Shown here: positions 1 through 64,000 of the stretch, piece by piece
Layout of the letters: each line of letters starts with the position of its first letter
How positions within the stretch are numbered: position 1 is the stretch's first letter
Source of the DNA: a virus
Virus record (IMG/VR): IMGVR_UViG_3300029915_000016
Location: 18,613 to 82,612 of that record
Direction: 5' to 3' (one strand)
DNA length: 64,000 nt
Translations under genes and position numbers: made by a program
Notes under the pieces: generated by a model
What the model saw: only the letters and a program-made list of their open reading frames with translations
Databases searched by the model: none
What the model was told of the DNA's origin: nothing

Positions 1-777
1 GTTACGGCAAACTACAACGACAACAGCGGCAACGGTCACACGGCGACGGCGGCTGGATCAGGTACGACATTCATCACAGACCCGATTGGCGGGGGTGTAC
101 ACGGCACCGTGGCAAGTCTCAACGGCTCGGGCTATGCGACGACAACGGTAGCGCAGAACACCAGCTACTCAGAATGTGGATGGGCGTATCCCACAAACGC
201 AGCGCAGCCCTATACGATACTTGGAACAGGAACGGGAACTGGTGATCAGCTTTACATAGCAATCCAGGGCACCGGCGGCGCAAATTTGTTGTGGACTTTG
301 AAAGGGATACACGAGCAAGGCTCTGGCTTGTTCTCTCTTAATGTTCAGAACCCATCCGCGATGACTATCAATAGCTGGTATCGTGTGTGCTTGACCTATG
401 ATGGCTCACGATACTTTGTGTATGTCAACGGTGTGCAAGTGGGAACCTCTGGAGGCTTCTGGCAGCAGACAACCGCATACGCGCTTGGAAGCCTTGTTCT
501 TGATGCCGCAGGGCATATACAGAAAGTATCGATTGCAGGAACCTCTGGCTCAAGTATCCCGACGTTCAACGATCTGGGAGCAACCACGGTAGATGGGACT
601 GTAACTTGGTCCGACATTGGATTGTCAACGGTGGGAGGTCGCACAGGCGGCAACATGTACATCGCTGGAAACAATTTTGGAGCGAGTTTTAACGTTGGCT
701 ATCTTCACAAGGTTGACTACTGGGCATCCACAGTGTTGACATCGGCGCAGATCGTAGTCGATGCGACACAAAACTAG
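1..777 (+). CDS. Tail fibre/receptor-binding protein, C-terminal part (5' truncated); LamG/concanavalin-like domain
   Basis: Frame open from base 1 (VTANYNDNSGNG); LamG motifs WYRVCLTYDG and FVYVNG; CBM-like insert WQQTTAYALG. Confidence 0.7.
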   Translation, partial: VTANYNDNSGNGHTATAAGSGTTFITDPIGGGVHGTVASLNGSGYATTTVAQNTSYSECGWAYPTNAAQPYTILGTGTGTGDQLYIAIQGTGGANLLWTLKGIHEQGSGLFSLNVQNPSAMTINSWYRVCLTYDGSRYFVYVNGVQVGTSGGFWQQTTAYALGSLVLDAAGHIQKVSIAGTSGSSIPTFNDLGATTVDGTVTWSDIGLSTVGGRTGGNMYIAGNNFGASFNVGYLHKVDYWASTVLTSAQIVVDATQN

Positions 778-842
778 AGAGCAGGGTCCAAGGAGAGCCG
801 TGGGATTCCGTCTAAGGCTCCTGCATCGAAGAAGGATGGCTA

Positions 843-1160
843 ATGATCTCTGACGCCGTGCAAATCGCTTTGATCGGAGCGGCAGGACTCACAGGGGCCG
901 CAGTTGGTGCCGCGTTCGTCAAGGCTTTTGGCGACAAGAAGGCGGCTCAGTATGCGCGTGAAGCCAAAGAGGGGATCGACCGGGTGATTCACATGGTCGA
1001 TGGGACGCAGACGGCTATCTTGGAAGAGTTGAGAATCTTAACCAGTGAACGCGCTGGGGCTATTGGAGAATTGAAAGGGCGCGACTTTACCCGGCAGCAC
1101 ATGGAAGCCAGACAGGATAAGTTGACAGAAAGCAGTAAAACAGGCGTAACCGAGGGATAG
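843..1160 (+). CDS. Membrane protein, possible holin/antiholin
   Basis: N-terminal hydrophobic helix; lysis-module context. Confidence 0.55.
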   Translation: MISDAVQIALIGAAGLTGAAVGAAFVKAFGDKKAAQYAREAKEGIDRVIHMVDGTQTAILEELRILTSERAGAIGELKGRDFTRQHMEARQDKLTESSKTGVTEG

Positions 1161-1163
1161 CTG

Positions 1164-1628
1164 ATGGGACTGGACGAAGATGATCGCAGGCGAGTGGATA
1201 GCGGAACGAGGGAGATTATGAACGCTTTTGAACTCATGCTTGCACGGCACGTCAATGGGTGCCCAGCTATGCAGTCGCAGGGCCGTCTCGACAAAGTGTA
1301 TAAAGAGCTATTCAACGGGGATGATGGTGAACACGGGTTCGTCGCCGAGCATCGCAAATTCCAGCTTGATATAACGAACAAGGTTTCGTTCGTGCATGGA
1401 GCTGCGAAGGCGTGGTCAATCATTTTCGCCGTTCTCCTCAGCGCATGTATGAGCTTTTTCGTATGGGCTTTTCACGAGGTCTATCCAGCCTTCCGACAGA
1501 TCATGGCTGACTACTACACGCACCATCCAGAGGCAAAGATTCCACAACAAAAGAGCATCGTTGAACCGAACGAGGTATATACTGTGCGTATGAACTCTTC
1601 CACACAGCAAGCAGGAAAGGATTGGTAA
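1164..1628 (+). CDS. Single-pass membrane protein (lysis module)
   Basis: TM segment WSIIFAVLLSACMSFFVWAF. Confidence 0.55.
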   Translation: MGLDEDDRRRVDSGTREIMNAFELMLARHVNGCPAMQSQGRLDKVYKELFNGDDGEHGFVAEHRKFQLDITNKVSFVHGAAKAWSIIFAVLLSACMSFFVWAFHEVYPAFRQIMADYYTHHPEAKIPQQKSIVEPNEVYTVRMNSSTQQAGKDW

Positions 1629-1629
1629 A

Positions 1630-1815
1630 ATGTCATCAAGACCATCAGGACCGCCCCCTATTCCCAACCAGCCGGACCCGCCAATCGACTGTGTTGTAGC
1701 ACCATCCCCCGCCGATGGCCCTAAACGCTCCAATCTGGATAGAATTCCAGACGAGCCGCTCACCGACGAGGAGCGGGAGTTGATACAAAGGATAAGAGAG
1801 CAGGGAACGGTATGA
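1630..1815 (+). CDS. Small Pro-rich hypothetical protein
   Basis: Tightly packed; ATGA overlap with next gene. Confidence 0.5.
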   Translation: MSSRPSGPPPIPNQPDPPIDCVVAPSPADGPKRSNLDRIPDEPLTDEERELIQRIREQGTV

Positions 1816-2087
1816 ACAAGCTGATTGTAGCATTAAACTCACTAAACACACCATGGATCGCTATTCTTGTGATCATAATAGGAGCGGTGTTTTCTGTAGT
1901 TTCACACACGTATGGGATGAGCGGAGATGGAGCCTCTGGTATCATCGGTGCTGGTATCGGATTACTAACGGGACAGGCTTTGTCTAAATCATCGCAAACT
2001 TCAGAGCCTATGCCTCCTCCGCCAACCATCCCAACTAAACCAGACGCACCAACCGCCGCGCAAGTCGATGCGGCAACGACGAAGTGA
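1812..2087 (+). CDS. Two-TM membrane protein, holin-like
   Basis: Two hydrophobic segments; upstream of endolysin. Confidence 0.55.
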   Translation: MNKLIVALNSLNTPWIAILVIIIGAVFSVVSHTYGMSGDGASGIIGAGIGLLTGQALSKSSQTSEPMPPPPTIPTKPDAPTAAQVDAATTK

Positions 2088-2099
2088 AAGAAGGAACAC

Positions 2100-2519
2100 A
2101 TGAAACGAATCACCGCAATCACCGCCGTCCTGATGCTGGCGTTTTGCCTTACCGCCTGTACACACAAGACTGCACCACTGCCCTCTGGAGCAATCAACGC
2201 AACCGACGCCTCGATCAATGCTAATCTTCAGGCCGTCCGTGCTGGATTGGTTCAATATGAGGCCGACGTGGCCAACGGAACCCACATCCCGGACGCAACC
2301 GAAAAAGCTATCGTCAACAAGGTCATCGTCTCACTCAACTACGCCGACCTGCTCTATTGCGGAGCGCCGAATATAGGATCTCCATGCGCCCCCGCGAGTT
2401 ACCACGCGCAACTTATCGCCAACCCGGCAGCGGGTGAGCCTCAGCAGCTTATCGACGCCCTCACAGCCGTAACCACGAACTTTTCTGCGCTTCAGACTCT
2501 CATCAAGGCGGTGAAATAA
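2100..2519 (+). CDS. Lipoprotein (possible spanin component)
   Basis: Signal peptide with lipobox LTAC; RBS AAGGA. Confidence 0.6.
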   Translation: MKRITAITAVLMLAFCLTACTHKTAPLPSGAINATDASINANLQAVRAGLVQYEADVANGTHIPDATEKAIVNKVIVSLNYADLLYCGAPNIGSPCAPASYHAQLIANPAAGEPQQLIDALTAVTTNFSALQTLIKAVK

Positions 2520-2851
2520 TGCTAGTCACGATCATCACCCTCATCGGCTCCCTGCTTCCGTCAGTGCTCGGCGCGTTCGGCGTTTCCTCTACCATTGACA
2601 ATCTGATCCCTGCCCTGCTCACGGCAATTACACAGATCATCGCGGGAATCACGAACAAGACGCCTGTTGACTCGACACTGGTTGCACTTCAGACTGCGCT
2701 CACTGCGCTTCAGGCCGATACCAGCCTAAGTCCGGTCATCCTCGGAGACATTTCAGAGGGTGTGCGCGATCTTCAGAAGGCTATCGCGGCGTATCAGGCA
2801 GCGCAGTTGAAGACAGACCCATCGACGCTGCAACCGCTTCCTACCGTCTAA
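2519..2851 (+). CDS. Membrane-associated hypothetical protein
   Basis: Hydrophobic N-terminus; TAATG overlap with upstream gene. Confidence 0.55.
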   Translation: MLVTIITLIGSLLPSVLGAFGVSSTIDNLIPALLTAITQIIAGITNKTPVDSTLVALQTALTALQADTSLSPVILGDISEGVRDLQKAIAAYQAAQLKTDPSTLQPLPTV

Positions 2852-2891
2852 CCAGCTTGCGGGTGACCATCCGCAGGACCAAAGCAACATT

Positions 2892-2921
2892 GGGCGGCTT
2901 CGCAAAAGCTGCCCGTTTTTT
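2892..2921 (+). terminator. Intrinsic terminator-like hairpin
   Basis: GGGCGGCTT/AAGCTGCCC stem followed by T run. Confidence 0.5.
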
Positions 2922-2934
2922 AGAGGGGAAAGCG

Positions 2935-3426
2935 ATGTCAGATTGGGAAACATGCTACAACTTTATGATTGACAATGAGGATTCAAGCCGCGAATATAAA
3001 ACTGTTCCTGATGCTGGAGGAATGGCTATCAGTGGAATAAACAGCAATTCTTTTCCTCTTCAGTTTGCCAAGATCAACGAGCTTCCACAGGATCAGAGGG
3101 GAGTCGAGGTAGAAAACTTCTATCATGCTGTATTTTGGAACAAATGGTTCGATCAAATATCCAGTGATGAGGTTGCGAAGCGGGTATTCGACGCCAGTGT
3201 GAATATGGGATATGGAACGGCAGTTAAGATATTACAAGGTGTTTTAGGATGCCAAGTAGACGGTAGATTAGGTCCAAACACGGTATCATTTACGAACGCA
3301 AGTCCATCTCAAGCACTGGTTGCTAATTTTATCCTAGCCCGTTGCCAGCACTACAAGGACATTGTTGCGAAGAATCCAGACGATGAGAAGTACTTAGCAG
3401 TTTGGCTTGTGAGAGCATCTCGATAG
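2935..3426 (+). CDS. Endolysin, glycoside hydrolase family 108 (TtsA-like)
   Basis: NE..PDAGG..GI, VFDASVNMG, VDGRLGPNT and C-terminal WLVR motifs; RBS GAGGGG before ATG 2935. Confidence 0.85.
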   Translation: MSDWETCYNFMIDNEDSSREYKTVPDAGGMAISGINSNSFPLQFAKINELPQDQRGVEVENFYHAVFWNKWFDQISSDEVAKRVFDASVNMGYGTAVKILQGVLGCQVDGRLGPNTVSFTNASPSQALVANFILARCQHYKDIVAKNPDDEKYLAVWLVRASR

Positions 3427-3435
3427 GAGGATACC

Positions 3436-3657
3436 GTGCCGACAGAACACTTTAAAGACGAGGAATCATATCGTAAGAGTCGTGCATATACCCATATTCA
3501 CGGAATTCCTACTCGCGCCGTCGATGTAGTTGTTGGAGGAAAGAAACATAAGGTTAAGCATTCCAAGATCAAATCAGGAAAAGGTGCAAGCGGTAGAACT
3601 GGGAAGTATGTCGGAAAGAGGAAGACGAAGAAGAAAAAAGTGGCGTCAAAGCGTTGA
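3436..3657 (+). CDS. Small Lys-rich basic protein
   Basis: RBS AGGAGG; basic C-terminus. Confidence 0.6.
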   Translation: MPTEHFKDEESYRKSRAYTHIHGIPTRAVDVVVGGKKHKVKHSKIKSGKGASGRTGKYVGKRKTKKKKVASKR

Positions 3658-3730
3658 ACGTGGTAGAGTTTAAGAGATAAATGAGCAACCTGCCCTGACC
3701 TCATCCGGGAGATATTGAGGCCAATAAGCA

Positions 3731-3766
3731 ACGGCTCTGGCTGAGAGGCTAGGGCCTATTTCTTTT
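3731..3766 (+). terminator. Intrinsic terminator-like hairpin
   Basis: GGCTCTGGC/GCTAGGGCC stem + TATTTCTTTT. Confidence 0.45.
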
Positions 3767-3774
3767 GGAGTGAG

Positions 3775-3924
3775 ATGGTCAACGAGATCAACGCATCGAC
3801 TCAGGACTCAAGGGCGGGGAAGTCTCGTAGAAAAGTATCTCGTGCTGGTGTAGTAGACAAAGTGAAGAGTGAAAATCTGAAGAAACACGGAACCAAGAAA
3901 CGGTCTGTTCGGAAGAGGGTTTGA
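3775..3924 (+). CDS. Small basic protein, 49 aa (not in ORF track)
   Basis: GGAG RBS; MVNEINASTQ...KKRSVRKRV. Confidence 0.55.
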   Translation: MVNEINASTQDSRAGKSRRKVSRAGVVDKVKSENLKKHGTKKRSVRKRV

Positions 3925-3925
3925 T

Positions 3926-4216
3926 ATGTCAAAAGAGACATATGATCTCGTAAATACGGTCAAAGATGGATGGAAGACGGCGGCTGATTGGATGAGCGGT
4001 GGCCCAGTCAAAAGACTTTTCGATTCCAAGCCGAAAGGCGAACCGATTAAATTCGATGGCCCAAAAGAGAAAGAAGAACAACGGAAGGCAAACCAGAAGA
4101 CTACTCCAAAGCCAGCACCAGCAAAGAAAAAAGTAGGTGGTGGATCTCAATCTGGTACGCAGATTAAGACTGTCAAGAAGAGCGCACCAGCAAAGAAATA
4201 CGCAGCGAAGAGGTAA
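3926..4216 (+). CDS. Small Lys-rich basic protein
   Basis: Two APAKK motifs; tight packing. Confidence 0.6.
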   Translation: MSKETYDLVNTVKDGWKTAADWMSGGPVKRLFDSKPKGEPIKFDGPKEKEEQRKANQKTTPKPAPAKKKVGGGSQSGTQIKTVKKSAPAKKYAAKR

Positions 4217-4222
4217 AGGACA

Positions 4223-4510
4223 ATGGCGAAGAAGAAAAAGAATGTCGGTACGAGTGCAGCGCCCGCATCACCGTCTAGCTCTGGAAAGAGCCGAATCACT
4301 ACCGAAATCGAAAATGCAGAAAACGGTTTTGTAATCCGAGTGTGCAGTGATGGGCAAGGACCAGAAGGAAAGTATGAGAGCAAGAAATTCGTAGCTCCAG
4401 ATCACGCTTCCGCTCTCAGGATCGCAAACCAAGGGATGCTTGGAATGGGATTGAAGAGTGGAAAGAAAAAGAGAGCCAAAGGTAAAAGGTTGGTAAGCAA
4501 GAAGGCTTAA
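4223..4510 (+). CDS. Small basic protein
   Basis: RBS AAGGA; IENAENGF motif; basic termini. Confidence 0.6.
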   Translation: MAKKKKNVGTSAAPASPSSSGKSRITTEIENAENGFVIRVCSDGQGPEGKYESKKFVAPDHASALRIANQGMLGMGLKSGKKKRAKGKRLVSKKA

Positions 4511-4514
4511 GACT

Positions 4515-5867
4515 GTGGCAGGATCATATAGTTGGTTGACGTTTTTATCTGCTCGTCAACAGTTAGCCTCTCGCCTAGCTGATAGCGGGATGGTGTTCTG
4601 GACTGATAATGAGTTAAAGACCTATATCATTAAAGCACTTAGGATGTTCAACTGCATGACATTTACATTTAAGACTGATTTTTCATATAACCCCACAAAC
4701 CTATGGAACTCGCTAGGATCACTTACGGGGAGTCCTCGTCTTCGCACAGTCACCGATACGCAATCCTATATAAACATGGAGTACATGCTTTTGGAAAAAC
4801 CTTCTGGCGGGGTTTGGACGGGTACAACTCAGTTTGATATTGCGAGCATGAGCAGTGCGTTACAGCATCGTAGGGATGAGATGCTGCAAGTTTCTAACGC
4901 GAATCAATCTCTCATGCCGGGGATAGGATTAACACCGGGAACTAGACGTACAAATTTACCGGATACGGTTATAGACGTGGCAAGGATGAGGTATATCCCG
5001 GTAACTGGAAACCCTGCAACTCTCTATCGTGATGACTCGGTAGCGCAGGAGTTTTACGAGGCAGGATATTTGCAAGCGCCATCAGGAACGCCCCAAACGT
5101 ACATGGTATCGTCCGAACCTCCATTGTCGTTTGACGTGGATATTACACCAGATCAACCCGGAACCTATGAGGCTGTAGTATCACAATCAGGAACAGCGTT
5201 AAATCCTCCTACTGCTACTATATTAGGCATCCCCAACGACTACGCATGGGTAGCCGAGTATGGAGCCTTGGCAGATTTGCTAGGACGTGAATCAGAGGCG
5301 ACAGATAGGGAGAGATCGGCATACTGTTTGAAGCGTTATCAGGATGGTTTGAATCTTTTACTGCATACACCGTGGATTATGTTGGCAAACGTAAACGGAA
5401 TAGCGGTAAGCGTGGACTCGATCAAAGATATGGACAACTACAGTCCAGAGTGGGACTCAAACCCAACCGGATTTGGACCAGTGGTAGTGGCTGGAGGGAT
5501 TGATTTCATCGCAGCGCCCGTAGGATTGTCCATAGGTTTAACGGTTCTCGGTAACGCTCCAGTTCCAACACTTGATACGGATTATTTGCAAATTTCAAGA
5601 AGCGATGTCGATATAATTTACGATTTAGCGCAGTCGCTCGCGTGCTTCAAGCTCGGAGGGGCAGACTTTAAGTCTGCTCTCGAACTAGAATCAAGGGCAA
5701 TTCAGGCATGTGCAGCAGAGAATTCTCGCCTAAAATCGACAGGATCGTTCGCTGACATCATCATCCAGCGCGGTCAGGCACAAGATAGGAGTCAGAACAG
5801 GTACAACGACATTACGGATAGCAAGATACAAGCACTCCGTAAAACACATCCTGAGTATTTTCAGTAG
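4515..5867 (+). CDS. Putative head-tail adaptor/tail tubular protein A-like
   Basis: ARQQLASRL..FWTDNEL..YI N-terminus typical of adaptors; position before large tail gene. Confidence 0.5.
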   Translation: MAGSYSWLTFLSARQQLASRLADSGMVFWTDNELKTYIIKALRMFNCMTFTFKTDFSYNPTNLWNSLGSLTGSPRLRTVTDTQSYINMEYMLLEKPSGGVWTGTTQFDIASMSSALQHRRDEMLQVSNANQSLMPGIGLTPGTRRTNLPDTVIDVARMRYIPVTGNPATLYRDDSVAQEFYEAGYLQAPSGTPQTYMVSSEPPLSFDVDITPDQPGTYEAVVSQSGTALNPPTATILGIPNDYAWVAEYGALADLLGRESEATDRERSAYCLKRYQDGLNLLLHTPWIMLANVNGIAVSVDSIKDMDNYSPEWDSNPTGFGPVVVAGGIDFIAAPVGLSIGLTVLGNAPVPTLDTDYLQISRSDVDIIYDLAQSLACFKLGGADFKSALELESRAIQACAAENSRLKSTGSFADIIIQRGQAQDRSQNRYNDITDSKIQALRKTHPEYFQ

Positions 5868-5888
5868 TTGAGATTTTCTGGAGCACTA

Positions 5889-6026
5889 ATGGCGAAGATC
5901 AAAATTAGCGACAACAGGTGTAATCGTTGCGGAGCACATCAACTTGTGGCAACAACTCTTTGCCCTAAATGCGCTCAGAGTTTCCAACAAGAGGATAACG
6001 GAAAGCCGATCACGAAGAAGGAATAG
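5889..6026 (+). CDS. Small Zn-ribbon protein, 45 aa (not in ORF track)
   Basis: GGAG RBS; CNRC...CPKC; stop abuts next ATG. Confidence 0.55.
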   Translation: MAKIKISDNRCNRCGAHQLVATTLCPKCAQSFQQEDNGKPITKKE

Positions 6027-9000
6027 ATGGCTCTGAAATTCATAGGCGTCGATCTTACAAGTCCCCTCAACAGAATTCCTGCTGGTAGGACGAGTATAGC
6101 TCAAAATATCCGCGCTTATGCGCTTGGAGGAATATCTTTTCGTAATCTTCTCACGGCAGCGATAGAAACCCTTGGAGCAGCCGTTCATTCCCTAGCCAGG
6201 CTCAACGATTCTACCCCAAACGGACCTGTTTCAGGATACATAATCATTGGTGGAGCAGGAACAACTCTCTATGCAGGTTCTACAGCAATAGCAACCAGCA
6301 TGAGCGGTCATCCTCTATCGATGATTACATTTCGGCCTAATGCATCAGTTCAGCCATGGATGTATATTGGAGATTCTGCCCCTGCAAACACAGTAACTCT
6401 TCTCACAAAGTATCTTGGAGCTAACAGTTTTGGACCAGCAGGAACGCCTGTAAACTTTGTATCTAATGGATTAATGAAAGTTCGGTCGGATGGAATTGTT
6501 TACAAGACAGGTATCCGCGAGCCTCAACTTGCCCCTCTAGTCTCTACCGGAAATATTGTCACGAGCGCGACAGCAGTACCGCTTTCGGCAAAAACTATTC
6601 CGTGGACAAATGTTGGCGGGGCTAACTCGACAAATTACTCATACAATCAGACAAACCCATCAGACGGAACCCCTCCTTTTATTATCACTGGCGGAGGACC
6701 AGAGTTGGTTGCCGGATCAACTATACTTTTATCAGTAATAGCATCTCTGATAACCCCTCCAGTAGTGAACGGATCGGCACCCGGAGTAAGTCCAGCAACA
6801 CCTGGACCAACCGCAGGTTCACCGGGTCAGTTTGTCACATTCCCTACTCCGGGGTCGAGTTCGATCATAGTCGGAGCGTTTACTGATTCTAGCGGAAATA
6901 TCATCGCTCCGGGTGGACTGATTCCCATCGTCTTTTCAATTGGCACAGGAACATCTGTTACAGTTCCTACTGGTGCCTCACAATTGCATGTGGGGATCAA
7001 CTCGGTAGGATCAACGCCGTTAGGTTTTTCGTTCAATAATAACAGTGGAGACTTTCTTCTCGATTGGACGGTCACGATCAATCCTATTGCGGCGAACGTT
7101 GCCACGGTTGGGGACGTAACGGCTTATGTATGGGGATCTGTACCGGGAGGAATTGGTACAGGCGGAGGATCTCCACACTCGGGACCAGTGGCTCAATACA
7201 TCTGGAAGAACCCTGCTGATGGAGGTTCTGGCATTGTTCGAGGAATAACCAATCCAGTCCCCGACGTATCACCGACAAGCAATTCGTGGATATTTGACTC
7301 TACCCCTGAGAACGACACACTGCCTGTAAATTGGAGTGTATTGAATCCAGACGGTTCGGTTGCAAGCACGATCCCGCTTTTCACTCCCGCGCTGGAGCCG
7401 GAAGGAAACTATGCCGACTTCAATGTGTGCGTAGTTGGTAGCCTCTTCATTCCAGCGGCAGGGACGCACACATTCACGATTCAATACAAAGATCAGATAA
7501 TGTTCGGCATCGGTGGAGGGGCAACGCTTGTAGGGTCGTTCTCCAGCGGTCTTTTACGCGGCCAAACAATGACTGTAGTTCAAGCTCTGCCGCTTCTTTT
7601 TGGCGGAGTTATTGACGGTTCAGGATCGTTCCACACAGCAACTATCACAGTATCCTTTCCCGGTACTGGTCTGTACGACGTAGAGATTGACTGGGATTAC
7701 TGGTCCCACACTGGAAGGTCTCTCATTCTGACTTGCGATGGAGTTGTAATTCCTCCAATCTCTTCTAATATCCGCCAGAATGTTCAATACCGATATGTGT
7801 ACCGTAGCACAGCTACAGGAGCATTATCGAATCCATCTCCCGAATCAACAGCGCAATCTCTTCCGGTCATCGCAAATTCTGTATCATCTATATGGTCGAA
7901 TGACCCGCAGGTTGATGTAGTTGACTATTATCGACTTGATGAAAACACCACCAATTTCACTTATGTAGCAACAGGACCAAACGATAATCTTGGACCGGGT
8001 GGTACTAATACGCCGATTGTTGATCTGTTGACGGATTTGGAACTAGGAAACCAGTTGCTAGACTTTGACAACTTTGAGCCATTTCCATCTATAGATTTGC
8101 CTCAAAAGGGAACGGTTAGCATCTCTGGTGGAGTTATAACTTGGTTGACGGGTGGAGCGATTGGAGGGACTACTACTGGATTTAATGTACGTTGGTTGGC
8201 TGGTACGATAATCCTTATAGGATCACCAACATCACTGGCTTACATCCTCGTTGCAAGACCAACATCTACCACAAGCATGACGATTCCCGGAGTTCCAGAT
8301 GGAACCAATTTATCATATGAGATTCCAGAGCCTATCCTAGCCAATCAACCTCTGCCATATCAGTTTGGACCGACAGATAATATCAACTTCACTTTTGCGG
8401 TAGGAGACCCATTAAGGCCGGGGACTCTCTACTGGTGCAAAGGGTCTAATCTTGATTCCGCACCCGACACAAATCAATTAGAGGTAACCGATCCCGGAGA
8501 GACGTTAGTCAATGGTGCCATGAGCGGTGGACGGGGAGTTTTAGCGTCGATCAAGAGATTTTGGGTTATCATGCCTAACTTCTTTGATTTGACATCGACG
8601 GTAACAGGGACTCAAGGATCGACATGGACGCTACAAGAAACCAGCATTAATCGTGGTTTGTATATGCCACGGTGCTTGGCGGTTGAAGGAGGAGGAACGA
8701 TATTTTTCAGAGTGTCTGACGGTATCCACGCATCACCGGGAGGAGCCGCTTCGGTTTCCATTACCGATCAGGATTTGTATCCTTTATTTAGTCACGAGAA
8801 CGCAGACTCAGCGCCTAGTGTTCCTCAACCGATAACAAGGAATGGAGTAACCGTTTATCCACCAGACGACTCACAGCCACAAGGACAAAGATTCTCTGTA
8901 GTAAACGGTTTCCTTTACTATGATTACTTGGACGCCACCAGTACGCCAAGGACTCTAGTCTACGACATTAAGAATCACGGATGGGTATGGGATGTATATC

Positions 9001-9464
9001 AATTCCCTGCCACAATCCATGCATCAAGTGAGGGTTTAAGCCAACAAGGAACTCTGGTAGGATGCGCTGATGGGTCAGTACGTCAGATGGCGAGCGCAGG
9101 AATAGAAACAGGAACATCTATTGTTATGACTCCAGCGATAGGAGGAAAAGAATGGCAGCATTTGTATGAAGTAACGGTTGAATATGTGTCATCTAATCCA
9201 ATCACGTTATCTTTTGTTGTGTCTGACACAGGAAACGGAAGCTATGGTCCACCGAATATAATCCTTCCAAGTTCGGGTGGAACTTTAACGAAATTCAACA
9301 CCAAAGCTGGCGCTAACAAGTGGAAGTTGATGGCATTCCAATTCTCTTCTACGGATCAATTTCAATTAAATATGCAGGGAACCACCTTCGAGGTAAAGGA
9401 GTGGGGTAGTAACGCGGAATATCGTTTAGTGAATCCGTTTGGCGACAGTGGGGGTGAGGGATAA
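6027..9464 (+). CDS. Large tail protein (tubular B/nozzle-like) with PA14-like insert
   Basis: 1145 aa, G/T/S-rich; YRYVYRS..LSNPSP motif; PA14-like FIPAAGTHTF..YDVEIDW segment. Confidence 0.55.
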   Translation: MALKFIGVDLTSPLNRIPAGRTSIAQNIRAYALGGISFRNLLTAAIETLGAAVHSLARLNDSTPNGPVSGYIIIGGAGTTLYAGSTAIATSMSGHPLSMITFRPNASVQPWMYIGDSAPANTVTLLTKYLGANSFGPAGTPVNFVSNGLMKVRSDGIVYKTGIREPQLAPLVSTGNIVTSATAVPLSAKTIPWTNVGGANSTNYSYNQTNPSDGTPPFIITGGGPELVAGSTILLSVIASLITPPVVNGSAPGVSPATPGPTAGSPGQFVTFPTPGSSSIIVGAFTDSSGNIIAPGGLIPIVFSIGTGTSVTVPTGASQLHVGINSVGSTPLGFSFNNNSGDFLLDWTVTINPIAANVATVGDVTAYVWGSVPGGIGTGGGSPHSGPVAQYIWKNPADGGSGIVRGITNPVPDVSPTSNSWIFDSTPENDTLPVNWSVLNPDGSVASTIPLFTPALEPEGNYADFNVCVVGSLFIPAAGTHTFTIQYKDQIMFGIGGGATLVGSFSSGLLRGQTMTVVQALPLLFGGVIDGSGSFHTATITVSFPGTGLYDVEIDWDYWSHTGRSLILTCDGVVIPPISSNIRQNVQYRYVYRSTATGALSNPSPESTAQSLPVIANSVSSIWSNDPQVDVVDYYRLDENTTNFTYVATGPNDNLGPGGTNTPIVDLLTDLELGNQLLDFDNFEPFPSIDLPQKGTVSISGGVITWLTGGAIGGTTTGFNVRWLAGTIILIGSPTSLAYILVARPTSTTSMTIPGVPDGTNLSYEIPEPILANQPLPYQFGPTDNINFTFAVGDPLRPGTLYWCKGSNLDSAPDTNQLEVTDPGETLVNGAMSGGRGVLASIKRFWVIMPNFFDLTSTVTGTQGSTWTLQETSINRGLYMPRCLAVEGGGTIFFRVSDGIHASPGGAASVSITDQDLYPLFSHENADSAPSVPQPITRNGVTVYPPDDSQPQGQRFSVVNGFLYYDYLDATSTPRTLVYDIKNHGWVWDVYQFPATIHASSEGLSQQGTLVGCADGSVRQMASAGIETGTSIVMTPAIGGKEWQHLYEVTVEYVSSNPITLSFVVSDTGNGSYGPPNIILPSSGGTLTKFNTKAGANKWKLMAFQFSSTDQFQLNMQGTTFEVKEWGSNAEYRLVNPFGDSGGEG

Positions 9465-9467
9465 TCT

Positions 9468-10523
9468 ATGTCTAATAACCCAACATCAATGAGATTTCCT
9501 TTTGAGAGCCAAATCTCTGGTTTACCTCCAGAGGTTCAGCAGGTTCACAGAAACTCATGGAATGCTATTGTTGACATTCAAAATGCAGTCAAGGCTCTAC
9601 ATGCCAGCACAAGTTCAAACGCTACGACTATAAATAAAGTCACTCAGACTATTAACTCATCAAACGCATCGACGGCTGGAGTATCGTCATTCAACTCTCA
9701 GACTGGTAACGTTACATATTTTCCTTTCCTTGGAGGGGTCAACACAGAGACGGCATCGTATGTGACTCAGACCAGCGACAACGGGATTCTTATTTTGGTT
9801 AACTCGTCTTCTCCGGTAGTAGTCACGTTGAACTCTGCCATCTCAAATCCCTATTTCTTCTTCGTCGAAAATCAGGGGACGGCTACGGCGACACTGAATC
9901 CATCTACGGGGCTAATAAACGGATCGGCTTCGTTTGCTCTATTGCCGGGATACTTCACGATTACGTTCTTTGACGGGAATAACTGGCAAGCAATGAGTCT
10001 TCCTATTGTCCCGGTAAACACCCCTTCAGTGGTTCATGAATGGCTAAATTCATACAATTCGATGACAGGGGCATTCACGGCAACTCAGCCTTCCTTTAGC
10101 GATATATCCGGCACTGCCGCACCGTCTCAGTTGCCAAATCCAACCACGACCACGCTAGGAGGTGTAGAGGCGGTTAACGCGGTAACGCATCAATGGGTAG
10201 ACTCGATCAGCAATACCGGGGTTCCGCATTTAAGCCAACCGGCATACGGGGATGTTTCAGGAGCACCTTTAGCGTACCTGAGCGGAAACACGGCAAGCAT
10301 GGGTGGCTCTCCAATGACGGTAGGGCAGACGATCACGGCTACGGCGACGGTCACAGGGGCCACGACGACGATGGTAGCGGTGTGCAGCCCCCAAACCAAT
10401 CCGGGGGCAGGATTCTGCTTCGATTCATTCGTATCGTCGGCGAATACGGTAACAGTTAGATTGACGTGCGTACTGGCTGGAACACCAACGGCCAGTCTGT
10501 ACTCAGTCCGAGTAATTCAATAA
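9468..10523 (+). CDS. Tail fibre/virion protein
   Basis: GVSSFNSQTGNV repeat; T/S-rich; duplicated QPSFSDISG/QPAYGDVSG. Confidence 0.6.
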   Translation: MSNNPTSMRFPFESQISGLPPEVQQVHRNSWNAIVDIQNAVKALHASTSSNATTINKVTQTINSSNASTAGVSSFNSQTGNVTYFPFLGGVNTETASYVTQTSDNGILILVNSSSPVVVTLNSAISNPYFFFVENQGTATATLNPSTGLINGSASFALLPGYFTITFFDGNNWQAMSLPIVPVNTPSVVHEWLNSYNSMTGAFTATQPSFSDISGTAAPSQLPNPTTTTLGGVEAVNAVTHQWVDSISNTGVPHLSQPAYGDVSGAPLAYLSGNTASMGGSPMTVGQTITATATVTGATTTMVAVCSPQTNPGAGFCFDSFVSSANTVTVRLTCVLAGTPTASLYSVRVIQ

Positions 10524-10524
10524 T

Positions 10525-11280
10525 TTATAGACCGAATAGCGATCCCTGCCCGTCATCTTGTTCATCTTTGCTGCTGTACTTGTTGAGGTAGAATTTTGCT
10601 TGTTTAACCCACTCGCCCAACTCTAGAACACCAAGACGAGTATTACATTTAGTGCATAGTAGGCCGCGACGGCACTTTTCGCAGCCACGACCAGTAGGAC
10701 AGCATTTATGATTATGGTCGATAGACATACGTTTCCTTCCGCTCTCTTTATCGGGAATTCCGCATATAGCGCAATTTCCATTCTGATCTAAATACGTCTT
10801 CTCGTACCACTCCCTAGTTACGCCGTAATACGTAAAATTCTTGGTTTTTGATTTGTCTTGACAATACCCCTTATTAGCATCTCTCCACTCTTTATTTTTC
10901 CTCCTGTTTAATTCTGGTGGACGAGGCTGTTTTGCCCATTTTGCTTTATATATGGCAGATGTGCAAGTTTTGCATATATTGCTTTTCCCGTACAGACAAG
11001 AGTCGTGTTTATAGAAATCATCTAGAAATTTTTGAGTATTACATAAAAAACAGGTTTTCTTCTTTTCTGTAGAAAAATCAAGTGCGTGTTTTTCTTTGAG
11101 TTTCTCAGCGTATATCTTCGCACAACTTTTACACCTATAGCAAAGCCCGTCATGCCTATTAGTATCTTTACCGAAATTTGTTAAAGGCTGAGGAGTCTTA
11201 CAAGTTGAGCACATTTTTATTTGTGAATCCATTTGCAATACAGGTTGTTCTGGGTATAATGTGGCAGATGGAAGGGTCAT
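10525..11280 (-). CDS. Endonuclease VII-family (homing-type) nuclease with Zn fingers
   Basis: CAICG...IDHNH...RGLLCTKCN motif; inverted within structural module. Confidence 0.85.
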   Translation of the reverse strand: MTLPSATLYPEQPVLQMDSQIKMCSTCKTPQPLTNFGKDTNRHDGLCYRCKSCAKIYAEKLKEKHALDFSTEKKKTCFLCNTQKFLDDFYKHDSCLYGKSNICKTCTSAIYKAKWAKQPRPPELNRRKNKEWRDANKGYCQDKSKTKNFTYYGVTREWYEKTYLDQNGNCAICGIPDKESGRKRMSIDHNHKCCPTGRGCEKCRRGLLCTKCNTRLGVLELGEWVKQAKFYLNKYSSKDEQDDGQGSLFGL

Positions 11281-11425
11281 ATTCGCTCTCCTTAGCGATA
11301 GGATTCGTCCGGGGTGGCAACCCTTGACCCTTCTAGTGTATACTATTTCAAGGAATTGTGCTTATCCGGGAGTGGGCGCGATTCAAGAGAATACAGGAAA
11401 ACTTTGTCTCTCTTGGAGGTGTGAT

Positions 11426-11929
11426 TTGAGTTGGTTAACTTCTATGTGGGGGAACGACAAAACAGCGACAAAAGCTAGTGATTCTCTCCTTAACAATGGC
11501 AGTTGGGCTACCGGACAAGGACAGTCTGACGTTGGGAAAGCGTCGAATTTCTTTAGTTCTATATTAAGCGGTGATCCATCCAAAATAAGTCAGACTCTAT
11601 CGCCAGAAATAGGCGCGGCGAAAACATCTGCGCAGCAGGAGAATAAAACTAAGGCCGAGTTTGGTTCTCGTAGCGGTGGTACAGCAGCTTCAGCGGCAAT
11701 GACGGATGATAAACTCCATTCAGATATTGCGGGATGGACTGCCGCTTTGACTGGTCAAGCAGCAGAAACTTTAGGCTCAATGGGATCAAATCTTCTTCAA
11801 ACGGGTACTTCCGCAACGACATCAGGGGCGCAGATAGACCTTGCGAATAAACCATTCTGGCAACAGTTGCTTACATCTGTTGGTGAGGGTGCCGGAAAAG
11901 CTGCTGGTTCTGCGATGGCCGGAGGATAA
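11426..11929 (+). CDS. Putative ejection/pilot protein
   Basis: RBS GGAGGT before TTG 11426; G/S/A-rich. Confidence 0.5.
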   Translation: MSWLTSMWGNDKTATKASDSLLNNGSWATGQGQSDVGKASNFFSSILSGDPSKISQTLSPEIGAAKTSAQQENKTKAEFGSRSGGTAASAAMTDDKLHSDIAGWTAALTGQAAETLGSMGSNLLQTGTSATTSGAQIDLANKPFWQQLLTSVGEGAGKAAGSAMAGG

Positions 11930-11931
11930 AA

Positions 11932-13701
11932 ATGGCGCAAAATGCAGGAGGAGGACTTCTCGGCGGCTTATTGTTGGGGGTTGGAGAAGGGTATTTAGGA
12001 AGAAAAGAAGAGCAACATGCCCGTAAGCAGGGGATGAAGGCGCAAGAGTTTCAGGATAAGCATGATGAAATTCAAGGACAGATTGCCAACCTACAAACTA
12101 AACTTGCGTCAGTTCCCGAAGAGTCTAGGAATACTCCAGATTACCTAAAACTTCAAGACCAACTAGCCCAAGCCACTCAATCCCGTAACGAGCATTGGAA
12201 AAGCCTCGATCATCCTAACGCGATAATGAAGTTTGGGAAGATGCTTGGGAGAGACTTGAAGTTTGGGAATAAGAAGGATGATACGACTGTAGCTCCACCC
12301 GTTTACGGCCAGCCCACGATGGATATAGATGGGGAGAAAGTCCCGACAGGACCAGCGTACAAGGTTCAAGGACCACAGACTCCAGAACAAGTAAAAGCAC
12401 AGACTGAAGCGGGAAAGATGATTTCCGCTTTGCCTTTATCACCTGAGAGGCAAGCATTACAGGGAGTACAGACGGATGCATCTACAAAACTTGCATCGTT
12501 CAATGCATCGGTAAAGAACTTTCAAGCGATGAATCCTGATGCGACTCCTGAAGAGATTCAGTCATTCAGGAACGATCAAATCCAAAAGATGTACGTCATG
12601 ACCACGGCTGGAAATTGGGCGAATGTGAAGGGAAAGATGAATGGGCAGGATGTCACCCTTCTCTTTGACAAGAAGACTCATCAGTATCGTCTGCAAAACG
12701 GTGAGGCTGTACCTCAAGACATGCTTGCAACGTTTGTTCCTGAAACAAACACCACGGAATCGACTAGGACTCGTGCCGACTTCGCAGAGTATCAGAAACA
12801 GCATCCTGAATATAAGGGGACGTTTGAACAATGGAAGAATGAGCAGGCTGGAATAGGCAGAAATACGGCGGCTGCATCTAAACCTGAATCGTTTGACAAG
12901 CAGTACCAAGCTGTTCTTCTTAAAGAGGCGTCTGGTCAACCTCTTACCCCGGATGAGATTGCGCGTAAGGCCGCATGGCAGATTTGGAACAAGGAAACAA
13001 AAATCGATCCGGGTGTGGCGAGAATGGCAGCAGCAGGAGCCAATCGTTATATTATGGTCTACAATCCTGCCGATCCTGAAAACGTTATTCCTATGCGTGC
13101 TGGAGATGCTGCTAAAGCAGGATTTAGATCACCGCAGAGTATCGCATTCCAAACAGACAAGGCCATTACGCGTTACATGGTTGCTGGTCAAGGCGCGGTT
13201 AATATCAACTACTTCAATACTGCCACAGACCACTTGGAAATTCTTCGTCAAGCTGGAGAAGCGTTGAATAATGGGGATTACCCACTGTTCAATAAATACG
13301 CTAACAGCTTTGCAACTGCGACAGGAGCGCCTGCACCGACTAATTTTGATGCGGTAAAGAGCGCCGTGGCTGGTGAGTTGTCGAAGACGTTTAAGGGCAC
13401 AGGAGCAACAGATCAAGAAATCGCAGAGATCAACCAGACTATCAATAATGCTCAATCTCCACAGCAGATTCAAGGTGCAATTGAGTATTACACGAAACTG
13501 ATGGGAAGCAAGTTGAATGCATTGAAGGGGCAGTATGATGCTGGAAAGAGCGGAAGGCCAAACTTCCCCGGCGCATCTACTACGCCGCAAAGTGGAGGTG
13601 CAGGAGCAAAGCACAAGATCAAGATTGGGAACAAGTTTTACACCTACAACGGAACAGGAGACACGTCGGATATTAAGAGCTATACTGAGGTGCCAAAATA
13701 A
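11932..13701 (+). CDS. Putative ejection/internal virion protein
   Basis: Gly-rich N-terminus, coiled coil, helical body; follows tail genes. Confidence 0.55.
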   Translation: MAQNAGGGLLGGLLLGVGEGYLGRKEEQHARKQGMKAQEFQDKHDEIQGQIANLQTKLASVPEESRNTPDYLKLQDQLAQATQSRNEHWKSLDHPNAIMKFGKMLGRDLKFGNKKDDTTVAPPVYGQPTMDIDGEKVPTGPAYKVQGPQTPEQVKAQTEAGKMISALPLSPERQALQGVQTDASTKLASFNASVKNFQAMNPDATPEEIQSFRNDQIQKMYVMTTAGNWANVKGKMNGQDVTLLFDKKTHQYRLQNGEAVPQDMLATFVPETNTTESTRTRADFAEYQKQHPEYKGTFEQWKNEQAGIGRNTAAASKPESFDKQYQAVLLKEASGQPLTPDEIARKAAWQIWNKETKIDPGVARMAAAGANRYIMVYNPADPENVIPMRAGDAAKAGFRSPQSIAFQTDKAITRYMVAGQGAVNINYFNTATDHLEILRQAGEALNNGDYPLFNKYANSFATATGAPAPTNFDAVKSAVAGELSKTFKGTGATDQEIAEINQTINNAQSPQQIQGAIEYYTKLMGSKLNALKGQYDAGKSGRPNFPGASTTPQSGGAGAKHKIKIGNKFYTYNGTGDTSDIKSYTEVPK

Positions 13702-16124
13702 TGGCTCCCAAAAAGATGAAACTCCCTCCCGGTGCTGAGTTGGTCGATGATTCTTCGTCTATGAAGTTACCTGCTGGAGCGGAATTAGTTACAGACGAAG
13801 ATAGCTCTCAAACTCCCACCGAAGACACCACCGAGTTCGCATTCAAGCCGGGTGACCAACACGGAAAATACAGGATGAAGAGTCCTTCCGGTAAGGATAT
13901 TGACGTTGGTTACGAGAACGTGATGAATGCTTCCAAAAAAGGATACAAAATTCATCCAGACGACAGGGAAGTTTACGCAAATGATTATGTAGCAGATTTA
14001 CAGAAAAAAGCGAAAACAAGTGGACGCAAAGGATCGGAGTTTATCAATAAGCCGGTTGCCCAGCACATGCTTAACCCGGATACCGATCTACCACAATCAT
14101 ACGACGTGGTGAAGGCTGGACCTGAGAAGTGGAGTTTGGATTGGGTTAAGCAGAAAGCGAACAATTTAACGAGCCCACACGCGATATTGGACCAGCTTCC
14201 TACCGCTGGTAGCATCGCTGGTGGTGCTGCTGGCGCTACTGCTGGCGCTACGACTAGCCCGATAACTGGACCAGTTGGACCAATCGTCGGAAGGGTAGCA
14301 GGAGCGGGGGTAGGGGCAGGAGTGGGAGAGTCTGCTAGGCAGAAATTGGAGACAGTTGTATACCCATACGAGCATAGGCCAAGCGCGGAGGAGAATAAGA
14401 GACGGATTGCGATAGAGGCTGGTATGGGAGCAGCAGCGGAGGGTGCTGGATTAGGAGGGTCTAAAAGTATTGGTATCGCTGTTAAACCTCTACAGGAAAC
14501 CGCTCTTGCATCTGAAAAAGCAGGGGTTAATTTATTGCCATCAGAGGCGGCAGGAAAAGCACCTAGTTTCGTTGAGAGATTTATGAAAGGCTCCGTTCTT
14601 ACAAGCGGAAAGATGGAAAAGTTTCGTCAAACTCAAAACGCTGAGACGAAAGCGGTAGTAGAGAAAGTGGCAAATGATATATCAAAATTCAATGGAACCC
14701 CTGAAGAACTTGGTAATTTAGTTCAAGATGGAATTGAAAATCACAAAAAAGGTTTCCGCGTAATCCAGAATCAGATGTACGACGACATCGCCACAGATGT
14801 AAACGAGAGAACTATCAAGGTTCCGGTACAAACTCAGGTTCAATCGAAGGTATTGGATGCCCACGGCAAGCCAGTGATGACCACGGTTACAAAATTGGAA
14901 GATAGAGTTGTCGATGACGTTATGCCTTCCATGAAATCGTTGAAGGATTATGCGAAAGAAAAAATGGCAGATTTAGAACTAAAAAAAGACTTACTACCTA
15001 AGAAAGACCTAGAAGATTCCGAAGAATTGTTTAAGAAAATAATCAATTCTCCAGACAATGTACCGTTTAGAGTTGTAAAGGATATACGTAGTGATTATTT
15101 GGAAATATCCAGAAAACTAGACGAAGCATTGTCTACAAAGGCTGGAGGATTTGCGAAACACATGTCTGGTCTCTTCGATGAGTCCATGATGGATGCTGCT
15201 GAGAAAAGTGGGATACAAGGACTGCCAGAGAAGATTCGTGCGGCCAACGCTTTCACTGCGAACGAACACAAGATGTTTGAGCAGGCTCTCGTTGAGAAGA
15301 TAGTCAAGACGAAGAAGCCAGAAGCTATTGCTACGTTAATTCGTAATCCGAATATAGGGAATCAAGAGACACGTGATCTATTCGCAGTCCTTCCAAAACA
15401 ACTACATCAACCTGTCCAACGACAGATCATTATGGACACCATGCGGCAGTCTGTAAACTTAAACACCAAAGCGTTCAACGAGCGCAGGTTTGCAGAAACC
15501 ATAGCTAAAATAGGAGACGAAAGAGGACAGATAATATTTGGACCTAACTGGAAGAATGTAAAAGAGCTAACTGGAATTATGGAGAGGATCAACGGCCCTG
15601 TAGGAATAGGAGCCAGCGGTGGAGCATCGTTGCAGAACTTTGCGCTACTCAAGAATGCTATGTTGCTGGCAATTCCGGGAGGAGAGGCAGCAAGAGGACA
15701 GTATGGAAGTGCGGCGGCATCTCTAGTAGGAGAATGGGCGTCACTTAACTTATTAGCGTCAGCGATGACTCATCCTGCAACGGCTGTAAAGATGTTGAAA
15801 GTAGCTCAAGGGTTCGCTCGCACTCTACCCTACGCAGGGTATGTTCTAGGAAACGTAGGTCGTGGTGAGGAAATAGGAAAGGGAGAGACTCCAGACGAGA
15901 GACGGTTGGATGCAGTTAAACAGAAAGCGAAGGACTTGCAAGATAAGATGAGTCCTACGCCTGCCCCTGTCGCTCAACCTGCCGTGCAGCCAGTCGTTCC
16001 AGCACCCGTAGCCGTGCCTCAAATGCTGTACGATGAGGATGGTAATCCTGTTGGTCCACAATCTTCTAATCAAGGACACACGCATATATGGGACGCAAAG
16101 ACACAATCCATAGTGCCTGTATAA
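13701..16124 (+). CDS. Putative ejection/internal virion protein
   Basis: Duplicated MKLP.GAELV; Gly-zipper membrane segments. Confidence 0.55.
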   Translation: MAPKKMKLPPGAELVDDSSSMKLPAGAELVTDEDSSQTPTEDTTEFAFKPGDQHGKYRMKSPSGKDIDVGYENVMNASKKGYKIHPDDREVYANDYVADLQKKAKTSGRKGSEFINKPVAQHMLNPDTDLPQSYDVVKAGPEKWSLDWVKQKANNLTSPHAILDQLPTAGSIAGGAAGATAGATTSPITGPVGPIVGRVAGAGVGAGVGESARQKLETVVYPYEHRPSAEENKRRIAIEAGMGAAAEGAGLGGSKSIGIAVKPLQETALASEKAGVNLLPSEAAGKAPSFVERFMKGSVLTSGKMEKFRQTQNAETKAVVEKVANDISKFNGTPEELGNLVQDGIENHKKGFRVIQNQMYDDIATDVNERTIKVPVQTQVQSKVLDAHGKPVMTTVTKLEDRVVDDVMPSMKSLKDYAKEKMADLELKKDLLPKKDLEDSEELFKKIINSPDNVPFRVVKDIRSDYLEISRKLDEALSTKAGGFAKHMSGLFDESMMDAAEKSGIQGLPEKIRAANAFTANEHKMFEQALVEKIVKTKKPEAIATLIRNPNIGNQETRDLFAVLPKQLHQPVQRQIIMDTMRQSVNLNTKAFNERRFAETIAKIGDERGQIIFGPNWKNVKELTGIMERINGPVGIGASGGASLQNFALLKNAMLLAIPGGEAARGQYGSAAASLVGEWASLNLLASAMTHPATAVKMLKVAQGFARTLPYAGYVLGNVGRGEEIGKGETPDERRLDAVKQKAKDLQDKMSPTPAPVAQPAVQPVVPAPVAVPQMLYDEDGNPVGPQSSNQGHTHIWDAKTQSIVPV

Positions 16125-16142
16125 AATATTTCTTGTTAACTC

Positions 16143-16170
16143 TTGACAATAGTAACCATAGGTATATACT
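16143..16170 (+). promoter_or_regulatory. Sigma70-type promoter of the Zn-finger/RAMP/array cassette
   Basis: TTGACA-N16-TATACT; ATG 6 nt after the -10. Confidence 0.7.
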
Positions 16171-16176
16171 TAAAGT

Positions 16177-16320
16177 ATGCCACAGCGAATAGAAAAAAGG
16201 ACAATCTGGGTCTGTAGCCGGTGCAAGCACGAATGGGAGAGCAAAGACGGGCAGAAGCCTGTATGCTGCGCCAAGTGCAAATCTCCGTATTGGGACAGAG
16301 AACCTAAATCTGACCGCTAA
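16177..16320 (+). CDS. Small C4 Zn-finger protein, 47 aa, probably leaderless (not in ORF track)
   Basis: MPQRIEKRTIWVCSRCKHEW...CAKCKSPYW. Confidence 0.7.
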   Translation: MPQRIEKRTIWVCSRCKHEWESKDGQKPVCCAKCKSPYWDREPKSDR

Positions 16321-16343
16321 TCCAATGGCATACGAGGCAGTAA

Positions 16344-16964
16344 ATGGATGCGAAAGTAACCGCTTTGAGTGGTGTGTCTAACGATGCGCAGTTGGACATT
16401 GAAATTCAAACCCCATACATGGTTGAGGCGACAATCGAAGGAACGGCACCGATTCTATTTCATCGCTGGTCGTGTGATGCAGTTGAGGAAAAGTCGAAGG
16501 CGGCAAAAGGTTCAGCGGCCAAGAAGACAGATAATGTTGAGTCATACTTATACAGGGACGAAAAAGGAGAAGTGTCGATTCCAGCAGAATACTTCCGGCA
16601 ATCTGTTATTTCTGCCGCTAAGTTCAAGCAAGATCCTCGCTCCCCGCGCAAGTCGGCTATGGACTTATTTAAGGCTGGAATTGCAACACTCGGAGAACTC
16701 TGCTCTTTCGGGTTAAAAGAACCTGATTATATGGATCGTCGCAGGGTGGTAATTCAACGAAGTGCAATCACTCGTGTTCGGCCTGCGATGGCGATAGGAT
16801 GGAAATGCACTGTTGGTTTCCAGATTCTTCTTCCCGAATACATCAATCCTGCGCTGATGAATGATACTCTTCAATACGCTGGACGGATTGTAGGAGTAGG
16901 GGATTTTCGCCCGTCATTTGGTCGCTATCAAGTGACAGGATTTAACGTGATAAGATTAAATTAG
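16344..16964 (+). CDS. Stand-alone RAMP (Cas7/Csm3-like) protein; candidate VIPR-type effector
   Basis: IEGTAPILFH strand, IPAEYFRQSV helix and C-terminal Gly-rich loop GVGDFRPSFGRY; no other cas genes; pentamer array follows the stop. Confidence 0.75.
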   Translation: MDAKVTALSGVSNDAQLDIEIQTPYMVEATIEGTAPILFHRWSCDAVEEKSKAAKGSAAKKTDNVESYLYRDEKGEVSIPAEYFRQSVISAAKFKQDPRSPRKSAMDLFKAGIATLGELCSFGLKEPDYMDRRRVVIQRSAITRVRPAMAIGWKCTVGFQILLPEYINPALMNDTLQYAGRIVGVGDFRPSFGRYQVTGFNVIRLN

Positions 16965-16965
16965 C

Positions 16966-17090
16966 ATGGCTTGGCTTGGTTCGGCGGGGCATGGCTCGGT
17001 CTGGTGGGCTAAGGCGAGGCAAGGCATGGCCCGGTAAGGTCCGGCTCGGCACGGCTTGGAACGGCAAGGCGTGGTAAGGCATGGTAGAGC
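16966..17090 (+). ncRNA. NN-GGY pentamer array, 25 units; candidate guide RNA
   Basis: Strict 5-nt period; 22 of 25 units end in GGC/GGT; variable dinucleotides. Confidence 0.8.
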
Positions 17091-17117
17091 GGCGAACTTA
17101 GGTTCGCCGTTTCTTTT
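17089..17117 (+). terminator. Intrinsic terminator closing the array
   Basis: GCGGCGAAC-TTAG-GTTCGCCGT + TTCTTTT. Confidence 0.8.
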
Positions 17118-17137
17118 ATTTGAGGTATAATCTCGGT

Positions 17138-19771
17138 ATGCCTGATTCTAAGAAAACCACGAAAATTGTTCAGGTTAAAGGATTGGGGACCATATCTTTT
17201 CCGTCCGACATGGACGATGAGCATATCTCTCAGCAGATCATGTCGCATCTGAAGAAGAAGAAAACATCTCCCATCACAACAGAGGAGAGCGAGCACGCAC
17301 GGCAACTGAAGCCTGCGCAGCCGTTGAGCACGGCGATACCTAAGATGCCTGAGTGGGCTAACAAGCCTATACTCTCAGGTCTGACGGTTGATGCACAGAT
17401 TGAGAGAGCAGAGAAAGGTGGTCACCAAAAAGATGCAGATTGGTTAAGGAAACAGAAGGCTCTACAAGATAAGGCTTACGAGAAGAACAAAGAGAAATAT
17501 CCTATCGCCACAGGAGTAACCACGGGCGTAGGAGAATTCGCTGATAGTATGACGAGTCCTGCAAATCTGGCTTTGATTGTAGGATCTCCACAATCCAAAC
17601 TACTCAGTGCTTTCTTCTCTATCCAAGCTCTCAAAGGCTCATACCAGAACGCGAAGCAGGCTCAGGATGCATACGACAAAGGAAACAACCAAGAAGCTAT
17701 AAAGTACGCCACAGAAGCGGGTCTAGGGATCGGATTGGCCTACGGAGCAGGAAAACATGCAGTCAAGGATCTTCCTGTACCGGCTCCTGTACGGAACTTT
17801 ATGGAGAACGAGGAAGGAAGTCTTACCTACAAAGCATCCGATAAATCTCAGCCATTCTTTTTGAAGTCAGAGAAGATACTGAATGACAAGGTTCGGGGTC
17901 CAATGCCGGGTGAGGACATTCACAAGATGCTTTTGGCGAACGGCGTAGGACCGGAAGAGATGAAGTGGACTGGCTTGGATGACATGTTGAAGGGGAAGGG
18001 AAAAGAGAAAGTAACCCCTGCCGACATTCAGAAGCATATTGCAGAGAATGATATACAGATTAAGGAAGTGACAAAAGGAGACAATAGTGAAGAAGAAGCG
18101 TTAAGGAATGAATATTATCGTCTTGGAAATGCTCGTCAAGCTGCGTATAAGAAAGCAGAAGCGTCTGGAGATAAAGCGGATTATGAAGAATCTATACGAC
18201 TAGGACAACAAGAGAGCGAAGCACATAATAGATGGAACGAATACCGCGATAAACCGCGTGAATCAACTAAATTCGCAGGATACACTCTTCCCGGAGGCAG
18301 TAACTACCGGGAGATGCTGTTGACGATGCCTCAAGACAAATTTATGCCTTCGTTTGATGAATGGTCTAGAGCAAACGGATATGGAGACCATGAAGGATCT
18401 AGAAATCTATACGAAAAAATAAGGAATGGAGAGTCTCCAGATACCACTGGGAATTCCAACCAATTCCGTTCCTCTCACTGGGAAGAACCCAACGTACTAG
18501 GACACGTCCGCTTTAATGACCGTACTGGTCCTAATGGGGAGAAGATACTGCACGTCGAAGAGTTGCAGAGCGATTGGCATCAGAAAGGTAGATCGGAAGG
18601 GTATCGTCTTCCCGTATCTGAAACATCGAAGATGGACTCGGAATATCGTGCATTAGTTCACAAGAACGCAGATTCCAGAGCTAATGGAGGAACTCCTAAT
18701 CCGGCAGATGTTGCCAGAGCGAAGGAACTTGAGGAGCATTTAATAAGATCAGATAAATCAAAGATGCCCGATGCTCCATTTAAGAAGGAATGGCCAGAGC
18801 TTCTATTCAAGCGTATGCTCCGGTACGCGGCAGAGAACGGCTATGACGGCATTAGCTGGACGCCGGGAGAAGAGCAGGCGTCACGATACGACTTGTCGAA
18901 GCAGATCAGCCGAATTGAATATAAAAAAGGAATGAAGTATAACCACACCGACCCTCAGAAGTGGACGATCAACGCTTTTGATCTTGACGGTAATGGTGTG
19001 ATGAAACAATTCGTCACAGGTGATGAACTACCAAATATTGTTGGGAAAGAGGTAGCCGCAAAGATTATAGGCGATAAGGAAGACCAAGGAGAACTTTCCG
19101 GTCTCGATCTCAAGGTTGGCGGGGAAGGAATGAAGGGATTTTACGACAAGATCGTACCCGACATAGCCAACAAGCTAGGAAAGAAGTGGGGAACGAAGGT
19201 TGGAGAGACGAAGATACCAGTACAAGGAGATTTTGAATACAAATACAGTGGACCAGAAAGGACAATGGACGATGTAAACACTCTCTTGTCCGTAGCTCAG
19301 GGGAGAGGAAACACGAAGATTTCTCCGATCACTGGCAAGCCTATGATGTTTGTTGCGGAACGTGTGGATGTTGAAAACGGTCTGCAAAGAATAAAGAGAG
19401 AGATGAAGCAAGGCAAGACTTTCTCTCAAGCAATGGGAATAACAGGAACCCCTGAATTAGCAGAATGGTTTGGCGGAGAGGTAAAGGAAGCAGCTAACAT
19501 CAACCAGAAGCCAGTACCCTACATGCCTATCACTCCAGAGATGCGTAAGGGAGTGAAGGGGGAGCAGCACAGCCTATTCGGATCAGGAACGGCACCGACA
19601 CTATCTGATGTGAAGGCGAAAGCAGAAAAGTTGAATCCTAAGCAGATCAAAGAGTCCGTTGCTCACTCTCAGTCAAACGGAGTGAAAGTTACCGATCCGA
19701 ACGGACACATCCATACATTTCCTGACGAGCAGAGCGCGTCAAGGTTTAAGATGGCAGCAGGTATACAGTAG
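17138..19771 (+). CDS. Large virion-associated polyvalent-type protein
   Basis: EELQSDWHQKGR, APFKK and YAAENGYDGISW motifs seen in large phage injected proteins; TATAAT at 17126 suggests a leaderless ATG 17138. Confidence 0.55.
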   Translation: MPDSKKTTKIVQVKGLGTISFPSDMDDEHISQQIMSHLKKKKTSPITTEESEHARQLKPAQPLSTAIPKMPEWANKPILSGLTVDAQIERAEKGGHQKDADWLRKQKALQDKAYEKNKEKYPIATGVTTGVGEFADSMTSPANLALIVGSPQSKLLSAFFSIQALKGSYQNAKQAQDAYDKGNNQEAIKYATEAGLGIGLAYGAGKHAVKDLPVPAPVRNFMENEEGSLTYKASDKSQPFFLKSEKILNDKVRGPMPGEDIHKMLLANGVGPEEMKWTGLDDMLKGKGKEKVTPADIQKHIAENDIQIKEVTKGDNSEEEALRNEYYRLGNARQAAYKKAEASGDKADYEESIRLGQQESEAHNRWNEYRDKPRESTKFAGYTLPGGSNYREMLLTMPQDKFMPSFDEWSRANGYGDHEGSRNLYEKIRNGESPDTTGNSNQFRSSHWEEPNVLGHVRFNDRTGPNGEKILHVEELQSDWHQKGRSEGYRLPVSETSKMDSEYRALVHKNADSRANGGTPNPADVARAKELEEHLIRSDKSKMPDAPFKKEWPELLFKRMLRYAAENGYDGISWTPGEEQASRYDLSKQISRIEYKKGMKYNHTDPQKWTINAFDLDGNGVMKQFVTGDELPNIVGKEVAAKIIGDKEDQGELSGLDLKVGGEGMKGFYDKIVPDIANKLGKKWGTKVGETKIPVQGDFEYKYSGPERTMDDVNTLLSVAQGRGNTKISPITGKPMMFVAERVDVENGLQRIKREMKQGKTFSQAMGITGTPELAEWFGGEVKEAANINQKPVPYMPITPEMRKGVKGEQHSLFGSGTAPTLSDVKAKAEKLNPKQIKESVAHSQSNGVKVTDPNGHIHTFPDEQSASRFKMAAGIQ

Positions 19772-20911
19772 ATGCCCACACCGAACAAGCCGAAGGAGTT
19801 CTATCATTCCTTAGCGAAAACGCATGGTGCAACGTCCAGCGTGATACCTGATACCGGCTCTGTGATGCCGCCAGAAGAGCAGAGAATCGAACACGCCGTA
19901 GACGCTCGATACGTCAAAGCAGCACCGTATCAGGACGCCATATCATCGGTAGGAAAGAACGAACCGCACGAGATACAAATCAACGATCCTTCGCGCTTTT
20001 CTCTTGATCCGGTGCAGACAAAATCACACGAGTTGATCCATCTGGCGATGAACCAGCTTGCAGGCCCACTAAGGAACGCTATCCCGAAAGATGATCCGAA
20101 GAAGCCTTACGATATATCCAATATTGACGATCTTAGGAAGAAAGGACTCAAGTTGTGGCAACTACCACAAGAGCAGGCCGCAACTATTCTCCAGACCTAC
20201 ACAGCCGATCCTAGCCAGCGTAAGAGGCTTCAGGAGTGGGTGAACGACCTGAATAATATGCCTTTATCTGTGATGAATCCAACGAGTCCTAACCAAAAAG
20301 GGATCAACACAACAATACGACCACCAGTGCCACCGATAGAGGGATACGAGAGGCTGAAGGACATAAAAGCAAAGGCTCAAGAGCTACATAATCATTTCGT
20401 CAAGTCTGGATACGCGCAACCAAGTAAAGATATTCCTCTTCCATCACAGCCAAAGGACGCATTAAACAAGTATGCCAACCCTGAGCAGCAACCGCCGAAG
20501 GTATCGTTTGAGTTCAATAAGGGATGGTCGAAACCGGGTCCATACGCGACGAAACTTATTCCTACAGAGGAGCAGGAGTTCCGTCAGTGGGCGGCAAAGA
20601 ATCCTAATTCTATACGTGGCGAAGTAGGACCAGCACCGAAATTTGAGCCTATTCCTACGGCAGATTATGACGTGAGAGGACACTTTCATGCGGCCAAGAC
20701 AGGAGATCCTGCGGCGACACTGACACCTAACAAGTGGGATGGGAAGATACACGGTAATGATCGATTCAAGACGCCTTACAATGGAGGGTTTTCTAATGAG
20801 AGCATGTACGCTCTGCCTCATGCTCCACGGTGGGTAGTAAACAGATTGATGACGCATGATGGTAAGCTGGTAACAGACGAAACACCACGTAAGCCGGGAG
20901 GACAAAAGTGA
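19772..20911 (+). CDS. Putative virion protein with zincin-like HExxH motif
   Basis: SHELIH; abuts previous stop. Confidence 0.5.
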   Translation: MPTPNKPKEFYHSLAKTHGATSSVIPDTGSVMPPEEQRIEHAVDARYVKAAPYQDAISSVGKNEPHEIQINDPSRFSLDPVQTKSHELIHLAMNQLAGPLRNAIPKDDPKKPYDISNIDDLRKKGLKLWQLPQEQAATILQTYTADPSQRKRLQEWVNDLNNMPLSVMNPTSPNQKGINTTIRPPVPPIEGYERLKDIKAKAQELHNHFVKSGYAQPSKDIPLPSQPKDALNKYANPEQQPPKVSFEFNKGWSKPGPYATKLIPTEEQEFRQWAAKNPNSIRGEVGPAPKFEPIPTADYDVRGHFHAAKTGDPAATLTPNKWDGKIHGNDRFKTPYNGGFSNESMYALPHAPRWVVNRLMTHDGKLVTDETPRKPGGQK

Positions 20912-21132
20912 TTGAGCTAATTGAAGGTCAGTGGTTCAACCCGTATGAGATTGTATCGGTAAAGTCAATCAGCAAGGATAAATGTGTTTTATGGACGACA
21001 GGACAACCATCGACAGAAGGACACGTATTAGAATTTCCTGCCGAAGAAGTCGTCCAAGCAATTGAGGATGCAATAGAAGAGATCGAGAGCGAAGAAGTAG
21101 ACGACGAAGACGCCGATCAGAACGAAGAATGA
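20908..21132 (+). CDS. Small acidic hypothetical protein
   Basis: 4-nt overlaps on both sides. Confidence 0.55.
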   Translation: MIELIEGQWFNPYEIVSVKSISKDKCVLWTTGQPSTEGHVLEFPAEEVVQAIEDAIEEIESEEVDDEDADQNEE

Positions 21133-22052
21133 CAAGTCCATTCCTTTTATCTCACATAGAGCATTGCATACGTGACGGTTTCTGGACCCGCGATTGGAAA
21201 CGCTGGAAACTTGAGCCTAACGAGATGATCCAGCGTGGCCTATTGGCTGGACTAACCTCACCGCGACAGGATTACGGAGTAGTATGCGGTGAAGAGATCA
21301 TGGGTCTTGGTTCAGAACCGGGATTAGAGACCAAAGAACACAACTTATACGATCAAATAGTTCACTTAGCGGCACTCGCAGACATCGTATGCTCGGCCAT
21401 CCGTAAGCCCACCGAGGGCCCGTGGCTGCGCCCTGAGCCTGTTACGTTGGCGGAAGGATCAACGTGGCGATCAGGAGCCTATATGTCTCCAGATGGTCGT
21501 TTCTTGAGACGCATCGTCCTAGCGTCGGCGTGGAACGATGACCGTCACTACTCAGAGGCTCGTAGCTGGTATACATTGGGAGAAGTCTGTGCCTACGATC
21601 TTCCAATGCAGCAAGCCGTTATCATCCTTGGCCAACACCGGGAAGGAAAGCGACACGGCTACTGGTCGAAGGGACTCAGGCACCCGGTCAACAAAAAATT
21701 GCGATTCAGGAAGCGCAACGATGTGTCAACCGGGTTCAAGAGTTCATGGAACTCTGTATGGCGCGAGGATTATGACGAGATTACCACGAAAGAGTGGCTC
21801 GACGCCATGTATGAAGATGGGGTTTTACAGGACGTAGCATTCAACGTCGATATTCCTGTCCCTGTCAAGGAAGTTAGGAAGAAGATCGTAGACTTGGCGG
21901 CTAGGAAACTGGAAGAGATTGAAGAGATGAAAGAAATTCCAGATATGCAATTATCAACATGTTCATGGCCTGTGAAGTGCCAGTTTATCAGACCGTGCCA
22001 TAATTTCGAGACGCCCAATGGAAGGTATGGATTTGTTAATATCAATACCTGA
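21129..22052 (+). CDS. Degenerate PD-(D/E)XK/Cas4-like nuclease
   Basis: C-terminal CSWPVKCQFIRPC cluster; catalytic motif not clear. Confidence 0.45.
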   Translation: MTSPFLLSHIEHCIRDGFWTRDWKRWKLEPNEMIQRGLLAGLTSPRQDYGVVCGEEIMGLGSEPGLETKEHNLYDQIVHLAALADIVCSAIRKPTEGPWLRPEPVTLAEGSTWRSGAYMSPDGRFLRRIVLASAWNDDRHYSEARSWYTLGEVCAYDLPMQQAVIILGQHREGKRHGYWSKGLRHPVNKKLRFRKRNDVSTGFKSSWNSVWREDYDEITTKEWLDAMYEDGVLQDVAFNVDIPVPVKEVRKKIVDLAARKLEEIEEMKEIPDMQLSTCSWPVKCQFIRPCHNFETPNGRYGFVNINT

Positions 22053-22147
22053 TTAACTTCTTTGGAGACAAGCACTTATCAACACTTAATCCTTTGCTGA
22101 TACGTTTACGTATTCCTGCTTCAGTTATTCCTATTTTTCTAGCCCAA

Positions 22148-22405
22148 TCAGATACGCATAAGGTTTCGGATAGGATTAGGAGACGGTTTCCACCATTTAC
22201 TATCCCACGGCCATTCCCAACGAGATGGTTCATCTTTAGGAGCATAATCAACCCCTGTTGCTACTTGAGCGGAAGCAACGCGAGTATAAGAAATAGCTGC
22301 TCTTGCTAGTGTTGTATCCTTATGCTTATCATCATGTTCTGGAGTCCATTTCTCAACATCGATTTGACGTTTCCTCTCTGCTGCGATTAGCTCTATTCCG
22401 TTCAT
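22148..22405 (-). pseudogene. Common phage protein, apparently 3'-truncated and joined to an HNH-type HTH remnant
   Basis: IAAERKRQ...WPW..WWKP..RNL then early stop; ETLCVSDWARKIG HTH remnant in another frame to 22042. Confidence 0.4.
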
Positions 22406-22827
22406 CGTTTCTCCTTCTGGCTTTCAGACACCTGTACTCCATCAAACTTAAACCACCTGTTGAACTCGTACATCTCAGCCTCTCTAATCGTTCCGCCGAT
22501 GATTTCTCGGATAATATCCTCTGGTTTCATTACTTCAAAATGGTAGCGTGAGAAACTTCTGTAGTATCGAAACGTAGTCCTTTTCCGAACCGTTTTTCCG
22601 ATTGAGATAGCTAAACGTTCTCTCGCTCCAGACACCGTAGAGTTCTCAAGGCAAACAGGATCAAACGCAGCGTTCTCTGACTCGTATCCCTCATAAGTAC
22701 AGATCACTGAAATCATGTCCGATATGAGATCTTCGTGCAGACGTATCTTCCAACCGGGTTTGTACAATATTCTCTTGAGAAAATCGCTAACAGTATTCAC
22801 GGATTGTGAGGAAAAAAGAGGAGGCAT
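22402..22827 (-). CDS. Hypothetical protein
   Basis: Overlap-coupled in leftward operon. Confidence 0.55.
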   Translation of the reverse strand: MPPLFSSQSVNTVSDFLKRILYKPGWKIRLHEDLISDMISVICTYEGYESENAAFDPVCLENSTVSGARERLAISIGKTVRKRTTFRYYRSFSRYHFEVMKPEDIIREIIGGTIREAEMYEFNRWFKFDGVQVSESQKEKR

Positions 22828-23618
22828 TACTTGTCCTTGTTTTCTTCTGGGAGCAACACCTTATCGTACAGCCCGGCATCCTCTTCAGATTGAGCAATCC
22901 GGTTTATCGCATCAATCTTCGCATCAGGATACCGTTTCTTGGCCTCTTCGATGGTCATCTCTTGCACGATTTCTGCATCGTAAGGACCGAATAAGTGACG
23001 ATGAAGCATATAAACCTGCATAGCGTCCTGTTCGGTTGGTGGAACTCCGCGATGCACACCAGTATTGTCAACGTATCCACCGGGTAGTGGACGATAGGCA
23101 TACGGATCAAGTGGCTTAAATTCCAATGTTTTCATCGCAAGACGCATAGCGTGATCCCCCAATGTACACACGTCCTTAATCTTGAAGTAACCTCCGTCCT
23201 CTGGCTTCGCTGCCCACGACGATAAGATAAACGTCGTCACCTTACAAATTGGGCAGTACATCGCAATAGGCCACCCCTGCTCTGGTGGAGTGATGGATGC
23301 GATGTGGATTCCTGTTGTCGCCTCATGGATTCGATCAAGAAGATCATTGCTGACAAAGAAGTGATCGTATGTGTTCTTATTGGCCATACTCCATTCGATA
23401 GGAGGTTGCTTAGGAACATCAGCAAGAAGAGCATCTAAGTCATTCTTCATCTTCGTCAATTGGTCGATGGTCAACGGTTCGGAGTTGGCTGCTGTAGGAC
23501 GGTAAGGAGTCGTGTTTATGGGTGTACCAGACAAACCGGAAAAGATTTCCTTTTCAAACTCTTCTTTCAGTTTGGCAGACAGGTCATCAAGTTCCTTGGG
23601 AGTGAGATCGTCGCTCAT
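22827..23618 (-). CDS. Hypothetical protein
   Basis: RBS AAGGAG before MSDDLTPK; CPIC motif. Confidence 0.55.
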   Translation of the reverse strand: MSDDLTPKELDDLSAKLKEEFEKEIFSGLSGTPINTTPYRPTAANSEPLTIDQLTKMKNDLDALLADVPKQPPIEWSMANKNTYDHFFVSNDLLDRIHEATTGIHIASITPPEQGWPIAMYCPICKVTTFILSSWAAKPEDGGYFKIKDVCTLGDHAMRLAMKTLEFKPLDPYAYRPLPGGYVDNTGVHRGVPPTEQDAMQVYMLHRHLFGPYDAEIVQEMTIEEAKKRYPDAKIDAINRIAQSEEDAGLYDKVLLPEENKDK

Positions 23619-23631
23619 AGCTTTTTCTCCT

Positions 23632-23943
23632 TTACCTTCCATACCCAACGGAAGCACGCCGATATGCCTCGATGACTTTATCGTTCACTTCTGGATTATC
23701 TGTCAACAAGTCCTTAATGTGCTCAAGAGTTACATATCTTGGGCGGGAATAATATGATCCGTTTTGATCAGACCATTGTGTTCTTCTTCCCGTTCCGCTA
23801 CACGATGAACATGTGACAGCAGCCGATCTTCCATCGAAGGTTGGACCGCAGTCGTTGAAACCGGAACCATCGCAACTTTAGCACATGGCAACATATTCTC
23901 TCACTTTAAGTTTCTGCAACAAGATGTCATCAGGATTAGTCAT
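23632..23943 (-). pseudogene. DnaJ-type Zn-finger (CxxCxGxG) gene with internal TAA
   Basis: MTNPDD...MC*SCDGSG...CSSCSGTG; ATGA overlap with upstream gene; stop at 23878-23880. Confidence 0.65.
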
Positions 23944-24176
23944 TTCTCATCCTTTTCTGTACTCCAGTGAACAAACTTCAGAGTTGAATTAGGAGGAATA
24001 GACTTCATAGACTCCATCTGTTCTTTGGTTACTTCTCCAATCTCAGATAAATGAATCATCGATCCGCACTGCCTAGCCTTGCAAATCATAACGTGCATAT
24101 CAGGAAAGGATGGATCGAACCCCAACTCCTTACCGATTATCTTTTGTATTTCAGTTGGCTTAAACTTTTCCATCAA
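23940..24176 (-). CDS. Hypothetical protein
   Basis: Overlap-coupled ORF. Confidence 0.5.
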   Translation of the reverse strand: MMEKFKPTEIQKIIGKELGFDPSFPDMHVMICKARQCGSMIHLSEIGEVTKEQMESMKSIPPNSTLKFVHWSTEKDEK

Positions 24177-24483
24177 CTTTCTCCTTTTCTTGATACATAA
24201 AAGGAACGACTGTAGAGGTCATTGCTTTTAGATTCATGGTATCAAAGTGCAACTCTTCAATGTGCCGAGTCCTAGTCAGCAATTCCTCTTCCACTTTCTC
24301 GCAAAACTCGACAAACAGTGACGGCCAATCCATTCCTGATCCTTTGATGAAACGATCTACCTCATAGCGCATAGAACCGAACTTCCACGTTAGGAAAGCC
24401 TCAGCGCGTCGATAGTTCTCTCTGCGTTGGGACTCTTTGAAGTCCTGTTGCATCATCCACATAGTCTCTTTGTTGTCGTTCAT
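24160..24483 (-). CDS. Hypothetical protein
   Basis: RBS GAGGAG; overlap-coupled. Confidence 0.5.
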   Translation of the reverse strand: MNDNKETMWMMQQDFKESQRRENYRRAEAFLTWKFGSMRYEVDRFIKGSGMDWPSLFVEFCEKVEEELLTRTRHIEELHFDTMNLKAMTSTVVPFMYQEKEKVDGKV

Positions 24484-24752
24484 GCCTCTCCTCGTATTCC
24501 CGCCGCATCAATCAATAACCGAGCAGCTAGTTTCTCAAGATCGTTCAATTCATCGACTCCTGCGGCTTGCAGGAGGAGTCTTTTCTTTAGACACATCACA
24601 GCCGCCAATACCTCATCGTTATCGGGATACAATACTGGTCGTAAAGCGCAAATCTTTAGCGGTCCTTTTAACTCAAATGCCGCAATAAGGTCATCGATAA
24701 TTACGGAATCAAATGCCATTGTGTCTCCTACCGGATGTGAAAATCCATACAC
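24480..24752 (-). CDS. Hypothetical protein (start may be MAFDS)
   Basis: Overlap-coupled ORF. Confidence 0.45.
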   Translation of the reverse strand: MYGFSHPVGDTMAFDSVIIDDLIAAFELKGPLKICALRPVLYPDNDEVLAAVMCLKKRLLLQAAGVDELNDLEKLAARLLIDAAGIRGEA

Positions 24753-25153
24753 TCAGAAGTTCCTACCCCGCCAAGGAACTCCATCGTCTCAAACGTCATC
24801 GAGTTTCGTTCAACTACCCAAGGCCACACATCATCCGTAACCCAACACTGTGGCCGTCCATCAGCGCATCCATCACGAACTCTATCCAGCGTTAGGACGA
24901 TAGGTTTCTCGTCATCGGGAAACATGTGTCGATACTGATACTCGATCTCTTTGGCCATTATATGATTACCTGTCACGATGTAGCAGAATCCAGAACAGTA
25001 TTCGTGAACAAATCCCAAAAGAGCTAAAGTTTTTCCTGTCCTACGGTCACGATGAACCACCACACCTTTGCCTAGTTCGGCTTTGATGGAGTTGATAGAC
25101 TCAGCAAGCGTGGACAATCCAACGCTACGAGGTTTTAGCTTAATATCGGTCAT
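24728..25153 (-). CDS. Small protein with P-loop-like motif
   Basis: RDRRTGKT Walker-A-like and WVTDD Walker-B-like segments. Confidence 0.45.
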   Translation of the reverse strand: MTDIKLKPRSVGLSTLAESINSIKAELGKGVVVHRDRRTGKTLALLGFVHEYCSGFCYIVTGNHIMAKEIEYQYRHMFPDDEKPIVLTLDRVRDGCADGRPQCWVTDDVWPWVVERNSMTFETMEFLGGVGTSECMDFHIR

Positions 25154-25311
25154 CTCACCCAACTCAGAAACAGAATGTACCCCACAGCCAAAGTGAAGAG
25201 AGACGATCTGAAAAAATCTCCCCAACCGTATGTAAATGACGAGTTTTCAAACCACTCAAGAGCGATAAAACATACGACTACAAACGTCGCTAGGATATGT
25301 AAGAGCATCAT

Positions 25312-25965
25312 TTACAGCCATCCTCTCTCGCTGTTGATACCGATTGTATCGCCAGCAATGCCAACATCTCCGGGACCGGGATCGTCTTCCATCATGTCTT
25401 CTGGTATGCCTCCTATTGCGCCACCCATGCCAGCGGCGATAGGACGCGAAGGACCATCATTCGTGGTAAGGGTAGGGCGCACCATCTGCTGTAGTGGTTG
25501 AGTAGACTGTAGGGGCATGGATTCAGTCTCTATGGTTCCTCCTAGCGCCCTGATGGTCTTGATTAGGCGTGGCATCTTGGAGGTTAGACGTGCAACCATC
25601 TCTTCGTGATAGGCAAGGGCTTCTGCGGCTTCCTCGTAGTCTTTATTAGCGATTTCCAGAGCCTTTCCATAGACCTTTGAGACAGGCTTTTCTTTGAGGG
25701 CACGCATCCTACCTTTTTCGGCAGGAGTAGGCTCTGCTGGAATGACAGGAATAGGATCTATTTCAACGACAGGAACAAGTTCGGTAGTAGGAGACGGTAG
25801 CGATGTTTCTCCTGTCTGTGAGTTGACGTATGTTATTGTTGTGTTCTCAGCTTTCTTTTTATCCCATCGTGCTCGTGCTCCTGCTTTTGCAATGGCGCTT
25901 CTTTGCTCTTTCGAGAGCTTTGCCCTTCTCGCATTGCCGCCTCTTGATCCTTTTTTCTCAATCAT
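25312..25965 (-). CDS. Putative DNA-binding regulator with GGxAR..LS.EQRS.IA..GA.ARW motif
   Basis: N-terminal motif as found in P63C-associated phage proteins. Confidence 0.55.
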   Translation of the reverse strand: MIEKKGSRGGNARRAKLSKEQRSAIAKAGARARWDKKKAENTTITYVNSQTGETSLPSPTTELVPVVEIDPIPVIPAEPTPAEKGRMRALKEKPVSKVYGKALEIANKDYEEAAEALAYHEEMVARLTSKMPRLIKTIRALGGTIETESMPLQSTQPLQQMVRPTLTTNDGPSRPIAAGMGGAIGGIPEDMMEDDPGPGDVGIAGDTIGINSERGWL

Positions 25966-26510
25966 TTTGTGTCCTTTATTGACTTCAATTCGCGGTGTAA
26001 TGAGCAGATGATTTCTCTATTATGAAGGCATCCATAGCAAAGTGTAGGACTACCGGGCTTGGCACGGCAAGTGTCACACTCCACAAAAGACTCTTCCTTC
26101 TTTTTATTAAAAGAGGGGTTCCTGAACACACCCGGAGAAGAGTGGATGTCGCAATTTCCATCGCCATCATTGTCGCGCTCACATAATTTTAGAGGATCAG
26201 GAACGTTGGTTGTATATATCTTTCCACCAGACCATACGCCGATAGGAATAGTCGTACCAGCTCTCCAGACCACAGTACCGTCCTTGTGTTCAGGAGTGAC
26301 GCGAAACATGCGGCGAACATCTTCAATCGCCACGTTGTATCCAGCCTGCCACGAGTTCGTATTTGAGTTGTGATGTCTCTTTAATTCTCCGTCTAGCCAC
26401 TTGAGAGCCGCTTCAAGCATAGCTTCGACGGCAGGCATTGCAAACGAGGCGGGACAGTATTCATAAGCAGCCGACAACATTCCGTCTGGTACATTCATTT
26501 TATCGTCCAT
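25962..26510 (-). CDS. Hypothetical protein
   Basis: RBS AGGAG before MDDKM; Cys-rich C-terminus. Confidence 0.5.
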   Translation of the reverse strand: MDDKMNVPDGMLSAAYEYCPASFAMPAVEAMLEAALKWLDGELKRHHNSNTNSWQAGYNVAIEDVRRMFRVTPEHKDGTVVWRAGTTIPIGVWSGGKIYTTNVPDPLKLCERDNDGDGNCDIHSSPGVFRNPSFNKKKEESFVECDTCRAKPGSPTLCYGCLHNREIICSLHRELKSIKDTK

Positions 26511-26623
26511 CTTTTTCTCCTGATTCCAAACTCTACGCTTGCTTGCGACAATATGCAAGCATAAAAAGTAAGAAAGTTTGCACATCCACCAAACAGGTGT
26601 ATTCTATCGGCAGAGGACCACAA

Positions 26624-26833
26624 ATGGAATCTCCAGACGCTCTTTCAATCGCCTTCCAAGTGGCTGAGGAATCGGCCACACTCGTTAAACTACTCGTTAT
26701 TGGCGTGCGTGCCAACGGATCTGTGCTTATATTAGACAGCGGTCTATCGTTAGACGAAGCTCAGAAGATGGGCAAGGATTTGGGCCTCTGGGTGGGTGGG
26801 CAACTGGAAAAAGAATTTCTCAAAACCTCTTGA
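26624..26833 (+). CDS. Hypothetical protein
   Basis: RBS GAGGA before MESPD. Confidence 0.5.
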   Translation: MESPDALSIAFQVAEESATLVKLLVIGVRANGSVLILDSGLSLDEAQKMGKDLGLWVGGQLEKEFLKTS

Positions 26834-26877
26834 CAAATGCAAACTCTGCGCCTATGGTATGCGAATGGAGTGCAAGC

Positions 26878-27099
26878 ATGAGAATGCACGAGAGAGAAAT
26901 TCCCGTACAAAAAGCGCATAACGATATGGCTATAGTGGTCACGGAGGCCATTGGACGGCATCCGGGTCTGACCTATTTGGAACTTCTTGCCATACTAAAC
27001 CAAGTGGCCGCATCGTGGATTAAGATAGCTATTCGGGATGAAAGAAATACTAACGAAGCAATACAACCGGGAGGAGAAAGATATGTCGAAAAGCAATAA
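26878..27099 (+). CDS. Hypothetical protein
   Basis: GGAG RBS; TTGACA at 26830. Confidence 0.5.
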   Translation: MRMHEREIPVQKAHNDMAIVVTEAIGRHPGLTYLELLAILNQVAASWIKIAIRDERNTNEAIQPGGERYVEKQ

Positions 27100-27346
27100 C
27101 CATAGCATGACATCAAAAGGAGTAGGATTTAGCGAATTGTTAACCGTGTTGTTTATCGGCCTCAAGTTGGGACACGTTATTAACTGGAGTTGGTGGTGGG
27201 TGCTATGTCCATTGTGGATTGGCGCTGCTTTCATCTTTGCGATCCTTGCGCTTGTGTTCGTCGTCGCTATTCTTGTTAGCTCCGACAACAGAACGGAAAA
27301 GGAAGAGACGTTTGAGCCGCGTGCTGGAAAGACGCTGGGATTATGA
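27083..27346 (+). CDS. Small phage membrane protein
   Basis: GF..LLTVLFIGLKL..VINWSWWWVL.PLW family motif. Confidence 0.7.
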   Translation: MSKSNNHSMTSKGVGFSELLTVLFIGLKLGHVINWSWWWVLCPLWIGAAFIFAILALVFVVAILVSSDNRTEKEETFEPRAGKTLGL

Positions 27347-27645
27347 CACGAGAAGATCATCTCTTGGTAATTATCGCTGAAGAGTGCGTTGAGATTGCCA
27401 AGAATGCGACTAAGGCTCTCAGATTTGGTCTGGACGATTGTGAACCGGGACAGCCTGACACCAACGGAAGACGCATCTGCTTAGAGTGCGCTGATTTACA
27501 AGCGGTGTTGGAAATGCTTGCTGAGTCGAATTGTTTATTCCAACTCACAGGTAATAGCATAGACATGAAGCGCGCTATGGATGCGAAGAAGGTAAAGGTG
27601 GAGAAGTTTTTGAGGTATTCATCAGAACGAGGAAGGTTGGACTAA
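27343..27645 (+). CDS. MazG-like nucleotide pyrophosphohydrolase
   Basis: AEECVE...KALRFG...ECADL. Confidence 0.7.
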   Translation: MTREDHLLVIIAEECVEIAKNATKALRFGLDDCEPGQPDTNGRRICLECADLQAVLEMLAESNCLFQLTGNSIDMKRAMDAKKVKVEKFLRYSSERGRLD

Positions 27646-27899
27646 TGAGCAAGCCGCATGAATACTACATCTTTACCACCGCTCACGGAGGCTGTGATGA
27701 AGCGTTGTTTTGGAGGCCAGAAGAAGCCGGATACACGCGATTCCTAGCGGCAGCAGGACGATACTCTAAAGAAGAATCCGATGCAATTTGTAAGATGAGA
27801 GGACAGGACTTCGCTATTCCATGTGAAATTGCAGAGGAACGTGCTATGAGGATGGTTCCGTGGGATTCGGTACAGGAGTTTGTGAAGGAGGCGAAATGA
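27645..27899 (+). CDS. Hypothetical protein
   Basis: FWRP..AGYT..L..AGRYS phage motif. Confidence 0.6.
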   Translation: MSKPHEYYIFTTAHGGCDEALFWRPEEAGYTRFLAAAGRYSKEESDAICKMRGQDFAIPCEIAEERAMRMVPWDSVQEFVKEAK

Positions 27900-28276
27900 G
27901 AGCAGATAAAATTAGGGAACAGAAACTAGAAGGAGCGGGAGGAGTTAATTATTCTGCACACTACGAAAGGGATTGCGCTATATTTTTGAGAGAACTTGCA
28001 GCGCAAGCGGCTGAATTGAACGATAAACTGAAGATCATACTCAATCCTCCTCTCATATACGACACGAAAACGATTGATCCTAGTGATATGATGGGATTTT
28101 CTGACGATCTTCCTCATCCAATATTTACCATGAATGAGCCACGAGCTACGCTCCGTGACCAGTTTGCTATGGCTGCTCTGACTGGACTACTGTCCGATCC
28201 TACTAGCTCAGGACCAAAAGGATGTGCGGAAGCTGCGTACTCCTACGCTGATGCCATGATGGAGAGAAGAAAGTGA
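27896..28276 (+). CDS. Hypothetical phage protein
   Basis: TLRDQFAMAAL..AY.YADAM motif. Confidence 0.65.
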   Translation: MRADKIREQKLEGAGGVNYSAHYERDCAIFLRELAAQAAELNDKLKIILNPPLIYDTKTIDPSDMMGFSDDLPHPIFTMNEPRATLRDQFAMAALTGLLSDPTSSGPKGCAEAAYSYADAMMERRK

Positions 28277-28623
28277 CCGTCAAGAAGATCAAGCCACGCT
28301 ATCCCTGCCCTCTTTGTGACTCTGAAATGAGTTTTGAGTTGACTATCAACGCGCACAGAGGATTCAATGATTACGTGGCAGTGAACGTGAAAGCGAGTTG
28401 CTCAAACGATAAGTGTCGGTACGAGGAGCGAACAAAGGGACACTCCAAAAACATGGAAACCGTAGAAAAGATGCGAGATGTAGTGGCATCCTATCGCGGT
28501 GCGGAGATGTTCAAGCAGGGAAGATTTGAGGAAGGCAACATAGGAATCAATCGGCGTCGGCATACCGGCATAGGACACTTTGAACCCGTAACCGCAGAGG
28601 AAGTGAAAGGGAGGAAACGATGA
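28273..28623 (+). CDS. Zn-ribbon hypothetical protein
   Basis: CPLC...CSNDKC. Confidence 0.55.
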   Translation: MTVKKIKPRYPCPLCDSEMSFELTINAHRGFNDYVAVNVKASCSNDKCRYEERTKGHSKNMETVEKMRDVVASYRGAEMFKQGRFEEGNIGINRRRHTGIGHFEPVTAEEVKGRKR

Positions 28624-28898
28624 GCGCAGGAAAGCACAAGTATGATGGAATTAACCCGTTGAATAGGTTGCACGAAGGCGAACCGTGGTTTTTTGTTAGG
28701 GGACAGGATAGGCTAAGTGTTGATGCGGTAATCGAATACAGCCATCTCCTACGCCGTGAGGCAAACAAGGCGTCTCTACGAAATGATTACGACCTGTCGG
28801 ATTCTCTTTCCAAACAGGCCGCAGATGTGCTTGAGTTTGCTCAAGATTTCGTGGATTGGCAGAAAGAGAACAACGATCTGGTCAAGTATCCAGACTAG
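28620..28898 (+). CDS. Hypothetical phage protein
   Basis: EPWFFVRGQD motif, ends KYPD. Confidence 0.6.
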   Translation: MSAGKHKYDGINPLNRLHEGEPWFFVRGQDRLSVDAVIEYSHLLRREANKASLRNDYDLSDSLSKQAADVLEFAQDFVDWQKENNDLVKYPD

Positions 28899-29107
28899 CG
28901 GACTAACGGATGACCGAAACCACCCGATCCGATAAGAGGAACAAGAGCATAGATGAGCCAAATAAGGAAGATAACTCCAACAATTGCTGCTGCAATGTTT
29001 ATCCATGGCTGAGGCGCTCCAAGTGTACGGGCAACGTAGAAAATCAACGCGACGATCAGCATGAACACAAGGATTGTAATCAGAAATCCGATCATGGGAC
29101 ACCTCAC
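28895..29107 (-). CDS. Small two-TM membrane protein
   Basis: Two hydrophobic helices; own orientation. Confidence 0.55.
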   Translation of the reverse strand: MRCPMIGFLITILVFMLIVALIFYVARTLGAPQPWINIAAAIVGVIFLIWLIYALVPLIGSGGFGHPLVR

Positions 29108-29165
29108 ATCTCAGTAAACGACGTTTTTATCCTTTGCGATGTATCGGATTGAACAGGAGAGTGCA

Positions 29166-30047
29166 ATGAAAAACAGACGATGGGGCGATAACGACAAGTA
29201 TTGGGGTCCGTTTACATACGCGCATTCGGATAAAGAATACAATCCTTTCGCGGTTATACTTGGATCTGGAGACGAGGAGCATCCGGGGTGCTATCTCAGG
29301 CTTGGTGCATTCCATAGGACGCTGATCTGTTCGCTCCCGCCGATCATTCCACCGTATCGCAGGAAGGTAGTTGCGAAGTTTTGGAACGAGGATGACATTA
29401 AGCGTCTAGGACGCAACTGGTACTACGACGTTCATGAGCGTGAGTACGGATTCTCCTATGCCGCGAGTGGATGTATCGGAGATGGTGGATTTCTGCAAGT
29501 CTTTCTTGGCCGTCAGACGCACGACAGCAGCAACGAACAGCGGTGGTCATGCTTCACGCCATGGAATAAATGGAATAACTGGCGTCATGTGAGGAATAGT
29601 TATTACGGTTTGTATGGAGAGTTTTTTGCATCCGAACCACAGCATCGTATCGACTTCACTACGAAGGCAGGAAACGACAAGTACGCGGAGTGGACGGCGA
29701 TTGTGGATGCTTGCCCTACGTTTACGTTCGCATTCAATGACTTTGACGGTGAGTTGCTAACCGCCAAAACTCGTATCGAGGAGCGCCAGTGGGAACTTGG
29801 AACTGGATGGTTTAAGTGGCTATCTAATTTCCATAAGCCAATCATTCACCGTTCGCTTGATATTCAATTCTCAGGCGAAACCGGAAAGCGCAAAGGATCA
29901 TGGAAGGGTGGCACGGTAGGACATTCTATCGAGATGCTACCCGGAGAACTGCACGAGTCGGCGTTTAAGAGATACTGCAAAGAGCACGATATGGTATTCC
30001 TTGGCAGGAGCGGAATAGGAGCATTTGACAATTCCCGTAGTGTGTGA
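29166..30047 (+). CDS. Hypothetical protein
   Basis: RBS AGGAG; long ORF. Confidence 0.6.
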   Translation: MKNRRWGDNDKYWGPFTYAHSDKEYNPFAVILGSGDEEHPGCYLRLGAFHRTLICSLPPIIPPYRRKVVAKFWNEDDIKRLGRNWYYDVHEREYGFSYAASGCIGDGGFLQVFLGRQTHDSSNEQRWSCFTPWNKWNNWRHVRNSYYGLYGEFFASEPQHRIDFTTKAGNDKYAEWTAIVDACPTFTFAFNDFDGELLTAKTRIEERQWELGTGWFKWLSNFHKPIIHRSLDIQFSGETGKRKGSWKGGTVGHSIEMLPGELHESAFKRYCKEHDMVFLGRSGIGAFDNSRSV

Positions 30048-30053
30048 GAGGAT
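30025..30053 (+). promoter_or_regulatory. Putative promoter of tRNA operon 1
   Basis: TTGACA-N17-GAGGAT (weak -10). Confidence 0.45.
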
Positions 30054-30060
30054 TTACCTC

Positions 30061-30132
30061 ATGAAGAACTTGTGCTTATCTCTATCGTCTTATTGCTCAC
30101 TCAGTCTGAGTGGACGAGAGGCTATGGGATAA
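30061..30132 (+). CDS. Leader peptide 1 (MKNLCLSLSSYCSLSLSGREAMG)
   Basis: Codons 4-17 are all Leu/Cys/Ser/Tyr, matching downstream tRNAs. Confidence 0.85.
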   Translation: MKNLCLSLSSYCSLSLSGREAMG

Positions 30133-30156
30133 GTCCAAGTTTAGGATTTGTACCAC

Positions 30157-30185
30157 GAGCCTCCAGAAATGGGGGCTTTTGTTTT
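30157..30185 (+). terminator. Attenuator terminator 1
   Basis: GAGCCTCCA-GAAA-TGGGGGCTT + TTGTTTT; leader GAGGCT can pair with AGCCTC. Confidence 0.8.
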
Positions 30186-30187
30186 GT

Positions 30188-30266
30188 GGGAGAGTACGCC
30201 AACGGAAGAGCGTTTGGACTTAAAATCCAAAGGATATGACGGGTTCAAATCCCTCCTCTCCTACCA
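30188..30266 (+). tRNA. trnL: tRNA-Leu(TAA)
   Basis: Cloverleaf; TTGGA-ctTAAaa-TCCAA; CCA end. Confidence 0.8.
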
Positions 30267-30268
30267 TT

Positions 30269-30341
30269 GTGCCGTAAGCGAAGGACGAGCATCCGATCTG
30301 CAAAATCGGAGAACAGGGTTAAAGTCCCTGACGGCACTCCA
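30269..30341 (+). tRNA. trnC: tRNA-Cys(GCA)
   Basis: CCGAT-ctGCAaa-ATCGG; U discriminator; CCA. Confidence 0.85.
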
Positions 30342-30353
30342 AGTTTAAGATGT

Positions 30354-30439
30354 GCGCGTGTAGCAAAACGGCAAAGCGCAAGGTTTAGGCCCTTGAGGTG
30401 GAAACACCATTGGGAGTTCGAGTCTCCCCACGCGCACCA
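30354..30439 (+). tRNA. trnL: tRNA-Leu(TAG)
   Basis: CAAGG-ttTAGgc-CCTTG; long variable arm; CCA. Confidence 0.9.
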
Positions 30440-30452
30440 GATTTTAGAAGTA

Positions 30453-30530
30453 CCTCGCATGGCGAAATGGAAGAGCGGCGCTCTCAAAAAGCGTGTCATA
30501 TTCCCGGTTCGAGTCCGGGTGCGAGGACCA
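30453..30530 (+). tRNA. trnL: tRNA-Leu(CAA)
   Basis: GCGCT-ctCAAaa-AGCGT; CCA. Confidence 0.8.
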
Positions 30531-30531
30531 C

Positions 30532-30620
30532 GGAGAAGTGCCAGAACGGTAAATGGGCCGCACTGCTAATGCGGTGGTCCTGAAAAGGCCACGTGGGGTC
30601 AGCACCCACCTTCTCCGCCA
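30532..30620 (+). tRNA. trnS: tRNA-Ser(GCT)
   Basis: CCGCA-ctGCTaa-TGCGG; long arm; GCCA. Confidence 0.85.
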
Positions 30621-30627
30621 TGTTTAC

Positions 30628-30718
30628 GGAAGGATGAGCGGAATTGGTATCGCACTCGCTTGGAAAGCGAGCTTATGTCGAAAGGCATATGCAGGTTCGA
30701 GTCCTGTTCCTTCCGCCA
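30628..30718 (+). tRNA. trnS: tRNA-Ser(GGA)
   Basis: CTCGC-ttGGAaa-GCGAG; GCCA. Confidence 0.9.
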
Positions 30719-30722
30719 GTTT

Positions 30723-30813
30723 GGTATACGCCGTCAACGGTGAGACAATCCGCCTCGAAAACGGATGGGGTGTCAGAGATGGCACAGGAGTTCAATTCTC
30801 TCGTATACCGCCA
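30723..30813 (+). tRNA. trnS: tRNA-Ser(CGA)
   Basis: ctCGAaa loop; long arm; GCCA. Confidence 0.85.
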
Positions 30814-30818
30814 AGTTA

Positions 30819-30906
30819 GGCGAGTCCCGCAGACGGCTCTGCGAACGGCTTTGAATACCGTTGGCTCCTGAGAGGGATGGGGGATCGACACCTCGACTCG
30901 CCGCCA
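30819..30906 (+). tRNA. trnS: tRNA-Ser(TGA)
   Basis: ttTGAat loop; long arm; GCCA. Confidence 0.8.
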
Positions 30907-30912
30907 TGTTGT

Positions 30913-31003
30913 GCGTTGGCTGTAGTGACGGTGGACTGCACCAGACTGTAAATCTGGATTCTCTTTGAGGACACTGGGGGTTCAAATCCCTCCCAACGCA
31001 CCA
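30913..31003 (+). tRNA. trnY: tRNA-Tyr(GTA)
   Basis: CCAGA-ctGTAaa-TCTGG; ACCA. Confidence 0.9.
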
Positions 31004-31006
31004 GTA

Positions 31007-31426
31007 TTAAATATCCGAGTTGTACCAGCGAATCATCTTCCTAAATTCGCTTAATCTAATACAGATACAATGATTAATATATTGGCGAAGTGGAGAAATA
31101 ATAACTACATCTGGCATCTTCTTCATTATCCATTTCCCTTTTACCTTGACTCCAATCCGGGTAACTATCTCTGCGCCATAGGAACCTAACCTTAATCCAT
31201 CATTAGGTTTTTTATCTGTTAAGGTGGTCATGTCAAACGTGCTGACAAAATCTACTGCTTTACGGAAGTCTTTGATCGGAATCGTCACATCAGAAAAGTA
31301 TCCACGTACAGACACACGGAACCACATCCTTTTTCCGTCTGCCGTGACGCGAGCATCAAAACCCGGTGCTTCAAACACCGCTACGTTTACATCCCAATTA
31401 TTCCCGTTCAGATCGCGTGGTTTCAT
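31007..31426 (-). CDS. Hypothetical protein, probably leaderless
   Basis: TATAAT just upstream of ATG 31426; internal duplication IPIKDFRK/IRLSEFRK. Confidence 0.5.
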   Translation of the reverse strand: MKPRDLNGNNWDVNVAVFEAPGFDARVTADGKRMWFRVSVRGYFSDVTIPIKDFRKAVDFVSTFDMTTLTDKKPNDGLRLGSYGAEIVTRIGVKVKGKWIMKKMPDVVIISPLRQYINHCICIRLSEFRKMIRWYNSDI

Positions 31427-31734
31427 GAAAGCATTATACATCAAATCAAATAAGGCGCATTTTTTCCTTGACAACTCGCAAGGATAGCGATACGCTTTCT
31501 TTGGGTCTGGATGGCTTCGTATCCCGTTCAAGACGGACCCCACAAATGTCTACCAACGGGAGATAGGAGATAGCTTCTCGGTAGCTATCTGACTTGGTGG
31601 AGTCCTATTCAATACGAAATGGGCCAGAATTTGACGCGGGGAGACGGTATTTATACGTTTCCCCGTTTTCTGTTATACTAGGGGTGTCGGATGTGTCACC
31701 ATCCGGCAAAGCCTCATCGTTCGGAGGAACGAAT

Positions 31735-32475
31735 ATGACACCCCTATCCAAAGATACACCTATTACTCGTAAACGCGAAAGAGCATTATATTATCGAGAG
31801 TATAGGAAGAAAAAAGGTGCAAATCAAAGATCAGAACAAGAAGCCTTGCGTCTAAAAGCATTAGAAGAATACATCAAAAACCCAAACGTATGCTTGTTTT
31901 GCTCAAAAGTAATTGAACCTAAAATAACAGAAAAACTCTCGATAACTAAACGTAAGAGATACTGTGACGTTAAATGCTCAAGTGCGTCAAGAAAGAGAGA
32001 GTGTAAGTGTGTACCATGCATCTACTGCGGTAAACCATTAAAGAGACACCTAAAGAAATTCTGCACGAAAAGCTGCGCGTCTCGGTCAAGGGGAATCTTG
32101 CAATCTATTACGAAAGGCGATCTTTTCTCGAAAAGATCTGGATACCAATCGGCGAGGAGCGCCATACAAAGGGATGCTAGAACTGTGTACTTGTGGAGTA
32201 AAAGGAAACTGGAGTGTTTAATTTGTGGATACTCGAAGCATGTGGATATAGCGCACATCAAACCTGTTTCAGATTTCGATGATGCGTGTACTGTCGCTGA
32301 GATAAACGCGATGGATAACCTTGTTTCTCTATGTCCTAATCACCATTGGGAATTTGATCACGGTTTTTTGAAATTCAACGCTGGTTGCTTTGAAGGATCG
32401 AATACACGTAAAGTAATCCGAAAACGTGATTACGATCAAATAAACCTATTTCCACTAGCGCAGAATAATTCTTGA
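31735..32475 (+). CDS. HNH endonuclease with N-terminal Cys clusters
   Basis: CLICG...AHIKP...NLVSLCPNHH; RBS GGAGG. Confidence 0.85.
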   Translation: MTPLSKDTPITRKRERALYYREYRKKKGANQRSEQEALRLKALEEYIKNPNVCLFCSKVIEPKITEKLSITKRKRYCDVKCSSASRKRECKCVPCIYCGKPLKRHLKKFCTKSCASRSRGILQSITKGDLFSKRSGYQSARSAIQRDARTVYLWSKRKLECLICGYSKHVDIAHIKPVSDFDDACTVAEINAMDNLVSLCPNHHWEFDHGFLKFNAGCFEGSNTRKVIRKRDYDQINLFPLAQNNS

Positions 32476-32506
32476 CAACTGTATATAATTGCGTTATCGT
32501 TTAATT

Positions 32507-32584
32507 CGCGGGGTGGACTGGAGACGGTTCCAGCTTGGTCTCATAAGCCAAATCACGTCGGTTCGATTCCGATTCCCGCAACCA
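32507..32584 (+). tRNA. trnfM: tRNA-fMet(CAT), initiator type
   Basis: C1:A72 mismatch; ctCATaa; own promoter TTGACA-N17-TATCGT (32472-32500). Confidence 0.8.
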
Positions 32585-32658
32585 TTTCGAGACGTGACCT
32601 GATCTGTCTCAACGGGCTTGCACGATGACAAGCGCATCTAGCAATAAGGAGAATTGAG

Positions 32659-33018
32659 ATGCGTACACGCTGCAAGTTCAAAGTTGTGTCGGTGGAAGAA
32701 ATAGAAGGCGAAATCAGCCGCAAATCATTTAAGGGCGATTACGGAACCAACATCGATGAGTACGGTGGTCTAGCTGGACCGGAATACACCGAGAGTCAGG
32801 GTTTAAGAAACGGTGAACAGTACAAATGGGTTCCAACTGGGAAGTATTGCCAGAATGTACGGCTGGCCGCACAGTATGATTCGCGGGACTCGGAAGATAT
32901 GAGTTTTGCAGCGGCGACACCTTCAGGAGAACTCAAGATTCTTGTGAGTAACCCTGTGGTGGTTGGGAGTTTTAGGCCGGGGAAGAGTTTTTATCTCGAC
33001 CTGATTCCGTGTGAATAA
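32659..33018 (+). CDS. Hypothetical phage protein
   Basis: RCKFKV...ATPSGEL...NP...F.PGK.FYLD family motif; RBS AAGGAG. Confidence 0.7.
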   Translation: MRTRCKFKVVSVEEIEGEISRKSFKGDYGTNIDEYGGLAGPEYTESQGLRNGEQYKWVPTGKYCQNVRLAAQYDSRDSEDMSFAAATPSGELKILVSNPVVVGSFRPGKSFYLDLIPCE

Positions 33019-33238
33019 GGTTCCACGTCCCCTCACGGTATGGTGACGTGGTGGTGGTCCGGTGGGGTGCAAACCCTATTGGGGTCTGACAGCCGGGAAA
33101 GACCGGCAAGGATTGATGGGTTGCGTCGGCGCATCCCTTAACGGGTGGCCTAGGAGTTAGGAAACCAGACGGTTGTTACCGTTGGACGGAGAATACCGCT
33201 AGAACAGTTGGGCCGATGAGATGGGCGCTGTGGCACTC

Positions 33239-34480
33239 GTGAATCACCGTCATCTAAATCAGACAGTTTCCGGCTTCAATGGCATCTGCGTTAGCTAAAG
33301 ACTTGCGTCCCAACTTCCGTCTTACGTTGCCTCCACCAGCAGTAGCGCCAATCCCTGACGCCAGTATCCGTAAACCTTCGTCACGGATATTCTTCGCCGC
33401 ATTTATATCGCGGTCATGATGTGTTGAGCAGGATGGGCAGGTCCAAGAACGAACAATTAACGGCATCTTACCATTCTGAAATCCGCACTCGGAACAAACT
33501 TTGCTTGACGGAAAAAAGCGTCCTATTTTTATGAAAGCCTTACCATCGCGCTCTGCTTTGTACTTGAGAAACAATGTTAGTGTTCCCCACCCTACATCTG
33601 ATACTGCTTTCGCAAGGTTATGGTTAGCTATCATTCCCTTCACATTCAAATCCTCTACGATCACGACTTGGTTCTCATCAATGATCTTGCGAGAGACTTT
33701 GTGAAGGTAATCACGGCGCTGGTTTGTGATATGTTCATGAACTCGTGCAACCTGAATACGTGCTTTGTTGCGACTTGATGAGCCTTTCTTTTTGCGACTC
33801 AAAGATTGCTGCTTACGCTTTAGATTCTTTTCTGACTTGGCAATCCAGCGAGGATTATTAAACTTCGATCCATCGCTAGTAATTGCTAAATGCGTTAAAC
33901 CTACGTCTACACCGATTGCCTTCCCTTCGATAGAAATAGGAGGAACAGGAATAGAATCATCGGTAAGAATCGAAGCGTAGTAGTGGCCGCATGGATTCTT
34001 GCTCACCGTGACCGTCTTGATTCGTCCAACAATCTCACGGTGTATGACAGCCTTAACTTTGCCAACTTTAGGAAGATTTATTATACTCCCGTCTATTTTA
34101 ACGTGTTGCGGATACTGAATCGACTGTTTTCTATGCTTAGATTTGAATCGTGGATATCTAGCCCTCTTCTCAAAGAAGTTCTGGAACGCTGCTGCCAAAT
34201 TACGAATTGATGATTGAAGGACTTGCGCGTATGCGTCTTTCATCCATTCATGTTCTGTTTTCAATTCAGGCAAACGATTCGCCATTGCAACAAATGTGAG
34301 ACTTTTTCCGGTTTCCTTGTACACTTTCTGCGTTTCCGCCAAAGCCCAATTCCACGTCCAACGAGCACATCCAAACTGGCATACAAGTAAATTTTCCTGC
34401 TCAAAGGTGGGATAGAGACGAAATTTTGTCGTATTCAACATTTATTTAATCCTACCATGTATACGATTAAATGTCAATAT
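33239..34480 (-). mobile_element. IS200/IS605-derived tnpB unit with right end; no TnpA and no visible left end
   Basis: RE hairpin CTGTC..GACGG then TTCAC ending 33239; own TTGACA-N17-TAGGAT promoter. Confidence 0.6.
33254..34441 (-). CDS. tnpB: TnpB RNA-guided nuclease
   Basis: GVDVG, VEDL, Zn ribbon, DRDINAA; RuvC D-E-D intact. Confidence 0.95.
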   Translation of the reverse strand: MLNTTKFRLYPTFEQENLLVCQFGCARWTWNWALAETQKVYKETGKSLTFVAMANRLPELKTEHEWMKDAYAQVLQSSIRNLAAAFQNFFEKRARYPRFKSKHRKQSIQYPQHVKIDGSIINLPKVGKVKAVIHREIVGRIKTVTVSKNPCGHYYASILTDDSIPVPPISIEGKAIGVDVGLTHLAITSDGSKFNNPRWIAKSEKNLKRKQQSLSRKKKGSSSRNKARIQVARVHEHITNQRRDYLHKVSRKIIDENQVVIVEDLNVKGMIANHNLAKAVSDVGWGTLTLFLKYKAERDGKAFIKIGRFFPSSKVCSECGFQNGKMPLIVRSWTCPSCSTHHDRDINAAKNIRDEGLRILASGIGATAGGGNVRRKLGRKSLANADAIEAGNCLI

Positions 34481-34546
34481 TTCTCTATTTTTGCGTTTAC
34501 TTATTTCACTAAGATGTGATATAAAAAGTAACAGCAACAAGTTTAC

Positions 34547-34620
34547 GGTCCCATGGTCTAACGGTATGATTCATCTCTGTCTAAGATGCGTTCGGGGTTC
34601 GACTCCCCGTGGGATCGCCA
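34547..34620 (+). tRNA. trnD: tRNA-Asp(GTC)
   Basis: CATCT-ctGTCta-AGATG; GCCA. Confidence 0.85.
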
Positions 34621-34627
34621 TAGTTGT

Positions 34628-34711
34628 GCTGCCGTTCTCGGTACTGGTATCTGAGCACCGTCTTTCAAGCGGTTGAATTTAATGCGAGTTCGATTCTCGT
34701 CGGCAGCGCCA
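34628..34711 (+). tRNA. trnE: tRNA-Glu(TTC)
   Basis: ACCGT-ctTTCaa-GCGGT; GCCA. Confidence 0.8.
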
Positions 34712-34718
34712 AGTTTAT

Positions 34719-34793
34719 GTCCTTGTCTTCCAACGTTTAGGAACTCCGGCTCTCTACCGGATAACGCGGGGTAAGCACCCTCCAAGGACACCA
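34719..34793 (+). tRNA. trnE: tRNA-Glu(CTC)
   Basis: TCCGG-ctCTCta-CCGGA; atypical T loop; CCA. Confidence 0.75.
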
Positions 34794-34805
34794 TTTCGAG
34801 AACGT

Positions 34806-34907
34806 ATGACGAGAACGCAGATCGCAATAGGATTTGTAGTCAAGGTAGCAACCAAGATGTTTTGGTGGATAATTTTGATATTCCTGTTGTGGATACAAAG
34901 TTTGTGA
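34806..34907 (+). CDS. 33-aa hydrophobic peptide
   Basis: MTRTQIAIGFVVKVATKMFWWIILIFLLWIQSL. Confidence 0.35.
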   Translation: MTRTQIAIGFVVKVATKMFWWIILIFLLWIQSL

Positions 34908-35048
34908 GTTTGTGCGGCGGCGTGGAGCGACACGCTAAACCTTATCGTGATATTCATCCCCCACGAGATAAGATAAGGTGAGGAAGATTGGGGGAACGAC
35001 CTGTATGCCGGTTTCGTACCCGGCCCGCACAAATAAATCACAAACTGC

Positions 35049-35078
35049 TTGACATTTGAAAACGAACAAGGATATAGT
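35049..35078 (+). promoter_or_regulatory. Promoter of tRNA operon 2
   Basis: TTGACA-N18-TATAGT; ATG 7 nt downstream. Confidence 0.7.
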
Positions 35079-35085
35079 GAAAAAC

Positions 35086-35160
35086 ATGATGACCTTTACC
35101 ACACATACCGCGACACAAGCACCGACGCAGCCAGCCGGTAATCGCGGAAGTGCAGGATAG
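35086..35160 (+). CDS. Leader peptide 2 (MMTFTTHTATQAPTQPAGNRGSAG)
   Basis: Codons 3-21 all T/F/H/A/Q/P/G/N/R, the amino acids of the downstream tRNAs. Confidence 0.85.
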   Translation: MMTFTTHTATQAPTQPAGNRGSAG

Positions 35161-35203
35161 GGTCTCAGTAGGATTTTTACTCGCATAGCGAATAAAACTG
35201 AAG

Positions 35204-35236
35204 AGGCCCGGTTCAAACCAACGAATCGGGCCTTAG
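35204..35236 (+). terminator. Attenuator hairpin 2 (weak U tract)
   Basis: AGGCCCGGTTC/GAATCGGGCCT; competing GGGTCTC at 35160 pairs with GAGGCCC. Confidence 0.6.
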
Positions 35237-35251
35237 TGCGTAGGAGTAGCA

Positions 35252-35689
35252 ATGGGGAAAGCGATTCACGTTATTAGCAATGTTGATGAAGATATGAAGA
35301 CGGCAGATTGTGCGTTTTGTGGTCGCGTGAAAGTGAAACTGAAAAATAATGGTAAGGGTAGATCAAGGCGGTGGGCATGTACTATCGCGCAGAAAAAATG
35401 GGACGGTGCAAGATGTAAAACAGGAAAACCGCTTCGCAATATGACAGACGAGCAAATGGCTCACTACGTATTCAATCGACACGGAAGTTGTGATATTTGC
35501 GGTAGCGTACCACGCCGAATGTTGAACCGAGATCACTGCCATGTAACAGGAAACCTTCGCGGCTTGCTGTGCTATCGCTGTAATACGCTGCTAGGAAAAT
35601 TTGATGACAGCATCGAGAAACTCCGTATAAAGGCAGATATTTTCCTGAAGGCGGCATGTTATCTCGAAAGGAACGATACAAAGTTTTGA
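35252..35689 (+). CDS. Endonuclease VII-family nuclease
   Basis: CDICG..RDHCH.TG.LRGLLCYRCN. Confidence 0.85.
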   Translation: MGKAIHVISNVDEDMKTADCAFCGRVKVKLKNNGKGRSRRWACTIAQKKWDGARCKTGKPLRNMTDEQMAHYVFNRHGSCDICGSVPRRMLNRDHCHVTGNLRGLLCYRCNTLLGKFDDSIEKLRIKADIFLKAACYLERNDTKF

Positions 35690-35778
35690 TGTGCGATACC
35701 CGAGAGGTAGCAGGGACGATACTGTTAATATCGAGAGGTTTATCCTCCACCGTAGGTTCGAATCCTACTCGCACAGCC
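35690..35778 (+). tRNA. trnN: tRNA-Asn(GTT), long variable arm, encoded end GCCT rather than GCCA
   Basis: CGATA-ctGTTaa-TATCG. Confidence 0.75.
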
Positions 35779-35791
35779 TTTAGTAAGAAGT

Positions 35792-35865
35792 ACCTCGTTC
35801 GTTCAACGGCAGGACGACTGACTCTGACTCAGTTAATTGACGTTCAAATCGTCAACGGGGTGCCA
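35792..35865 (+). tRNA. trnQ: tRNA-Gln(CTG)
   Basis: ACTGA-ctCTGac-TCAGT; GCCA. Confidence 0.85.
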
Positions 35866-35876
35866 AAGATTAACGT

Positions 35877-35950
35877 GGGATCGTCGTTCAACGTTAGGAC
35901 ATTGCCCTTTGGAGGCAATTATCAAGGTTAGAATCCTTGCGATCCTGCCA
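35877..35950 (+). tRNA. trnQ: tRNA-Gln(TTG)
   Basis: TTGCC-ctTTGga-GGCAA; GCCA. Confidence 0.85.
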
Positions 35951-35958
35951 AACAGTAA

Positions 35959-36033
35959 GCGGGTGTATATCAACGGTAGATAGTCTCGTTGCCAACGAGA
36001 AGGAAGAGGGATCGTCACCCTCCACCCGCTCCA
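35959..36033 (+). tRNA. trnG: tRNA-Gly(GCC)
   Basis: TCTCG-ttGCCaa-CGAGA; TCCA. Confidence 0.85.
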
Positions 36034-36128
36034 TATTAGGAATAGTAGCCGACATGGAACATAAGATGATTTTGATGAGTGCCGACTTCCGAGAGGTACA
36101 CAAGGTTGTAGTGGCAAAACGTAAACAT

Positions 36129-36203
36129 GCTGGTATGGCCGAGAGCTTAGGCGCTGACCCCGTAAGTCAGAACACACAGGTTGAAATCCTGTTGCCAGCC
36201 CCA
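36129..36203 (+). tRNA. trnT: tRNA-Thr(CGT)
   Basis: CTGAC-ccCGTaa-GTCAG; CCA. Confidence 0.75.
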
Positions 36204-36238
36204 TTTCAAGAGAGTCAAGCTACGGATTGAGGTACGTG

Positions 36239-36784
36239 ATGAGCACGTTGATGAAAAAGCCGGTTTTGGTCCTTAACGCCTCGTATGAGCCGATCAGGAT
36301 AGTTCCAGCGCGTCGTGCTCTCACGTTGATTTGTAAGGGTGCTGCAATGGTTGAGCAACCTACACGGATAGAAGTCTATCCGGGTATAACTCTACCATCT
36401 GTAATCCGGCTTAGGACATATCGGCATATTCCTATACGCCTTCAAATTGTCAGTCGCAAGAACATTTATATCCGTGACGGTCATAGGTGCGGATATTGTG
36501 GACAGCAATTCAAAGGTGATGAACTGACGTTAGATCACATTCAACCAAGATCCCGTGGAGGAAAGAACGACTGGTCTAACCTAGTAACTTGCTGCCGAAA
36601 AGACAACCATCGTAAGGCAGACAGGACGCCAGAGGAGGCAGGAATGAAACTGCTCCGTAAGCCTCTTCCGGCAACAGTTCACACAGGACGTGGATTGCTA
36701 CGTTCCATGGCGCTTGAAGTTGGGGCGTGGGAAAAGTATTTGTATTCCGACTCAAAAGGAGAAACGAAGTTGCAGTTTTCGTAA
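36239..36784 (+). CDS. HNH endonuclease (McrA-like)
   Basis: VLVLNASYEP, RDGHRCGYCG, TLDHIQPRSRGG, WSNLV. Confidence 0.9.
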   Translation: MSTLMKKPVLVLNASYEPIRIVPARRALTLICKGAAMVEQPTRIEVYPGITLPSVIRLRTYRHIPIRLQIVSRKNIYIRDGHRCGYCGQQFKGDELTLDHIQPRSRGGKNDWSNLVTCCRKDNHRKADRTPEEAGMKLLRKPLPATVHTGRGLLRSMALEVGAWEKYLYSDSKGETKLQFS

Positions 36785-36788
36785 GTTT

Positions 36789-36860
36789 GCCGAATGCTCT
36801 GAGTAGCAGCGGGAGCTTGTATCTCCTGCCCGGTCGGTTCGATTCCGACATTCGGCTCCA
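36789..36860 (+). tRNA. trnT: tRNA-Thr(TGT)
   Basis: GGAG-ctTGTat-CTCC; TCCA. Confidence 0.75.
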
Positions 36861-36960
36861 AGTGGCTGAGGAAGCCAATCCGTTAAGCGTGGAGCACATG
36901 GCTTAACGGGCTAGGGGACACGGGGCGAGTGCTACGCAATCCGACTCCACCAAAGTTCAT

Positions 36961-37036
36961 GGCGGCTATAGTTCAGAGGCAGAACGCCGGTCTGTGGCAT
37001 CGGATGTCGGGATTTCAAAATTCCCTAGCCGCCCCA
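36961..37036 (+). tRNA. trnH: tRNA-His(GTG)
   Basis: G-1:C73; ctGTGgc. Confidence 0.85.
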
Positions 37037-37043
37037 TTTTAAC

Positions 37044-37118
37044 GGGCCAGTAGCATAGATGTAATGCGTCACCCCTGCAAGGTGAAGTTCGAGGACTCAA
37101 GCCCCTCCTGGTCCACCA
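37044..37118 (+). tRNA. trnA: tRNA-Ala(TGC)
   Basis: G3:U70; TCACC-ccTGCaa-GGTGA. Confidence 0.8.
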
Positions 37119-37127
37119 GTTTTGTAC

Positions 37128-37204
37128 GGCACTGTAGCTCAGAATGGTAGAGCAGGACTCTGAAAAGGTCCGTGTCGCGGTCTCGATAGCCGCCAGTGCC
37201 ACCA
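37128..37204 (+). tRNA. trnF: tRNA-Phe(GAA)
   Basis: GGACT-ctGAAaa-GGTCC; ACCA. Confidence 0.85.
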
Positions 37205-37205
37205 T

Positions 37206-37283
37206 CGGAATGTAGCGTAGTCTGCTTAACGCGCTCGCTTCGGGAGCGAGAGATCGCAGGTCGAAATCCTGCCATTCCGACCA
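37206..37283 (+). tRNA. trnP: tRNA-Pro(CGG)
   Basis: CTCGC-ttCGGga-GCGAG. Confidence 0.9.
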
Positions 37284-37289
37284 GTTTAA

Positions 37290-37364
37290 CGGGGTGTAGC
37301 TCAAAGGAAGAGCACTAGTTTTGGGAACTAGAGGCTGTGGTATCGTGATCCACCACCCCGACCA
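37290..37364 (+). tRNA. trnP: tRNA-Pro(TGG)
   Basis: CTAGT-ttTGGga-ACTAG. Confidence 0.85.
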
Positions 37365-37380
37365 TCTATTAGGAGTAGCG

Positions 37381-37626
37381 ATGAGGGATATAACAATACA
37401 GGAAGCATCCGAGTGTATCAAGAGAACGCTACCGCGCTGCACGCCTGATATTTGGTTTCTCACGCGCTTCAAGGATTACGTGAATAACAACACAGAAGTT
37501 GACGATATGGAGGAAGATGAATTTTTCGATAGTTTTCTTCCTTGCGCTTTGTGGGCTTTCACTGAAGCGATGTACAGCACGATTATGCCAGTTACTAGGT
37601 TTGGCGAATGTGCGCCTCTAGCTTAA
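37381..37626 (+). CDS. Small hypothetical protein
   Basis: RBS AGGAG; 3' end overlaps tRNA-Arg. Confidence 0.5.
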   Translation: MRDITIQEASECIKRTLPRCTPDIWFLTRFKDYVNNNTEVDDMEEDEFFDSFLPCALWAFTEAMYSTIMPVTRFGECAPLA

Positions 37627-37687
37627 TGGAAAGAGCGGCACTCTACGAAAGTGTCAGGTTCCCGTTCAAGTCGGGAGGGGCGTACCA
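37612..37687 (+). tRNA. trnR: tRNA-Arg(ACG)
   Basis: GCACT-ctACGaa-AGTGT; ACCA. Confidence 0.85.
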
Positions 37688-37717
37688 AAGATTTTCACAT
37701 GCAAGCAAAAATAGTGC

Positions 37718-37746
37718 TTGCAATTGCGCAGAGTTTGATGTAAGGT
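37718..37746 (+). promoter_or_regulatory. Putative promoter of the Y RNA/Ro60 operon
   Basis: TTGCAA-N17-TAAGGT with TG extension. Confidence 0.55.
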
Positions 37747-37865
37747 TGGAAATGTTGAGTTTGAGCTTCGGTGCAGGAATGGAAACATGACCATCCTGAC
37801 GAATTAGGTCTCAGAGTATCGAGCCTTGTAGCTAGGTTACAGGACGGCTACCACCGGAAATAAGT

Positions 37866-38011
37866 AAGCGAGAGCCGGAAGAGTTGGATTATCGCCTATG
37901 GAGCGGGTTATACGGGTTCGAGTCCCGTCTGGGGAACCAATAACGAATCGACTTCCCCGGTCGTCTAATGGCAGGACGCCTAAACATCCAGTTCGCTATT
38001 TGTTCTCGCTT
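37866..38011 (+). ncRNA. Y RNA-like 1 (YrlA-type; T arm before D arm)
   Basis: Terminal stem with GAGCCGGAAG/CTATTTGTTC; GGTTCGAGTCC precedes GTCTAATGGCAGGAC. Confidence 0.75.
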
Positions 38012-38018
38012 TAAGTTT

Positions 38019-38148
38019 TGCACGAGCCGTCCGAATTTCGTTATCCTCCGCCAAACTGGGGGCGTAGCTTAATGGCTAAAGCGCCAGAGTAATCTGGATA
38101 TTGGGTTCGAGTCCCACGTCAACGCGAAGTTCAATTTTTGTTCGTGCA
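38019..38148 (+). ncRNA. Y RNA-like 2 with embedded tRNA-like D/AC/T arms
   Basis: Same terminal motif; TAGCTTAATGG...GGTTCGAGTCC. Confidence 0.7.
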
Positions 38149-38155
38149 GTTTTTT

Positions 38156-38214
38156 GTACGGGTCGGAAGCCAGCGTTACCTTGTAAATATCGCTGTCTGA
38201 TTATTTATCCGTAC
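38156..38214 (+). ncRNA. Y RNA-like 3 (short)
   Basis: GTACGGGTCGGAAG...TTATTTATCCGTAC. Confidence 0.6.
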
Positions 38215-38230
38215 CAATGGAGAGTGAATC

Positions 38231-38710
38231 ATGGGTTTCATAGCCGAAGTTTCAGCCACAGATAGGTTTTGGAGTAAGGTTGATAAATCGGCTGGGCATG
38301 GTCCAAACGGGGACTGTTGGGTTTGGACTGCACGTAGGAATTTAGATGGCTATGGGCAGTTTCGTCCTTCCTCTTGGAGATCAGGTGGTAAACTTGTAAG
38401 CGCACACGTATTTTCGTATCGCGAGAGTTTTGGCGAGTTTGATGCTGGATTACAAGTCCTGCATCGCTGCGATAATCCGGCTTGCGTTAGGGCAGAACAT
38501 TTGTTTGTAGGTACGCAGGGTGACAATGTTCACGACATGATAGCGAAAAATAGATCGGGCCTAAATTTTCTTGGCTCTGATGTGATCGCTAACATTCTCG
38601 CGATGCATGGCAAAGGGATTAAACAGACAGAAATTGCCAAGAACGTTGGGATACACAAGCAATCTGTCTGGAGAATCATTAAGAGGATGGCGGTAAAATC
38701 CTTGGCGTGA
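38231..38710 (+). CDS. HNH endonuclease with C-terminal HTH
   Basis: RFWSKV..CWVW..VLHRCDNPACV..HLFVGT..DN. Confidence 0.9.
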   Translation: MGFIAEVSATDRFWSKVDKSAGHGPNGDCWVWTARRNLDGYGQFRPSSWRSGGKLVSAHVFSYRESFGEFDAGLQVLHRCDNPACVRAEHLFVGTQGDNVHDMIAKNRSGLNFLGSDVIANILAMHGKGIKQTEIAKNVGIHKQSVWRIIKRMAVKSLA

Positions 38711-38717
38711 TAAGTTT

Positions 38718-38787
38718 TGCATGGGTCGTTTGGCTCAGCGTTATCCTTCTAAGATAAAACCGCTGGCTGGTTGTTTTTATCCATGCA
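38718..38787 (+). ncRNA. Y RNA-like 4
   Basis: TGCATGGGTCG...TTTTATCCATGCA. Confidence 0.6.
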
Positions 38788-38795
38788 GTGTTTCA

Positions 38796-38938
38796 AAGTG
38801 CGAGTCGAAAGAAGTTGATTATCTCAACATGAATGTCATGGGTTCGATTCCCATCGTCGTAGTAATACGATGTAGCTCAGTTGGTAGAGCGTCTGGATGC
38901 CGAAAGGCGTATTCGACTTCAACCATTTATTCGCACTT
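38796..38938 (+). ncRNA. Y RNA-like 5 (YrlA-type; T arm before D arm)
   Basis: GTCGAAAG motif; GGTTCGATTCC then TAGCTCAGTTGGTAGAGC. Confidence 0.75.
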
Positions 38939-38942
38939 AAGT

Positions 38943-39044
38943 TTGTCAGAGCCGGATGGGTTTGGTTATCGGTTCAAATCCGCTACACCGCAAGGTGAAT
39001 GGCTGTCCGCAAGGACAATCCAAATCCGCTATTTGTTCTGACAA
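38943..39044 (+). ncRNA. Y RNA-like 6
   Basis: TTGTCAGAGCCG...CTATTTGTTCTGACAA; T arm; GCAA hairpins. Confidence 0.65.
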
Positions 39045-39050
39045 TAAGTT

Positions 39051-39127
39051 TGCAGGGTCGGAAGTTCACTGTTCTCTACTACGAATAGAATGCCGAAAGG
39101 CGCACGGTGGGCACTATTTATCCTGCA
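39051..39127 (+). ncRNA. Y RNA-like 7
   Basis: TGCAGGGTCGGAAG...CTATTTATCCTGCA. Confidence 0.6.
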
Positions 39128-39136
39128 TTGAATGTC

Positions 39137-39179
39137 CATAAGGGTCGAGCGGCAAAGCCGTTCCAATTTTATCCTTATG
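39137..39179 (+). ncRNA. Y RNA-like 8 (minimal; directly upstream of Ro60 RBS)
   Basis: CATAAGGGTCG...TTTTATCCTTATG. Confidence 0.5.
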
Positions 39180-39195
39180 ACCGGGAGAAAGACGA

Positions 39196-40881
39196 ATGAA
39201 GAACTATATCACCAATGTAATTGATCCATCCACCACGCCTCAGACTGAGGCACTTCCAAACAAAAACCAAGTGAAGAACTCCGCTGGCGGATTCGTGTTT
39301 GCTGTGACGCCATGGACCCGGCTTGAGAGGTTCCTTGTACTGGGAACTGAGGGCGGATCATACTACGCATCAGAGCGCGATCTGACCAAGACCAACATCG
39401 ATGGCCTCAAGTCTGCTTTGGCTGAGGATGGCATCCGGTTTGTCAACACGGTTGCCCAAATCAGTCATGCTGGCCGTGCGCCGAAGAATGATCCTGCGTT
39501 GTTTGCATTGGCTTTGGCTGTTGCCGACAAGCGCAAGGATGTATCCGCATACGCCCTGAGCAAGCTGTCAGACGTGGCGAGAATTCCCACACACCTGTTT
39601 TCCTTTGCACAGTACGTGCAGAGCCTACGGGGTTGGGGAAGGGCGCTGCGTGGTGGAGTGGCTGATTGGTATCTGTCTAAGCCTGCTGACAAGTTGGCTT
39701 ACCAACTTGCAAAGTACCAGTCGCGTAACGGATGGTCAAACGCAGACCTTTTGCGCCTGAGTCATGCCAACCCTGAGTTGCAGCCTGACCATAAGATTCT
39801 TTTGAATTGGGCTGTGAAGGGATGGGAGTCTGTTGGTGACGATCCTCATCCGTCAAAGGCTGTTCTTCCGGTGTGGGCATTTGAAAAGGCAAAGCGCCTC
39901 ACTCCTCAAACGGGAATCAAGGAACTGGTTAGTCTCATTGCGGATTACGATCTTCCGCGTGAGTGCATTCCTACCGAGTTCTTGTCTCATATTGAGGTAT
40001 GGGATGCATTGCTTCAGAAGATGCCAATGACGGCCATGATTCGCAACCTTGGAAAGATGACTTCCATCGGACTAGTCTCGCCAAACAGTGAGGCGGCAAA
40101 GATGGTAGGAAAGCGCCTTGAGGACGCAGAACTGCTCCACAAGGCACGGATTCATCCTATCTCTGTGCTGATGGCACAATCTGTCTACAAGTGCGGTCAT
40201 GGACTCAAAGGCAACTTGTCATGGTCTCCTGTACCGCGTGTTGTAAACGCTCTAGAGAAGGCTTTCTATGCTTCTTTTGCCAACGCACCAAAGACCGGAA
40301 AGAGGTTCTACATCGGCCTTGACGTTTCCGGTTCGATGGGAAGCGGATATGTTGCCGGAAGTCAATTGACTCCTCGTGAGGCTGCTGCTGCTATGGCAAT
40401 GGTAACCATGAAGACGGAGGACGAGTATTACATCGCTGGATTCACGAACGGCACATCCCGCTCTGCATGGTCTAGCCAAGGATATGGCTCTGGTGTCACG
40501 AAGTTGGAATTGACTCCTGATATGACTTTGAAAGCTGCTTGCCGGTACACTTCTGATTTGCCTTTCGGTGGAACAGACTGCGCTTTGCCAATGATCGATG
40601 CTTTGGAGAAGAAGATCCCTGCGGACGTGTTCATGGTCATCACTGACTCTGAAACGTGGGCAGGAACCAAGCACCCAACCGTTGCTTTGCAGGAATACCG
40701 CAACAAGATGAAGATCGACGCCAAGTTGATCGTCATGGGAATGGTATCGAACGAGTTCACGATTGCCGATCCTACCGATGCGGGACAGATGGACGTGGTT
40801 GGATTCGATGCGTCCGTTCCACAGGTCATCGCTCAGTTCATCGGCGTGGATGAGCCTCTGGCTGTTGAAACAGACGACTAA
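39196..40881 (+). CDS. rsr: Ro60/Rsr TROVE-vWA RNA-binding protein
   Basis: NSAGGFVF, RLERFLVLGTEGGSYY, GWGRALR, KYQSRNGWS, MIRNLGKM, vWA DVSGSM, ITDSET. Confidence 0.95.
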   Translation: MKNYITNVIDPSTTPQTEALPNKNQVKNSAGGFVFAVTPWTRLERFLVLGTEGGSYYASERDLTKTNIDGLKSALAEDGIRFVNTVAQISHAGRAPKNDPALFALALAVADKRKDVSAYALSKLSDVARIPTHLFSFAQYVQSLRGWGRALRGGVADWYLSKPADKLAYQLAKYQSRNGWSNADLLRLSHANPELQPDHKILLNWAVKGWESVGDDPHPSKAVLPVWAFEKAKRLTPQTGIKELVSLIADYDLPRECIPTEFLSHIEVWDALLQKMPMTAMIRNLGKMTSIGLVSPNSEAAKMVGKRLEDAELLHKARIHPISVLMAQSVYKCGHGLKGNLSWSPVPRVVNALEKAFYASFANAPKTGKRFYIGLDVSGSMGSGYVAGSQLTPREAAAAMAMVTMKTEDEYYIAGFTNGTSRSAWSSQGYGSGVTKLELTPDMTLKAACRYTSDLPFGGTDCALPMIDALEKKIPADVFMVITDSETWAGTKHPTVALQEYRNKMKIDAKLIVMGMVSNEFTIADPTDAGQMDVVGFDASVPQVIAQFIGVDEPLAVETDD

Positions 40882-40900
40882 CAACAACCGATTGTGAGCA

Positions 40901-40934
40901 GGGGGTGCGGGAATATTCGCACTCCCTATTTTTT
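40901..40934 (+). terminator. Intrinsic terminator after Ro60
   Basis: GGGGTGCGG/TCGCACTCC + T run. Confidence 0.7.
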
Positions 40935-40945
40935 CAGGAGTAAAC

Positions 40946-41269
40946 ATGTATATCGTAGCTCTAATCTGGATGCACTTTGTATCTGATTTCGTCCTACAAT
41001 CGGACAAGATGGCGATCAATAAGTCAAAGGATAACCGTTGGCTCTTCTTTCACTGCCTTGTGTACTCTACACCATTCTTTGTCTTTGGATGGAAGTTTGG
41101 ATGCGTCACACTCCTATTCCATTTCGTGACAGACTACTTCACATCTCGTGGAACGTCCTACTTGTGGAAGAAAGAGATGCGCCACTGGTTCTTCACTTTA
41201 ATCGGCTTCGATCAAGCGATCCATCTGACGACATTATTTTTCACGTACCGATTTTTATGCTTGCGTTAG
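40946..41269 (+). CDS. DUF3307-like membrane protein
   Basis: HFVSDFVLQ...K...HF.TD...DQAIH. Confidence 0.8.
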   Translation: MYIVALIWMHFVSDFVLQSDKMAINKSKDNRWLFFHCLVYSTPFFVFGWKFGCVTLLFHFVTDYFTSRGTSYLWKKEMRHWFFTLIGFDQAIHLTTLFFTYRFLCLR

Positions 41270-41289
41270 GACTCGAAGTGGTGTACATT
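41261..41289 (+). promoter_or_regulatory. Putative promoter of tRNA operon 3
   Basis: TTGCGT-N17-TACATT. Confidence 0.55.
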
Positions 41290-41337
41290 GATTTTACACC
41301 GCAGAAGATCGTGCAGTCGCAGTCGGAAGGATTGAAT

Positions 41338-41412
41338 ATGCAGATCAGGACCAAATCCGTGAGATCCATAACCATGACCGGGAAGCGGGTCATTTGGGGA
41401 ACTTGCGTATGA
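41338..41412 (+). CDS. Leader peptide 3 (MQIRTKSVRSITMTGKRVIWGTCV)
   Basis: RBS GGAAGGA; 19 of 23 post-start codons are amino acids of the downstream tRNAs. Confidence 0.85.
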   Translation: MQIRTKSVRSITMTGKRVIWGTCV

Positions 41413-41437
41413 GGGTCTGAGTGCATTTGTGGTACAC

Positions 41438-41468
41438 AGACCTTCGCCTAGAGCGAGGGTTTTTTGTT
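41438..41468 (+). terminator. Attenuator terminator 3
   Basis: AGACCTTCGC-CTAGA-GCGAGGGTTT + TTTGTT; antiterminator GAGGGTCTG (41411-41419) pairs with CAGACCTTC. Confidence 0.85.
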
Positions 41469-41484
41469 GGAGTTCTTTGACAAT

Positions 41485-41558
41485 AGGGGATTAGTCTAAT
41501 GGCAAAACGTCTGCCTCCAGAGCAGAATTTACGGGTTCGAGTCCTGTATCCCCTGCCA
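41485..41558 (+). tRNA. trnW: tRNA-Trp(CCA)
   Basis: TCTGC-ctCCAga-GCAGA; GCCA. Confidence 0.9.
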
Positions 41559-41563
41559 GATTT

Positions 41564-41632
41564 GGCACGTATCCAAGGCGGAAAGCGGCTCTCATAAAGC
41601 CGTAAACTGGTTCGAGTCCAGACGTGCTACCA
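41564..41632 (+). tRNA. tRNA-Met or Ile2 (CAT), short D arm
   Basis: CGGCT-ctCATaa-AGCCG; ACCA. Confidence 0.7.
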
Positions 41633-41693
41633 AGTTCACGGCGGTTTAAACCTAAACCGATGGCGCAACACCATCCTGCCGTGATTAGTTTTT

Positions 41694-41771
41694 GGGGGTG
41701 TAGCTAGTGTTGGCACCAGCAGTCTCCTTATAAGAGACCGTCCGAAGGTTCGATTCCTTCCACCCCTACCA
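41694..41771 (+). tRNA. trnI: tRNA-Ile(TAT)
   Basis: GTCTC-ctTATaa-GAGAC; ACCA. Confidence 0.8.
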
Positions 41772-41775
41772 TAGT

Positions 41776-41862
41776 GGGACTGTGGCCTAGTCAGGTTTTG
41801 GGCACCCGGCTCTTACCCGGCGCGGAAACGCAACGTAGGTTCAAATCCTACCAGTCCCACCA
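41776..41862 (+). tRNA. trnK: tRNA-Lys(CTT), long variable arm
   Basis: CCGG-ctCTTac-CCGG; GCGGAAACGC arm. Confidence 0.75.
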
Positions 41863-41873
41863 ACACTTTTAAC

Positions 41874-41949
41874 GGGTTTGTCCTCCAACGTCTAGGAAAC
41901 TCGCCTTTTAAGCGAAGCAATGTGGGTTAGAGTCCCACCAAACCCACCA
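41874..41949 (+). tRNA. trnK: tRNA-Lys(TTT)
   Basis: TCGC-ctTTTaa-GCGA; ACCA. Confidence 0.8.
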
Positions 41950-41950
41950 T

Positions 41951-42028
41951 GCACTCGTACCGGCCTCGCCTTCTAAGCGAGTTCACCGTAACTGGAATAT
42001 GCGAGTTCGACTCTCGCCGAGTGCCCCA
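41951..42028 (+). tRNA. trnR: tRNA-Arg(TCT), no canonical D arm
   Basis: Perfect acceptor, anticodon and T arms; only 7 nt at the D position. Confidence 0.7.
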
Positions 42029-42033
42029 GTTTT

Positions 42034-42110
42034 GCCGCTGTATCTCCCCTGCCTCCTAAGCAGGTAAGAGTAAGTGGATGATGACGGTTCGAGTCCGTCC
42101 AGCGGTTCCA
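42034..42110 (+). tRNA. trnR: tRNA-Arg(CCT), no canonical D arm
   Basis: Same architecture as the neighbouring Arg(TCT). Confidence 0.7.
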
Positions 42111-42125
42111 TGAGGGAGAAGTGAA

Positions 42126-42401
42126 ATGCGAAAGTCATCATTAACCGATCCATTGACGGACGAGGAAGTAGACGCAGCAAACGCCGATCCTAGCGACATG
42201 TGGATTCATGTGCGGTGCAAGGATTGTGGGGATGTTGAGTGTTGCTTCAACCGGACAGTAACGTCATGGCAACGTCGGTGTTTTCCTTGCCAGATGGGTT
42301 GGAAGCCGATGAAGAGCGTTAAGAAGATCGCAGAGGTCAACGGATTCAAGCCAGTTCCTATGCGACAACAGGAAGATACGTTTGATCGTGAAACACGATG
42401 A
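42126..42401 (+). CDS. Small Zn-ribbon protein
   Basis: CKDC...CFPC; RBS GGGAG. Confidence 0.55.
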   Translation: MRKSSLTDPLTDEEVDAANADPSDMWIHVRCKDCGDVECCFNRTVTSWQRRCFPCQMGWKPMKSVKKIAEVNGFKPVPMRQQEDTFDRETR

Positions 42402-42408
42402 ACTTTTT

Positions 42409-42483
42409 GCAGGCGTGGTGAAACGGAGATCACAAAGCCCCCCGAAGGCTTAATTCTCGGTTCGAATCCGAGCGCTTGTACCA
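42409..42483 (+). tRNA. trnR: tRNA-Arg(CCG)
   Basis: AAGCC-ccCCGaa-GGCTT; ACCA. Confidence 0.8.
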
Positions 42484-42491
42484 TAGTTTTT

Positions 42492-42566
42492 GCCCCGCTC
42501 GTCTAAAGGTAAAGACCGAAGTCCTACAAACTTCAGATCGGCGTTCAATTCGTCGGTGGGGCACCA
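42492..42566 (+). tRNA. trnV: tRNA-Val(TAC)
   Basis: GAAGT-ccTACaa-ACTTC; ACCA. Confidence 0.8.
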
Positions 42567-42645
42567 AGTTCGGAGTCTGAGGGTTGGTAGCCCTTGGAGG
42601 TTACAACGCACAGATCGAACACCTGTGACTCTGGGATGTGTAAAT

Positions 42646-42719
42646 GTCGATGTAGCACAGTGGCAGTGCCATTGCTCGGTAAGCAATAGACCCGCGTTCG
42701 ATTCGCGGCATCGGCTCCA
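42646..42719 (+). tRNA. trnT: tRNA-Thr(GGT)
   Basis: ATTGC-tcGGTaa-GCAAT; TCCA. Confidence 0.8.
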
Positions 42720-42720
42720 T

Positions 42721-42798
42721 GGCGGTCTAGCTCACATTGAGAAGAGCGTTCCCCTGATAAGGGAGAGGCACCCAGTTCAATTCTGGGGACCGCCACCA
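42721..42798 (+). tRNA. trnI: tRNA-Ile(GAT)
   Basis: TCCC-ctGATaa-GGGA; ACCA. Confidence 0.85.
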
Positions 42799-42806
42799 TA
42801 CGTTGT

Positions 42807-42890
42807 GCGGGTCTTGAGTAATTGGTTGCTCAGTGGTCCTCCAAACCACCGCCGTAAGGCATACGGGTTCGACCCCCGTGACCCGCTCCA
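42807..42890 (+). tRNA. trnG: tRNA-Gly(TCC), long variable arm
   Basis: GTGGT-ccTCCaa-ACCAC; GCCGTAAGGC arm; TCCA. Confidence 0.8.
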
Positions 42891-42893
42891 TCT

Positions 42894-43223
42894 CTAATTT
42901 AGAAAAACAGGATCAACTATATCTATTTTAGATTTAGGTTCCTGTATTTTTACCGGCTGAGGAATAATACCTTGAACTAGAACAAATATTCCTCGAAATG
43001 TCTCTCTCGTCTCAGCGCACCGCATTCCGAAAAGCTCTTCGCCAAAGTAAACTCCTGCCATATTGGAACAATGCGGATAGGACGTGCTCACGGTGTATCC
43101 TTCTCCTTCTACCCAGTAGAGGGGTTGACCGTATTCTGCAAATTCCTTTTTGTCGATGGTCACTGCTATATATGTTTGTCGTGCATCAGATATACTTAAA
43201 CCGAACGCTATTTCATTATTCAT
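42894..43223 (-). CDS. Hypothetical protein
   Basis: RBS GGAGG. Confidence 0.55.
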   Translation of the reverse strand: MNNEIAFGLSISDARQTYIAVTIDKKEFAEYGQPLYWVEGEGYTVSTSYPHCSNMAGVYFGEELFGMRCAETRETFRGIFVLVQGIIPQPVKIQEPKSKIDIVDPVFLN

Positions 43224-43396
43224 ATTTTCCTCCGTATTTGAATTGTACTCTTGGATAGGAACTAAAGCGCAGATTAGACAGAAAAATAGGACTTGTGTTT
43301 AGATAGTCCTAGCGCGTAACAATCCCAGTTGCGCAGCCGTTGTACTGTCCTCTCCACGATGGGCCAGCACCTTCCCGGTTGTCGGCCCTTTGTGTT

Positions 43397-43642
43397 TCAT
43401 AGAACCAACTCCTCTGGTAGTACCTTAACGGCATCTATGATCCTTTCCGCCTCTCTTTTGGCTACTTCAGGTGTTTCGTAAACAGGACCGCTTTCGAGTA
43501 GCACTCGTGGCCTTGAGCATCCTGACGGCGTTTTGTCGTCGAACACAATAGCAAGACAATACTTTCCATCTATGGGTCCTAAAGAAGCGCCATAGATTAG
43601 ATTCTCTGGATTGCGGATTATAAGAGCAGTCAATCGCGTCAT
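43397..43642 (-). CDS. Hypothetical protein
   Basis: TAATG overlap; RBS GGAGG. Confidence 0.55.
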   Translation of the reverse strand: MTRLTALIIRNPENLIYGASLGPIDGKYCLAIVFDDKTPSGCSRPRVLLESGPVYETPEVAKREAERIIDAVKVLPEELVL

Positions 43643-43923
43643 TATTCCTCCAAAAGTTTCCTATACTTCTCTTCTTCTTCCTTGCCGTGGATATGCAGGA
43701 TCGTGCTCATAGTTTCTTCGTAGCGTCCTGTACCGCCATCCAAAGTCTTGTCCTCATCGGCGGCTAGGACTTTCAACTCAGACGCTTTCGGTCCTAAATC
43801 CCACTCACTTACGCAGAACATCAACGTCTCTTCTCTTGTCATATCGTAGGCTATGAAGTGGTCTACAATATCGCTGAATGCTGCGTACTTCCCGTTAGGT
43901 GTCTTAACGATTCTCTGTCCCAT
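43642..43923 (-). CDS. Hypothetical phage protein
   Basis: IVKTPNGKYA.FS.IVD family motif. Confidence 0.6.
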   Translation of the reverse strand: MGQRIVKTPNGKYAAFSDIVDHFIAYDMTREETLMFCVSEWDLGPKASELKVLAADEDKTLDGGTGRYEETMSTILHIHGKEEEEKYRKLLEE

Positions 43924-44057
43924 TATTCCTCTCCCGAATTTTGTTTCCCATGCGCGTTAGGATTCCGTTGATCCTTCCTATTCTGTTCTTAATCAGTCTT
44001 TTTGACTTATATGCCGCGTATTGAGCAGAGCAAAGAGGACACTCGTTCATTGTGAGG

Positions 44058-45371
44058 TTTGTGCGAGGATACCGTCTGCTTTAGCTGACGGAGGAATCGC
44101 ATCGTCCTTTCTGTAGATTGACAATTACATCGTAACATAGTATTGTGTGAATGTGAGCATTAAACGCGCATATCGTTTTCGAGTTACCCCCACGCCTGCT
44201 CAAGAGAACATCCTTGCTCGGACGTTTGGGAGTGCGCGTTTTGCCTACAATTACATGCTTCGTCTGCGAACGGATGCATGGTTCAACGAACAGAAGAGAA
44301 TCGGCTACCATGAAACCTCCGCTATTCTGACAAAACTAAAGGATAATCCAGAATTCGAGTGGTTGAACGAAGTCAGTTGTGTTCCCGTCCAGCAATCGTT
44401 AAGGCACCTCCAAACCGCTTTTGGAAACTTCTTTGCGCACCGGAACAAGTATCCTATGTTCAAGAAGAAGGACGGAAAACAAGCTGCGGAGTACACAACT
44501 AGCGCATTCAAGTGGGATGGGAAAGAACTGAAACTGGCGAAGATGGATGAACCATTAAATATTATCTGGTCCCGTTCTATCCCTAAAGCGGCTAAGGTAA
44601 CAACTTGTACAGTGTCTAAAGACTGCTCAGGCCGATACTTTGTTTCAATGCTATGCGATGATTCAGTAAGCGCAAAGCCTGAAGTTGATGGGAAAGTTGG
44701 AATTGATCTTGGATTGACACACTTTGCAATTCTGTCCAATGGAGAAAAGATTGCATCTCCTAATACTTTCCGTAAGAACGAAGCTAGACTTGCCATACTG
44801 CAAAGGAGACTAGCAAAGAAGCATAAAGGTTCCGCCAATCGCGCAAAGGCAAAGCTGAAAGTAGCACGTATCCATGCCAAGATAGCCGATACGCGAAAAG
44901 ATTTTCTCCACAAACTCTCTACACGGCTGATAAACGAAAACCAAGTGATCTCCGTCGAGAGTCTAGCAGTAAACAACATGCAAAAGAACCATAGTCTTGC
45001 AAAGTCAATCTCCGATGCGAGTTGGTCAGAGTTTGTGAGGCAACTGGAGTACAAAGCACTTTGGTACGGACGCACTTTAATAGGAATTGATCGCTGGTAT
45101 CCATCTAGTAAACGATGCAACGATTGCGGGTATACCATCGGTTCTCTTCCGTTGAACGTTCGAGAGTGGACTTGTCCAGAGTGCGGCGTGGTCCATGATC
45201 GAGACATAAACGCAGCACGTAATATCTTGGCCGTAGGGCTTGCGGTGTCAGTCTGTGGAGAGGATGTAAGTCCCGTGTTGCTGTAAAGCGACATTGGCAG
45301 TCCTCGGTGAAGCAGAAAGTCTCAACAGTGATGTTGGGAATCCACCCTCTTTAAGGGGTGGAGGATGTCAA
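44058..45371 (+). mobile_element. IS605/IS1341-type element, tnpB only
   Basis: LE TTTGTGCGAGGATACC..CTTTAG..CGGAGGAATCGCAT; RE hairpin ending GGAGGATGTCAA. Confidence 0.8.
44147..45286 (+). CDS. tnpB: TnpB RNA-guided nuclease
   Basis: GIDLG, VESL, Zn ribbon, DRDINAA. Confidence 0.95.
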   Translation: MNVSIKRAYRFRVTPTPAQENILARTFGSARFAYNYMLRLRTDAWFNEQKRIGYHETSAILTKLKDNPEFEWLNEVSCVPVQQSLRHLQTAFGNFFAHRNKYPMFKKKDGKQAAEYTTSAFKWDGKELKLAKMDEPLNIIWSRSIPKAAKVTTCTVSKDCSGRYFVSMLCDDSVSAKPEVDGKVGIDLGLTHFAILSNGEKIASPNTFRKNEARLAILQRRLAKKHKGSANRAKAKLKVARIHAKIADTRKDFLHKLSTRLINENQVISVESLAVNNMQKNHSLAKSISDASWSEFVRQLEYKALWYGRTLIGIDRWYPSSKRCNDCGYTIGSLPLNVREWTCPECGVVHDRDINAARNILAVGLAVSVCGEDVSPVLL

Positions 45372-45927
45372 TTAGATGATTCACAGCCCGTAGAAGTATA
45401 GACCTACCCACCATCAGGTTGACTATTGTTTGGGACTTCTTTTGGATACCCCGTACCTTTTGTTGCTCGTCACAGAATTTACCGATCCATAGCCTTCTCT
45501 CATCGTCATACTTGATGATCTTTTCGTAGTCGTAATAGGCATAGGTTGGTCCAGTGTACGTGGCTCTCAGGGATGCTAGGTCTTCTAGTGTGATGGAGGC
45601 TCCATGGAACACATAGCATCTTTTCAGACCTTCTACGTCCCTAACCGTGATGTCCGTGTACCCTTTCTTGCATGTTTGCCACCAATAATCCTTGATTTTC
45701 TTGGTAGACCCATCGGCCATCTTCAACGTCAATTCTCGTCCAGCGAAGGCTTTCATGCCGCATCCGCAACTATAACCGAGAAAATCACGGAATGGGCCAT
45801 CCACTCCGATGAAACTCTTTCCGTCTTTTGGGTCTATGTCGTAGACGAACTCGATAGGACGGTTCAAAACCAGAGCTTCACCATCATTGAATTTAACAAC
45901 AGATACCACCTTGAAATCTTCGATCAT
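45322..45927 (-). CDS. Hypothetical protein; last residues supplied by IS right end
   Basis: RBS AGGAG; C-terminus runs into the RE. Confidence 0.55.
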   Translation of the reverse strand: MIEDFKVVSVVKFNDGEALVLNRPIEFVYDIDPKDGKSFIGVDGPFRDFLGYSCGCGMKAFAGRELTLKMADGSTKKIKDYWWQTCKKGYTDITVRDVEGLKRCYVFHGASITLEDLASLRATYTGPTYAYYDYEKIIKYDDERRLWIGKFCDEQQKVRGIQKKSQTIVNLMVGRSILLRAVNHLIDILHPLKRVDSQHHC

Positions 45928-45993
45928 CTAACTCTCCTATAAGAATAAGTCTGCGCTTTTGAAGAGGATAAAGCAAGAGGAAAATAAGGAATT

Positions 45994-46218
45994 TTACGCA
46001 GCTAATTTATCGAATTCAAGGCAGAACTGCTTGCACTTAAATTGCTGATCGACAATCAGGCTCTCAGGATCGTGATGAGTCATGCGGCCAAGATTCAAAT
46101 CCGGCCAATCGACGATAACTCGTCCTCTCTGGTCAAATCCATAGACAATACCGGGTTCACCGGCTACTGCGTTTGCCAGATACACACGAGAACCGGGTTG
46201 GAATATGACGCTCATCAC
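45994..46218 (-). CDS. Small SH3/KOW-like hypothetical protein
   Basis: FQPGSRV...G.V....VIVDW. Confidence 0.45.
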   Translation of the reverse strand: MMSVIFQPGSRVYLANAVAGEPGIVYGFDQRGRVIVDWPDLNLGRMTHHDPESLIVDQQFKCKQFCLEFDKLAA

Positions 46219-46374
46219 ACTTGTATATAACTATAAGCGCATTCTTTCACCTTGTCAAGTTTTATTTCACCGAATAGGACTAAAAAGCGCAGTTTCTACT
46301 CTTTAAGACAGAGGTTCGTTTTGCTCATCCACTGTTAAAGATTTAGGTGTACTATTCTATTTGAGGTCGTCCCC

Positions 46375-46923
46375 TTGGAACATCACGAAAAAGATCTATT
46401 TGAGAGAGTCCTCAAGGGCCAAGAGAAGCTGGATCATGAGCTTAAACGCGGCCTTGAGCGCATTGACCGGGACTTTGAGCACGTTAACCGCAGATTGAAC
46501 GAGATTGAGCGGGAGATCAATAAACCAAAACCAATAACCGCTTCCGTAGCAAACGTATTCACAGGAGATGTAACCATGGCAGACAATATCCTCGTTTTCA
46601 ACGTCGGTCAGACAGCTATCGACACCCTGACCCCTCGCCTAACTGATGGCGTTACACCTTCTGGTGGTGTGATTAGCAACGTCGTTGTTACCTTCAGCGA
46701 CCCATCGGCAACCGCAGTCCTTCAGCCCGACAACACGATCCTGTTTACCGGCGTTGCGGCATCTGCTGCCCCTGTAAGCGGATCTACGGCACTGACCATC
46801 ACAGACACGGACGGAGTTGTGTCCACATGGAACATCCCGTTCACGGTCCAGACCAACGCTCCTGTTCCTCCAGCGCAGTTGACGCAGAGCGTTGCGAACG
46901 TGTTCTCGACTCCAACCCCGTAA
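46375..46923 (+). CDS. Coiled-coil plus Ig-like beta protein; internal start at 46576 possible
   Basis: SVANVF occurs twice; RBS AGGAG before MADNIL; hairpin terminator near 46941. Confidence 0.55.
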   Translation: MEHHEKDLFERVLKGQEKLDHELKRGLERIDRDFEHVNRRLNEIEREINKPKPITASVANVFTGDVTMADNILVFNVGQTAIDTLTPRLTDGVTPSGGVISNVVVTFSDPSATAVLQPDNTILFTGVAASAAPVSGSTALTITDTDGVVSTWNIPFTVQTNAPVPPAQLTQSVANVFSTPTP

Positions 46924-47156
46924 TCCAAGGGAAGACAGAGACGCCCCCGGCTAACCAGTCGAGGGCGTTTCGTTTGTCGAATATTATTTCCAGTCTTTTC
47001 CAACGCATCGTGGGCAACTATTCTCGTGTTCCATGCGTCTTTTCTCTATAACCTCAGCGCATTTATCCCATTCGATCCTGTCGTCGTCGTGGCATGTCCT
47101 AGCGATTCTTACACACGCGACTTGCTGCTCAATCAAGTATTTTTCTACATTACAAC

Positions 47157-47858
47157 TCATACTACCTCCCGGAAAGCCTCTGATCTTCTGCACCCTAAAC
47201 GCTCGAAATGACCTTCCCAGTCACTCACAGGGCAGTGGTGGATAGGACATATCTCAAGGCGTGATCTTTCCTCGCGCACAGGACGCTTAACTGAGACGCG
47301 CTTTGCAGGTTTTCTATCCCTTTGTTGTACTTGTGCTTCTCCCTTTGGACGCCTCGATTCGCATAAGACTATCCCAAGACATTTCGCTTTACGCAGGACT
47401 GTGCTAGTGTCCTTACCGAGCTTCTGAGCCGCTTCCTTGGCGCTCTTGGACTGGCGTAGAACTTCGATTTTATCCTCAGTCCATTCCACGTAGGGAAGAA
47501 AATTGATCTTGAACTTTTTGGCGTGATTATAGGTAGAGTCCTTTAAAGTCCCATACTGAGTCATAAACTGCTTTGCAGTCATAGTAGGACCGCATATTTT
47601 CAAGCTCTCGACAAGAGAATCAGGCCACTGCTCACACTTATTGTCTTTACGGTTTTGGAGTCCTAATCGCTTTACTCTTTTAAGAACCCCGTTCTTATTG
47701 CGACCACCGATCTTTTCTCCGATCTTCTCAGAGGTCATCTTCCCAAGCAATTCGCGCAACAGATTATCTTCGTCCTCTGTCCATTTGTCGCACGCTCTCT
47801 TTTTAGTTATCTCAACCAATTCTTTTCCCTCTCTATCTTTGCGGGTTTGCACATCCAC
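47157..47858 (-). CDS. Myb/SANT-like repeat DNA-binding protein
   Basis: Three WT.DE..LL-type repeats. Confidence 0.6.
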   Translation of the reverse strand: MDVQTRKDREGKELVEITKKRACDKWTEDEDNLLRELLGKMTSEKIGEKIGGRNKNGVLKRVKRLGLQNRKDNKCEQWPDSLVESLKICGPTMTAKQFMTQYGTLKDSTYNHAKKFKINFLPYVEWTEDKIEVLRQSKSAKEAAQKLGKDTSTVLRKAKCLGIVLCESRRPKGEAQVQQRDRKPAKRVSVKRPVREERSRLEICPIHHCPVSDWEGHFERLGCRRSEAFREVV

Positions 47859-47981
47859 CTGTCAATCTGTTCGTGGCTGTGTTTAGTACAGAATCTTTGG
47901 TTACTTTCGTGGTTGCGATAATACCCGTTAGGGTTTACATCGCCGCAGATAGGACACACTGTCCCTCGCATTAAAGCGTCA

Positions 47982-48194
47982 TCATTCATCGAAAATCCCC
48001 TTCATTGCAGTAACCATTTTATCACCAGTTGGCATCTGGCAGTCGCGGTGCTGGAGGAGTCCGTTACTTCCTATCCGGTACTTATGCCTCTTACGGATAG
48101 GATTACCGCACAGACAGCATATACGCCGCCCTGCCGTCTGCATTCCAATGCGAAGAGATCTATTACATAGAGGGCAAATATCAGTTGTGCTCAT
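47982..48194 (-). CDS. Small Cys-rich protein
   Basis: CPLC, CCLC, HRDC. Confidence 0.5.
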   Translation of the reverse strand: MSTTDICPLCNRSLRIGMQTAGRRICCLCGNPIRKRHKYRIGSNGLLQHRDCQMPTGDKMVTAMKGIFDE

Positions 48195-48205
48195 TATTTT
48201 CTTCC

Positions 48206-48571
48206 TTACGGGACACTGTTGTAATCAATTCTAACTGATCCCTTCTTGCTGTTACAGATAAAATGGGCGGCTCCGTTGATATTCTTACCGTTAACCGAAG
48301 TCCTGTCGTCCCTATGTCCACCGCCATGACCTCTACCAGCCTCGTGCTCAAACGTAGACTCTGCCAACGCTAACTTTCCAGGACATCCCTCAACACGGCC
48401 ATAGAGACAGCATATCTTTCCTTGGCGCTCCCACATCTCACGAATCCTACGCGCATACTCATCTTTTCCAGACTTAATGAGCAAATTACAAGCCTCGCGT
48501 CCGTCTTTGAATATGCGCACAGGAACAGGAGCCTTCTTTTGATCTTTAGGTTTCGGAAACATCAGATTCAT
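48206..48571 (-). CDS. HNH-like protein
   Basis: STFEH...GGG...AHFICNSKKG. Confidence 0.6.
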   Translation of the reverse strand: MNLMFPKPKDQKKAPVPVRIFKDGREACNLLIKSGKDEYARRIREMWERQGKICCLYGRVEGCPGKLALAESTFEHEAGRGHGGGHRDDRTSVNGKNINGAAHFICNSKKGSVRIDYNSVP

Positions 48572-48575
48572 AGGT

Positions 48576-49778
48576 TTTGTGCGAGGATACCTCTTCCTTT
48601 AGGTAGCGGAGGAATCGCATTCCTTTCTCAGATTTGACAAGTCAATTGTACCACGATATACTTCAAACAGATGAAACTGGTAGCTAAAATCCGGTTGGAT
48701 TCCAACGCAGAACAAGCAAAACTTCTTCTGCGCACGTTGGAAACAGCAAACGAGTGTGCCAATTGGATGAGCCATGAAGCGTGGGAAAACAAAGTATTTA
48801 CGCCATTCTCGCTCCACAAATTTCTCTACCATGATGCTCGTGAGCGATTTCCACTCTCTGCTCAGATGGTTGTTCGACTGTTTTCCAAGGTCTGCGATGC
48901 CTACAAATTGGACAAGAAGACGGAACGTCGTTTTTCCAAGCATGGAGCCATCAGCTACGATTCTCGCATTCTGAGCTATGGAGAGAACAAGGTTAGCATT
49001 TGGACGTTGGACGGAAGAGAGCCAATCTCGTACTCGGCTGGACCGCGCCAAAAGGAATTGCTTCTCAAGCAACAAGGCGAATCGGATCTGATCTACCATC
49101 GCGGCAAGTGGTTTCTGGCTGCAACGTGCGATGTTACCGATCCCGAACCGATTGTTATTGACGACTTTCTCGGGGTTGATCTTGGCGTAGTTGAGATTGC
49201 CACCGATTCCGATGGACAATCGTTCTCTGGTTCTATGGTCAAAGGGGTTCGTTACAGATGCCGTAAACTCCGTTCTAAACTCCAAGCGGCGCAGAGCAAA
49301 TCTGCTAAACGACATTTGAAGAAACTTTCCGGCAAAGAAGCGCGTTTTGCTGCTGACGTAAACCATTGCATTGCGAAACAAATCGTTGAAAAAGCCAAAC
49401 GCACGAATCGTGGTATTGCCATTGAAGAACTTACTGGTATACGCACGAGGATTAGGGCTAGGAAACCTCAACGAACGATATTGCATTCTTGGGCATTCGC
49501 GCAGTTGGGAACATTCTTGACATATAAGGCCGTCCTTGCGGGCGTACCTTTGGTCAAGGTTGATCCTCGTAATTCTAGTCGTGAATGTTCCAAGTGTGGG
49601 CATACTAAAAAGTTGAACCGTCCTTCGCAATCCAAGTTTCGGTGCAAGTCTTGTGGTTATGAGGCAAACGCCGATTTTAACGCTGCTCTTAATATTCGGA
49701 GCAGGGCCTCAGTCAATAGGCCAATCGTAGCCTGTATTTAGAGCTACAAGCCGTCTGATTTAGCTGGCGGTATTTGAC
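48576..49778 (+). mobile_element. IS605/IS1341-type element, tnpB only
   Basis: LE similar to the 44058 element; RE CCGTC..TTTAG..GGCGG ending TTGAC. Confidence 0.75.
48671..49741 (+). CDS. tnpB: TnpB RNA-guided nuclease (different subfamily)
   Basis: GVDLG, IEEL, CSKC/CKSC, NADFNAA. Confidence 0.9.
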   Translation: MKLVAKIRLDSNAEQAKLLLRTLETANECANWMSHEAWENKVFTPFSLHKFLYHDARERFPLSAQMVVRLFSKVCDAYKLDKKTERRFSKHGAISYDSRILSYGENKVSIWTLDGREPISYSAGPRQKELLLKQQGESDLIYHRGKWFLAATCDVTDPEPIVIDDFLGVDLGVVEIATDSDGQSFSGSMVKGVRYRCRKLRSKLQAAQSKSAKRHLKKLSGKEARFAADVNHCIAKQIVEKAKRTNRGIAIEELTGIRTRIRARKPQRTILHSWAFAQLGTFLTYKAVLAGVPLVKVDPRNSSRECSKCGHTKKLNRPSQSKFRCKSCGYEANADFNAALNIRSRASVNRPIVACI

Positions 49779-50391
49779 TTGATTTCTCTTTCTCTAAATC
49801 TTCTTTGAGTTGCTTCCAGAGATGTTCCATATTGATCCTCTGCTTACCGGGGTGCCAACACGATGGCCCTTGCGCCTTAATTACGGCGTTGAGGGCGTCT
49901 ATGGCCTCTCCTACTTCGTCTGATAGTTCACCCTCATCTGCAAGATCGTCTTCCCACTCGCTTCCATCGAGTTGATGCAGGTAATGAGGCTCACATATGA
50001 CGACGTGCATCTCTGGTTCCTCTCCGCGCTTCGTGGACTCTTCCAGTTGCCAGTACATTTCGTCAAGCAACTGCTCTTTATCCCAAAAATACTTATCTCT
50101 GGAATCGTCGCAGGTTGGCGTTTCTCCGTCCCATTCCGCGATAGGAAGAGTGTAATACTTCTCGCAGTCAATCTTAGCTTGGCAGGAATCGCAACGTGTT
50201 ACTCCTTGCCGCATAACTTTTCCACATTTGCAAAACTGGTGAGTGCATCCTGACCACCGTGCCCCGTGCTCACTGCTTGGGTTATCTCCGGGGTAGAAGT
50301 GTCCTAGTCTGGATTTCCAACCCGGCATCTCAACTCGTGTAGCCGCTTCAGGACTGTCATACATCACGATCTTCTCTGTCTCTTTAATCAT
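49744..50391 (-). CDS. Hypothetical phage protein; C-terminus from IS right end
   Basis: GWKSR.G.FY..EH.ARW.GCTH motif. Confidence 0.6.
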   Translation of the reverse strand: MIKETEKIVMYDSPEAATRVEMPGWKSRLGHFYPGDNPSSEHGARWSGCTHQFCKCGKVMRQGVTRCDSCQAKIDCEKYYTLPIAEWDGETPTCDDSRDKYFWDKEQLLDEMYWQLEESTKRGEEPEMHVVICEPHYLHQLDGSEWEDDLADEGELSDEVGEAIDALNAVIKAQGPSCWHPGKQRINMEHLWKQLKEDLEKEKSSQIPPAKSDGL

Positions 50392-50404
50392 GTCACTCTC
50401 CCGG

Positions 50405-51639
50405 TTAGTACTTTTCGGATATATCCCTGAGATAGAACAATTGCTTCACGCTCACAAATCGAGCATCGTTCATTTGCATCACAAATTCTCGTTCTTTGTG
50501 AGTTAATTCATCTTGGCAAGCTGCAAGACGGTTTGTAATCCTACCAGCCTCTGCAAGCCTCTCGTCGTCAGTTAGGCTGCATTCGCTTAGGTCGTGGTAT
50601 CCCACTAAGACTCCTTCCCTTCACAGCTACCGCATACAATCCCATCGGCGAGTAGTTTCTTCACGTCGGAATCCAACTCAACGGAAACGCGATGCTGTAC
50701 CTCTTCCGTTGACCTTATTGACCCATCGTCGTTTTTATTGAATAGATTGACGGTGTGTGTAACAGAAACATATCTATTTCTCATTTTCCCGCATACGTTG
50801 CATTTGACACGAACTTTACGTTTGCGGGTGACCTGTTCAAATCGCATGGTAATCACGATTAAGACTCCTTTCCTCTGACGAATCCAGCATGTACGGCTCC
50901 TTGGATATTCTCCTCAAAATACCGTACTCGGACGTATTCCTTGATTGCGTCTGCTTCCTCTTGAGTGAGAGTCATACCGACGCTAGGCATAAAGAAAGAG
51001 GCGGTTATTAGGTCAACAATTTCTTTGCTTTCCTGATTCATTGGTTTTCCTTTCCTTCCTCCGGTAAGCGGCAGTCGATCAACCGTTTTCCCGGTTCCCA
51101 TTGATAACGTCCTGCTTCGGCACGCTCGCCTTGTAACCCGCCGCTCAATTTCTCTGATTCCTCATCGGAAATAAGAAACTGTTTCCCGGTTTTGTAAACC
51201 TCACCCGCCACATCAGCCGGATTACCATCAGCTACAGCTTTGGCACGGATAGCGCCATACAAGGCCACGATACGAACCAAATCGCACCATCTCTGCGCAA
51301 TTTGTTGATCGCCTGTAGGATGCAAATCGTTCGTCTTTGAGCGCATCAGGAGAATAAATTTCTCTGCCGCGTCCAGTTGCTCTTGAGTAAGGTCTGATCC
51401 TCTCATTTACCCTCCCTCTCTTTTGAGTCCTGTCGCGCTACGCTACGTTCGGCACACGTCACTTGCCTAATCGCGTTCTCGACACACTGCATCGCTGTCT
51501 CGTACTGACACTTTGCGGAGATATTCTTGTGGATGAATTCCTCACCGTGCGCTTGTGCTGCACATTGCCCATGTGCGCGGAGCAGGAGTCCAAGGATACT
51601 CTCGTCTGTTGTGCTCATCACGCAACCGCCTTCCAGCAA
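50405..51639 (-). other. Run of small leftward hypothetical genes (about 50405-50605, 50605-50856, 50859-51041, 51038-51406, 51403-51620)
   Basis: Overlap-coupled short ORFs with GGAG-type RBSs. Confidence 0.5.
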
Positions 51640-52199
51640 CTAATCCACCGCTGCTCGCATTTCTGAATTGAATTGAAATCCAGTCCAAACCCGCTTACCT
51701 CATCCCCACTCTGGCGCAGGCTAGGATGCTGCAAAAGTAATTCCACAGCCGAGTCCAAGTTTCCACCCCCAAACCGTACCAGCGTCTTGACCCATGGTTT
51801 TTCAGACAGCGGTGGGACTTTCAACTCTGCAATTCTTTTATCCCTGATTACCTCTGGATCGTGCCGCAAGTCGCGTAGGACTTTCAGGACTTTAGCGAGT
51901 GCATCCAGTGCCTCTTTTTCCATTCTCTCAGCTTCAGTTGGAACACCGGCCAAAACCAGCAACTCAGCCGCACTTGGCCAAAAGCGGCATTCCTTCAATG
52001 ACTTTGGGATGAGTTTTTTCACTTGCTCTGGACTCAATTCCGTCAAAAGCGTCAAAGCATAAATCCCCAACATCTGATCCGTTAGGACTCGATTGTGGGC
52101 TACACAGAGAGCCGCCATTAGAGCCTGTACCTGCCCTTGCCCGTCCGATAACGTCTTGGACAGACTGAGTGACTGTCCTTGGGTCGTTTGATCTGCCAT
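51618..52199 (-). CDS. Putative helicase loader/loader-inhibitor-like protein
   Basis: CRFWPSAAEL motif; follows initiator; RBS GGAGG. Confidence 0.55.
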   Translation of the reverse strand: MADQTTQGQSLSLSKTLSDGQGQVQALMAALCVAHNRVLTDQMLGIYALTLLTELSPEQVKKLIPKSLKECRFWPSAAELLVLAGVPTEAERMEKEALDALAKVLKVLRDLRHDPEVIRDKRIAELKVPPLSEKPWVKTLVRFGGGNLDSAVELLLQHPSLRQSGDEVSGFGLDFNSIQKCEQRWISCWKAVA

Positions 52200-53013
52200 T
52201 CGCATATCCTCCGTTTGGTTTATTTAATCCGTAAGGGTTTGTGATTGCTTTCTCGATATTCTCAGAATTTTTCACTAACCAATCAAACGTTGCCACCCAA
52301 CCACTGTCGTTTTCTCCCATCAAAAACGGTTTGACTCTGCAATTTTCAACCGCCTCTGAAAATCTTTCGATGGTTAATCCAGCCCTGATTCGCGCTTGGA
52401 CTTTCTTTCTTCTCCCATCTGTGAACTTGTCCACTTTTGGTAGTTTTCCTCTAAGGCGGTTCCATGTGTTCGCAAATTCTTCAGGACGAATATTTGTATC
52501 TACGGGAGCCGTAGGCAACAAGGGTGATAACCCTTGTTCTTTATCGCTCTCTAGTTTCTTGTCTCTAGTATCTACTCTTGCGGCACTGTCATTGACACCA
52601 TCATTGCCATTGTCATTGACATTCTCATTGACACCATCAAGGCGAATATCGTAAATAATATTATCGCAACTAGATGATTTATCAGAGTTTACATATAATC
52701 CGCTCATGGCACCAGAAGAGCATCGAAACTTGTTAACTAGAATAGGGTATGAACCATGCTTCCCACGGGTAGGAAAGCGCCGTAGGTAGCCTTTTTGTTC
52801 GAGTTTTTCCAGAGCATCACGACATGTACGAGTTGGTACAGAGTAGACCACAGAAAATAACCCTGCCGACCCATAGCAGAGTCCAGTAGACGGGTTGGTG
52901 TCCGATAAAATAGCCACGTAAAGAGAAGCCTCAAAAAACGATAAACGACCATCCCGGACGTGCTCAAAGAGTCCGCGTCGAAGCTGTACAAATCCAGATC
53001 CACCTATTGCCAT
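51964..53013 (-). CDS. Phage replication initiator (lambda O-like)
   Basis: GFVQLRR N-terminus, wHTH, C-terminal FL.G.N..GW.ATFDWL. Confidence 0.75.
   Translation of the reverse strand: MAIGGSGFVQLRRGLFEHVRDGRLSFFEASLYVAILSDTNPSTGLCYGSAGLFSVVYSVPTRTCRDALEKLEQKGYLRRFPTRGKHGSYPILVNKFRCSSGAMSGLYVNSDKSSSCDNIIYDIRLDGVNENVNDNGNDGVNDSAARVDTRDKKLESDKEQGLSPLLPTAPVDTNIRPEEFANTWNRLRGKLPKVDKFTDGRRKKVQARIRAGLTIERFSEAVENCRVKPFLMGENDSGWVATFDWLVKNSENIEKAITNPYGLNKPNGGYANGRSNDPRTVTQSVQDVIGRARAGTGSNGGSLCSPQSSPNGSDVGDLCFDAFDGIESRASEKTHPKVIEGMPLLAKCG
52589..52636. repeat. Four 12-bp tandem repeats, putative origin iterons
   Basis: TCATTGACACCA/TCATTGCCATTG/TCATTGACATTC/TCATTGACACCA inside initiator gene. Confidence 0.65.
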
Positions 53014-53023
53014 TAGTAAAACC

Positions 53024-53578
53024 TCAAAAAGGACAGTAATTTGGATCGTTTTCGATCCTTTTTTGTAATTCTGAACGCTGTCTCAAAGTTTCGCTAATGA
53101 CCGGTAAAATGTCCTCAAGAGGAATCTTATTGAAATGAATAAAACTGCAAAATTCAACAACCATAGCTTTCCAAATAGGTTGATTATCTCTTGGATCAAC
53201 ACAACCTAATCGCAACTCAATTGGTAAATCCTCACCCATAAAAGAACGACAAACAGGGCATAATCCACCATAAACATCCCAATGAGTCTTCCTGCATATA
53301 TCGCATTTTGTTCTTTTTGGAGCGCGAAAATCAGATCTACCATAAGTTTCAATGTCGTGGCATCGGCGGCAAAGAACCTGTACGTCTGTATACTCCTCGT
53401 GACCTAAATTTGCGTAGTTAAGATGGTGAACATGTAAATCTTGATCGTAAGCAATAGCGGCCAACCATCTTGGCATATCGCATTTTTCGCAGATATTACC
53501 CGCGTCAATTATGACTTTTCGACGAAATTCCTGCCAATGCTCCGACTGAATATACTTCGCGTATTCTGATTTCTTCAT
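53024..53578 (-). CDS. HNH endonuclease
   Basis: Y..YI.S.HW...CEKC..LHVHH..Y..LG.E....VLCRRCH. Confidence 0.85.
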   Translation of the reverse strand: MKKSEYAKYIQSEHWQEFRRKVIIDAGNICEKCDMPRWLAAIAYDQDLHVHHLNYANLGHEEYTDVQVLCRRCHDIETYGRSDFRAPKRTKCDICRKTHWDVYGGLCPVCRSFMGEDLPIELRLGCVDPRDNQPIWKAMVVEFCSFIHFNKIPLEDILPVISETLRQRSELQKRIENDPNYCPF

Positions 53579-53999
53579 ACACCCTCAAAGGGCAAGGCTC
53601 TCCCGACCGCGTGAACTTCAAGGTCTGCGTGGGATAGGTTGCCAGCGATTTATGTTACGCCTTCACCTTTGAAAGTTTCGCGGGGTCAGCTTGGAAGCCA
53701 ACCCCGGAACTTTTCGCTGGCGGGGCATCTAGCAGATCAGGCTAGACAGTTCCCACCCTATTCGCATCCTTTGCTATTTGTCAAGGATTTTCTTTGGGAA
53801 GGCTGATTTTGAATTTCCTATCGCGCTCAGGAAAATAGTCGTCCTATTTATATTCTTAGCGGTAATAAAAATGTAAACTATAGATAACAAAGTAGATAGA
53901 AAATAAATACGAATTATTGAAAATAAGTCTTGACAAACTATGCGCCTAAGACTACGTTTAATTCATTGCAGCCGTAATCCAACGGCGAGGAGAAAGAAA

Positions 54000-54482
54000 A
54001 TGAGCGACAAGTTGACGTTAATCACCAACCTTGATTTCGTGAAGCCGCATGATTCTGATATTCGTTTGTATGTGTGGGCTTTGTTGATTGAACAAAACAA
54101 CGAGAAACAAGGTTTTCTTGGTCCTACGCGGAAGGTGCGCGGTTTCTTGTCTGACGGTAGCCTTCCTGTCTTCGACAAATTCCTAGCCGCTGATCCACTA
54201 CCGCTAAAATTCACTGATGCACAGGGTGCTGATATTTTCATCGGCTGCGATGGGGTACGGAAGCCACTGTTTTCGGGTATGATTCTTGAACTCGCTGGCG
54301 GAGAGAAGTTCGATCTGTTTTTGGATGACGGTAACCGCCCTTTGGACGTGATGGAGTTCACAGATTACCTTGAGGTATGGGAAGCATTGCCGGGGAAGGT
54401 GGCCGAGTATTGGCATAGGCCAAACATGCCGCTTCCGAATTGGGTATCCGCAGAGTCCGTGCGTAGGACGGTGAAAGCATGA
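54000..54482 (+). CDS. Hypothetical protein, first gene of rightward early operon
   Basis: RBS GAGGAG; TTGACA at 53930. Confidence 0.55.
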   Translation: MSDKLTLITNLDFVKPHDSDIRLYVWALLIEQNNEKQGFLGPTRKVRGFLSDGSLPVFDKFLAADPLPLKFTDAQGADIFIGCDGVRKPLFSGMILELAGGEKFDLFLDDGNRPLDVMEFTDYLEVWEALPGKVAEYWHRPNMPLPNWVSAESVRRTVKA

Positions 54483-54865
54483 GCGATATTGAGAAGGATT
54501 ATTTCACTCCTAAGAAATCATTCCGAGAGTTTTTGGAGAAGAAATACCCTCGCATAAAATCCTACATCGGAATTGACGGACTTTTGGAAATAGCAAAGCG
54601 TCACGGTTTGGAGTCTTACACGACGGCGATAGGACCCGGAGCGGATGGGTTGGAGTGTGTTGCTGTTCTTCACTGGAAGGACAAGGATACAGAATTTCGT
54701 GCAACACGTAATGAAGCCATACTAGATGGCAGACGCTCCTCTAAAGTGTGGGACGAGTACCCGGATAGGATGCTTGAACGGTACACGGTAGGAAAAGCCA
54801 TCGAAGCTGAGTTGAAGGACGAACTTGAGCGGGTGAAGTCTCAGGCTGAAGGGAAGCTCGTATGA
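54479..54865 (+). CDS. Short Red-beta/RecT-like protein
   Basis: IGIDGLLEIA and WDEYPDRML motifs. Confidence 0.5.
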   Translation: MSDIEKDYFTPKKSFREFLEKKYPRIKSYIGIDGLLEIAKRHGLESYTTAIGPGADGLECVAVLHWKDKDTEFRATRNEAILDGRRSSKVWDEYPDRMLERYTVGKAIEAELKDELERVKSQAEGKLV

Positions 54866-55221
54866 AAGGTGAACTTTTCATCAGCGATTGCGGCGGTTAC
54901 TACGCCAGAGATTTAGGTGGTTGTAATTTTGAAGTATGGACAAGCAACGGATGCGTTCACTACAGGAATGAAAACCGAAGGCCGATGTGTGAATATCCGA
55001 TGGTTTACCAATTAGGCGGATATTCCGGCACAAAATTAGGACAAAAGAAAGGTTCATTCACGCTCAACCTTTTGCATTGCAACACATCCATCAAAATTAT
55101 AAACTTTAGTGGAAACACGATCATCGACAAGAGAGACGTGATATTCCGTCGCAAGGTTCAGAGTAACCACGTAAAGTCTGTATTGAGAAAGATTGGTGCG
55201 GCTGAAGGGAGACTGGCATGA
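54862..55221 (+). CDS. Hypothetical protein
   Basis: ATGA-coupled. Confidence 0.5.
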   Translation: MKGELFISDCGGYYARDLGGCNFEVWTSNGCVHYRNENRRPMCEYPMVYQLGGYSGTKLGQKKGSFTLNLLHCNTSIKIINFSGNTIIDKRDVIFRRKVQSNHVKSVLRKIGAAEGRLA

Positions 55222-55508
55222 GATTGACACTCTATATAGCAGATCGAAAAACAAACGCATTTATGGCTGCTGCTGATTTGTGTCCATCATATAAAGTCTT
55301 TGTCAAACCCGTTGAACAAGAAACAGAGAGAAAAGGTGTGGGTTCAGACGAGGATTTCATTAACCGTATTATCCAATTGTCTAAATCCGAAAAGGATTAT
55401 TGGATTCCAGCCGTTAAGTATAACGGGTTGATTTACGCCGACGAAGGTATCAGAGAGATTTCTGATGGAAACAAGATCATGTTTATCCAGCAAGGAGTTG
55501 CGGCATGA
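55218..55508 (+). CDS. Hypothetical protein
   Basis: ATGA-coupled. Confidence 0.5.
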   Translation: MRLTLYIADRKTNAFMAAADLCPSYKVFVKPVEQETERKGVGSDEDFINRIIQLSKSEKDYWIPAVKYNGLIYADEGIREISDGNKIMFIQQGVAA

Positions 55509-55798
55509 GCATATCTAAATTTGAACCAAAGCCTTTACCTGACGATGAAATCCGTCTTGCACAAGAGTTGTGCGTAGAGATGGGTGAGTGCGCAGCTACT
55601 TATCACATCGTCATCCAGTTGGGCGAGATTGAACGCCTGAAGCAAGTCAACAAGGAGATGTACGAGGCGCTGAGTAATATCCTGATTTGGGCGTCAACTA
55701 TTGCGTCTCTGTATCCCGGACACGAGAGGAACGAAGGAACAGTAGAGGGAGACATTGCGGCTGCTCGTGCGGCACTTGCTAAGGCAGTGAAGGAATGA
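55505..55798 (+). CDS. Hypothetical phage protein
   Basis: MYEAL...ARAALAKA motif. Confidence 0.55.
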   Translation: MSISKFEPKPLPDDEIRLAQELCVEMGECAATYHIVIQLGEIERLKQVNKEMYEALSNILIWASTIASLYPGHERNEGTVEGDIAAARAALAKAVKE

Positions 55799-56097
55799 AA
55801 CCAGAATACATCATCAAGCAGGGAATCTACAAGATCATCCGCGTAAATGGAACAGAGGAATTGGTATTAGGAAAACCATCCTCTAAGAAGATCATGGAAG
55901 TAATCGACGCGGAAGGACTCGACACGGTAATTCTGGATTTCAAGAACTGCCAAGTGATGATGGTGGACGATACAGGATTGATAGACGGAAAGCCTGAGAA
56001 TCCTATCGCGACACAGCTTTACCGTTCGGTATGCAAGCCGGGAAGTAAGGGAACGATTCACGGGGATGTGGTTTTGGTGAACGACAAGGACTTTTAA
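55795..56097 (+). CDS. DUF3846-like protein
   Basis: MVDDTG...P.N..AT.LY...IHGDVV. Confidence 0.65.
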   Translation: MKPEYIIKQGIYKIIRVNGTEELVLGKPSSKKIMEVIDAEGLDTVILDFKNCQVMMVDDTGLIDGKPENPIATQLYRSVCKPGSKGTIHGDVVLVNDKDF

Positions 56098-56223
56098 CGT
56101 TTCGGTTCGCTCGCTCCTGAGCAGCCGATTACTGGTGAGAGGGATACTCACCCATTCTGACTAGTTAAGGTCATGGATCGCGGTGGGGAGTCGAAAGGCT
56201 CCCTGCTGCTGAAAGAAGGAAAA

Positions 56224-56586
56224 ATGTCAACAACTGATAAGAAATACACACTGCTTGAGAGTTTCTTTATTTTCGTATTTGGTGGATTGGCGGCTGGAGT
56301 AGTGATTCCCTTGATTGGATTGGTCACTTTTCCTCTGGTCATGCTTGTCGCGTGGATCAGGTTGACTGAATGGAATTGGTTTGCTGTTACATATCTTCAT
56401 CTCCCAACCGTCCCGTATTGGGTTGTAGTAGGACTTGGATATTTTATATCCACGTTTAGTCATACAAACTCGCCTAACGGCTATAAACCAACCACCAAAG
56501 ACACCGTAGGCGTGATATTGTTGCCTATTGTCGCTCAACTTATCGGTCTTGGAATCTGCTACATCATCCACATTTACTTGCGGTAA
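56224..56586 (+). CDS. Membrane protein
   Basis: Three hydrophobic segments; RBS AAGGA. Confidence 0.55.
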   Translation: MSTTDKKYTLLESFFIFVFGGLAAGVVIPLIGLVTFPLVMLVAWIRLTEWNWFAVTYLHLPTVPYWVVVGLGYFISTFSHTNSPNGYKPTTKDTVGVILLPIVAQLIGLGICYIIHIYLR

Positions 56587-56616
56587 CCCGGTAATACCGG
56601 AGAAGGATACAGAACA

Positions 56617-57789
56617 ATGGCAACCGATTTGACTATCATTGATCCTAAAACGATTGGATCAGAACTTCAGAAGTACAAGGGACAAATGGAAGCAGCCTTA
56701 CCGCGTCACATGACGGCGGATAGGATGGCAAGAATTGCCTTAACATCCTTGCGTGTTAACCCAAAGCTGTTGAACTGTACTCGTGAGTCGTTTTACGGGT
56801 CACTCATGGCCGCGTCTCAGTTGGGTCTTGAGCCGGGAATTAACGGTCAATGCTATCTGATCCCCTACAAGGCAACTTGCACCCTCATCCCCGGATGGCG
56901 TGGGTACATGGAGTTGCTGAACAGGACAGAGAGGGCGTCGGCGTGGACTGAGGCTGTCTATGATGGTGATGAGTTTGATTACGCTCTTGGAACCAATCCA
57001 ACCATCCATCACAAGCGCGGAAAGTGGGCAGGTACGGAAGCTGCTTTGCAGTTTGTGTATGCGGTAGGACGCATCAAGAACTCCGACTTCCCTATCATCG
57101 ACGTATGGGATATTGCGAAGATTTGGGCGCATCGGGACAAGAATAACAAGTGCTACGACAAATCCGATCATTACTCGTTCAAGCATCCTGAGATGTATTC
57201 ACGGAAGATTCCTCTGCTCCAAGTGTTGAAGTATCTTCCATCGTCTATCGAGTTGGCGAACGCCTCTGCGCTTGACGTGACGGGAACTGAGGGACGGCAA
57301 GCTCTCACTATCGACATGGCTCTTACGGGAGCTTTGGAGAACGGTGCTGATTCCGGGACGCCTAACGAGAATGATCCACGCGAACAGGAACTTGAAACGT
57401 TGTTTGAGAAGTTGGGCAAGAACCCCACCGAGCGCAAGATGTTGCGGGACTCGTATCTGCCACAGGGTAAGATTGACGAACTGATTGCCTCTCTGAAGGG
57501 GCGGTTAGCGCCTGAAGTGAGGACTCAACAGACTCAGGAGCAGAAGCCATCAGAGACAGTGCAACAGACCACCACAGCGGCACAGGACACGCCTCAGACT
57601 CAGCAGACCACCGCACGGCGTCGTGGACGGCCTACACGGGAAGAGATGGCAGCACGGCAACAGGCGGCAGCGCAGCAGGAAACCGCTCAACCTGACACGC
57701 AAGCATCGGCGCAAGCACAGACCGAGCAACCGGCACAGGAATCAAAACCAGTGCAAGCATCGGAATCAGGGCAGTTCTCGTTCGTGTAA
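56617..57789 (+). CDS. recT: RecT single-strand annealing protein with Q/T-rich tail
   Basis: ALPRHM..DRMARI, SQLGLEP..GQCYLIPY, VYDGDEF, KYLP.SIE. Confidence 0.9.
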   Translation: MATDLTIIDPKTIGSELQKYKGQMEAALPRHMTADRMARIALTSLRVNPKLLNCTRESFYGSLMAASQLGLEPGINGQCYLIPYKATCTLIPGWRGYMELLNRTERASAWTEAVYDGDEFDYALGTNPTIHHKRGKWAGTEAALQFVYAVGRIKNSDFPIIDVWDIAKIWAHRDKNNKCYDKSDHYSFKHPEMYSRKIPLLQVLKYLPSSIELANASALDVTGTEGRQALTIDMALTGALENGADSGTPNENDPREQELETLFEKLGKNPTERKMLRDSYLPQGKIDELIASLKGRLAPEVRTQQTQEQKPSETVQQTTTAAQDTPQTQQTTARRRGRPTREEMAARQQAAAQQETAQPDTQASAQAQTEQPAQESKPVQASESGQFSFV

Positions 57790-57911
57790 TCGACCTTTCC
57801 ACGGAAGGTGGAGAGAAGGGTGCGAGTTCACGTTGGCTCGTGAGAGAAATCTATCCGAGGGGCGCGTCTTGGACAACCCAATCGCGCATAGGATTCAACC
57901 GGGAGGGGAAC

Positions 57912-58220
57912 ATGAAAATCATCGCGACAGTTAACAGTAGAAACTTTATTGCCGAATTATCTATCTCGGAGATTGATTACCTAGCAGGTAAGAAGATCGG
58001 AGAAGAAAAAGTATACTACGGCAATGAGAGATCTGTCACGACTGGAACAACCTTCAATATCGTAAAAGCATTCGATCAGATTCACAGAAATGATGAGAGA
58101 AAGAAGCAGGTAGAGTATTTACGCGCCACACTGAACGCGATGCTTGTTGGTTTGGATATGATTGAACCTCTGATTGAGGAGCCAAAGGTTGAGGAAAAAG
58201 AACCGGAGGCTCAATCATGA
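57912..58220 (+). CDS. Hypothetical protein
   Basis: RBS GGAGGGG. Confidence 0.55.
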   Translation: MKIIATVNSRNFIAELSISEIDYLAGKKIGEEKVYYGNERSVTTGTTFNIVKAFDQIHRNDERKKQVEYLRATLNAMLVGLDMIEPLIEEPKVEEKEPEAQS

Positions 58221-58645
58221 ACGCTCTGACAAAGTACGTGTATGACAATACGGAGAGAGGGGAATGTAAATGCGGAAAATGCATAGATTCCGGCAACTCT
58301 CCCGATCCAACCGGGCATACAATCGACATGGTTTTCTTCAAAGTCGCCGTTGATGATGGGGCGTCAATAGATACGTTCAAAGAATTAACGGAAGGGAATC
58401 AAGATGGAGATTTCTGCTCTCTCAATCCGTTGGACGGCAAGGAACATAACTACATGGAACTAGGAGCGTGGATAGGTGACCAAGGACTCGCAATGATGTA
58501 CATGGCTCTTGGCGTGTCTGTTGGTGCGTTCACTCTCCTAAGTCCATCAATGCTTGGATTGAGTGGTCCAGATGCTCTTCAGTTGGCTGGAATGGGTATG
58601 CTGGCAATTCAAGTGAAGAAAGATCAGGTTGAGGTAGCGGCGTGA
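58217..58645 (+). CDS. Hypothetical protein
   Basis: Y.ELGAWIGDQG motif; coupled. Confidence 0.55.
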   Translation: MNALTKYVYDNTERGECKCGKCIDSGNSPDPTGHTIDMVFFKVAVDDGASIDTFKELTEGNQDGDFCSLNPLDGKEHNYMELGAWIGDQGLAMMYMALGVSVGAFTLLSPSMLGLSGPDALQLAGMGMLAIQVKKDQVEVAA

Positions 58646-59664
58646 AAATCGATAATGGATTCAATCTCTACGTTGACGTAACATCTGCCTGCAATGCATC
58701 GTGCCCGTTTTGTATTGCCCCTACTGTTGGCAGGAAAGACGGGATAGGATTCCTTTCTGGCTTGCAATGGGGTTTGACTTTTACAGAAAAGCATGATGGC
58801 TCTGTGCAAGTTACAGGTGGAGAGCCTAGCTTTAGCAGACGATTGCCGATTGTGCTCAACGAAGTAGGAAATCATTCATTCCATCGAAAAGTATTCAACA
58901 GCAACGGGAGTGGAATTGATAGGAGAGTGGTTGGATTATTCTTAGATGCAGGAATTACGCACGTTAATCTGAGCCGTCACCACTACGTTGAGCAGCGTAA
59001 TCAGGAAGTCATGCGCTTCAGCCATGCAGAGTGGGGAAGCGATGAAAGATTCAAGGCGGCAGTTCGGTTGATTCATGAGGCTGGAATTCTTGTACGTGTG
59101 AACTGCAACCTGCTTGCTGGTTATGTGGATTCCGTATCGTCTATGGAGAGGTTTGTTTCGTGGTGCGAATCGTTCGGCGTGAATGACGTGGCATTTTCTG
59201 AGACATTCCATCTCGGTATGTACGAACATAACCTTCCAATCGAATCAGGATACGCAGAGAAGATGGGTGTTGATCTCCAGTATATCGTCAGACGACTCGA
59301 TGCAGAGTGGAACCCTGTCTATGAAACCGCATCAGAGAAGATGGCGAGTTGGGGGCAAACGCAATGGATAAGTTCTTTCTTGGTTGGTGGTCATCGGCGT
59401 TTCTGGAACACGTCAATCGGTGGTCAGATTTCAATTAAGACTATGGCTGGATGGAATCAAGATGGTACTCCGAAACCTCCAATATATTCCAAGGCGGACG
59501 ATCCAGAGTTACGGGATGGAGAAATCTACTTTGCTGTAGTTCATCCAGACGGAGTAGTATCTGCATCGTGGGATAAGAGTGAAAGAAAACTCTTTGTTCC
59601 GAGCGATCTTATTGTTTTAGAACCATTGAAGATGAAGGGTGATTTTCTGGAGGCTTATGCATGA
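58642..59664 (+). CDS. Radical SAM protein
   Basis: CNASCPFC, TGGEP, NSNG. Confidence 0.9.
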   Translation: MKIDNGFNLYVDVTSACNASCPFCIAPTVGRKDGIGFLSGLQWGLTFTEKHDGSVQVTGGEPSFSRRLPIVLNEVGNHSFHRKVFNSNGSGIDRRVVGLFLDAGITHVNLSRHHYVEQRNQEVMRFSHAEWGSDERFKAAVRLIHEAGILVRVNCNLLAGYVDSVSSMERFVSWCESFGVNDVAFSETFHLGMYEHNLPIESGYAEKMGVDLQYIVRRLDAEWNPVYETASEKMASWGQTQWISSFLVGGHRRFWNTSIGGQISIKTMAGWNQDGTPKPPIYSKADDPELRDGEIYFAVVHPDGVVSASWDKSERKLFVPSDLIVLEPLKMKGDFLEAYA

Positions 59665-59873
59665 GACACCGTAAGCAAATGATACCGCGCAAGCCAAAGG
59701 ATATTCTAGGACTTGCTTTGAAGAATCTATCGGTAGGTGAGGAAGTGTTCTGCACATCCAAGACCTACGATGCGATCAAGGACCGAGTACACGAGTTTAC
59801 ACAAGCTCGTCAGGACCGTAGCTGGTCGATATTACAGTGGGGATCGATCAAGAAGATCAAGAGGACCGCATGA
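59661..59873 (+). CDS. Small basic hypothetical protein
   Basis: ATGA-coupled on both sides. Confidence 0.55.
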   Translation: MRHRKQMIPRKPKDILGLALKNLSVGEEVFCTSKTYDAIKDRVHEFTQARQDRSWSILQWGSIKKIKRTA

Positions 59874-61180
59874 GCACAGAACTGGTAAAGATTCAACCGA
59901 GTCCTATCCCGCCACTGAGACAATCAACTCAGGAGTGTCTTAGTTGCCCTAGATTCTACGTTGAAGTCTTCATCAAGGGGCGTAGGACTCCAAGCGGTAT
60001 GGACGCTATGCGCGGAACCGAAATCCATAATACGATGTCTCTGTACCTGTCACATTGCGCTCGCAAGGGTGTAGGAATGGATTTAGACGCCTTCGATAAT
60101 TTTAGCCGTGGTGCAGGACCGCAGGCGTTTAAGATTCTCTCAGGGCTTAGAGATGGTTATCAAGTTGATTACAACAACCTTTTTGCCACGGAAATACGAA
60201 TGGCGTTGGATGAGAATTTTCAACCAACCGATATTGCAGAAGGGTTTCAAGGTCTAGTACAGGACAGCGGTCTACCTGTCGCATACGAGGGTACTCTGGA
60301 TGGACTCTACATGTTCCGCTCAGAGAACACTATTCTAATTGACGACTTCAAATCTCACGTTAAGCCATACGAGCCGAAGGATAAGCCGCAGGCAAAAGAA
60401 TACGCGCTGTTCGTTTTCCAGCACTTCCCTTGGGTTATGACGGTTAAGTTCAGATTGACATTCGTCAGATACAAGCGTTTGACTCGTGAGGTTGTGTTTG
60501 AGCGTTCTGACGTTCCAACTCTTATTGAGGACTTACGTGCTGCTCGTTCAAAACAGATAATGGTGCATGACAATTACGATGCAGGGAACGATATTCAACC
60601 AATCGGCGGATCTCACTGCTTCTACTGCCATCTTCTATCTAACCGTACCTGTCCTATCGCTGAATATAACGAAAACATGCAGTTGACAATGGAAGACAGG
60701 TTGAGTTGGGATAATTGGAACAGTGCTTTCAGTAGGGCAAACAAGAAAGTGTTGAGAGATTATGTGCAGGCAACTGGTAGACGTGTCGTTCTCCGTGACT
60801 ATATGGGGAAGTCGTATGTGTTCGATAAAGAAAGTAAGGAATCAAACGTATATCCGTTGTTTGTAAGAAACGGAAAGGATATTCTAACAGACCCGTCAGG
60901 ATCGCCTATTATGCCTATAGTAGGTCTGTTATTGACACATCGAGAAATTTCACCAGAGGATTGCGATTGGTTGCCGAATATCGTGATTTCCTCTAGCAAA
61001 CTGGAGAGTTATTTGAAAGCGTCTAAGAGGGTAATCACTCACAACGCGGTACAGGACACGGCAGAGAAAGTAACCAAGGTGATAATGAAAGTATCAAAGC
61101 CTTTAGATGTTCTTCCCCCGGACGACTTCGAGGATGAGGACGGAGACGATGGGGAGTTTGGTGAGGACACAGATTTCTAA
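59870..61180 (+). CDS. PD-(D/E)XK exonuclease (RecB/Cas4-like)
   Basis: CPR, RGTEIH, GTLD..IDDFKS, Q...Y, CFYC..C. Confidence 0.85.
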   Translation: MSTELVKIQPSPIPPLRQSTQECLSCPRFYVEVFIKGRRTPSGMDAMRGTEIHNTMSLYLSHCARKGVGMDLDAFDNFSRGAGPQAFKILSGLRDGYQVDYNNLFATEIRMALDENFQPTDIAEGFQGLVQDSGLPVAYEGTLDGLYMFRSENTILIDDFKSHVKPYEPKDKPQAKEYALFVFQHFPWVMTVKFRLTFVRYKRLTREVVFERSDVPTLIEDLRAARSKQIMVHDNYDAGNDIQPIGGSHCFYCHLLSNRTCPIAEYNENMQLTMEDRLSWDNWNSAFSRANKKVLRDYVQATGRRVVLRDYMGKSYVFDKESKESNVYPLFVRNGKDILTDPSGSPIMPIVGLLLTHREISPEDCDWLPNIVISSSKLESYLKASKRVITHNAVQDTAEKVTKVIMKVSKPLDVLPPDDFEDEDGDDGEFGEDTDF

Positions 61181-61209
61181 AGGTAAGACAACCGGGAGAA
61201 AGGGAAGAC

Positions 61210-63120
61210 ATGCACATCAAAAAAATTAGGCTCCAATCGATAAGAAACCACGCAGATTCCACGCTCGACCTGTCCGACGCCAAGTTCGTTGTCATCAGAG
61301 GCGTGATGGGCGCAGGTAAGAGCAGTATCGCGCAAGGACTCAGCTTAAACGTGGCTCAATCCACCATGGATTTGTCGGCAGACGGTAAGGGCTTTGTATC
61401 TAAGATCAAGCGTGGGGAGAGTAAAGGTACGATCACGGCTGAGATCCAAGGAAAGCATCTTATCCGTAACGCTGTCACTCTTGATGCTGTGAAGTCTGAG
61501 AGATCGTCTTATGTGGAGTGCTTGGACAATCCAGACGAGAAGGGAATCATCATCGGATTTGCCAACTTCCTGAAGGCGAAGCGAGAGCCTTTGCTGGTGG
61601 CGACGAACACTCAGTATCTCATGTCGGTTAAGGATGAGGCAACGCTGAAGAACATCCTAGCCAAGTTGGTCCTTCCTGCCCATCATGACTTTCCAGAGGA
61701 TAAGATTGCTGCTGTAAACAGTGCGCTTGGGACAGGAATAGTGGACTTCTCAGGAGAGCCGTTTGGGATCATCGAGAAGGCGTATAAACTACTCTACAAA
61801 GAGCGTGAGACGATCAACCGTCAAGTGAAGGAGTTTGTAGTTCCTGATCCCCTACCGGCAGTGCAGGGAGTGGACTCTGCGGCATTGCAGATTAAGCTGA
61901 ATCAGGCTCGTGAGGAGAGACAGAAACTCTCAAACGACAAAGACGAAGCGGTACGCAAGGCGAATGAGATTGAGGTTAAGCGGACACGGTTGCAGACGAG
62001 GATTGAAGGTCTTCAAACCAAGATCACCGATGAGACGAACCGGCTCAAGACGGCAGGGGATAATATCCTGTCTGATGCGAAACTGAAGTCTCTTGCCAAG
62101 ATCGCAGAGGGAAAGGACGCACTGATAAAACTGGAGCGCGAGAGGACCATCCTTTCATCTACTATCGAAGATAACAAGAAGCAGATGGACAGGTTTGAGG
62201 CGTTGCCTGATGCGGGTACTACTTGCCCAACATGCGATCAAGTGATTGATGGGAACAAACTATCGCAGATGGCGGTTAAAGCTGAAATAGACTTTAGGAA
62301 TGCTCAACAGAGGGATAACGAGATCCTGCGCCAGATGCATGAGTTAGGAGACGTAGCAGGAGCACTCTCGTCACTTGCCAAGCACGAGACGGCCATCAAG
62401 GAAAAGGCTGCGATTGAGAGCATCCTAGCGGAGAAGTCTAAGCTGTTGAAGGCAGACCGTACCGAACTGGACGCGCTAGGTATGCAACAGGATGCAACTC
62501 AGGCATTCATCCAGCCTTTAGCCGATGTGGACACGAAGATCAACGCTATACTTTCCCAACTACAGCCAGTCATAGCGGCAGAGCAGAGAAAGACGGAGAT
62601 CGCAACCAAGACAGAGCAGTTGAAGAAACTGCAAGTCAAAGCGGCGAGTCTAAATTCTCTTGTAGTCTATTTTGACAAGGATGGCGTCAAGAAAGATTTG
62701 ATTGACGATAACATAGGTCAATTCGAGGATGACATCAACGAAGTATTGGGAGTATGCGGATACGAGACAACGCTATGCATGGAACCGTTCAGTTTTGAAG
62801 TGAAGACTCCTACTGCCGACTTTGGACCAATGAAGGAACTATCTAAGGCTGAGAGACAGCTATTCCTACCCGCTTTCCAGTGCGCTGTGAGCATCGCGGC
62901 AGGAATCAATATGGTCGTAGTGGACGACATGGATACGTATCTCAAGGAAACCGGACTACGGGGCAAGATTTATGGAAAACTCTACGAACTGATTAGCAAA
63001 GGATTGCTTGAGCAGGTAATCATGATCGAGGCTAGTTCCGACGATAAGTTACCGAATCCACAGGCTCCCGGAAGTTGCTATTTCTTTGTTGAGGGCGGGA
63101 CTGTCAGACGGTTAGGATAA
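61210..63120 (+). CDS. Rad50/SbcC-like ATPase
   Basis: Walker A GVMGAGKSS, coiled coil, CPTC hook, LSKAE, VVVDD. Confidence 0.85.
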   Translation: MHIKKIRLQSIRNHADSTLDLSDAKFVVIRGVMGAGKSSIAQGLSLNVAQSTMDLSADGKGFVSKIKRGESKGTITAEIQGKHLIRNAVTLDAVKSERSSYVECLDNPDEKGIIIGFANFLKAKREPLLVATNTQYLMSVKDEATLKNILAKLVLPAHHDFPEDKIAAVNSALGTGIVDFSGEPFGIIEKAYKLLYKERETINRQVKEFVVPDPLPAVQGVDSAALQIKLNQAREERQKLSNDKDEAVRKANEIEVKRTRLQTRIEGLQTKITDETNRLKTAGDNILSDAKLKSLAKIAEGKDALIKLERERTILSSTIEDNKKQMDRFEALPDAGTTCPTCDQVIDGNKLSQMAVKAEIDFRNAQQRDNEILRQMHELGDVAGALSSLAKHETAIKEKAAIESILAEKSKLLKADRTELDALGMQQDATQAFIQPLADVDTKINAILSQLQPVIAAEQRKTEIATKTEQLKKLQVKAASLNSLVVYFDKDGVKKDLIDDNIGQFEDDINEVLGVCGYETTLCMEPFSFEVKTPTADFGPMKELSKAERQLFLPAFQCAVSIAAGINMVVVDDMDTYLKETGLRGKIYGKLYELISKGLLEQVIMIEASSDDKLPNPQAPGSCYFFVEGGTVRRLG

Positions 63121-63153
63121 TAAAACAATCAACCGAAAGGAAAGGGAACGATT

Positions 63154-63357
63154 ATGCAAGGCTCTGTAATCTGGTTCAACAACGCGAAGGGAATAGGATT
63201 TATCAAGCGTGACGATGGTGGTAAGGACGTGTTTACACACTACAGCGCAATTGAGTGCTCAGGTTACAAGAGCCTCAAGGAAGGTCAACGGGTCGAGTTC
63301 GACATTGAGCAAGGTACGCAGGGAATTCAGGCTGCAAAAGTGAAAGTAGTGAAGTAG
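63154..63357 (+). CDS. cspA: Cold-shock domain protein
   Basis: [28 protein letters not shown]. Confidence 0.95.
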
Positions 63358-63358
63358 T

Positions 63359-63916
63359 ATGGCTAAACCTATTGGAGTTGGGGCGTTGTTTCAGGAAGAT
63401 AGCCATAGTGTTTTTATGCGTATCACTGGATCGCGTTACGATGGATTATGTGACCGACTTGAGAAAAAGAAACTGCCACCACTTACGTTTTCTAAGGTTC
63501 AGTTCCGTGCTCACGTCCTAGCGGCGTTAGGAGGCCGTGAGGATGGAGCCTGTAAATGCCGCTACTGCAATTTTCATTTTTCACTACCTGATCTTGCTGT
63601 GGATCATGCAAACCCTTTGAGTCGAGGAGGGAGTACGGGACTAGATAATCTTGAATTTCCATGCAAGCCGTGCAATAACAGGAAAGGCAGCATGAGTCCG
63701 GGTGAGTATCTATCCTTGCTTGCGTTCCTAGAAACCATACCACTGGCAAGGATTGACGTGCTGAAGCGCCTAGAGCAGAGTGTAGCTCTGGCGGCTGGTG
63801 CTAGAGGGAATGCGGCGGTGATTCATACGCTAAAGCAAACAGGACAATGGCAAGCGGTACAGGCTTCTCGTAGGGAAAAAATGAAGGCAAAGAAAGACGG
63901 ACTACCGAAGTTCTAG
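63359..63916 (+). CDS. HNH endonuclease
   Basis: CRYC..VDH..PLSRGG..DNL..CKPCNNRKG. Confidence 0.85.
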   Translation: MAKPIGVGALFQEDSHSVFMRITGSRYDGLCDRLEKKKLPPLTFSKVQFRAHVLAALGGREDGACKCRYCNFHFSLPDLAVDHANPLSRGGSTGLDNLEFPCKPCNNRKGSMSPGEYLSLLAFLETIPLARIDVLKRLEQSVALAAGARGNAAVIHTLKQTGQWQAVQASRREKMKAKKDGLPKF

Positions 63917-63929
63917 AAAGGCAAGAAAA

Positions 63930-64000
63930 ATGAAAACATTATCTCTCCACCAGCCGCACGCACAGGCAATCGGGTTGAAGTTGAAAACTTTCGAGACCCG
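63930..64000 (+). CDS. ASCH-domain protein (3' truncated)
   Basis: MKTLSLHQPHA..I...K.FETR. Confidence 0.7.
   Translation, partial: MKTLSLHQPHAQAIGLKLKTFET

Follow-up and report, generated by a model that had tools for sequence, protein, structure and literature searches.

A leader reading frame with codons matched to the twelve tRNA genes behind it: a candidate transcription attenuator in an uncultured peat-soil phage

In an uncultured peat-soil phage with a genome of 82.6 kb, a promoter, a 24-codon reading frame and a hairpin precede a block of twelve tRNA genes, and together they are read here, with moderate confidence, as one of three ribosome-mediated transcription attenuators, each guarding one tRNA block by means of a leader with matched codons. 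The phage would probably make the tRNAs of this block (block 2) only when ribosomes read the leader codons slowly. The DNA analysed, referred to throughout as the window, is a stretch of 64,000 nt from IMGVR_UViG_3300029915_000016 (record positions 18,613-82,612). An attenuator at this place had been proposed in a sequence-only reading; it is now supported by a block-specific codon match, conservation in nine further lineages, a covarying hairpin and the pairing of regions 2 and 3, all without RNA evidence. No RNA sequencing runs containing the sequence are listed.

35049 to 35078, plus strand: promoter P2, with -35 TTGACA (35049-35054), an 18-nt spacer and -10 TATAGT (35073-35078)
35086 to 35160, plus strand: leader 2 reading frame, leaderless, 24 codons and TAG, with the sensor codons at 35092-35148

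P2 scores 11/12 and is the top promoter-like site within 29000-44000. The ATG of leader 2 lies at 35086, behind this near-consensus promoter and 7 nt past the -10, with no SD, exactly as had been claimed. The frame (35086-35160) translates as MMTFTTHTATQAPTQPAGNRGSAG followed by the stop, and its codons 3-21 specify 19 consecutive residues drawn from N, Q, G, T, H, A, F, P and R, with all nine present. The earlier description of a 19-codon run that covers the nine amino acids of the tRNA cluster, with both Gln (CAA, CAG), both Pro (CCG, CCA) and the Thr codons ACA and ACG, was thus accurate. With a short ORF immediately after the promoter and ahead of the tRNA genes, the window shows one feature of attenuators; translation of leader 2 is inferred, and leaderless translation in the host can only be assumed because the host is unknown.

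35690 to 36203, plus strand: tRNA-Asn(GTT), Gln(CTG), Gln(TTG), Gly(GCC) and Thr(CGT), found by ARAGORN/Rfam, in the same order in relatives
36239 to 36784, plus strand: HNH_5 endonuclease gene inside block 2 (PF14279/PF01844)
36789 to 37364, plus strand: tRNA-Thr(TGT), His(GTG), Ala(TGC; 37044-37115), Phe(GAA), Pro(CGG) and Pro(TGG), found by ARAGORN, the Ala gene by Rfam
37381 to 37626, plus strand: 81-aa ORF of unknown function, its 3' end overlapping the start of tRNA-Arg
37612 to 37687, plus strand: tRNA-Arg(ACG), the final tRNA of block 2, found by ARAGORN/Rfam

Eleven tRNAs were called by ARAGORN in 35690-37687 and a twelfth, at 37044-37115, was found by Rfam only (51.6 bits) and may be read as tRNA-Ala(UGC) with G3:U70, which gives the cluster of twelve that had been reported. 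The HNH_5 gene is kept at the same position in all nine relatives with 52-86% identity (tblastn); the 81-aa ORF at 37381-37626 has no Pfam family match and no homologue in the nine relatives. Blocks 1 and 3 of the array each have a matched leader of their own. An Acb3 anti-CBASS gene and a Ro60/Y-RNA module adjoin the array.

Under strict wobble rules leader 2 contains a cognate codon for every one of the twelve block-2 tRNAs, the matching codons being CAA, CAG, CCG, CCA, ACA, ACG, AAT, GGT, CAT, TTT, CGC and GCA/GCG. Fifteen of 23 leader codons are cognate to block 2, so that the regulatory-codon feature of attenuators is met, and the other eight are not (ATG, ACC three times, GGA twice, AGT and GCC). 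When the three leaders are compared with the three blocks the diagonal is full (8/8, 12/12 and 10/10) and the off-diagonal cells hold 1-5; the match is therefore block-specific. It is also not due to chance. The 19-residue run is the longest of the block-2 amino-acid set in six frames of the whole genome, and the genome-wide longest runs of the block-1 and block-2 sets are exactly leaders 1 and 2. A run of at least 19 occurs anywhere in ~5% of order-2 Markov genomes, hence a chance of ~2e-4 for this 600-nt place, and full 12/12 coverage was reached in only 10 of 54,491 other stop-free windows. When 20-codon windows were scored without bias against the eight tRNAs that follow them, the leaders came out on top, but this does not discriminate, since non-leader windows also reach 8/8.

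Nine further lineages with the same block order were found, three through TerL (G001, G002 and G003), the motif search adding one viral (L069) and five metagenome (L073, L074, L076, L078 and L081) lineages. Ten lineages share TTGACA/TTGCAA, a -10 of the TAnnnT type and an unchanged spacing, and the start codon, GTG in one lineage, lies 6-7 nt past the -10 in 9/10. The relatives' leaders, e.g. MRLIPQHRAFTPATATPQGNRGAD and MKLNRANSNHSFNPAAQPQGTTRVRGSA, are reshuffled in order and sequence with the same codon content. Every detected block-2 tRNA is covered by the leader in eight of the nine lineages with data and 9/10 in the ninth, while the isoacceptor codon pairs CAA/CAG, CCA/CCG and ACA/ACG are kept in every lineage. 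The absence of the leader from relatives, together with that of a regulated 3' end or pause at the hairpin, had been named as an outcome that would refute the attenuator; the leader is in fact present in relatives. The peptide itself is not conserved. Some observations count against the attenuator, among them the eight non-cognate codons and the sampling of each tRNA by only 1-3 codons. The His codon has gone from the leader of L073 despite the presence of tRNA-His, TTT is kept in G002 without a detectable tRNA-Phe, and CCG is kept in several lineages without tRNA-Pro(CGG); the leader does not, therefore, track tRNA loss. Searches beyond these lineages were unproductive: blastn of 34000-38500 against cultured phages gave tRNA-level matches only, a degenerate pattern of 11 leader codons had no match in viral or metagenome contigs, single-protein searches of viral contigs with Acb3 and EndoVII, and likewise an EndoVII alignment search, gave no match, and no convincing matched leader was found at Ro60-based loci (28 viral, 8 genomic), the large arrays L023 and L029 included.

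Short ORFs and hairpins are common and 8/23 codons fail to match block 2, so it could be argued that leader 2 is merely a chance ORF beside a hairpin or encodes a small functional peptide unrelated to tRNAs. This is scarcely credible given the low chance figure for this place alone and the reappearance of the pattern at blocks 1 and 3 and in the nine relatives. The reshuffling of the peptide with its composition kept argues against a function of its own.

35091 to 35096, plus strand: region 1, pairing with 35159-35164 in the untranslated RNA (1:2 helix; MFE folds)
35155 to 35166, plus strand: region 2, which overlaps the stop codon and supplies the antiterminator's 5' strand, with the core GGGTCTC at 35160-35166
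35176 to 35196, plus strand: small central hairpin nested in the 2:3 helix (folds), with A-U/U-A and C-G/U-A exchanges kept among lineages
35203 to 35234, plus strand: terminator-like hairpin, regions 3 and 4 (35203-35214 with 35223-35234), 12 bp with an 8-nt loop, -21.8 kcal/mol

The RNA between the leader and the genes can be folded in alternative ways. The first G of GGGTCTC (35160) is the last base of the TAG stop, and GGGTCTC (35160-35166) is complementary to GAGGCCC (35203-35209) in the 5' arm of the hairpin, a pairing that had been pointed out before and was borne out. The duplex of 35155-35166 with 35203-35215 has a predicted energy of -17.2 kcal/mol, which 0.6% of shuffles equal, and in the 5/5 lineages tested the 2:3 duplex lies between -14.7 and -18.6 kcal/mol. 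The region 2 motif is invariant across 9 lineages. In G002, which is unalignable, the strands differ (GGCUCGG with CCGAGCC) and the position at the leader end is unchanged. The 1:2 helix was also seen in the folds of L069, G001 and G002. In constrained folding, masking the leader before the 3' arm is made gave the antiterminator, whereas masking the stop region gave the hairpin; an alternative antiterminator helix with its 5' strand at the leader stop codon, a further attenuator feature, is thus predicted. Compensatory changes in the hairpin are another such feature, with both partners altered in seven of its twelve pairs and pairing retained in 94% of cells, giving a covariation score of 0.406 against 0.178 in shuffles (0/500 as high) and at most 0.139 in slid controls. 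A caveat that must be applied is that the alignment used was a covariance-model alignment, fitted to the model structure; it superseded RNAalifold on a MAFFT alignment, in which the arms were misaligned.

35252 to 35689, plus strand: EndoVII-type HNH endonuclease gene (PF02945 Endonuclease_7, E 1.1e-14), with its own SD TAGGAG at 35241-35246
35247 to 35677, plus strand: indel carrying the EndoVII ORF, absent in L081, where GTAGGAG is joined directly to ACAAAGTTT
35684 to 35689, plus strand: T run (TTTT) and stop of the nuclease gene, directly 5' of tRNA-Asn, matching the T-rich spacer before tRNA-Asn in relatives

The hairpin of leader 2 was said to lack a good U tract, and indeed only two of the first 8 nt of its tail, AGUGCGUA, are U. 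At leaders 1 and 3 the count is seven of eight; their hairpins are canonical terminators directly 5' of the first tRNA and were listed by the terminator scan, whereas that of leader 2 was not. The feature of an intrinsic terminator, a G+C-rich hairpin with a U tract, is therefore not met at leader 2 of the window; it is met in G002, L074/L073, G001 and L076 and at leaders 1 and 3. The ORF directly behind the hairpin is, as had been noted, an EndoVII gene, and two observations favour the view that it is an insertion: in six lineages the space from hairpin to tRNA-Asn is free of genes (in five of them the distance is 14-25 nt, and in L076 tRNA-Asn was not called by ARAGORN, yet there is no intervening ORF), and L081 is an exact empty site, i.e. 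the window minus 35247-35677. It had been suggested that this insertion weakened termination and that relatives without the gene should be examined for a U tract. Most gene-free relatives do have a T run 0-7 nt past the stem, which is absent in the window, L081 and L078, and this comparison makes it probable that the window copy is leaky. The causal part of the suggestion is only partly supported, since L081, the nearest allele with an empty site, also lacks the T run; the missing U tract and the gene go together by lineage, which does not show that one caused the other. As the T run is absent in several lineages or 5-7 nt from the stem (L069 and G003), intrinsic termination at hairpins of this type may be weak in general.

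These observations raise the possibility, not to be dismissed though judged unlikely, that the window copy is a relic: the hairpin would have lost its ability to terminate, P2 would be always on, and only recent ancestry or recombination would account for the presence of the leader. The tail and its absence from the terminator scan, in comparison with leaders 1 and 3, are in keeping with this, as is the lack of a T run in the closest lineages, L081 and L078. Contigs from four peat DNA runs, moreover, are near-identical, the sole variant being GT>TC at 35168-35169 in one short contig, and without a joint across the nuclease gene; with populations so nearly clonal the arrangement may be young. 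A relic would not, however, be expected to cover 12/12 tRNAs when the N-terminal half of its leader has diverged strongly from that of L081, the adjoining 35159-35246 being 81/88 identical (92%), nor to keep the hairpin and region 2 intact, and L081 retains full coverage (10/10) without a proximal T run. Full coverage in both, with hairpin and region 2 intact, suggests continued selection on the leader in the sub-lineage of the window and L081.

The missing U tract could also point to termination by Rho or another factor. The C-rich leader would then be a Rho loading site, open or blocked depending on where the ribosome stands (as in tnaC), and the polymerase would pause, or the RNA be processed, at the hairpin. 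By eye, 35090-35135 is C-rich and G-poor, and ~90 nt of untranslated RNA separate the stop codon from the next gene. C-richness, however, follows from the codon set (ACN, CCN, GCN, CAR); leaders 1 and 3 and leader 2 of G002, L074, G001 and L076 have ordinary terminators of hairpin and T run, and intrinsic attenuation is marked by just such a combination of covarying hairpin and competing 2:3 helix, all of which makes factor-dependent termination quite improbable.

Under intrinsic attenuation, every step of which is inferred from the anatomy, codon match, conservation, hairpin covariation and indel observed here, host RNA polymerase would start at P2, with the transcript beginning at or next to the AUG, and a ribosome would translate the 24-codon leader while the polymerase moves on. 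With fast decoding the ribosome would reach the UAG and cover GGGUCUC (region 2), the hairpin at 35203-35234 would form and transcription would stop before the genes. If tRNAs are scarce, cleaved or uncharged, reading of any of the 12 sampled codon types may be slow; the ribosome would then lag, leaving region 2 free to capture the hairpin's 5' arm, and the polymerase would read into block 2. New tRNAs would speed decoding of the leader and so close the loop. Weak termination is to be expected in the window phage, given the EndoVII gene between hairpin and tRNA-Asn and the lack of a U tract; transcription from P2 would there run through the nuclease gene, the conserved HNH_5 gene and the 12 tRNAs, attenuated only in part or hardly at all.

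Ribosome-mediated attenuation operates in the trp, his, thr and ilv leaders, and mutants in hisR, the tRNA-His gene, derepress the his operon, so that leaders of the his type sense tRNA supply as well as amino acids. The phage element resembles thrL, the ilvGMEDA leader, trpL, hisL and pheL in its promoter-proximal short ORF with regulatory codons and shares with enterobacterial leaders the mutually exclusive 1:2, 2:3 and 3:4 helices, with region 2 masked by a ribosome at the stop; as in multivalent leaders of the thrL/ilvGMEDA type, several amino acids are sensed by one leader. Unlike enterobacterial leaders it regulates tRNA genes, and since these tRNAs themselves decode the leader the feedback would be direct. 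It also differs in sampling 12 tRNA species with only 1-3 codons each and no codon run such as that of hisL, in its leaderless mRNA and in the lack of a U tract in the window copy. The T-box riboswitch is similar in reporting the state of a specific tRNA by antitermination, but it needs no ribosome, since uncharged tRNA is its direct ligand, and its targets are synthetase and amino-acid genes. Covariance models detected no T-box or other riboswitch in 27000-46000 (E up to 0.1), and the identity is not supported.

The long tRNA array (trn operon) of Anabaena sp. PCC 7120 is repressed by TrcR and induced by translational stress (PMC8421152, PMC10272220). Like the phage array it consists of supernumerary, horizontally mobile tRNAs, silent by default and on when translation is impaired, with associated HNH genes. 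Control in Anabaena, unlike that proposed for the phage, is by a repressor acting on direct repeats over the -10 and transcription start, and neither PMC8421152 nor PMC10272220 mentions a leader, attenuator or terminator. Tandem 9-nt direct repeats of the TrcR type are absent at P2, no direct repeats occur in 34950-35260, and the published repeat motif matches the window just once, at 25231, as often as chance would give; the repeats over the -10 and start that mark control by a TrcR-type repressor are lacking at block 2.

The same switch might respond to a general slowing of translation, through amino-acid starvation or ribosome-targeting stress, rather than to the supply of the block's own tRNAs. 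With nine amino acids at 1-3 codons each, the leader adds up many decoding steps, ribosomes are stalled by uncharged no less than by absent tRNA, and induction of the Anabaena array when translation is impaired (PMC8421152) is a parallel. A general stress sensor would need neither the division of codons among three leaders by block, with its clear 3x3 diagonal, nor the isoacceptor pairs kept in every lineage, and it is regarded as the less plausible signal, distinctly unlikely to be the right one.

It is more than 50 years since phage tRNA genes became known, and to our knowledge hardly anything is known of their regulation; no account of leader-peptide control of tRNA genes was found in the literature searched. 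Their role is debated, with codon compensation, replacement of degraded host tRNAs and escape from tRNA-cleaving defences all proposed (PMC10264068, PMC11464382, PMC11555353). If the attenuator is real, the matched-codon leader is a direct supply-on-demand circuit for tRNAs, the classic trp/his mechanism is extended from amino-acid synthesis to the decoding machinery itself, and the "tRNA depletion" hypothesis becomes testable with a simple reporter. Its conserved parts (leaderless start, region 2 at the stop codon, covarying hairpin) could be reused as a decoding-speed sensor for chosen codons. A bolder extension, tentative and rather doubtful, is that the three attenuators split the array into separately gated blocks by which the phage senses depleted host tRNAs, e.g. 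when anticodon nucleases of a defence system cut them or when they decay in the infected cell, and switches on only the matching replacements with automatic shut-off, making the array, with the Acb3 anti-CBASS gene and Ro60/Y-RNA module next to it, an inducible counter-defence island. Homing endonuclease genes would then have learned to insert just behind the switch.

Free-standing homing endonuclease genes are known in phage tRNA clusters, e.g. SegB of T4. The window's gene meets the description in having a nuclease domain and presence/absence polymorphism at one site among relatives, site-specific cleavage and gene conversion being inferred. It is absent from the junction of hairpin and tRNA-Asn in 8/9 relatives, and its protein falls in only two clusters among 5.8 billion sequences. 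The gene at the same junction in G002 is HNH-like and shares only its N-terminal 50 aa with the window EndoVII (46% identity), while that of L078 is a PF11645 endonuclease. Nature has in effect provided an experiment, in that the switch exists in versions that have or lack a U tract and is followed, in different lineages, by three different nuclease genes. As with SegB, a nuclease gene lies between genes of a tRNA region and is present or absent among related phages; unlike SegB, three unrelated nuclease families (PF02945 in the window, HNH-like in G002 and PF11645 in L078) occupy one junction, all just behind the attenuator hairpin.

The record that holds the window is a linear virus of 82.6 kb, with completeness estimated by CheckV at 83%, and nearly unchanged copies of the window sequence were present in 20 peat metagenome DNA runs. 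Its tRNA array, on the + strand at ~30.2-42.9 kb, contains 30 tRNAs detected by ARAGORN, with extra ones found by Rfam or by lenient ARAGORN searches.

Layout of the tRNA array (window positions)
30188-31003, + strand: block 1, Leu/Cys/Ser/Tyr tRNAs
34547-34711, + strand: Asp and Glu tRNAs
35690-37687, + strand: block 2, Asn Gln Gln Gly Thr / Thr His Ala Phe Pro Pro / Arg tRNAs
Within the array, between blocks 2 and 3: Y-RNA-like region and Ro60 gene
41485-42890, + strand: block 3, Trp Met Ile Lys Lys ... Arg Val Thr Ile Gly tRNAs

The twelfth tRNA of block 2 (37044-37115) was found by Rfam only, at 51.6 bits, and was read as a tRNA-Ala(UGC) with G3:U70. The tRNA-Asn at 35690-35778 measures 89 nt and has a long variable arm, an extension also seen in two relatives (G003 and L074), the other lineages having the usual short arm. 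A 302-aa gene at 29139-30047, immediately 5' of the leader 1 promoter, matches the CBASS inhibitor Acb3 (Pfam, E 2e-74), so that an anti-defence gene abuts the array. IS605/TnpB-type genes occur in and around the array at 33254-34441 (-), 44147-45286 (+) and 48671-49741 (+), one of them separating the Asp/Glu tRNAs from an orphan tRNA-like gene at 32507. The Y-RNA-like region is a YrlA-like match at 38805-38919 (41 bits, under the gathering score) that adjoins a Ro60/TROVE-like gene at 39196-40881, whose relatives in other viral contigs show 40-52% identity.

Attenuator 2, ahead of block 2, had been described in the sequence-only reading as a codon-matched leader followed by a hairpin without a good U tract and an EndoVII gene, and all of the sequence statements made there were correct on rechecking. 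The best promoter-like site of 29-44 kb consists of TTGACA (35049-54), an 18-nt spacer and TATAGT (35073-78), a match of 11/12. The leader 2 ATG lies 7 nt past the -10 with no SD and opens an ORF (35086-35160) with the product MMTFTTHTATQAPTQPAGNRGSAG, in which 12/12 block-2 tRNAs find a cognate codon under conservative wobble, including CAA and CAG, CCA and CCG, and ACA and ACG. Behind a hairpin of 12 pairs (35203-35234) come first AGUGCGUAGGAG and next a gene matching Pfam Endonuclease_7 (E 1.1e-14).

The match between leader and block was assessed against chance in several ways. No other stretch of block-2 amino acids in the six frames of the whole genome is as long as codons 3-21 of leader 2, and the longest Leu/Cys/Ser/Tyr run, also in six frames, is the leader ahead of block 1. 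A run of at least 19 arose somewhere in ~5% of Markov-simulated genomes, and the chance of such a run in this 600-nt place is ~2e-4; coverage of 12/12 was reached by 10/54,491 other stop-free windows. When the three leaders were tabulated against the three blocks, the diagonal of the 3x3 table was 8/8, 12/12 and 10/10 and the other cells held 1-5.

No relatives were found from the neighbouring proteins or from a degenerate pattern for the leader, and arrays adjoining Ro60 homologues had no convincing matched leaders. A search with the large terminase yielded 22 related viral contigs (50-69% identity); the same block order was found in three complete terminase relatives (G001, G002 and G003), each with a leader-2 homologue directly 5' of tRNA-Asn. 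A motif search with the post-stop motif (GGGTCTCAG, 3 nt, GATTTTT) matched the viral contig L069 and the metagenome lineages L073, L074, L076, L078, L080 and L081. Merging of duplicates (L074 = L070 = L079; L080 = L069) left ten distinct lineages including the window. TTGACA (TTGCAA in G002), a 17-18-nt spacer and a TAnnnT-type -10 were kept, with the start codon (GTG in G001) 6-7 nt past the -10 in 9/10 lineages and the same spacing in leader 1 of the window. This repeated promoter-to-start geometry is evidence for a leaderless mRNA, with the caveat that there are no RNA data and the host is unknown. The leader peptides are reshuffled, that of G002 not being alignable with the others, and every one is composed of Q, H, R, A, F, T, P, G and N. 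All detected block-2 tRNAs were covered in 8/9 lineages with data, the exception being L073, where TAT replaces the CAT of the others and tRNA-His is missed; in the window, 12/12 coverage is kept despite strong divergence of the first half of the leader from that of L081. Leader codons and tRNA losses do not run in parallel (His in L073, Phe in G002, Pro-CGG in several lineages). Homologues of leaders 1 and 3 were also present in relatives.

The post-stop motif GGGTCTCAG-nnn-GATTTTT (window 35160-35178) is invariant in nine lineages, and around it leaders, hairpin arms and even tRNA-Asn acceptor stems diverge. Attenuator 3 has GGGTCTGAG immediately past its stop (41413-41421). The invariance is unexplained and may represent a pause signal or a double pairing constraint.

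Constrained folds of the window RNA gave alternative helices. With the stop region masked the hairpin (3:4) forms, at -21.8 kcal/mol, and with the leader masked and the 3' arm not yet made the antiterminator helix (2:3) forms, at -18.9 kcal/mol. In ribosome-free RNA 35091-96 pairs with 35159-64, a 1:2 pairing like that of the trp model. The leader-stop segment pairs with the hairpin 5' arm in 5/5 lineages tested (-14.7 to -18.6 kcal/mol), and in G002 the two strands differ in sequence (GGCUCGG / CCGAGCC) with positions unchanged. In a covariance-model alignment of the ten distinct sequences 94% of terminal hairpin cells were paired and both sides had changed in 7/12 pairs. The whole-structure covariation score was 0.406, compared with 0.178 for shuffles (0/500 as high) and at most 0.139 for slid partners. 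A caveat that must be applied is that the alignment is model-fitted and the covariation count leans on it. A single short contig of peat run X12 (97 nt at depth 8) carries GT>TC at 35168-35169, which weakens a small helix (35165-69 / 35197-201) without a compensating change in the same contig, and in several runs the contigs are broken somewhere between 35166 and 35233.

Lineages differ in the sequence immediately behind the stem.

Tail after the attenuator 2 stem
G002: UUUUGAUU, counted from GGGGG
L074 / L073: UUUCGAUU
G001 / L076: GUUUGUGG
L069: GGUGCUUUU
G003: GAACUGUUU
Window: AGUGCGUA
L081: GGUGCGUA
L078: GCGUUAGG

Relatives lacking the EndoVII gene had been proposed as the place to look for a U tract, and the T run was indeed mostly present where the junction is gene-free. 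It was absent across the sub-lineage with a junction nuclease gene or its scar, L081 with its empty allele included. Since tails with 7 U in 8 nt occur at leaders 1 and 3 of this phage, ordinary terminators are presumably used by the polymerase that reads its genome; with the T run missing here, weak termination is to be expected at the window copy of attenuator 2, for which there are no RNA data.

No gene lies between hairpin and tRNA-Asn in six lineages (L069, G001, G003, L074, L073 and L076, the tRNA-Asn of L076 not being called by ARAGORN), and the gap is 14-25 nt in four gene-free lineages and L081. The last of these is the closest relative 3' of the stop codon (81/88 identical over 35159-35246), and in it GTAGGAG is joined straight to ACAAAGTTT, equivalent to the window minus 35247-35677, the EndoVII ORF without its last four codons. 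Because L081 retains the SD and two codons of that ORF the junction looks like a deletion scar; the direction remains open, and an insertion that borrowed SD and codon signals is not excluded. In G002 the hairpin and T run are intact, and behind them lies a gene with 46% identity to the window EndoVII over its first 50 residues, the rest being different. This gene (10476-11000 of L062, the G002 contig) is HNH-like, has no Pfam match and has a reading frame that enters tRNA-Asn. L078 has a PD-(D/E)XK endonuclease gene (PF11645, E 5e-34; L078:29-466, - strand) at the same junction. With EndoVII, HNH-like and PD-(D/E)XK genes at one place, free-standing nuclease genes have, as judged from sequence, landed at the junction repeatedly, each behind the switch. 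Unlike the EndoVII gene, the position of which is not conserved, the HNH_5 gene at 36239-36784, between tRNA-Thr(CGT) and tRNA-Thr(TGT), keeps its place in 9/9 relatives (52-86% identity) and appears to be a fixed part of block 2, its role unknown.

The multivalent thr and ilv leaders of enterobacteria resemble attenuator 2 in anatomy, but the target is different, being the very tRNAs by which the leader is decoded, and literature searches found no account of leaders controlling the tRNAs that decode them. In the best studied tRNA array, that of Anabaena, control is exerted by the repressor TrcR via direct repeats (PMC8421152, PMC10272220); neither paper mentions a leader or terminator. In contrast to that array, attenuator 2 lacks the TrcR direct-repeat motif.

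UCA-anticodon tRNAs, called SeC by ARAGORN, were found in relatives, 3' of block 2 in G003 and L069 (L069:2182-2254) and upstream of it in G002 (L062:7745-7817). G003 also has a UUA-anticodon tRNA (called Stop), the positions noted for G003 being 8809 and 13850 in the reverse-complemented copy of its contig L063; all of these are possible suppressor tRNAs. The G002 array also contains a permuted tmRNA (Rfam RF04321, 78 bits) at L062:6420-6685.

Follow-up and report, generated by a model that had tools for sequence, protein, structure and literature searches.

A 24-codon open reading frame located upstream of 12 tRNA genes in a peat-soil phage is likely to be the leader of a ribosome-mediated attenuator of the trp type with tRNA as its product, an arrangement that, judging from sequence and folding models, would make the supply of tRNA driven by demand. 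The window analyzed here is a stretch of 64,000 nt (positions 18,613–82,612 of IMG/VR record IMGVR_UViG_3300029915_000016) from an 82.6-kb genome. The initial annotation had read this region as an attenuator, and that reading is supported by features conserved in approximately 30 homologues from viral contigs and from tRNA arrays in the chromosomes of Acidobacteriaceae MAGs: start signals before a short ORF, a codon content that fits the downstream tRNAs, a covarying terminator, an antiterminator that a ribosome would mask, and a 1:2 pairing. The ORF, the codon match and the alternative helices, as well as their conservation and covariation, are apparent from the sequences themselves.

The 12 tRNA genes (41485–42890, plus strand, as are all features described here) belong to a set of at least 35 tRNA genes within 30188–42890, which makes this a long tRNA array (L-array), that is, a dense array of at least 20 genes (PMC8421152). 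Nine of the 12 are called by ARAGORN: tRNA-Trp (CCA, 41485–41558), tRNA-Ile (TAT, 41694–41771), tRNA-Lys (CTT, 41776–41862), tRNA-Arg (CCG, 42409–42483), tRNA-Thr (GGT, 42646–42719) and tRNA-Ile (GAT, 42721–42798), all of which are also found by Rfam; tRNA-Val (TAC, 42492–42566), found by Rfam in a permissive search; a short tRNA-Met (CAT, 41563–41632); and tRNA-Gly (TCC, 42807–42890), where the permissive Rfam search gave a weak match to the tRNA-Sec model. Rfam and ARAGORN at a relaxed setting both call tRNA-Lys (TTT, 41874–41949). The genes for tRNA-Arg (TCT, 41951–42028), missed by both programs, and tRNA-Arg (CCT, 42034–42110) were recognized by hand. Each possesses a 7-bp acceptor stem, an anticodon arm, a T arm and CCA, together with a long variable region and no D arm, and this architecture of tRNA-Arg (CCT) is found in all relatives. 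An ARAGORN run with introns allowed produced spurious calls, which were disregarded. No promoter-like site was found inside the tRNA cluster.

The leader ORF (41338–41412, ATG to TGA) consists of 24 codons plus the stop and reads MQIRTKSVRSITMTGKRVIWGTCV. The annotation had claimed a cognate codon in the 24-aa leader for all 12 anticodons, and the match proved exact, with Watson–Crick codons for 12 of 12 (TGG, ATG, ATA, AAG, AAA, AGA, AGG, CGG, GTA, ACC, ATC and GGA); cognate codons make up 18 of 23 in the leader. The accompanying list of off-cluster residues (Gln, two Ser and Cys) holds for CAG, TCC (twice) and TGC but omits GTC (Val), which is not read by UAC under plain wobble and is conserved in all homologues. 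None of 2,000,000 random 24-codon ORFs generated from the codon usage of the genome covered all 12 anticodons exactly (chance ≤ 5 × 10−7), and a fraction of 2.2 × 10−4 covered them when wobble was allowed. The corresponding values are 10−6 for random ORFs with at least 18 of 23 cognate codons and 3.3 × 10−6 for stop-free shuffles of the leader’s own bases that cover the 11 non-Met codons. Among the 1809 small ORFs of the genome, complete coverage is unique to the leader ORF (in three nested starts), the runner-up covering 10. This leader is the third of three in the genome, and the codon table is divided among the three so as to match the cluster that each precedes: leaders 1, 2 and 3 cover 8 of 8, 11 of 11 and 12 of 12 tRNAs, respectively, compared with 1 to 5 tRNAs when each is matched to the other clusters.

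A 16-mer scan of genome contigs (596 Gb) yielded mostly chance matches, as expected for 16 bases; loci were retained only if the ORF, region 2 (see below) and a T-run were present too. The homologues are related to one another, and the family-wide counts given here therefore do not represent independent events. The tRNA order is the same in all 31 loci that could be folded. In the 29 distinct leader-3 homologues, the eight amino acids of the cluster account for 524 of 661 codons, and the choice among synonymous codons is skewed: AGA, AGG and CGG occur 73 times vs. 13 for CGY and CGA (Arg), GGR 45 times vs. 15 for GGY (Gly), and ACY 83 times vs. 10 for ACR (Thr). As judged from these counts, leader codon choice tracks isoacceptors, beyond amino acids. 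The rare codons AAA, ATA and AGA are retained in 90–97% of leaders with their order permuted between lineages, whereas AGG is absent from 41% of leaders despite the presence of tRNA-Arg (CCT). Changes in tRNA content have counterparts in the leaders. In one lineage (L171), tRNA-Ile (TAT) is lost and one Arg tRNA has decayed, and its leader is the only one without ATA and ACC and also has no AGA. Leader 1 of the bacterial arrays has acquired codons for Asp and Glu if its cluster includes the corresponding tRNAs, and is devoid of TGC and TTA if the cluster has no Cys and Leu-TAA tRNAs. The position of tRNA-Thr (GGT) was also considered as a test of codon–tRNA covariation, and this test failed because ACC persists irrespective of the cluster in which the tRNA is located: where tRNA-Thr (GGT) lies in cluster B, leader 3 keeps two ACC codons, both in paired RNA, and leader 2 of the window contains three ACC codons although its tRNA-Thr (GGT) is in cluster C.

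These codon counts bear on the possibility that the attenuator is real but responds to elongation stress in general or to starvation for amino acids, and not to how well these particular tRNAs are supplied, such that any slowdown in the leader opens the operon. The leader samples eight amino acids and so has no specificity for a single one, several leaders contain the non-cognate codons TTC, GAC, CAC and CGC, and the tRNA array of Anabaena responds to ribosome-targeting antibiotics (PMC8421152). We nevertheless regard this scenario as unlikely, given that codon choice follows the isoacceptors and that three leaders of one genome partition the codons according to their own clusters; moreover, amino-acid starvation is not relieved by extra tRNA.

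The RNA of the leader region is highly structured (z = −3.3 for the minimum-energy fold) and can be divided into four regions with alternative pairings. Region 1 (41338–41373), the 5′ half of the leader, is the predicted partner of region 2 when the ribosome is absent, and the long 1:2 hairpin forms in 7 of 7 relatives folded. Region 2 (GAGGGTCTGAGTGCA, 41411–41425) begins within the stop codon. Region 3 (TACACAGACCTTCGC, 41433–41447) can pair either with region 2, as the antiterminator, or with region 4, as the terminator. The 2:3 duplex has an energy of −20.8 kcal/mol and occupies all 7 nt of the terminator 5′ arm. The 9-bp switch across the stop that had been proposed earlier is present: GAGGGTCTG (41411–41419, spanning TGA) forms nine pairs, one of them G–U, with CAGACCTTC (41437–41445), which overlaps the 5′ arm of the terminator hairpin, and this helix belongs to the minimum-energy fold of 41395–41470. 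The U-tailed terminator was likewise correctly described; the intrinsic terminator (41441–41465) consists of a G+C-rich 7-bp stem, CCTTCGC (41441–41447) and GCGAGGG (41453–41459), with the loop CTAGA, followed by T6 (41460–41465). The suggestion that GGGTCT at the stop is shared with attenuator 2 agrees with leader 2, which reads TAG GGTCTC. Within the ORF, a further hairpin (41374–41393) with the stem ATGACC/GGTCAT carries AAG CGG in its loop, GGGAAGCG. In one relative (G002) CCATC/GATGG substitutes for this stem, a fully compensated change, and it is possible that this element acts as a pause hairpin.

The effect of ribosome position was modelled by masking the ribosome-covered segment in silico, and the three states of classical attenuation are predicted in 25 of 28 homologues. 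With the ribosome absent, the terminator probability exceeds 0.9 in 26 of 28 homologues; with a stall somewhere at codons 2–13 it falls below 0.5 in 25 of 28; and with the ribosome at the stop codon it exceeds 0.9 in all 28. In three homologues (G001, G002 and L082) no modelled stall brings the terminator probability below 0.5, and in the first two it stays at or above 0.96. In the equilibrium model the terminator stays formed for stalls at GGG, AAG, CGG and the last three codons; since stalls at AAG and CGG leave the terminator formed, the model does not explain sensing of Lys-CTT and Arg-CCG. Of the sampled words, 5% were present in a peat metatranscriptome run, available as contigs that give neither ends nor strand and may include DNA carry-over, and therefore counted neither for nor against attenuation. 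Leader-like sequence and the first tRNAs of relatives are represented among these contigs, and a 338-nt contig of an L025-like relative, from the same run and possibly derived from DNA, spans the leader to tRNA-Trp.

Both helices of the switch are maintained among the homologues. Because MAFFT lost the helix register across loops of varying length, we dropped covariation by alignment columns and replaced it by extraction of helices from each sequence. The terminator is present in 31 of 31 loci, in the form of 14 different perfectly paired stems. The 2:3 duplex is also present in all 31, with energies from −14 to −22.5 kcal/mol, and takes 4–8 nt of the terminator arm; compensated changes of the helix occur, for example GGGGUUGA/UCAGCCCC in L024. 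In 29 of 31 loci the antiterminator exceeds the terminator in stability, which would make no sense for a constitutive stop. This last result matters for an interpretation in which the leader is a structured, untranslated RNA, serving as a constitutive insulator-terminator between blocks of the array or as a signal for pre-tRNA processing, with an incidental ORF. The strong structure of the region would fit such a role, as would the location of the leader in compact bacterial arrays, where just ~45 nt separate it from the end of cluster B, and the conserved TCTTTGACAAT (41474–41484) immediately 5′ of tRNA-Trp, where nearly all homologues have TTTGAMAAT and which may be a processing site. At the same time, the frame is open in all homologues listed (29 distinct) with three different end codons (TGA in 18, TAG in 5 and TAA in 6), whereas the +1 frame is closed in 29 of 29; a Shine–Dalgarno sequence occurs exactly where the start codon is distant from the −10 element; and the chance estimate for the codon match is at most 3 × 10−6. 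We therefore consider an untranslated function quite improbable.

The conservation of the ORF could alternatively mean that it encodes a functional micropeptide with a conserved MT(G)KRVIWG core and its own terminator, the codon match being secondary. As a peptide, the C-terminal half hardly varies among the 29 homologues. However, the corresponding 3′ half of the leader (AAG CGG GTC ATT TGG GG) shows hardly any base changes either, with synonymous drift absent and the bases in paired RNA, and because this half is also bound by RNA pairing, a peptide function is inseparable from an RNA function. The N-terminal half shifts in order and residues with its codon content kept, the C-terminus varies freely, with 4–6 extra codons in five loci, and a micropeptide would leave unexplained both the complete match to the 12 anticodons and the placement of the stop codon at the antiterminator. 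We give this explanation as little credence as the preceding one.

A weak promoter probably precedes the leader at 41261–41289, where −35 TTGCGT (41261–41266) and −10 TACATT (41284–41289) are separated by a 17-nt spacer. This promoter-like element overlaps the final codons of a DUF3307 gene. It is a poor fit to the E. coli consensus and was not flagged in a promoter scan, and TTGCRW-N17-TAnnnT occurs at the equivalent position in relatives, even at loci that lack DUF3307. The 19 nt that separate the T-tract from tRNA-Trp leave too little room for a promoter, and one located there was rejected. The sequence GGAAGGA (41325–41331), 6 nt 5′ of the ATG, resembles a Shine–Dalgarno sequence. Such a sequence is present where the 5′ UTR is longer (the window, L026 and G002) and absent from relatives with the −10 element only 6–7 nt from the start codon, which are leaderless. 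The leader ORF is probably translated. A further possibility is that it arose by chance within the 3′ UTR and terminator of the DUF3307 gene. Only 69 nt lie between the stop of that gene and the leader ORF, whose frame continues open into the gene; but DUF3307 lies upstream in only 6 of 31 loci and is missing from the other 25, and the codon-match statistics and the conservation of ORF and helices contradict a chance origin, which we consider next to negligible. In the loci compared, the leader module travels with the tRNA cluster, not with the DUF3307 gene. The same array is found in phage contigs and in Acidobacteriaceae chromosomes, where it is flanked by bacterial genes, in keeping with the horizontal transfer that characterizes L-arrays.

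Under the attenuation mechanism that we favor, transcription would start at the weak promoter described above, and a ribosome would translate the 24-codon leader. A fast ribosome that reaches the TGA would cover region 2 (GAGGGUCUGAGUGCA), the 3:4 hairpin would form together with U6, and the polymerase would halt 20 nt before tRNA-Trp. A ribosome stalled in the first ~14 codons (ATC, AGG, ACC, AAA, GTG, AGA, ATA, ATG) would hold region 1 and free region 2, which could then capture the terminator 5′ arm and allow read-through to the genes for Trp, Met, Ile, Lys (two), Arg (three), Val, Thr, Ile and Gly. In the absence of a ribosome, 1:2 pairing would let the terminator form. Since the leader codons are those read by exactly these tRNAs, the operon would go up when charged, usable tRNAs are short and down once they are supplied, in a product feedback on tRNA supply. 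Candidate triggers include low levels of host tRNA for the leader codons, cleavage of tRNA by host defence or stress nucleases, and general elongation stress; cleavage by PrrC or colicin D may be one among several possible causes of slow decoding. The same control probably serves the Acidobacteria that carry this tRNA array, whose tRNAs would be made only upon slow decoding.

Multivalent leader-peptide attenuators are familiar from enterobacteria, where thr responds to Thr and Ile and ilvGMEDA to Ile, Leu and Val; trp, his, leu and pheA are further examples. All described leader-peptide attenuators regulate, to our knowledge, genes for amino-acid biosynthesis or synthetases. The enterobacterial attenuators, which have been modelled (PMC1183508), share with the leader studied here a short ORF rich in regulatory codons, an intrinsic terminator, a decision made by ribosome position, and regions 1–4 with mutually exclusive 1:2, 2:3 and 3:4 helices, as well as termination when there is no translation, predicted here in silico. 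They differ in that the targets here are 12 tRNA genes, not enzymes, which places this leader outside the described range of targets, and the sensed quantity would be the operon’s own product. Where the enterobacterial leaders have runs of a single codon, leader 3 contains codons for 12 isoacceptors of eight amino acids, mostly once or twice each, and several relatives of leader 3 have a leaderless start. The departure lies in the target, which is the point of novelty, and not in the mechanism. The pheST attenuator of E. coli (with the pheM leader) also controls a component of the translation apparatus by leader-peptide attenuation and responds to charged tRNA; it governs a synthetase and a single amino acid, whereas leader 3 precedes tRNA genes. 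T-box leaders likewise use transcription antitermination to report the state of a specific tRNA, but bind uncharged tRNA directly, without a ribosome, and regulate synthetase or amino-acid genes. Searches of 37400–43200 against Rfam, at the gathering threshold or with E-values up to 5, detected no T-box or other cis-regulatory family over the leader, and a stem I specifier loop with a T-box sequence was not found.

No published description of leader-peptide attenuation for tRNA genes was found in the literature searched, and the nearest system in function is the Anabaena tRNA array. Long tRNA arrays are silent and are induced, together with rtcB, when translation is impaired (PMC8421152), and the trn operon of Anabaena sp. 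PCC 7120 is repressed by TrcR and induced by translational stress (PMC8421152, PMC10272220). Like the array in the window, it is a horizontally mobile long tRNA array linked to rtcB and, as is predicted for the array in the window, it is silent by default and needed under impaired translation. It differs in using a protein repressor that acts on direct repeats over the −10 element and the start site; neither attenuation nor a leader peptide is mentioned for it (PMC8421152, PMC10272220). The TrcR motif TGTWNWWNWNNWGTANYNWA has one match here, at chance level and far from the array, and is absent from the array itself. In mycobacteria, leaderless polycysteine short ORFs are described as Cys-responsive attenuators (bioRxiv 10.1101/834739). 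These are reported to sense decoding speed, too, through a short leaderless ORF with which the operon begins, and differ in responding to one amino acid, in having protein-coding targets and in lacking an intrinsic-terminator switch before tRNA genes.

Attenuation by leader peptides is textbook knowledge but, as far as we know, has been found only in protein-coding operons, where the charging of tRNA serves to read amino-acid supply. In the present locus the tRNAs themselves appear to be placed under such feedback, each block of isoacceptors with a gauge of its own. If this is true, it would explain how supernumerary tRNA arrays can be kept off and still react within minutes, how a phage could fit its tRNA output to what the infected cell lacks, and why such arrays adjoin RNA-repair genes. 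The role of phage tRNAs is debated between codon compensation and escape from tRNA-targeting defence (PMC10264068), and because the leader states which shortages the array answers, that role becomes testable. The element is compact (~170 nt) and modular, so it could also serve as a tunable decoding-speed sensor for chosen codons. These results lead us to speculate, at somewhat less than an even chance, that codon-matched leader attenuators are a general control of widespread mobile tRNA arrays, both of phages and of bacterial chromosomes, in which each tRNA block has its own decoding-speed gauge. Such an array might provide a self-limiting rescue with isoacceptor resolution: cleavage or depletion of specific tRNAs, as caused for instance by anticodon nucleases or abortive-infection systems, would turn it on, and it would operate together with the neighbouring Ro60/Y-RNA or RtcB repair genes.

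Some further features of the locus were recorded. A blastn search of a phage collection returned only short tRNA-Trp matches, and a search with the 302-aa protein encoded upstream of leader 1 found no relatives in viral contigs. The tRNA cluster is interrupted by a Cys-rich ORF of 91 aa (42126–42401) that belongs to no family in a Pfam search, has a 63% identical counterpart in one relative (L075), and is probably an insertion. Ro60 and Y-RNA-like genes, or RtcB, adjoin the leader, and two weak YrlA-like Rfam matches are located upstream of Ro60.

The 24-codon ORF of leader 3 (41338–41412; MQIRTKSVRSITMTGKRVIWGTCV) precedes a tRNA block (block C) with the gene order Trp-CCA, Met-CAT, Ile-TAT, Lys-CTT, Lys-TTT, Arg-TCT, Arg-CCT, a 91-aa ORF, Arg-CCG, Val-TAC, Thr-GGT, Ile-GAT and Gly-TCC. 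The initial annotation held that the leader contains a codon for each of the 12 anticodons of this block, and exact Watson–Crick codons are indeed present for 12 of 12. Its list of off-cluster codons (CAG, two TCC and TGC) was correct but incomplete, as GTC also falls outside plain wobble, under which block C can read 18 of the 23 codons that follow the start codon. None of 2,000,000 random 24-codon ORFs with the codon usage of the genome contained all 12 exact codons; a fraction of 2.2 × 10−4 covered all 12 when wobble was allowed, and 10−6 had 18 or more cognate codons. Reshuffling the 69 bases of the leader, with stop codons disallowed, gave full exact coverage at a frequency of 3.3 × 10−6. 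Among 1809 small ORFs in the genome leader 3 alone reaches 12, the runner-up being a longer ORF with 10. The codon match between leader 3 and block C is not due to chance. The same genome contains leader 1 (30061–30132; MKNLCLSLSSYCSLSLSGREAMG), located before genes for Leu (three), Cys, Ser (three to four) and Tyr, and leader 2 (35086–35160; MMTFTTHTATQAPTQPAGNRGSAG), located before Asn, Gln (two), Gly, Thr (two), His, Phe, Pro (two) and Arg-ACG. Leaders 1, 2 and 3 cover 8/8, 11/11 and 12/12 tRNAs of their own blocks, and only 1–5 tRNAs of the other blocks.

Homologues were collected in two steps. A DUF3307 protein query yielded six syntenic loci, from which the conserved leader 3 core AAGCGGGTCATTTGGG was recognised, and a query with this 16-mer returned true homologues in viral contigs and in MAG contigs of Acidobacteriaceae, Terracidiphilus, Terriglobia and Bryobacteraceae. 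The tRNA order Trp-Met-Ile-Lys-Lys-Arg-Arg-Arg-Val-(Thr)-Ile-Gly is constant across the homologues, which provided 29 distinct leader 3 sequences. Codon tallies over these 29 leaders, which are drawn from related sequences and serve as descriptive counts, show TGG, ATG, AAG and CGG in 100%, ATA, AAA, ACC and GGA in 97%, AGA in 90% and AGG in 59%; ATT (read by GAU) is present in every leader and GTG (read by UAC) occurs 33 times. Codons for the eight amino acids that the block serves make up 79% of the total. The Arg codons AGA/AGG/CGG occur 73 times compared with 13 for CGY/CGA, whose tRNA is in block B, GGR 45 times compared with 15 for GGY, and ACY 83 times compared with 10 for ACR. Codon order varies by lineage: AAA, AGA, ATA in the window and in the homologous locus G002, AGA, ATA, AAA, AGG in L024, and AAA, ATA, AGA in most others. 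These patterns look like signs of selection on the codons of leader 3 and not on its residues. Loose contig ends in the peat runs hold more leader variants, likewise with ATA, AGA, ACC and AAA.

In two cases codon content also changes with tRNA content. One bacterial locus, L171, lacks tRNA-Ile(TAT) and shows a decayed remnant in place of an Arg tRNA; its leader is the sole one without ATA and ACC, and among the three without AGA. Block A of the bacterial arrays has added Asp and Glu tRNAs and lacks Cys and Leu-TAA tRNAs, and the corresponding leader 1 (VKNLFKSYLSESLSDLLG...) has a codon run with GAA and GAT and without TGC and TTA. For Thr the co-variation fails: bacterial arrays carry tRNA-Thr(GGT) in block B, yet their leader 3 retains ACC twice, each time in paired RNA, and the three ACC codons in leader 2 of the window likewise count against it. 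RNA pairing constrains the invariant 3′ half of leader 3, and a peptide constraint may act on it too.

A 9-bp helix spanning the stop codon and a U-tailed terminator had been proposed as the switch, and both were recovered. GAGGGTCTG (41411–41419) pairs with CAGACCTTC (41437–41445) in the minimum-energy fold of 41395–41470, and this antiterminator helix (regions 2 and 3) shares bases with the 5′ arm of the terminator, a CCTTCGC/GCGAGGG hairpin with a T6 tail. In folds without a ribosome the first ~36 nt of the leader pair with region 2 in a long hairpin and the terminator forms (z = −3.3). To model the ribosome, 28 nt around the A-site codon were masked at each position in turn, and the terminator-stem probability was taken from equilibrium folds, as distinct from co-transcriptional kinetics. 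In this equilibrium model the terminator probability in the window is 0.99 with no ribosome, 0.00–0.06 with the ribosome at codons 2–14, 0.8–0.99 at codons 15–17 (GGG, AAG, CGG), 0.07–0.34 at codons 18–21 and 0.88–0.99 from codon 22 to the stop. The model gives no explanation of how AAG, CGG and the final codons would be sensed. Among 28 homologues the equilibrium model gives a ribosome-free probability above 0.9 in 26, a drop below 0.5 at one or more early stall positions in 25, and a value above 0.9 with the ribosome at the stop codon in every one of the 28; no modelled stall brings the probability below 0.5 in G001, G002 and L082. The duplex of regions 2 and 3 (−14 to −22.5 kcal/mol) occupies 4–8 nt of the terminator 5′ arm in 31 of 31 loci and is more stable than the terminator (−11 to −17 kcal/mol) in 29 of them. 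The terminator stems of the 31 loci comprise 14 different sequences, every one perfectly paired, and regions 2 and 3 co-vary (e.g., GGGUCUG/CAGACC, GGGGUUGA/UCAGCCCC and CCGGGGG/CACCCCGG). Within the ORF, a short hairpin (ATGACC/GGTCAT, with CCATC/GATGG substituted in G002) may serve as the pause hairpin.

The leader 3 frame is open in every listed homologue, with TGA (18), TAG (5) or TAA (6) as the terminal stop, and the +1 frame is closed in 29 of 29 leaders. In G001, L024, L025, L028, L075, L090 and L096 the start codon lies 6–7 nt past a TAnnnT −10 box with no Shine–Dalgarno sequence, an arrangement that reads as leaderless, and in the window, L026 and G002 it lies farther from the −10 box and is preceded by a purine-rich Shine–Dalgarno sequence. 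These features appear to be signs that the ORF is read. The promoter-like TTGCRW-N17-TAnnnT is found also at loci without DUF3307.

The gap between the T-tract and tRNA-Trp is only 19 nt, and a promoter search found no promoter-like site inside block C; RNA polymerase therefore has to read through the terminator to transcribe the block. On the most economical view of the sequences and fold models, leader 3 is a trp-type attenuator with tRNA as the regulated product. Quick decoding of the leader would close the operon and slow decoding in its first half would open it, and since the leader is written in codons read by the block's own tRNAs, the circuit would amount to product feedback. Slow decoding could arise from a shortage of these species in the host tRNA pool, from cleavage by an anticodon nuclease, or from general elongation stress. 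The nearby Ro60, Y-RNA-like and RtcB genes fit a setting of RNA damage. The long tRNA array of Anabaena, which is silent and is induced with rtcB upon impaired translation (PMC8421152), fits it as well. That array has a repressor, TrcR (PMC10272220), and the two papers describe repressor control and do not mention attenuation; a motif search found no Anabaena operator motif in the window's tRNA array. A full-text search found no literature report of a leader peptide or attenuator before tRNA genes, and tRNA genes are not mentioned in a survey of premature terminators. The attenuation mechanism itself is of a known kind; what is new, as far as can be told, is tRNA genes as the target, a multivalent leader resolved to isoacceptors, and one gauge per block.

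The Arg-TCT (41951–42028) and Arg-CCT (42034–42110) genes of block C were not called by ARAGORN or Rfam. Each keeps a 7-bp acceptor stem together with a canonical anticodon arm, T arm and CCA end, but lacks the D arm, so that only 7 nt link the acceptor stem to the anticodon stem; the variable region is long (18–19 nt). D-armless Arg tRNAs also occur in L001, L002, L025, L026, L082, L083, L087, L090 and L093, and in several relatives they include CCG. Because this architecture is kept with covarying stems, the genes are probably functional and not decayed. The 91-aa Cys-rich ORF (42126–42401; CxxC ... CxxC), which has no Pfam family, has a 63% identical copy inside the block of L075. A structured spacer of ~55 nt between tRNA-Met and tRNA-Ile (41633–41693) is closed by CACGGCGG/CTGCCGTG and followed by a T-rich stretch; its equivalent in L025 (about 2580–2660) is closed by CACAGCGG/CCGCTGTG, and G002 lacks it. 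The motif TCTTTGAMAAT (41474–41484), 0–3 nt 5′ of tRNA-Trp and conserved in nearly all homologues, may be a processing site; a role as the tRNA-Trp promoter was ruled out, as the distance to the tRNA is too short.

The entire three-block array with its three leaders is also found in MAG contigs of Acidobacteriaceae, Terracidiphilus and related bacteria (L108, L120, L127, L139, L150, L164, L168, L171, L183–L185, L194, L196, L204, L209 and L215). Bacterial genes lie within 1–2 kb (TonB-dependent receptor, GH1 glycosidase, ECF sigma factor, LysR regulator, MFS transporter), and such ordinary flanks indicate that the array is also chromosomal in the probable host group. To judge from these contigs, the chromosomal arrays hint at which bacterial group the phage infects and suggest that phage and host have exchanged the array. 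In L164 an RtcB tRNA ligase gene (3836–5044) ends 50 nt 5′ of leader 3, where the phage has Ro60 and DUF3307. DUF3307 is upstream of leader 3 in only 6 of 31 loci; leader 3 therefore belongs with the tRNA block and not with the upstream gene. In peat metagenome runs X12, X16 and X23 the summed contig depth over 41369–41435 is 7–15× that of the flanks; the leader core is common to many related phages or arrays of the same samples. One peat RNA run yielded contigs, which show neither transcript ends nor strand.

The window covers the final 64 kb of a virus record, a single contig of 82.6 kb that is present in many peat metagenomes. At least 35 tRNA genes (ARAGORN, Rfam and manual search) lie in blocks on the + strand between 30188 and 42890, block C being the last. 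Upstream of it are Ro60 (39196–40881; TROVE and vWA), a strong terminator (40900–40927) and DUF3307 (40946–41269). Two weak YrlA-like (Y-RNA-like) matches precede Ro60 (37885–38009 and 38805–38919; 24 and 41 bits compared with an Rfam threshold of 69), and tRNA-like pieces lie between them, with an Rfam tRNA hit at 38058–38124. The array contains HNH endonuclease genes at 35252–35689, between leader 2 and its tRNAs, and at 38231–38710; G002 lacks the first, and its leader 2 directly abuts tRNA-Asn. An IS605-type TnpB gene (44147–45286; OrfB_IS605 and Cas12f-like TNB) lies just downstream of the array. At 32472–32584 a strong promoter-like site, TTGACA-N17-TATCGT, directly precedes an unusual tRNA-like gene (anticodon loop CAT) that is untypable by ARAGORN and near-identical in G001.
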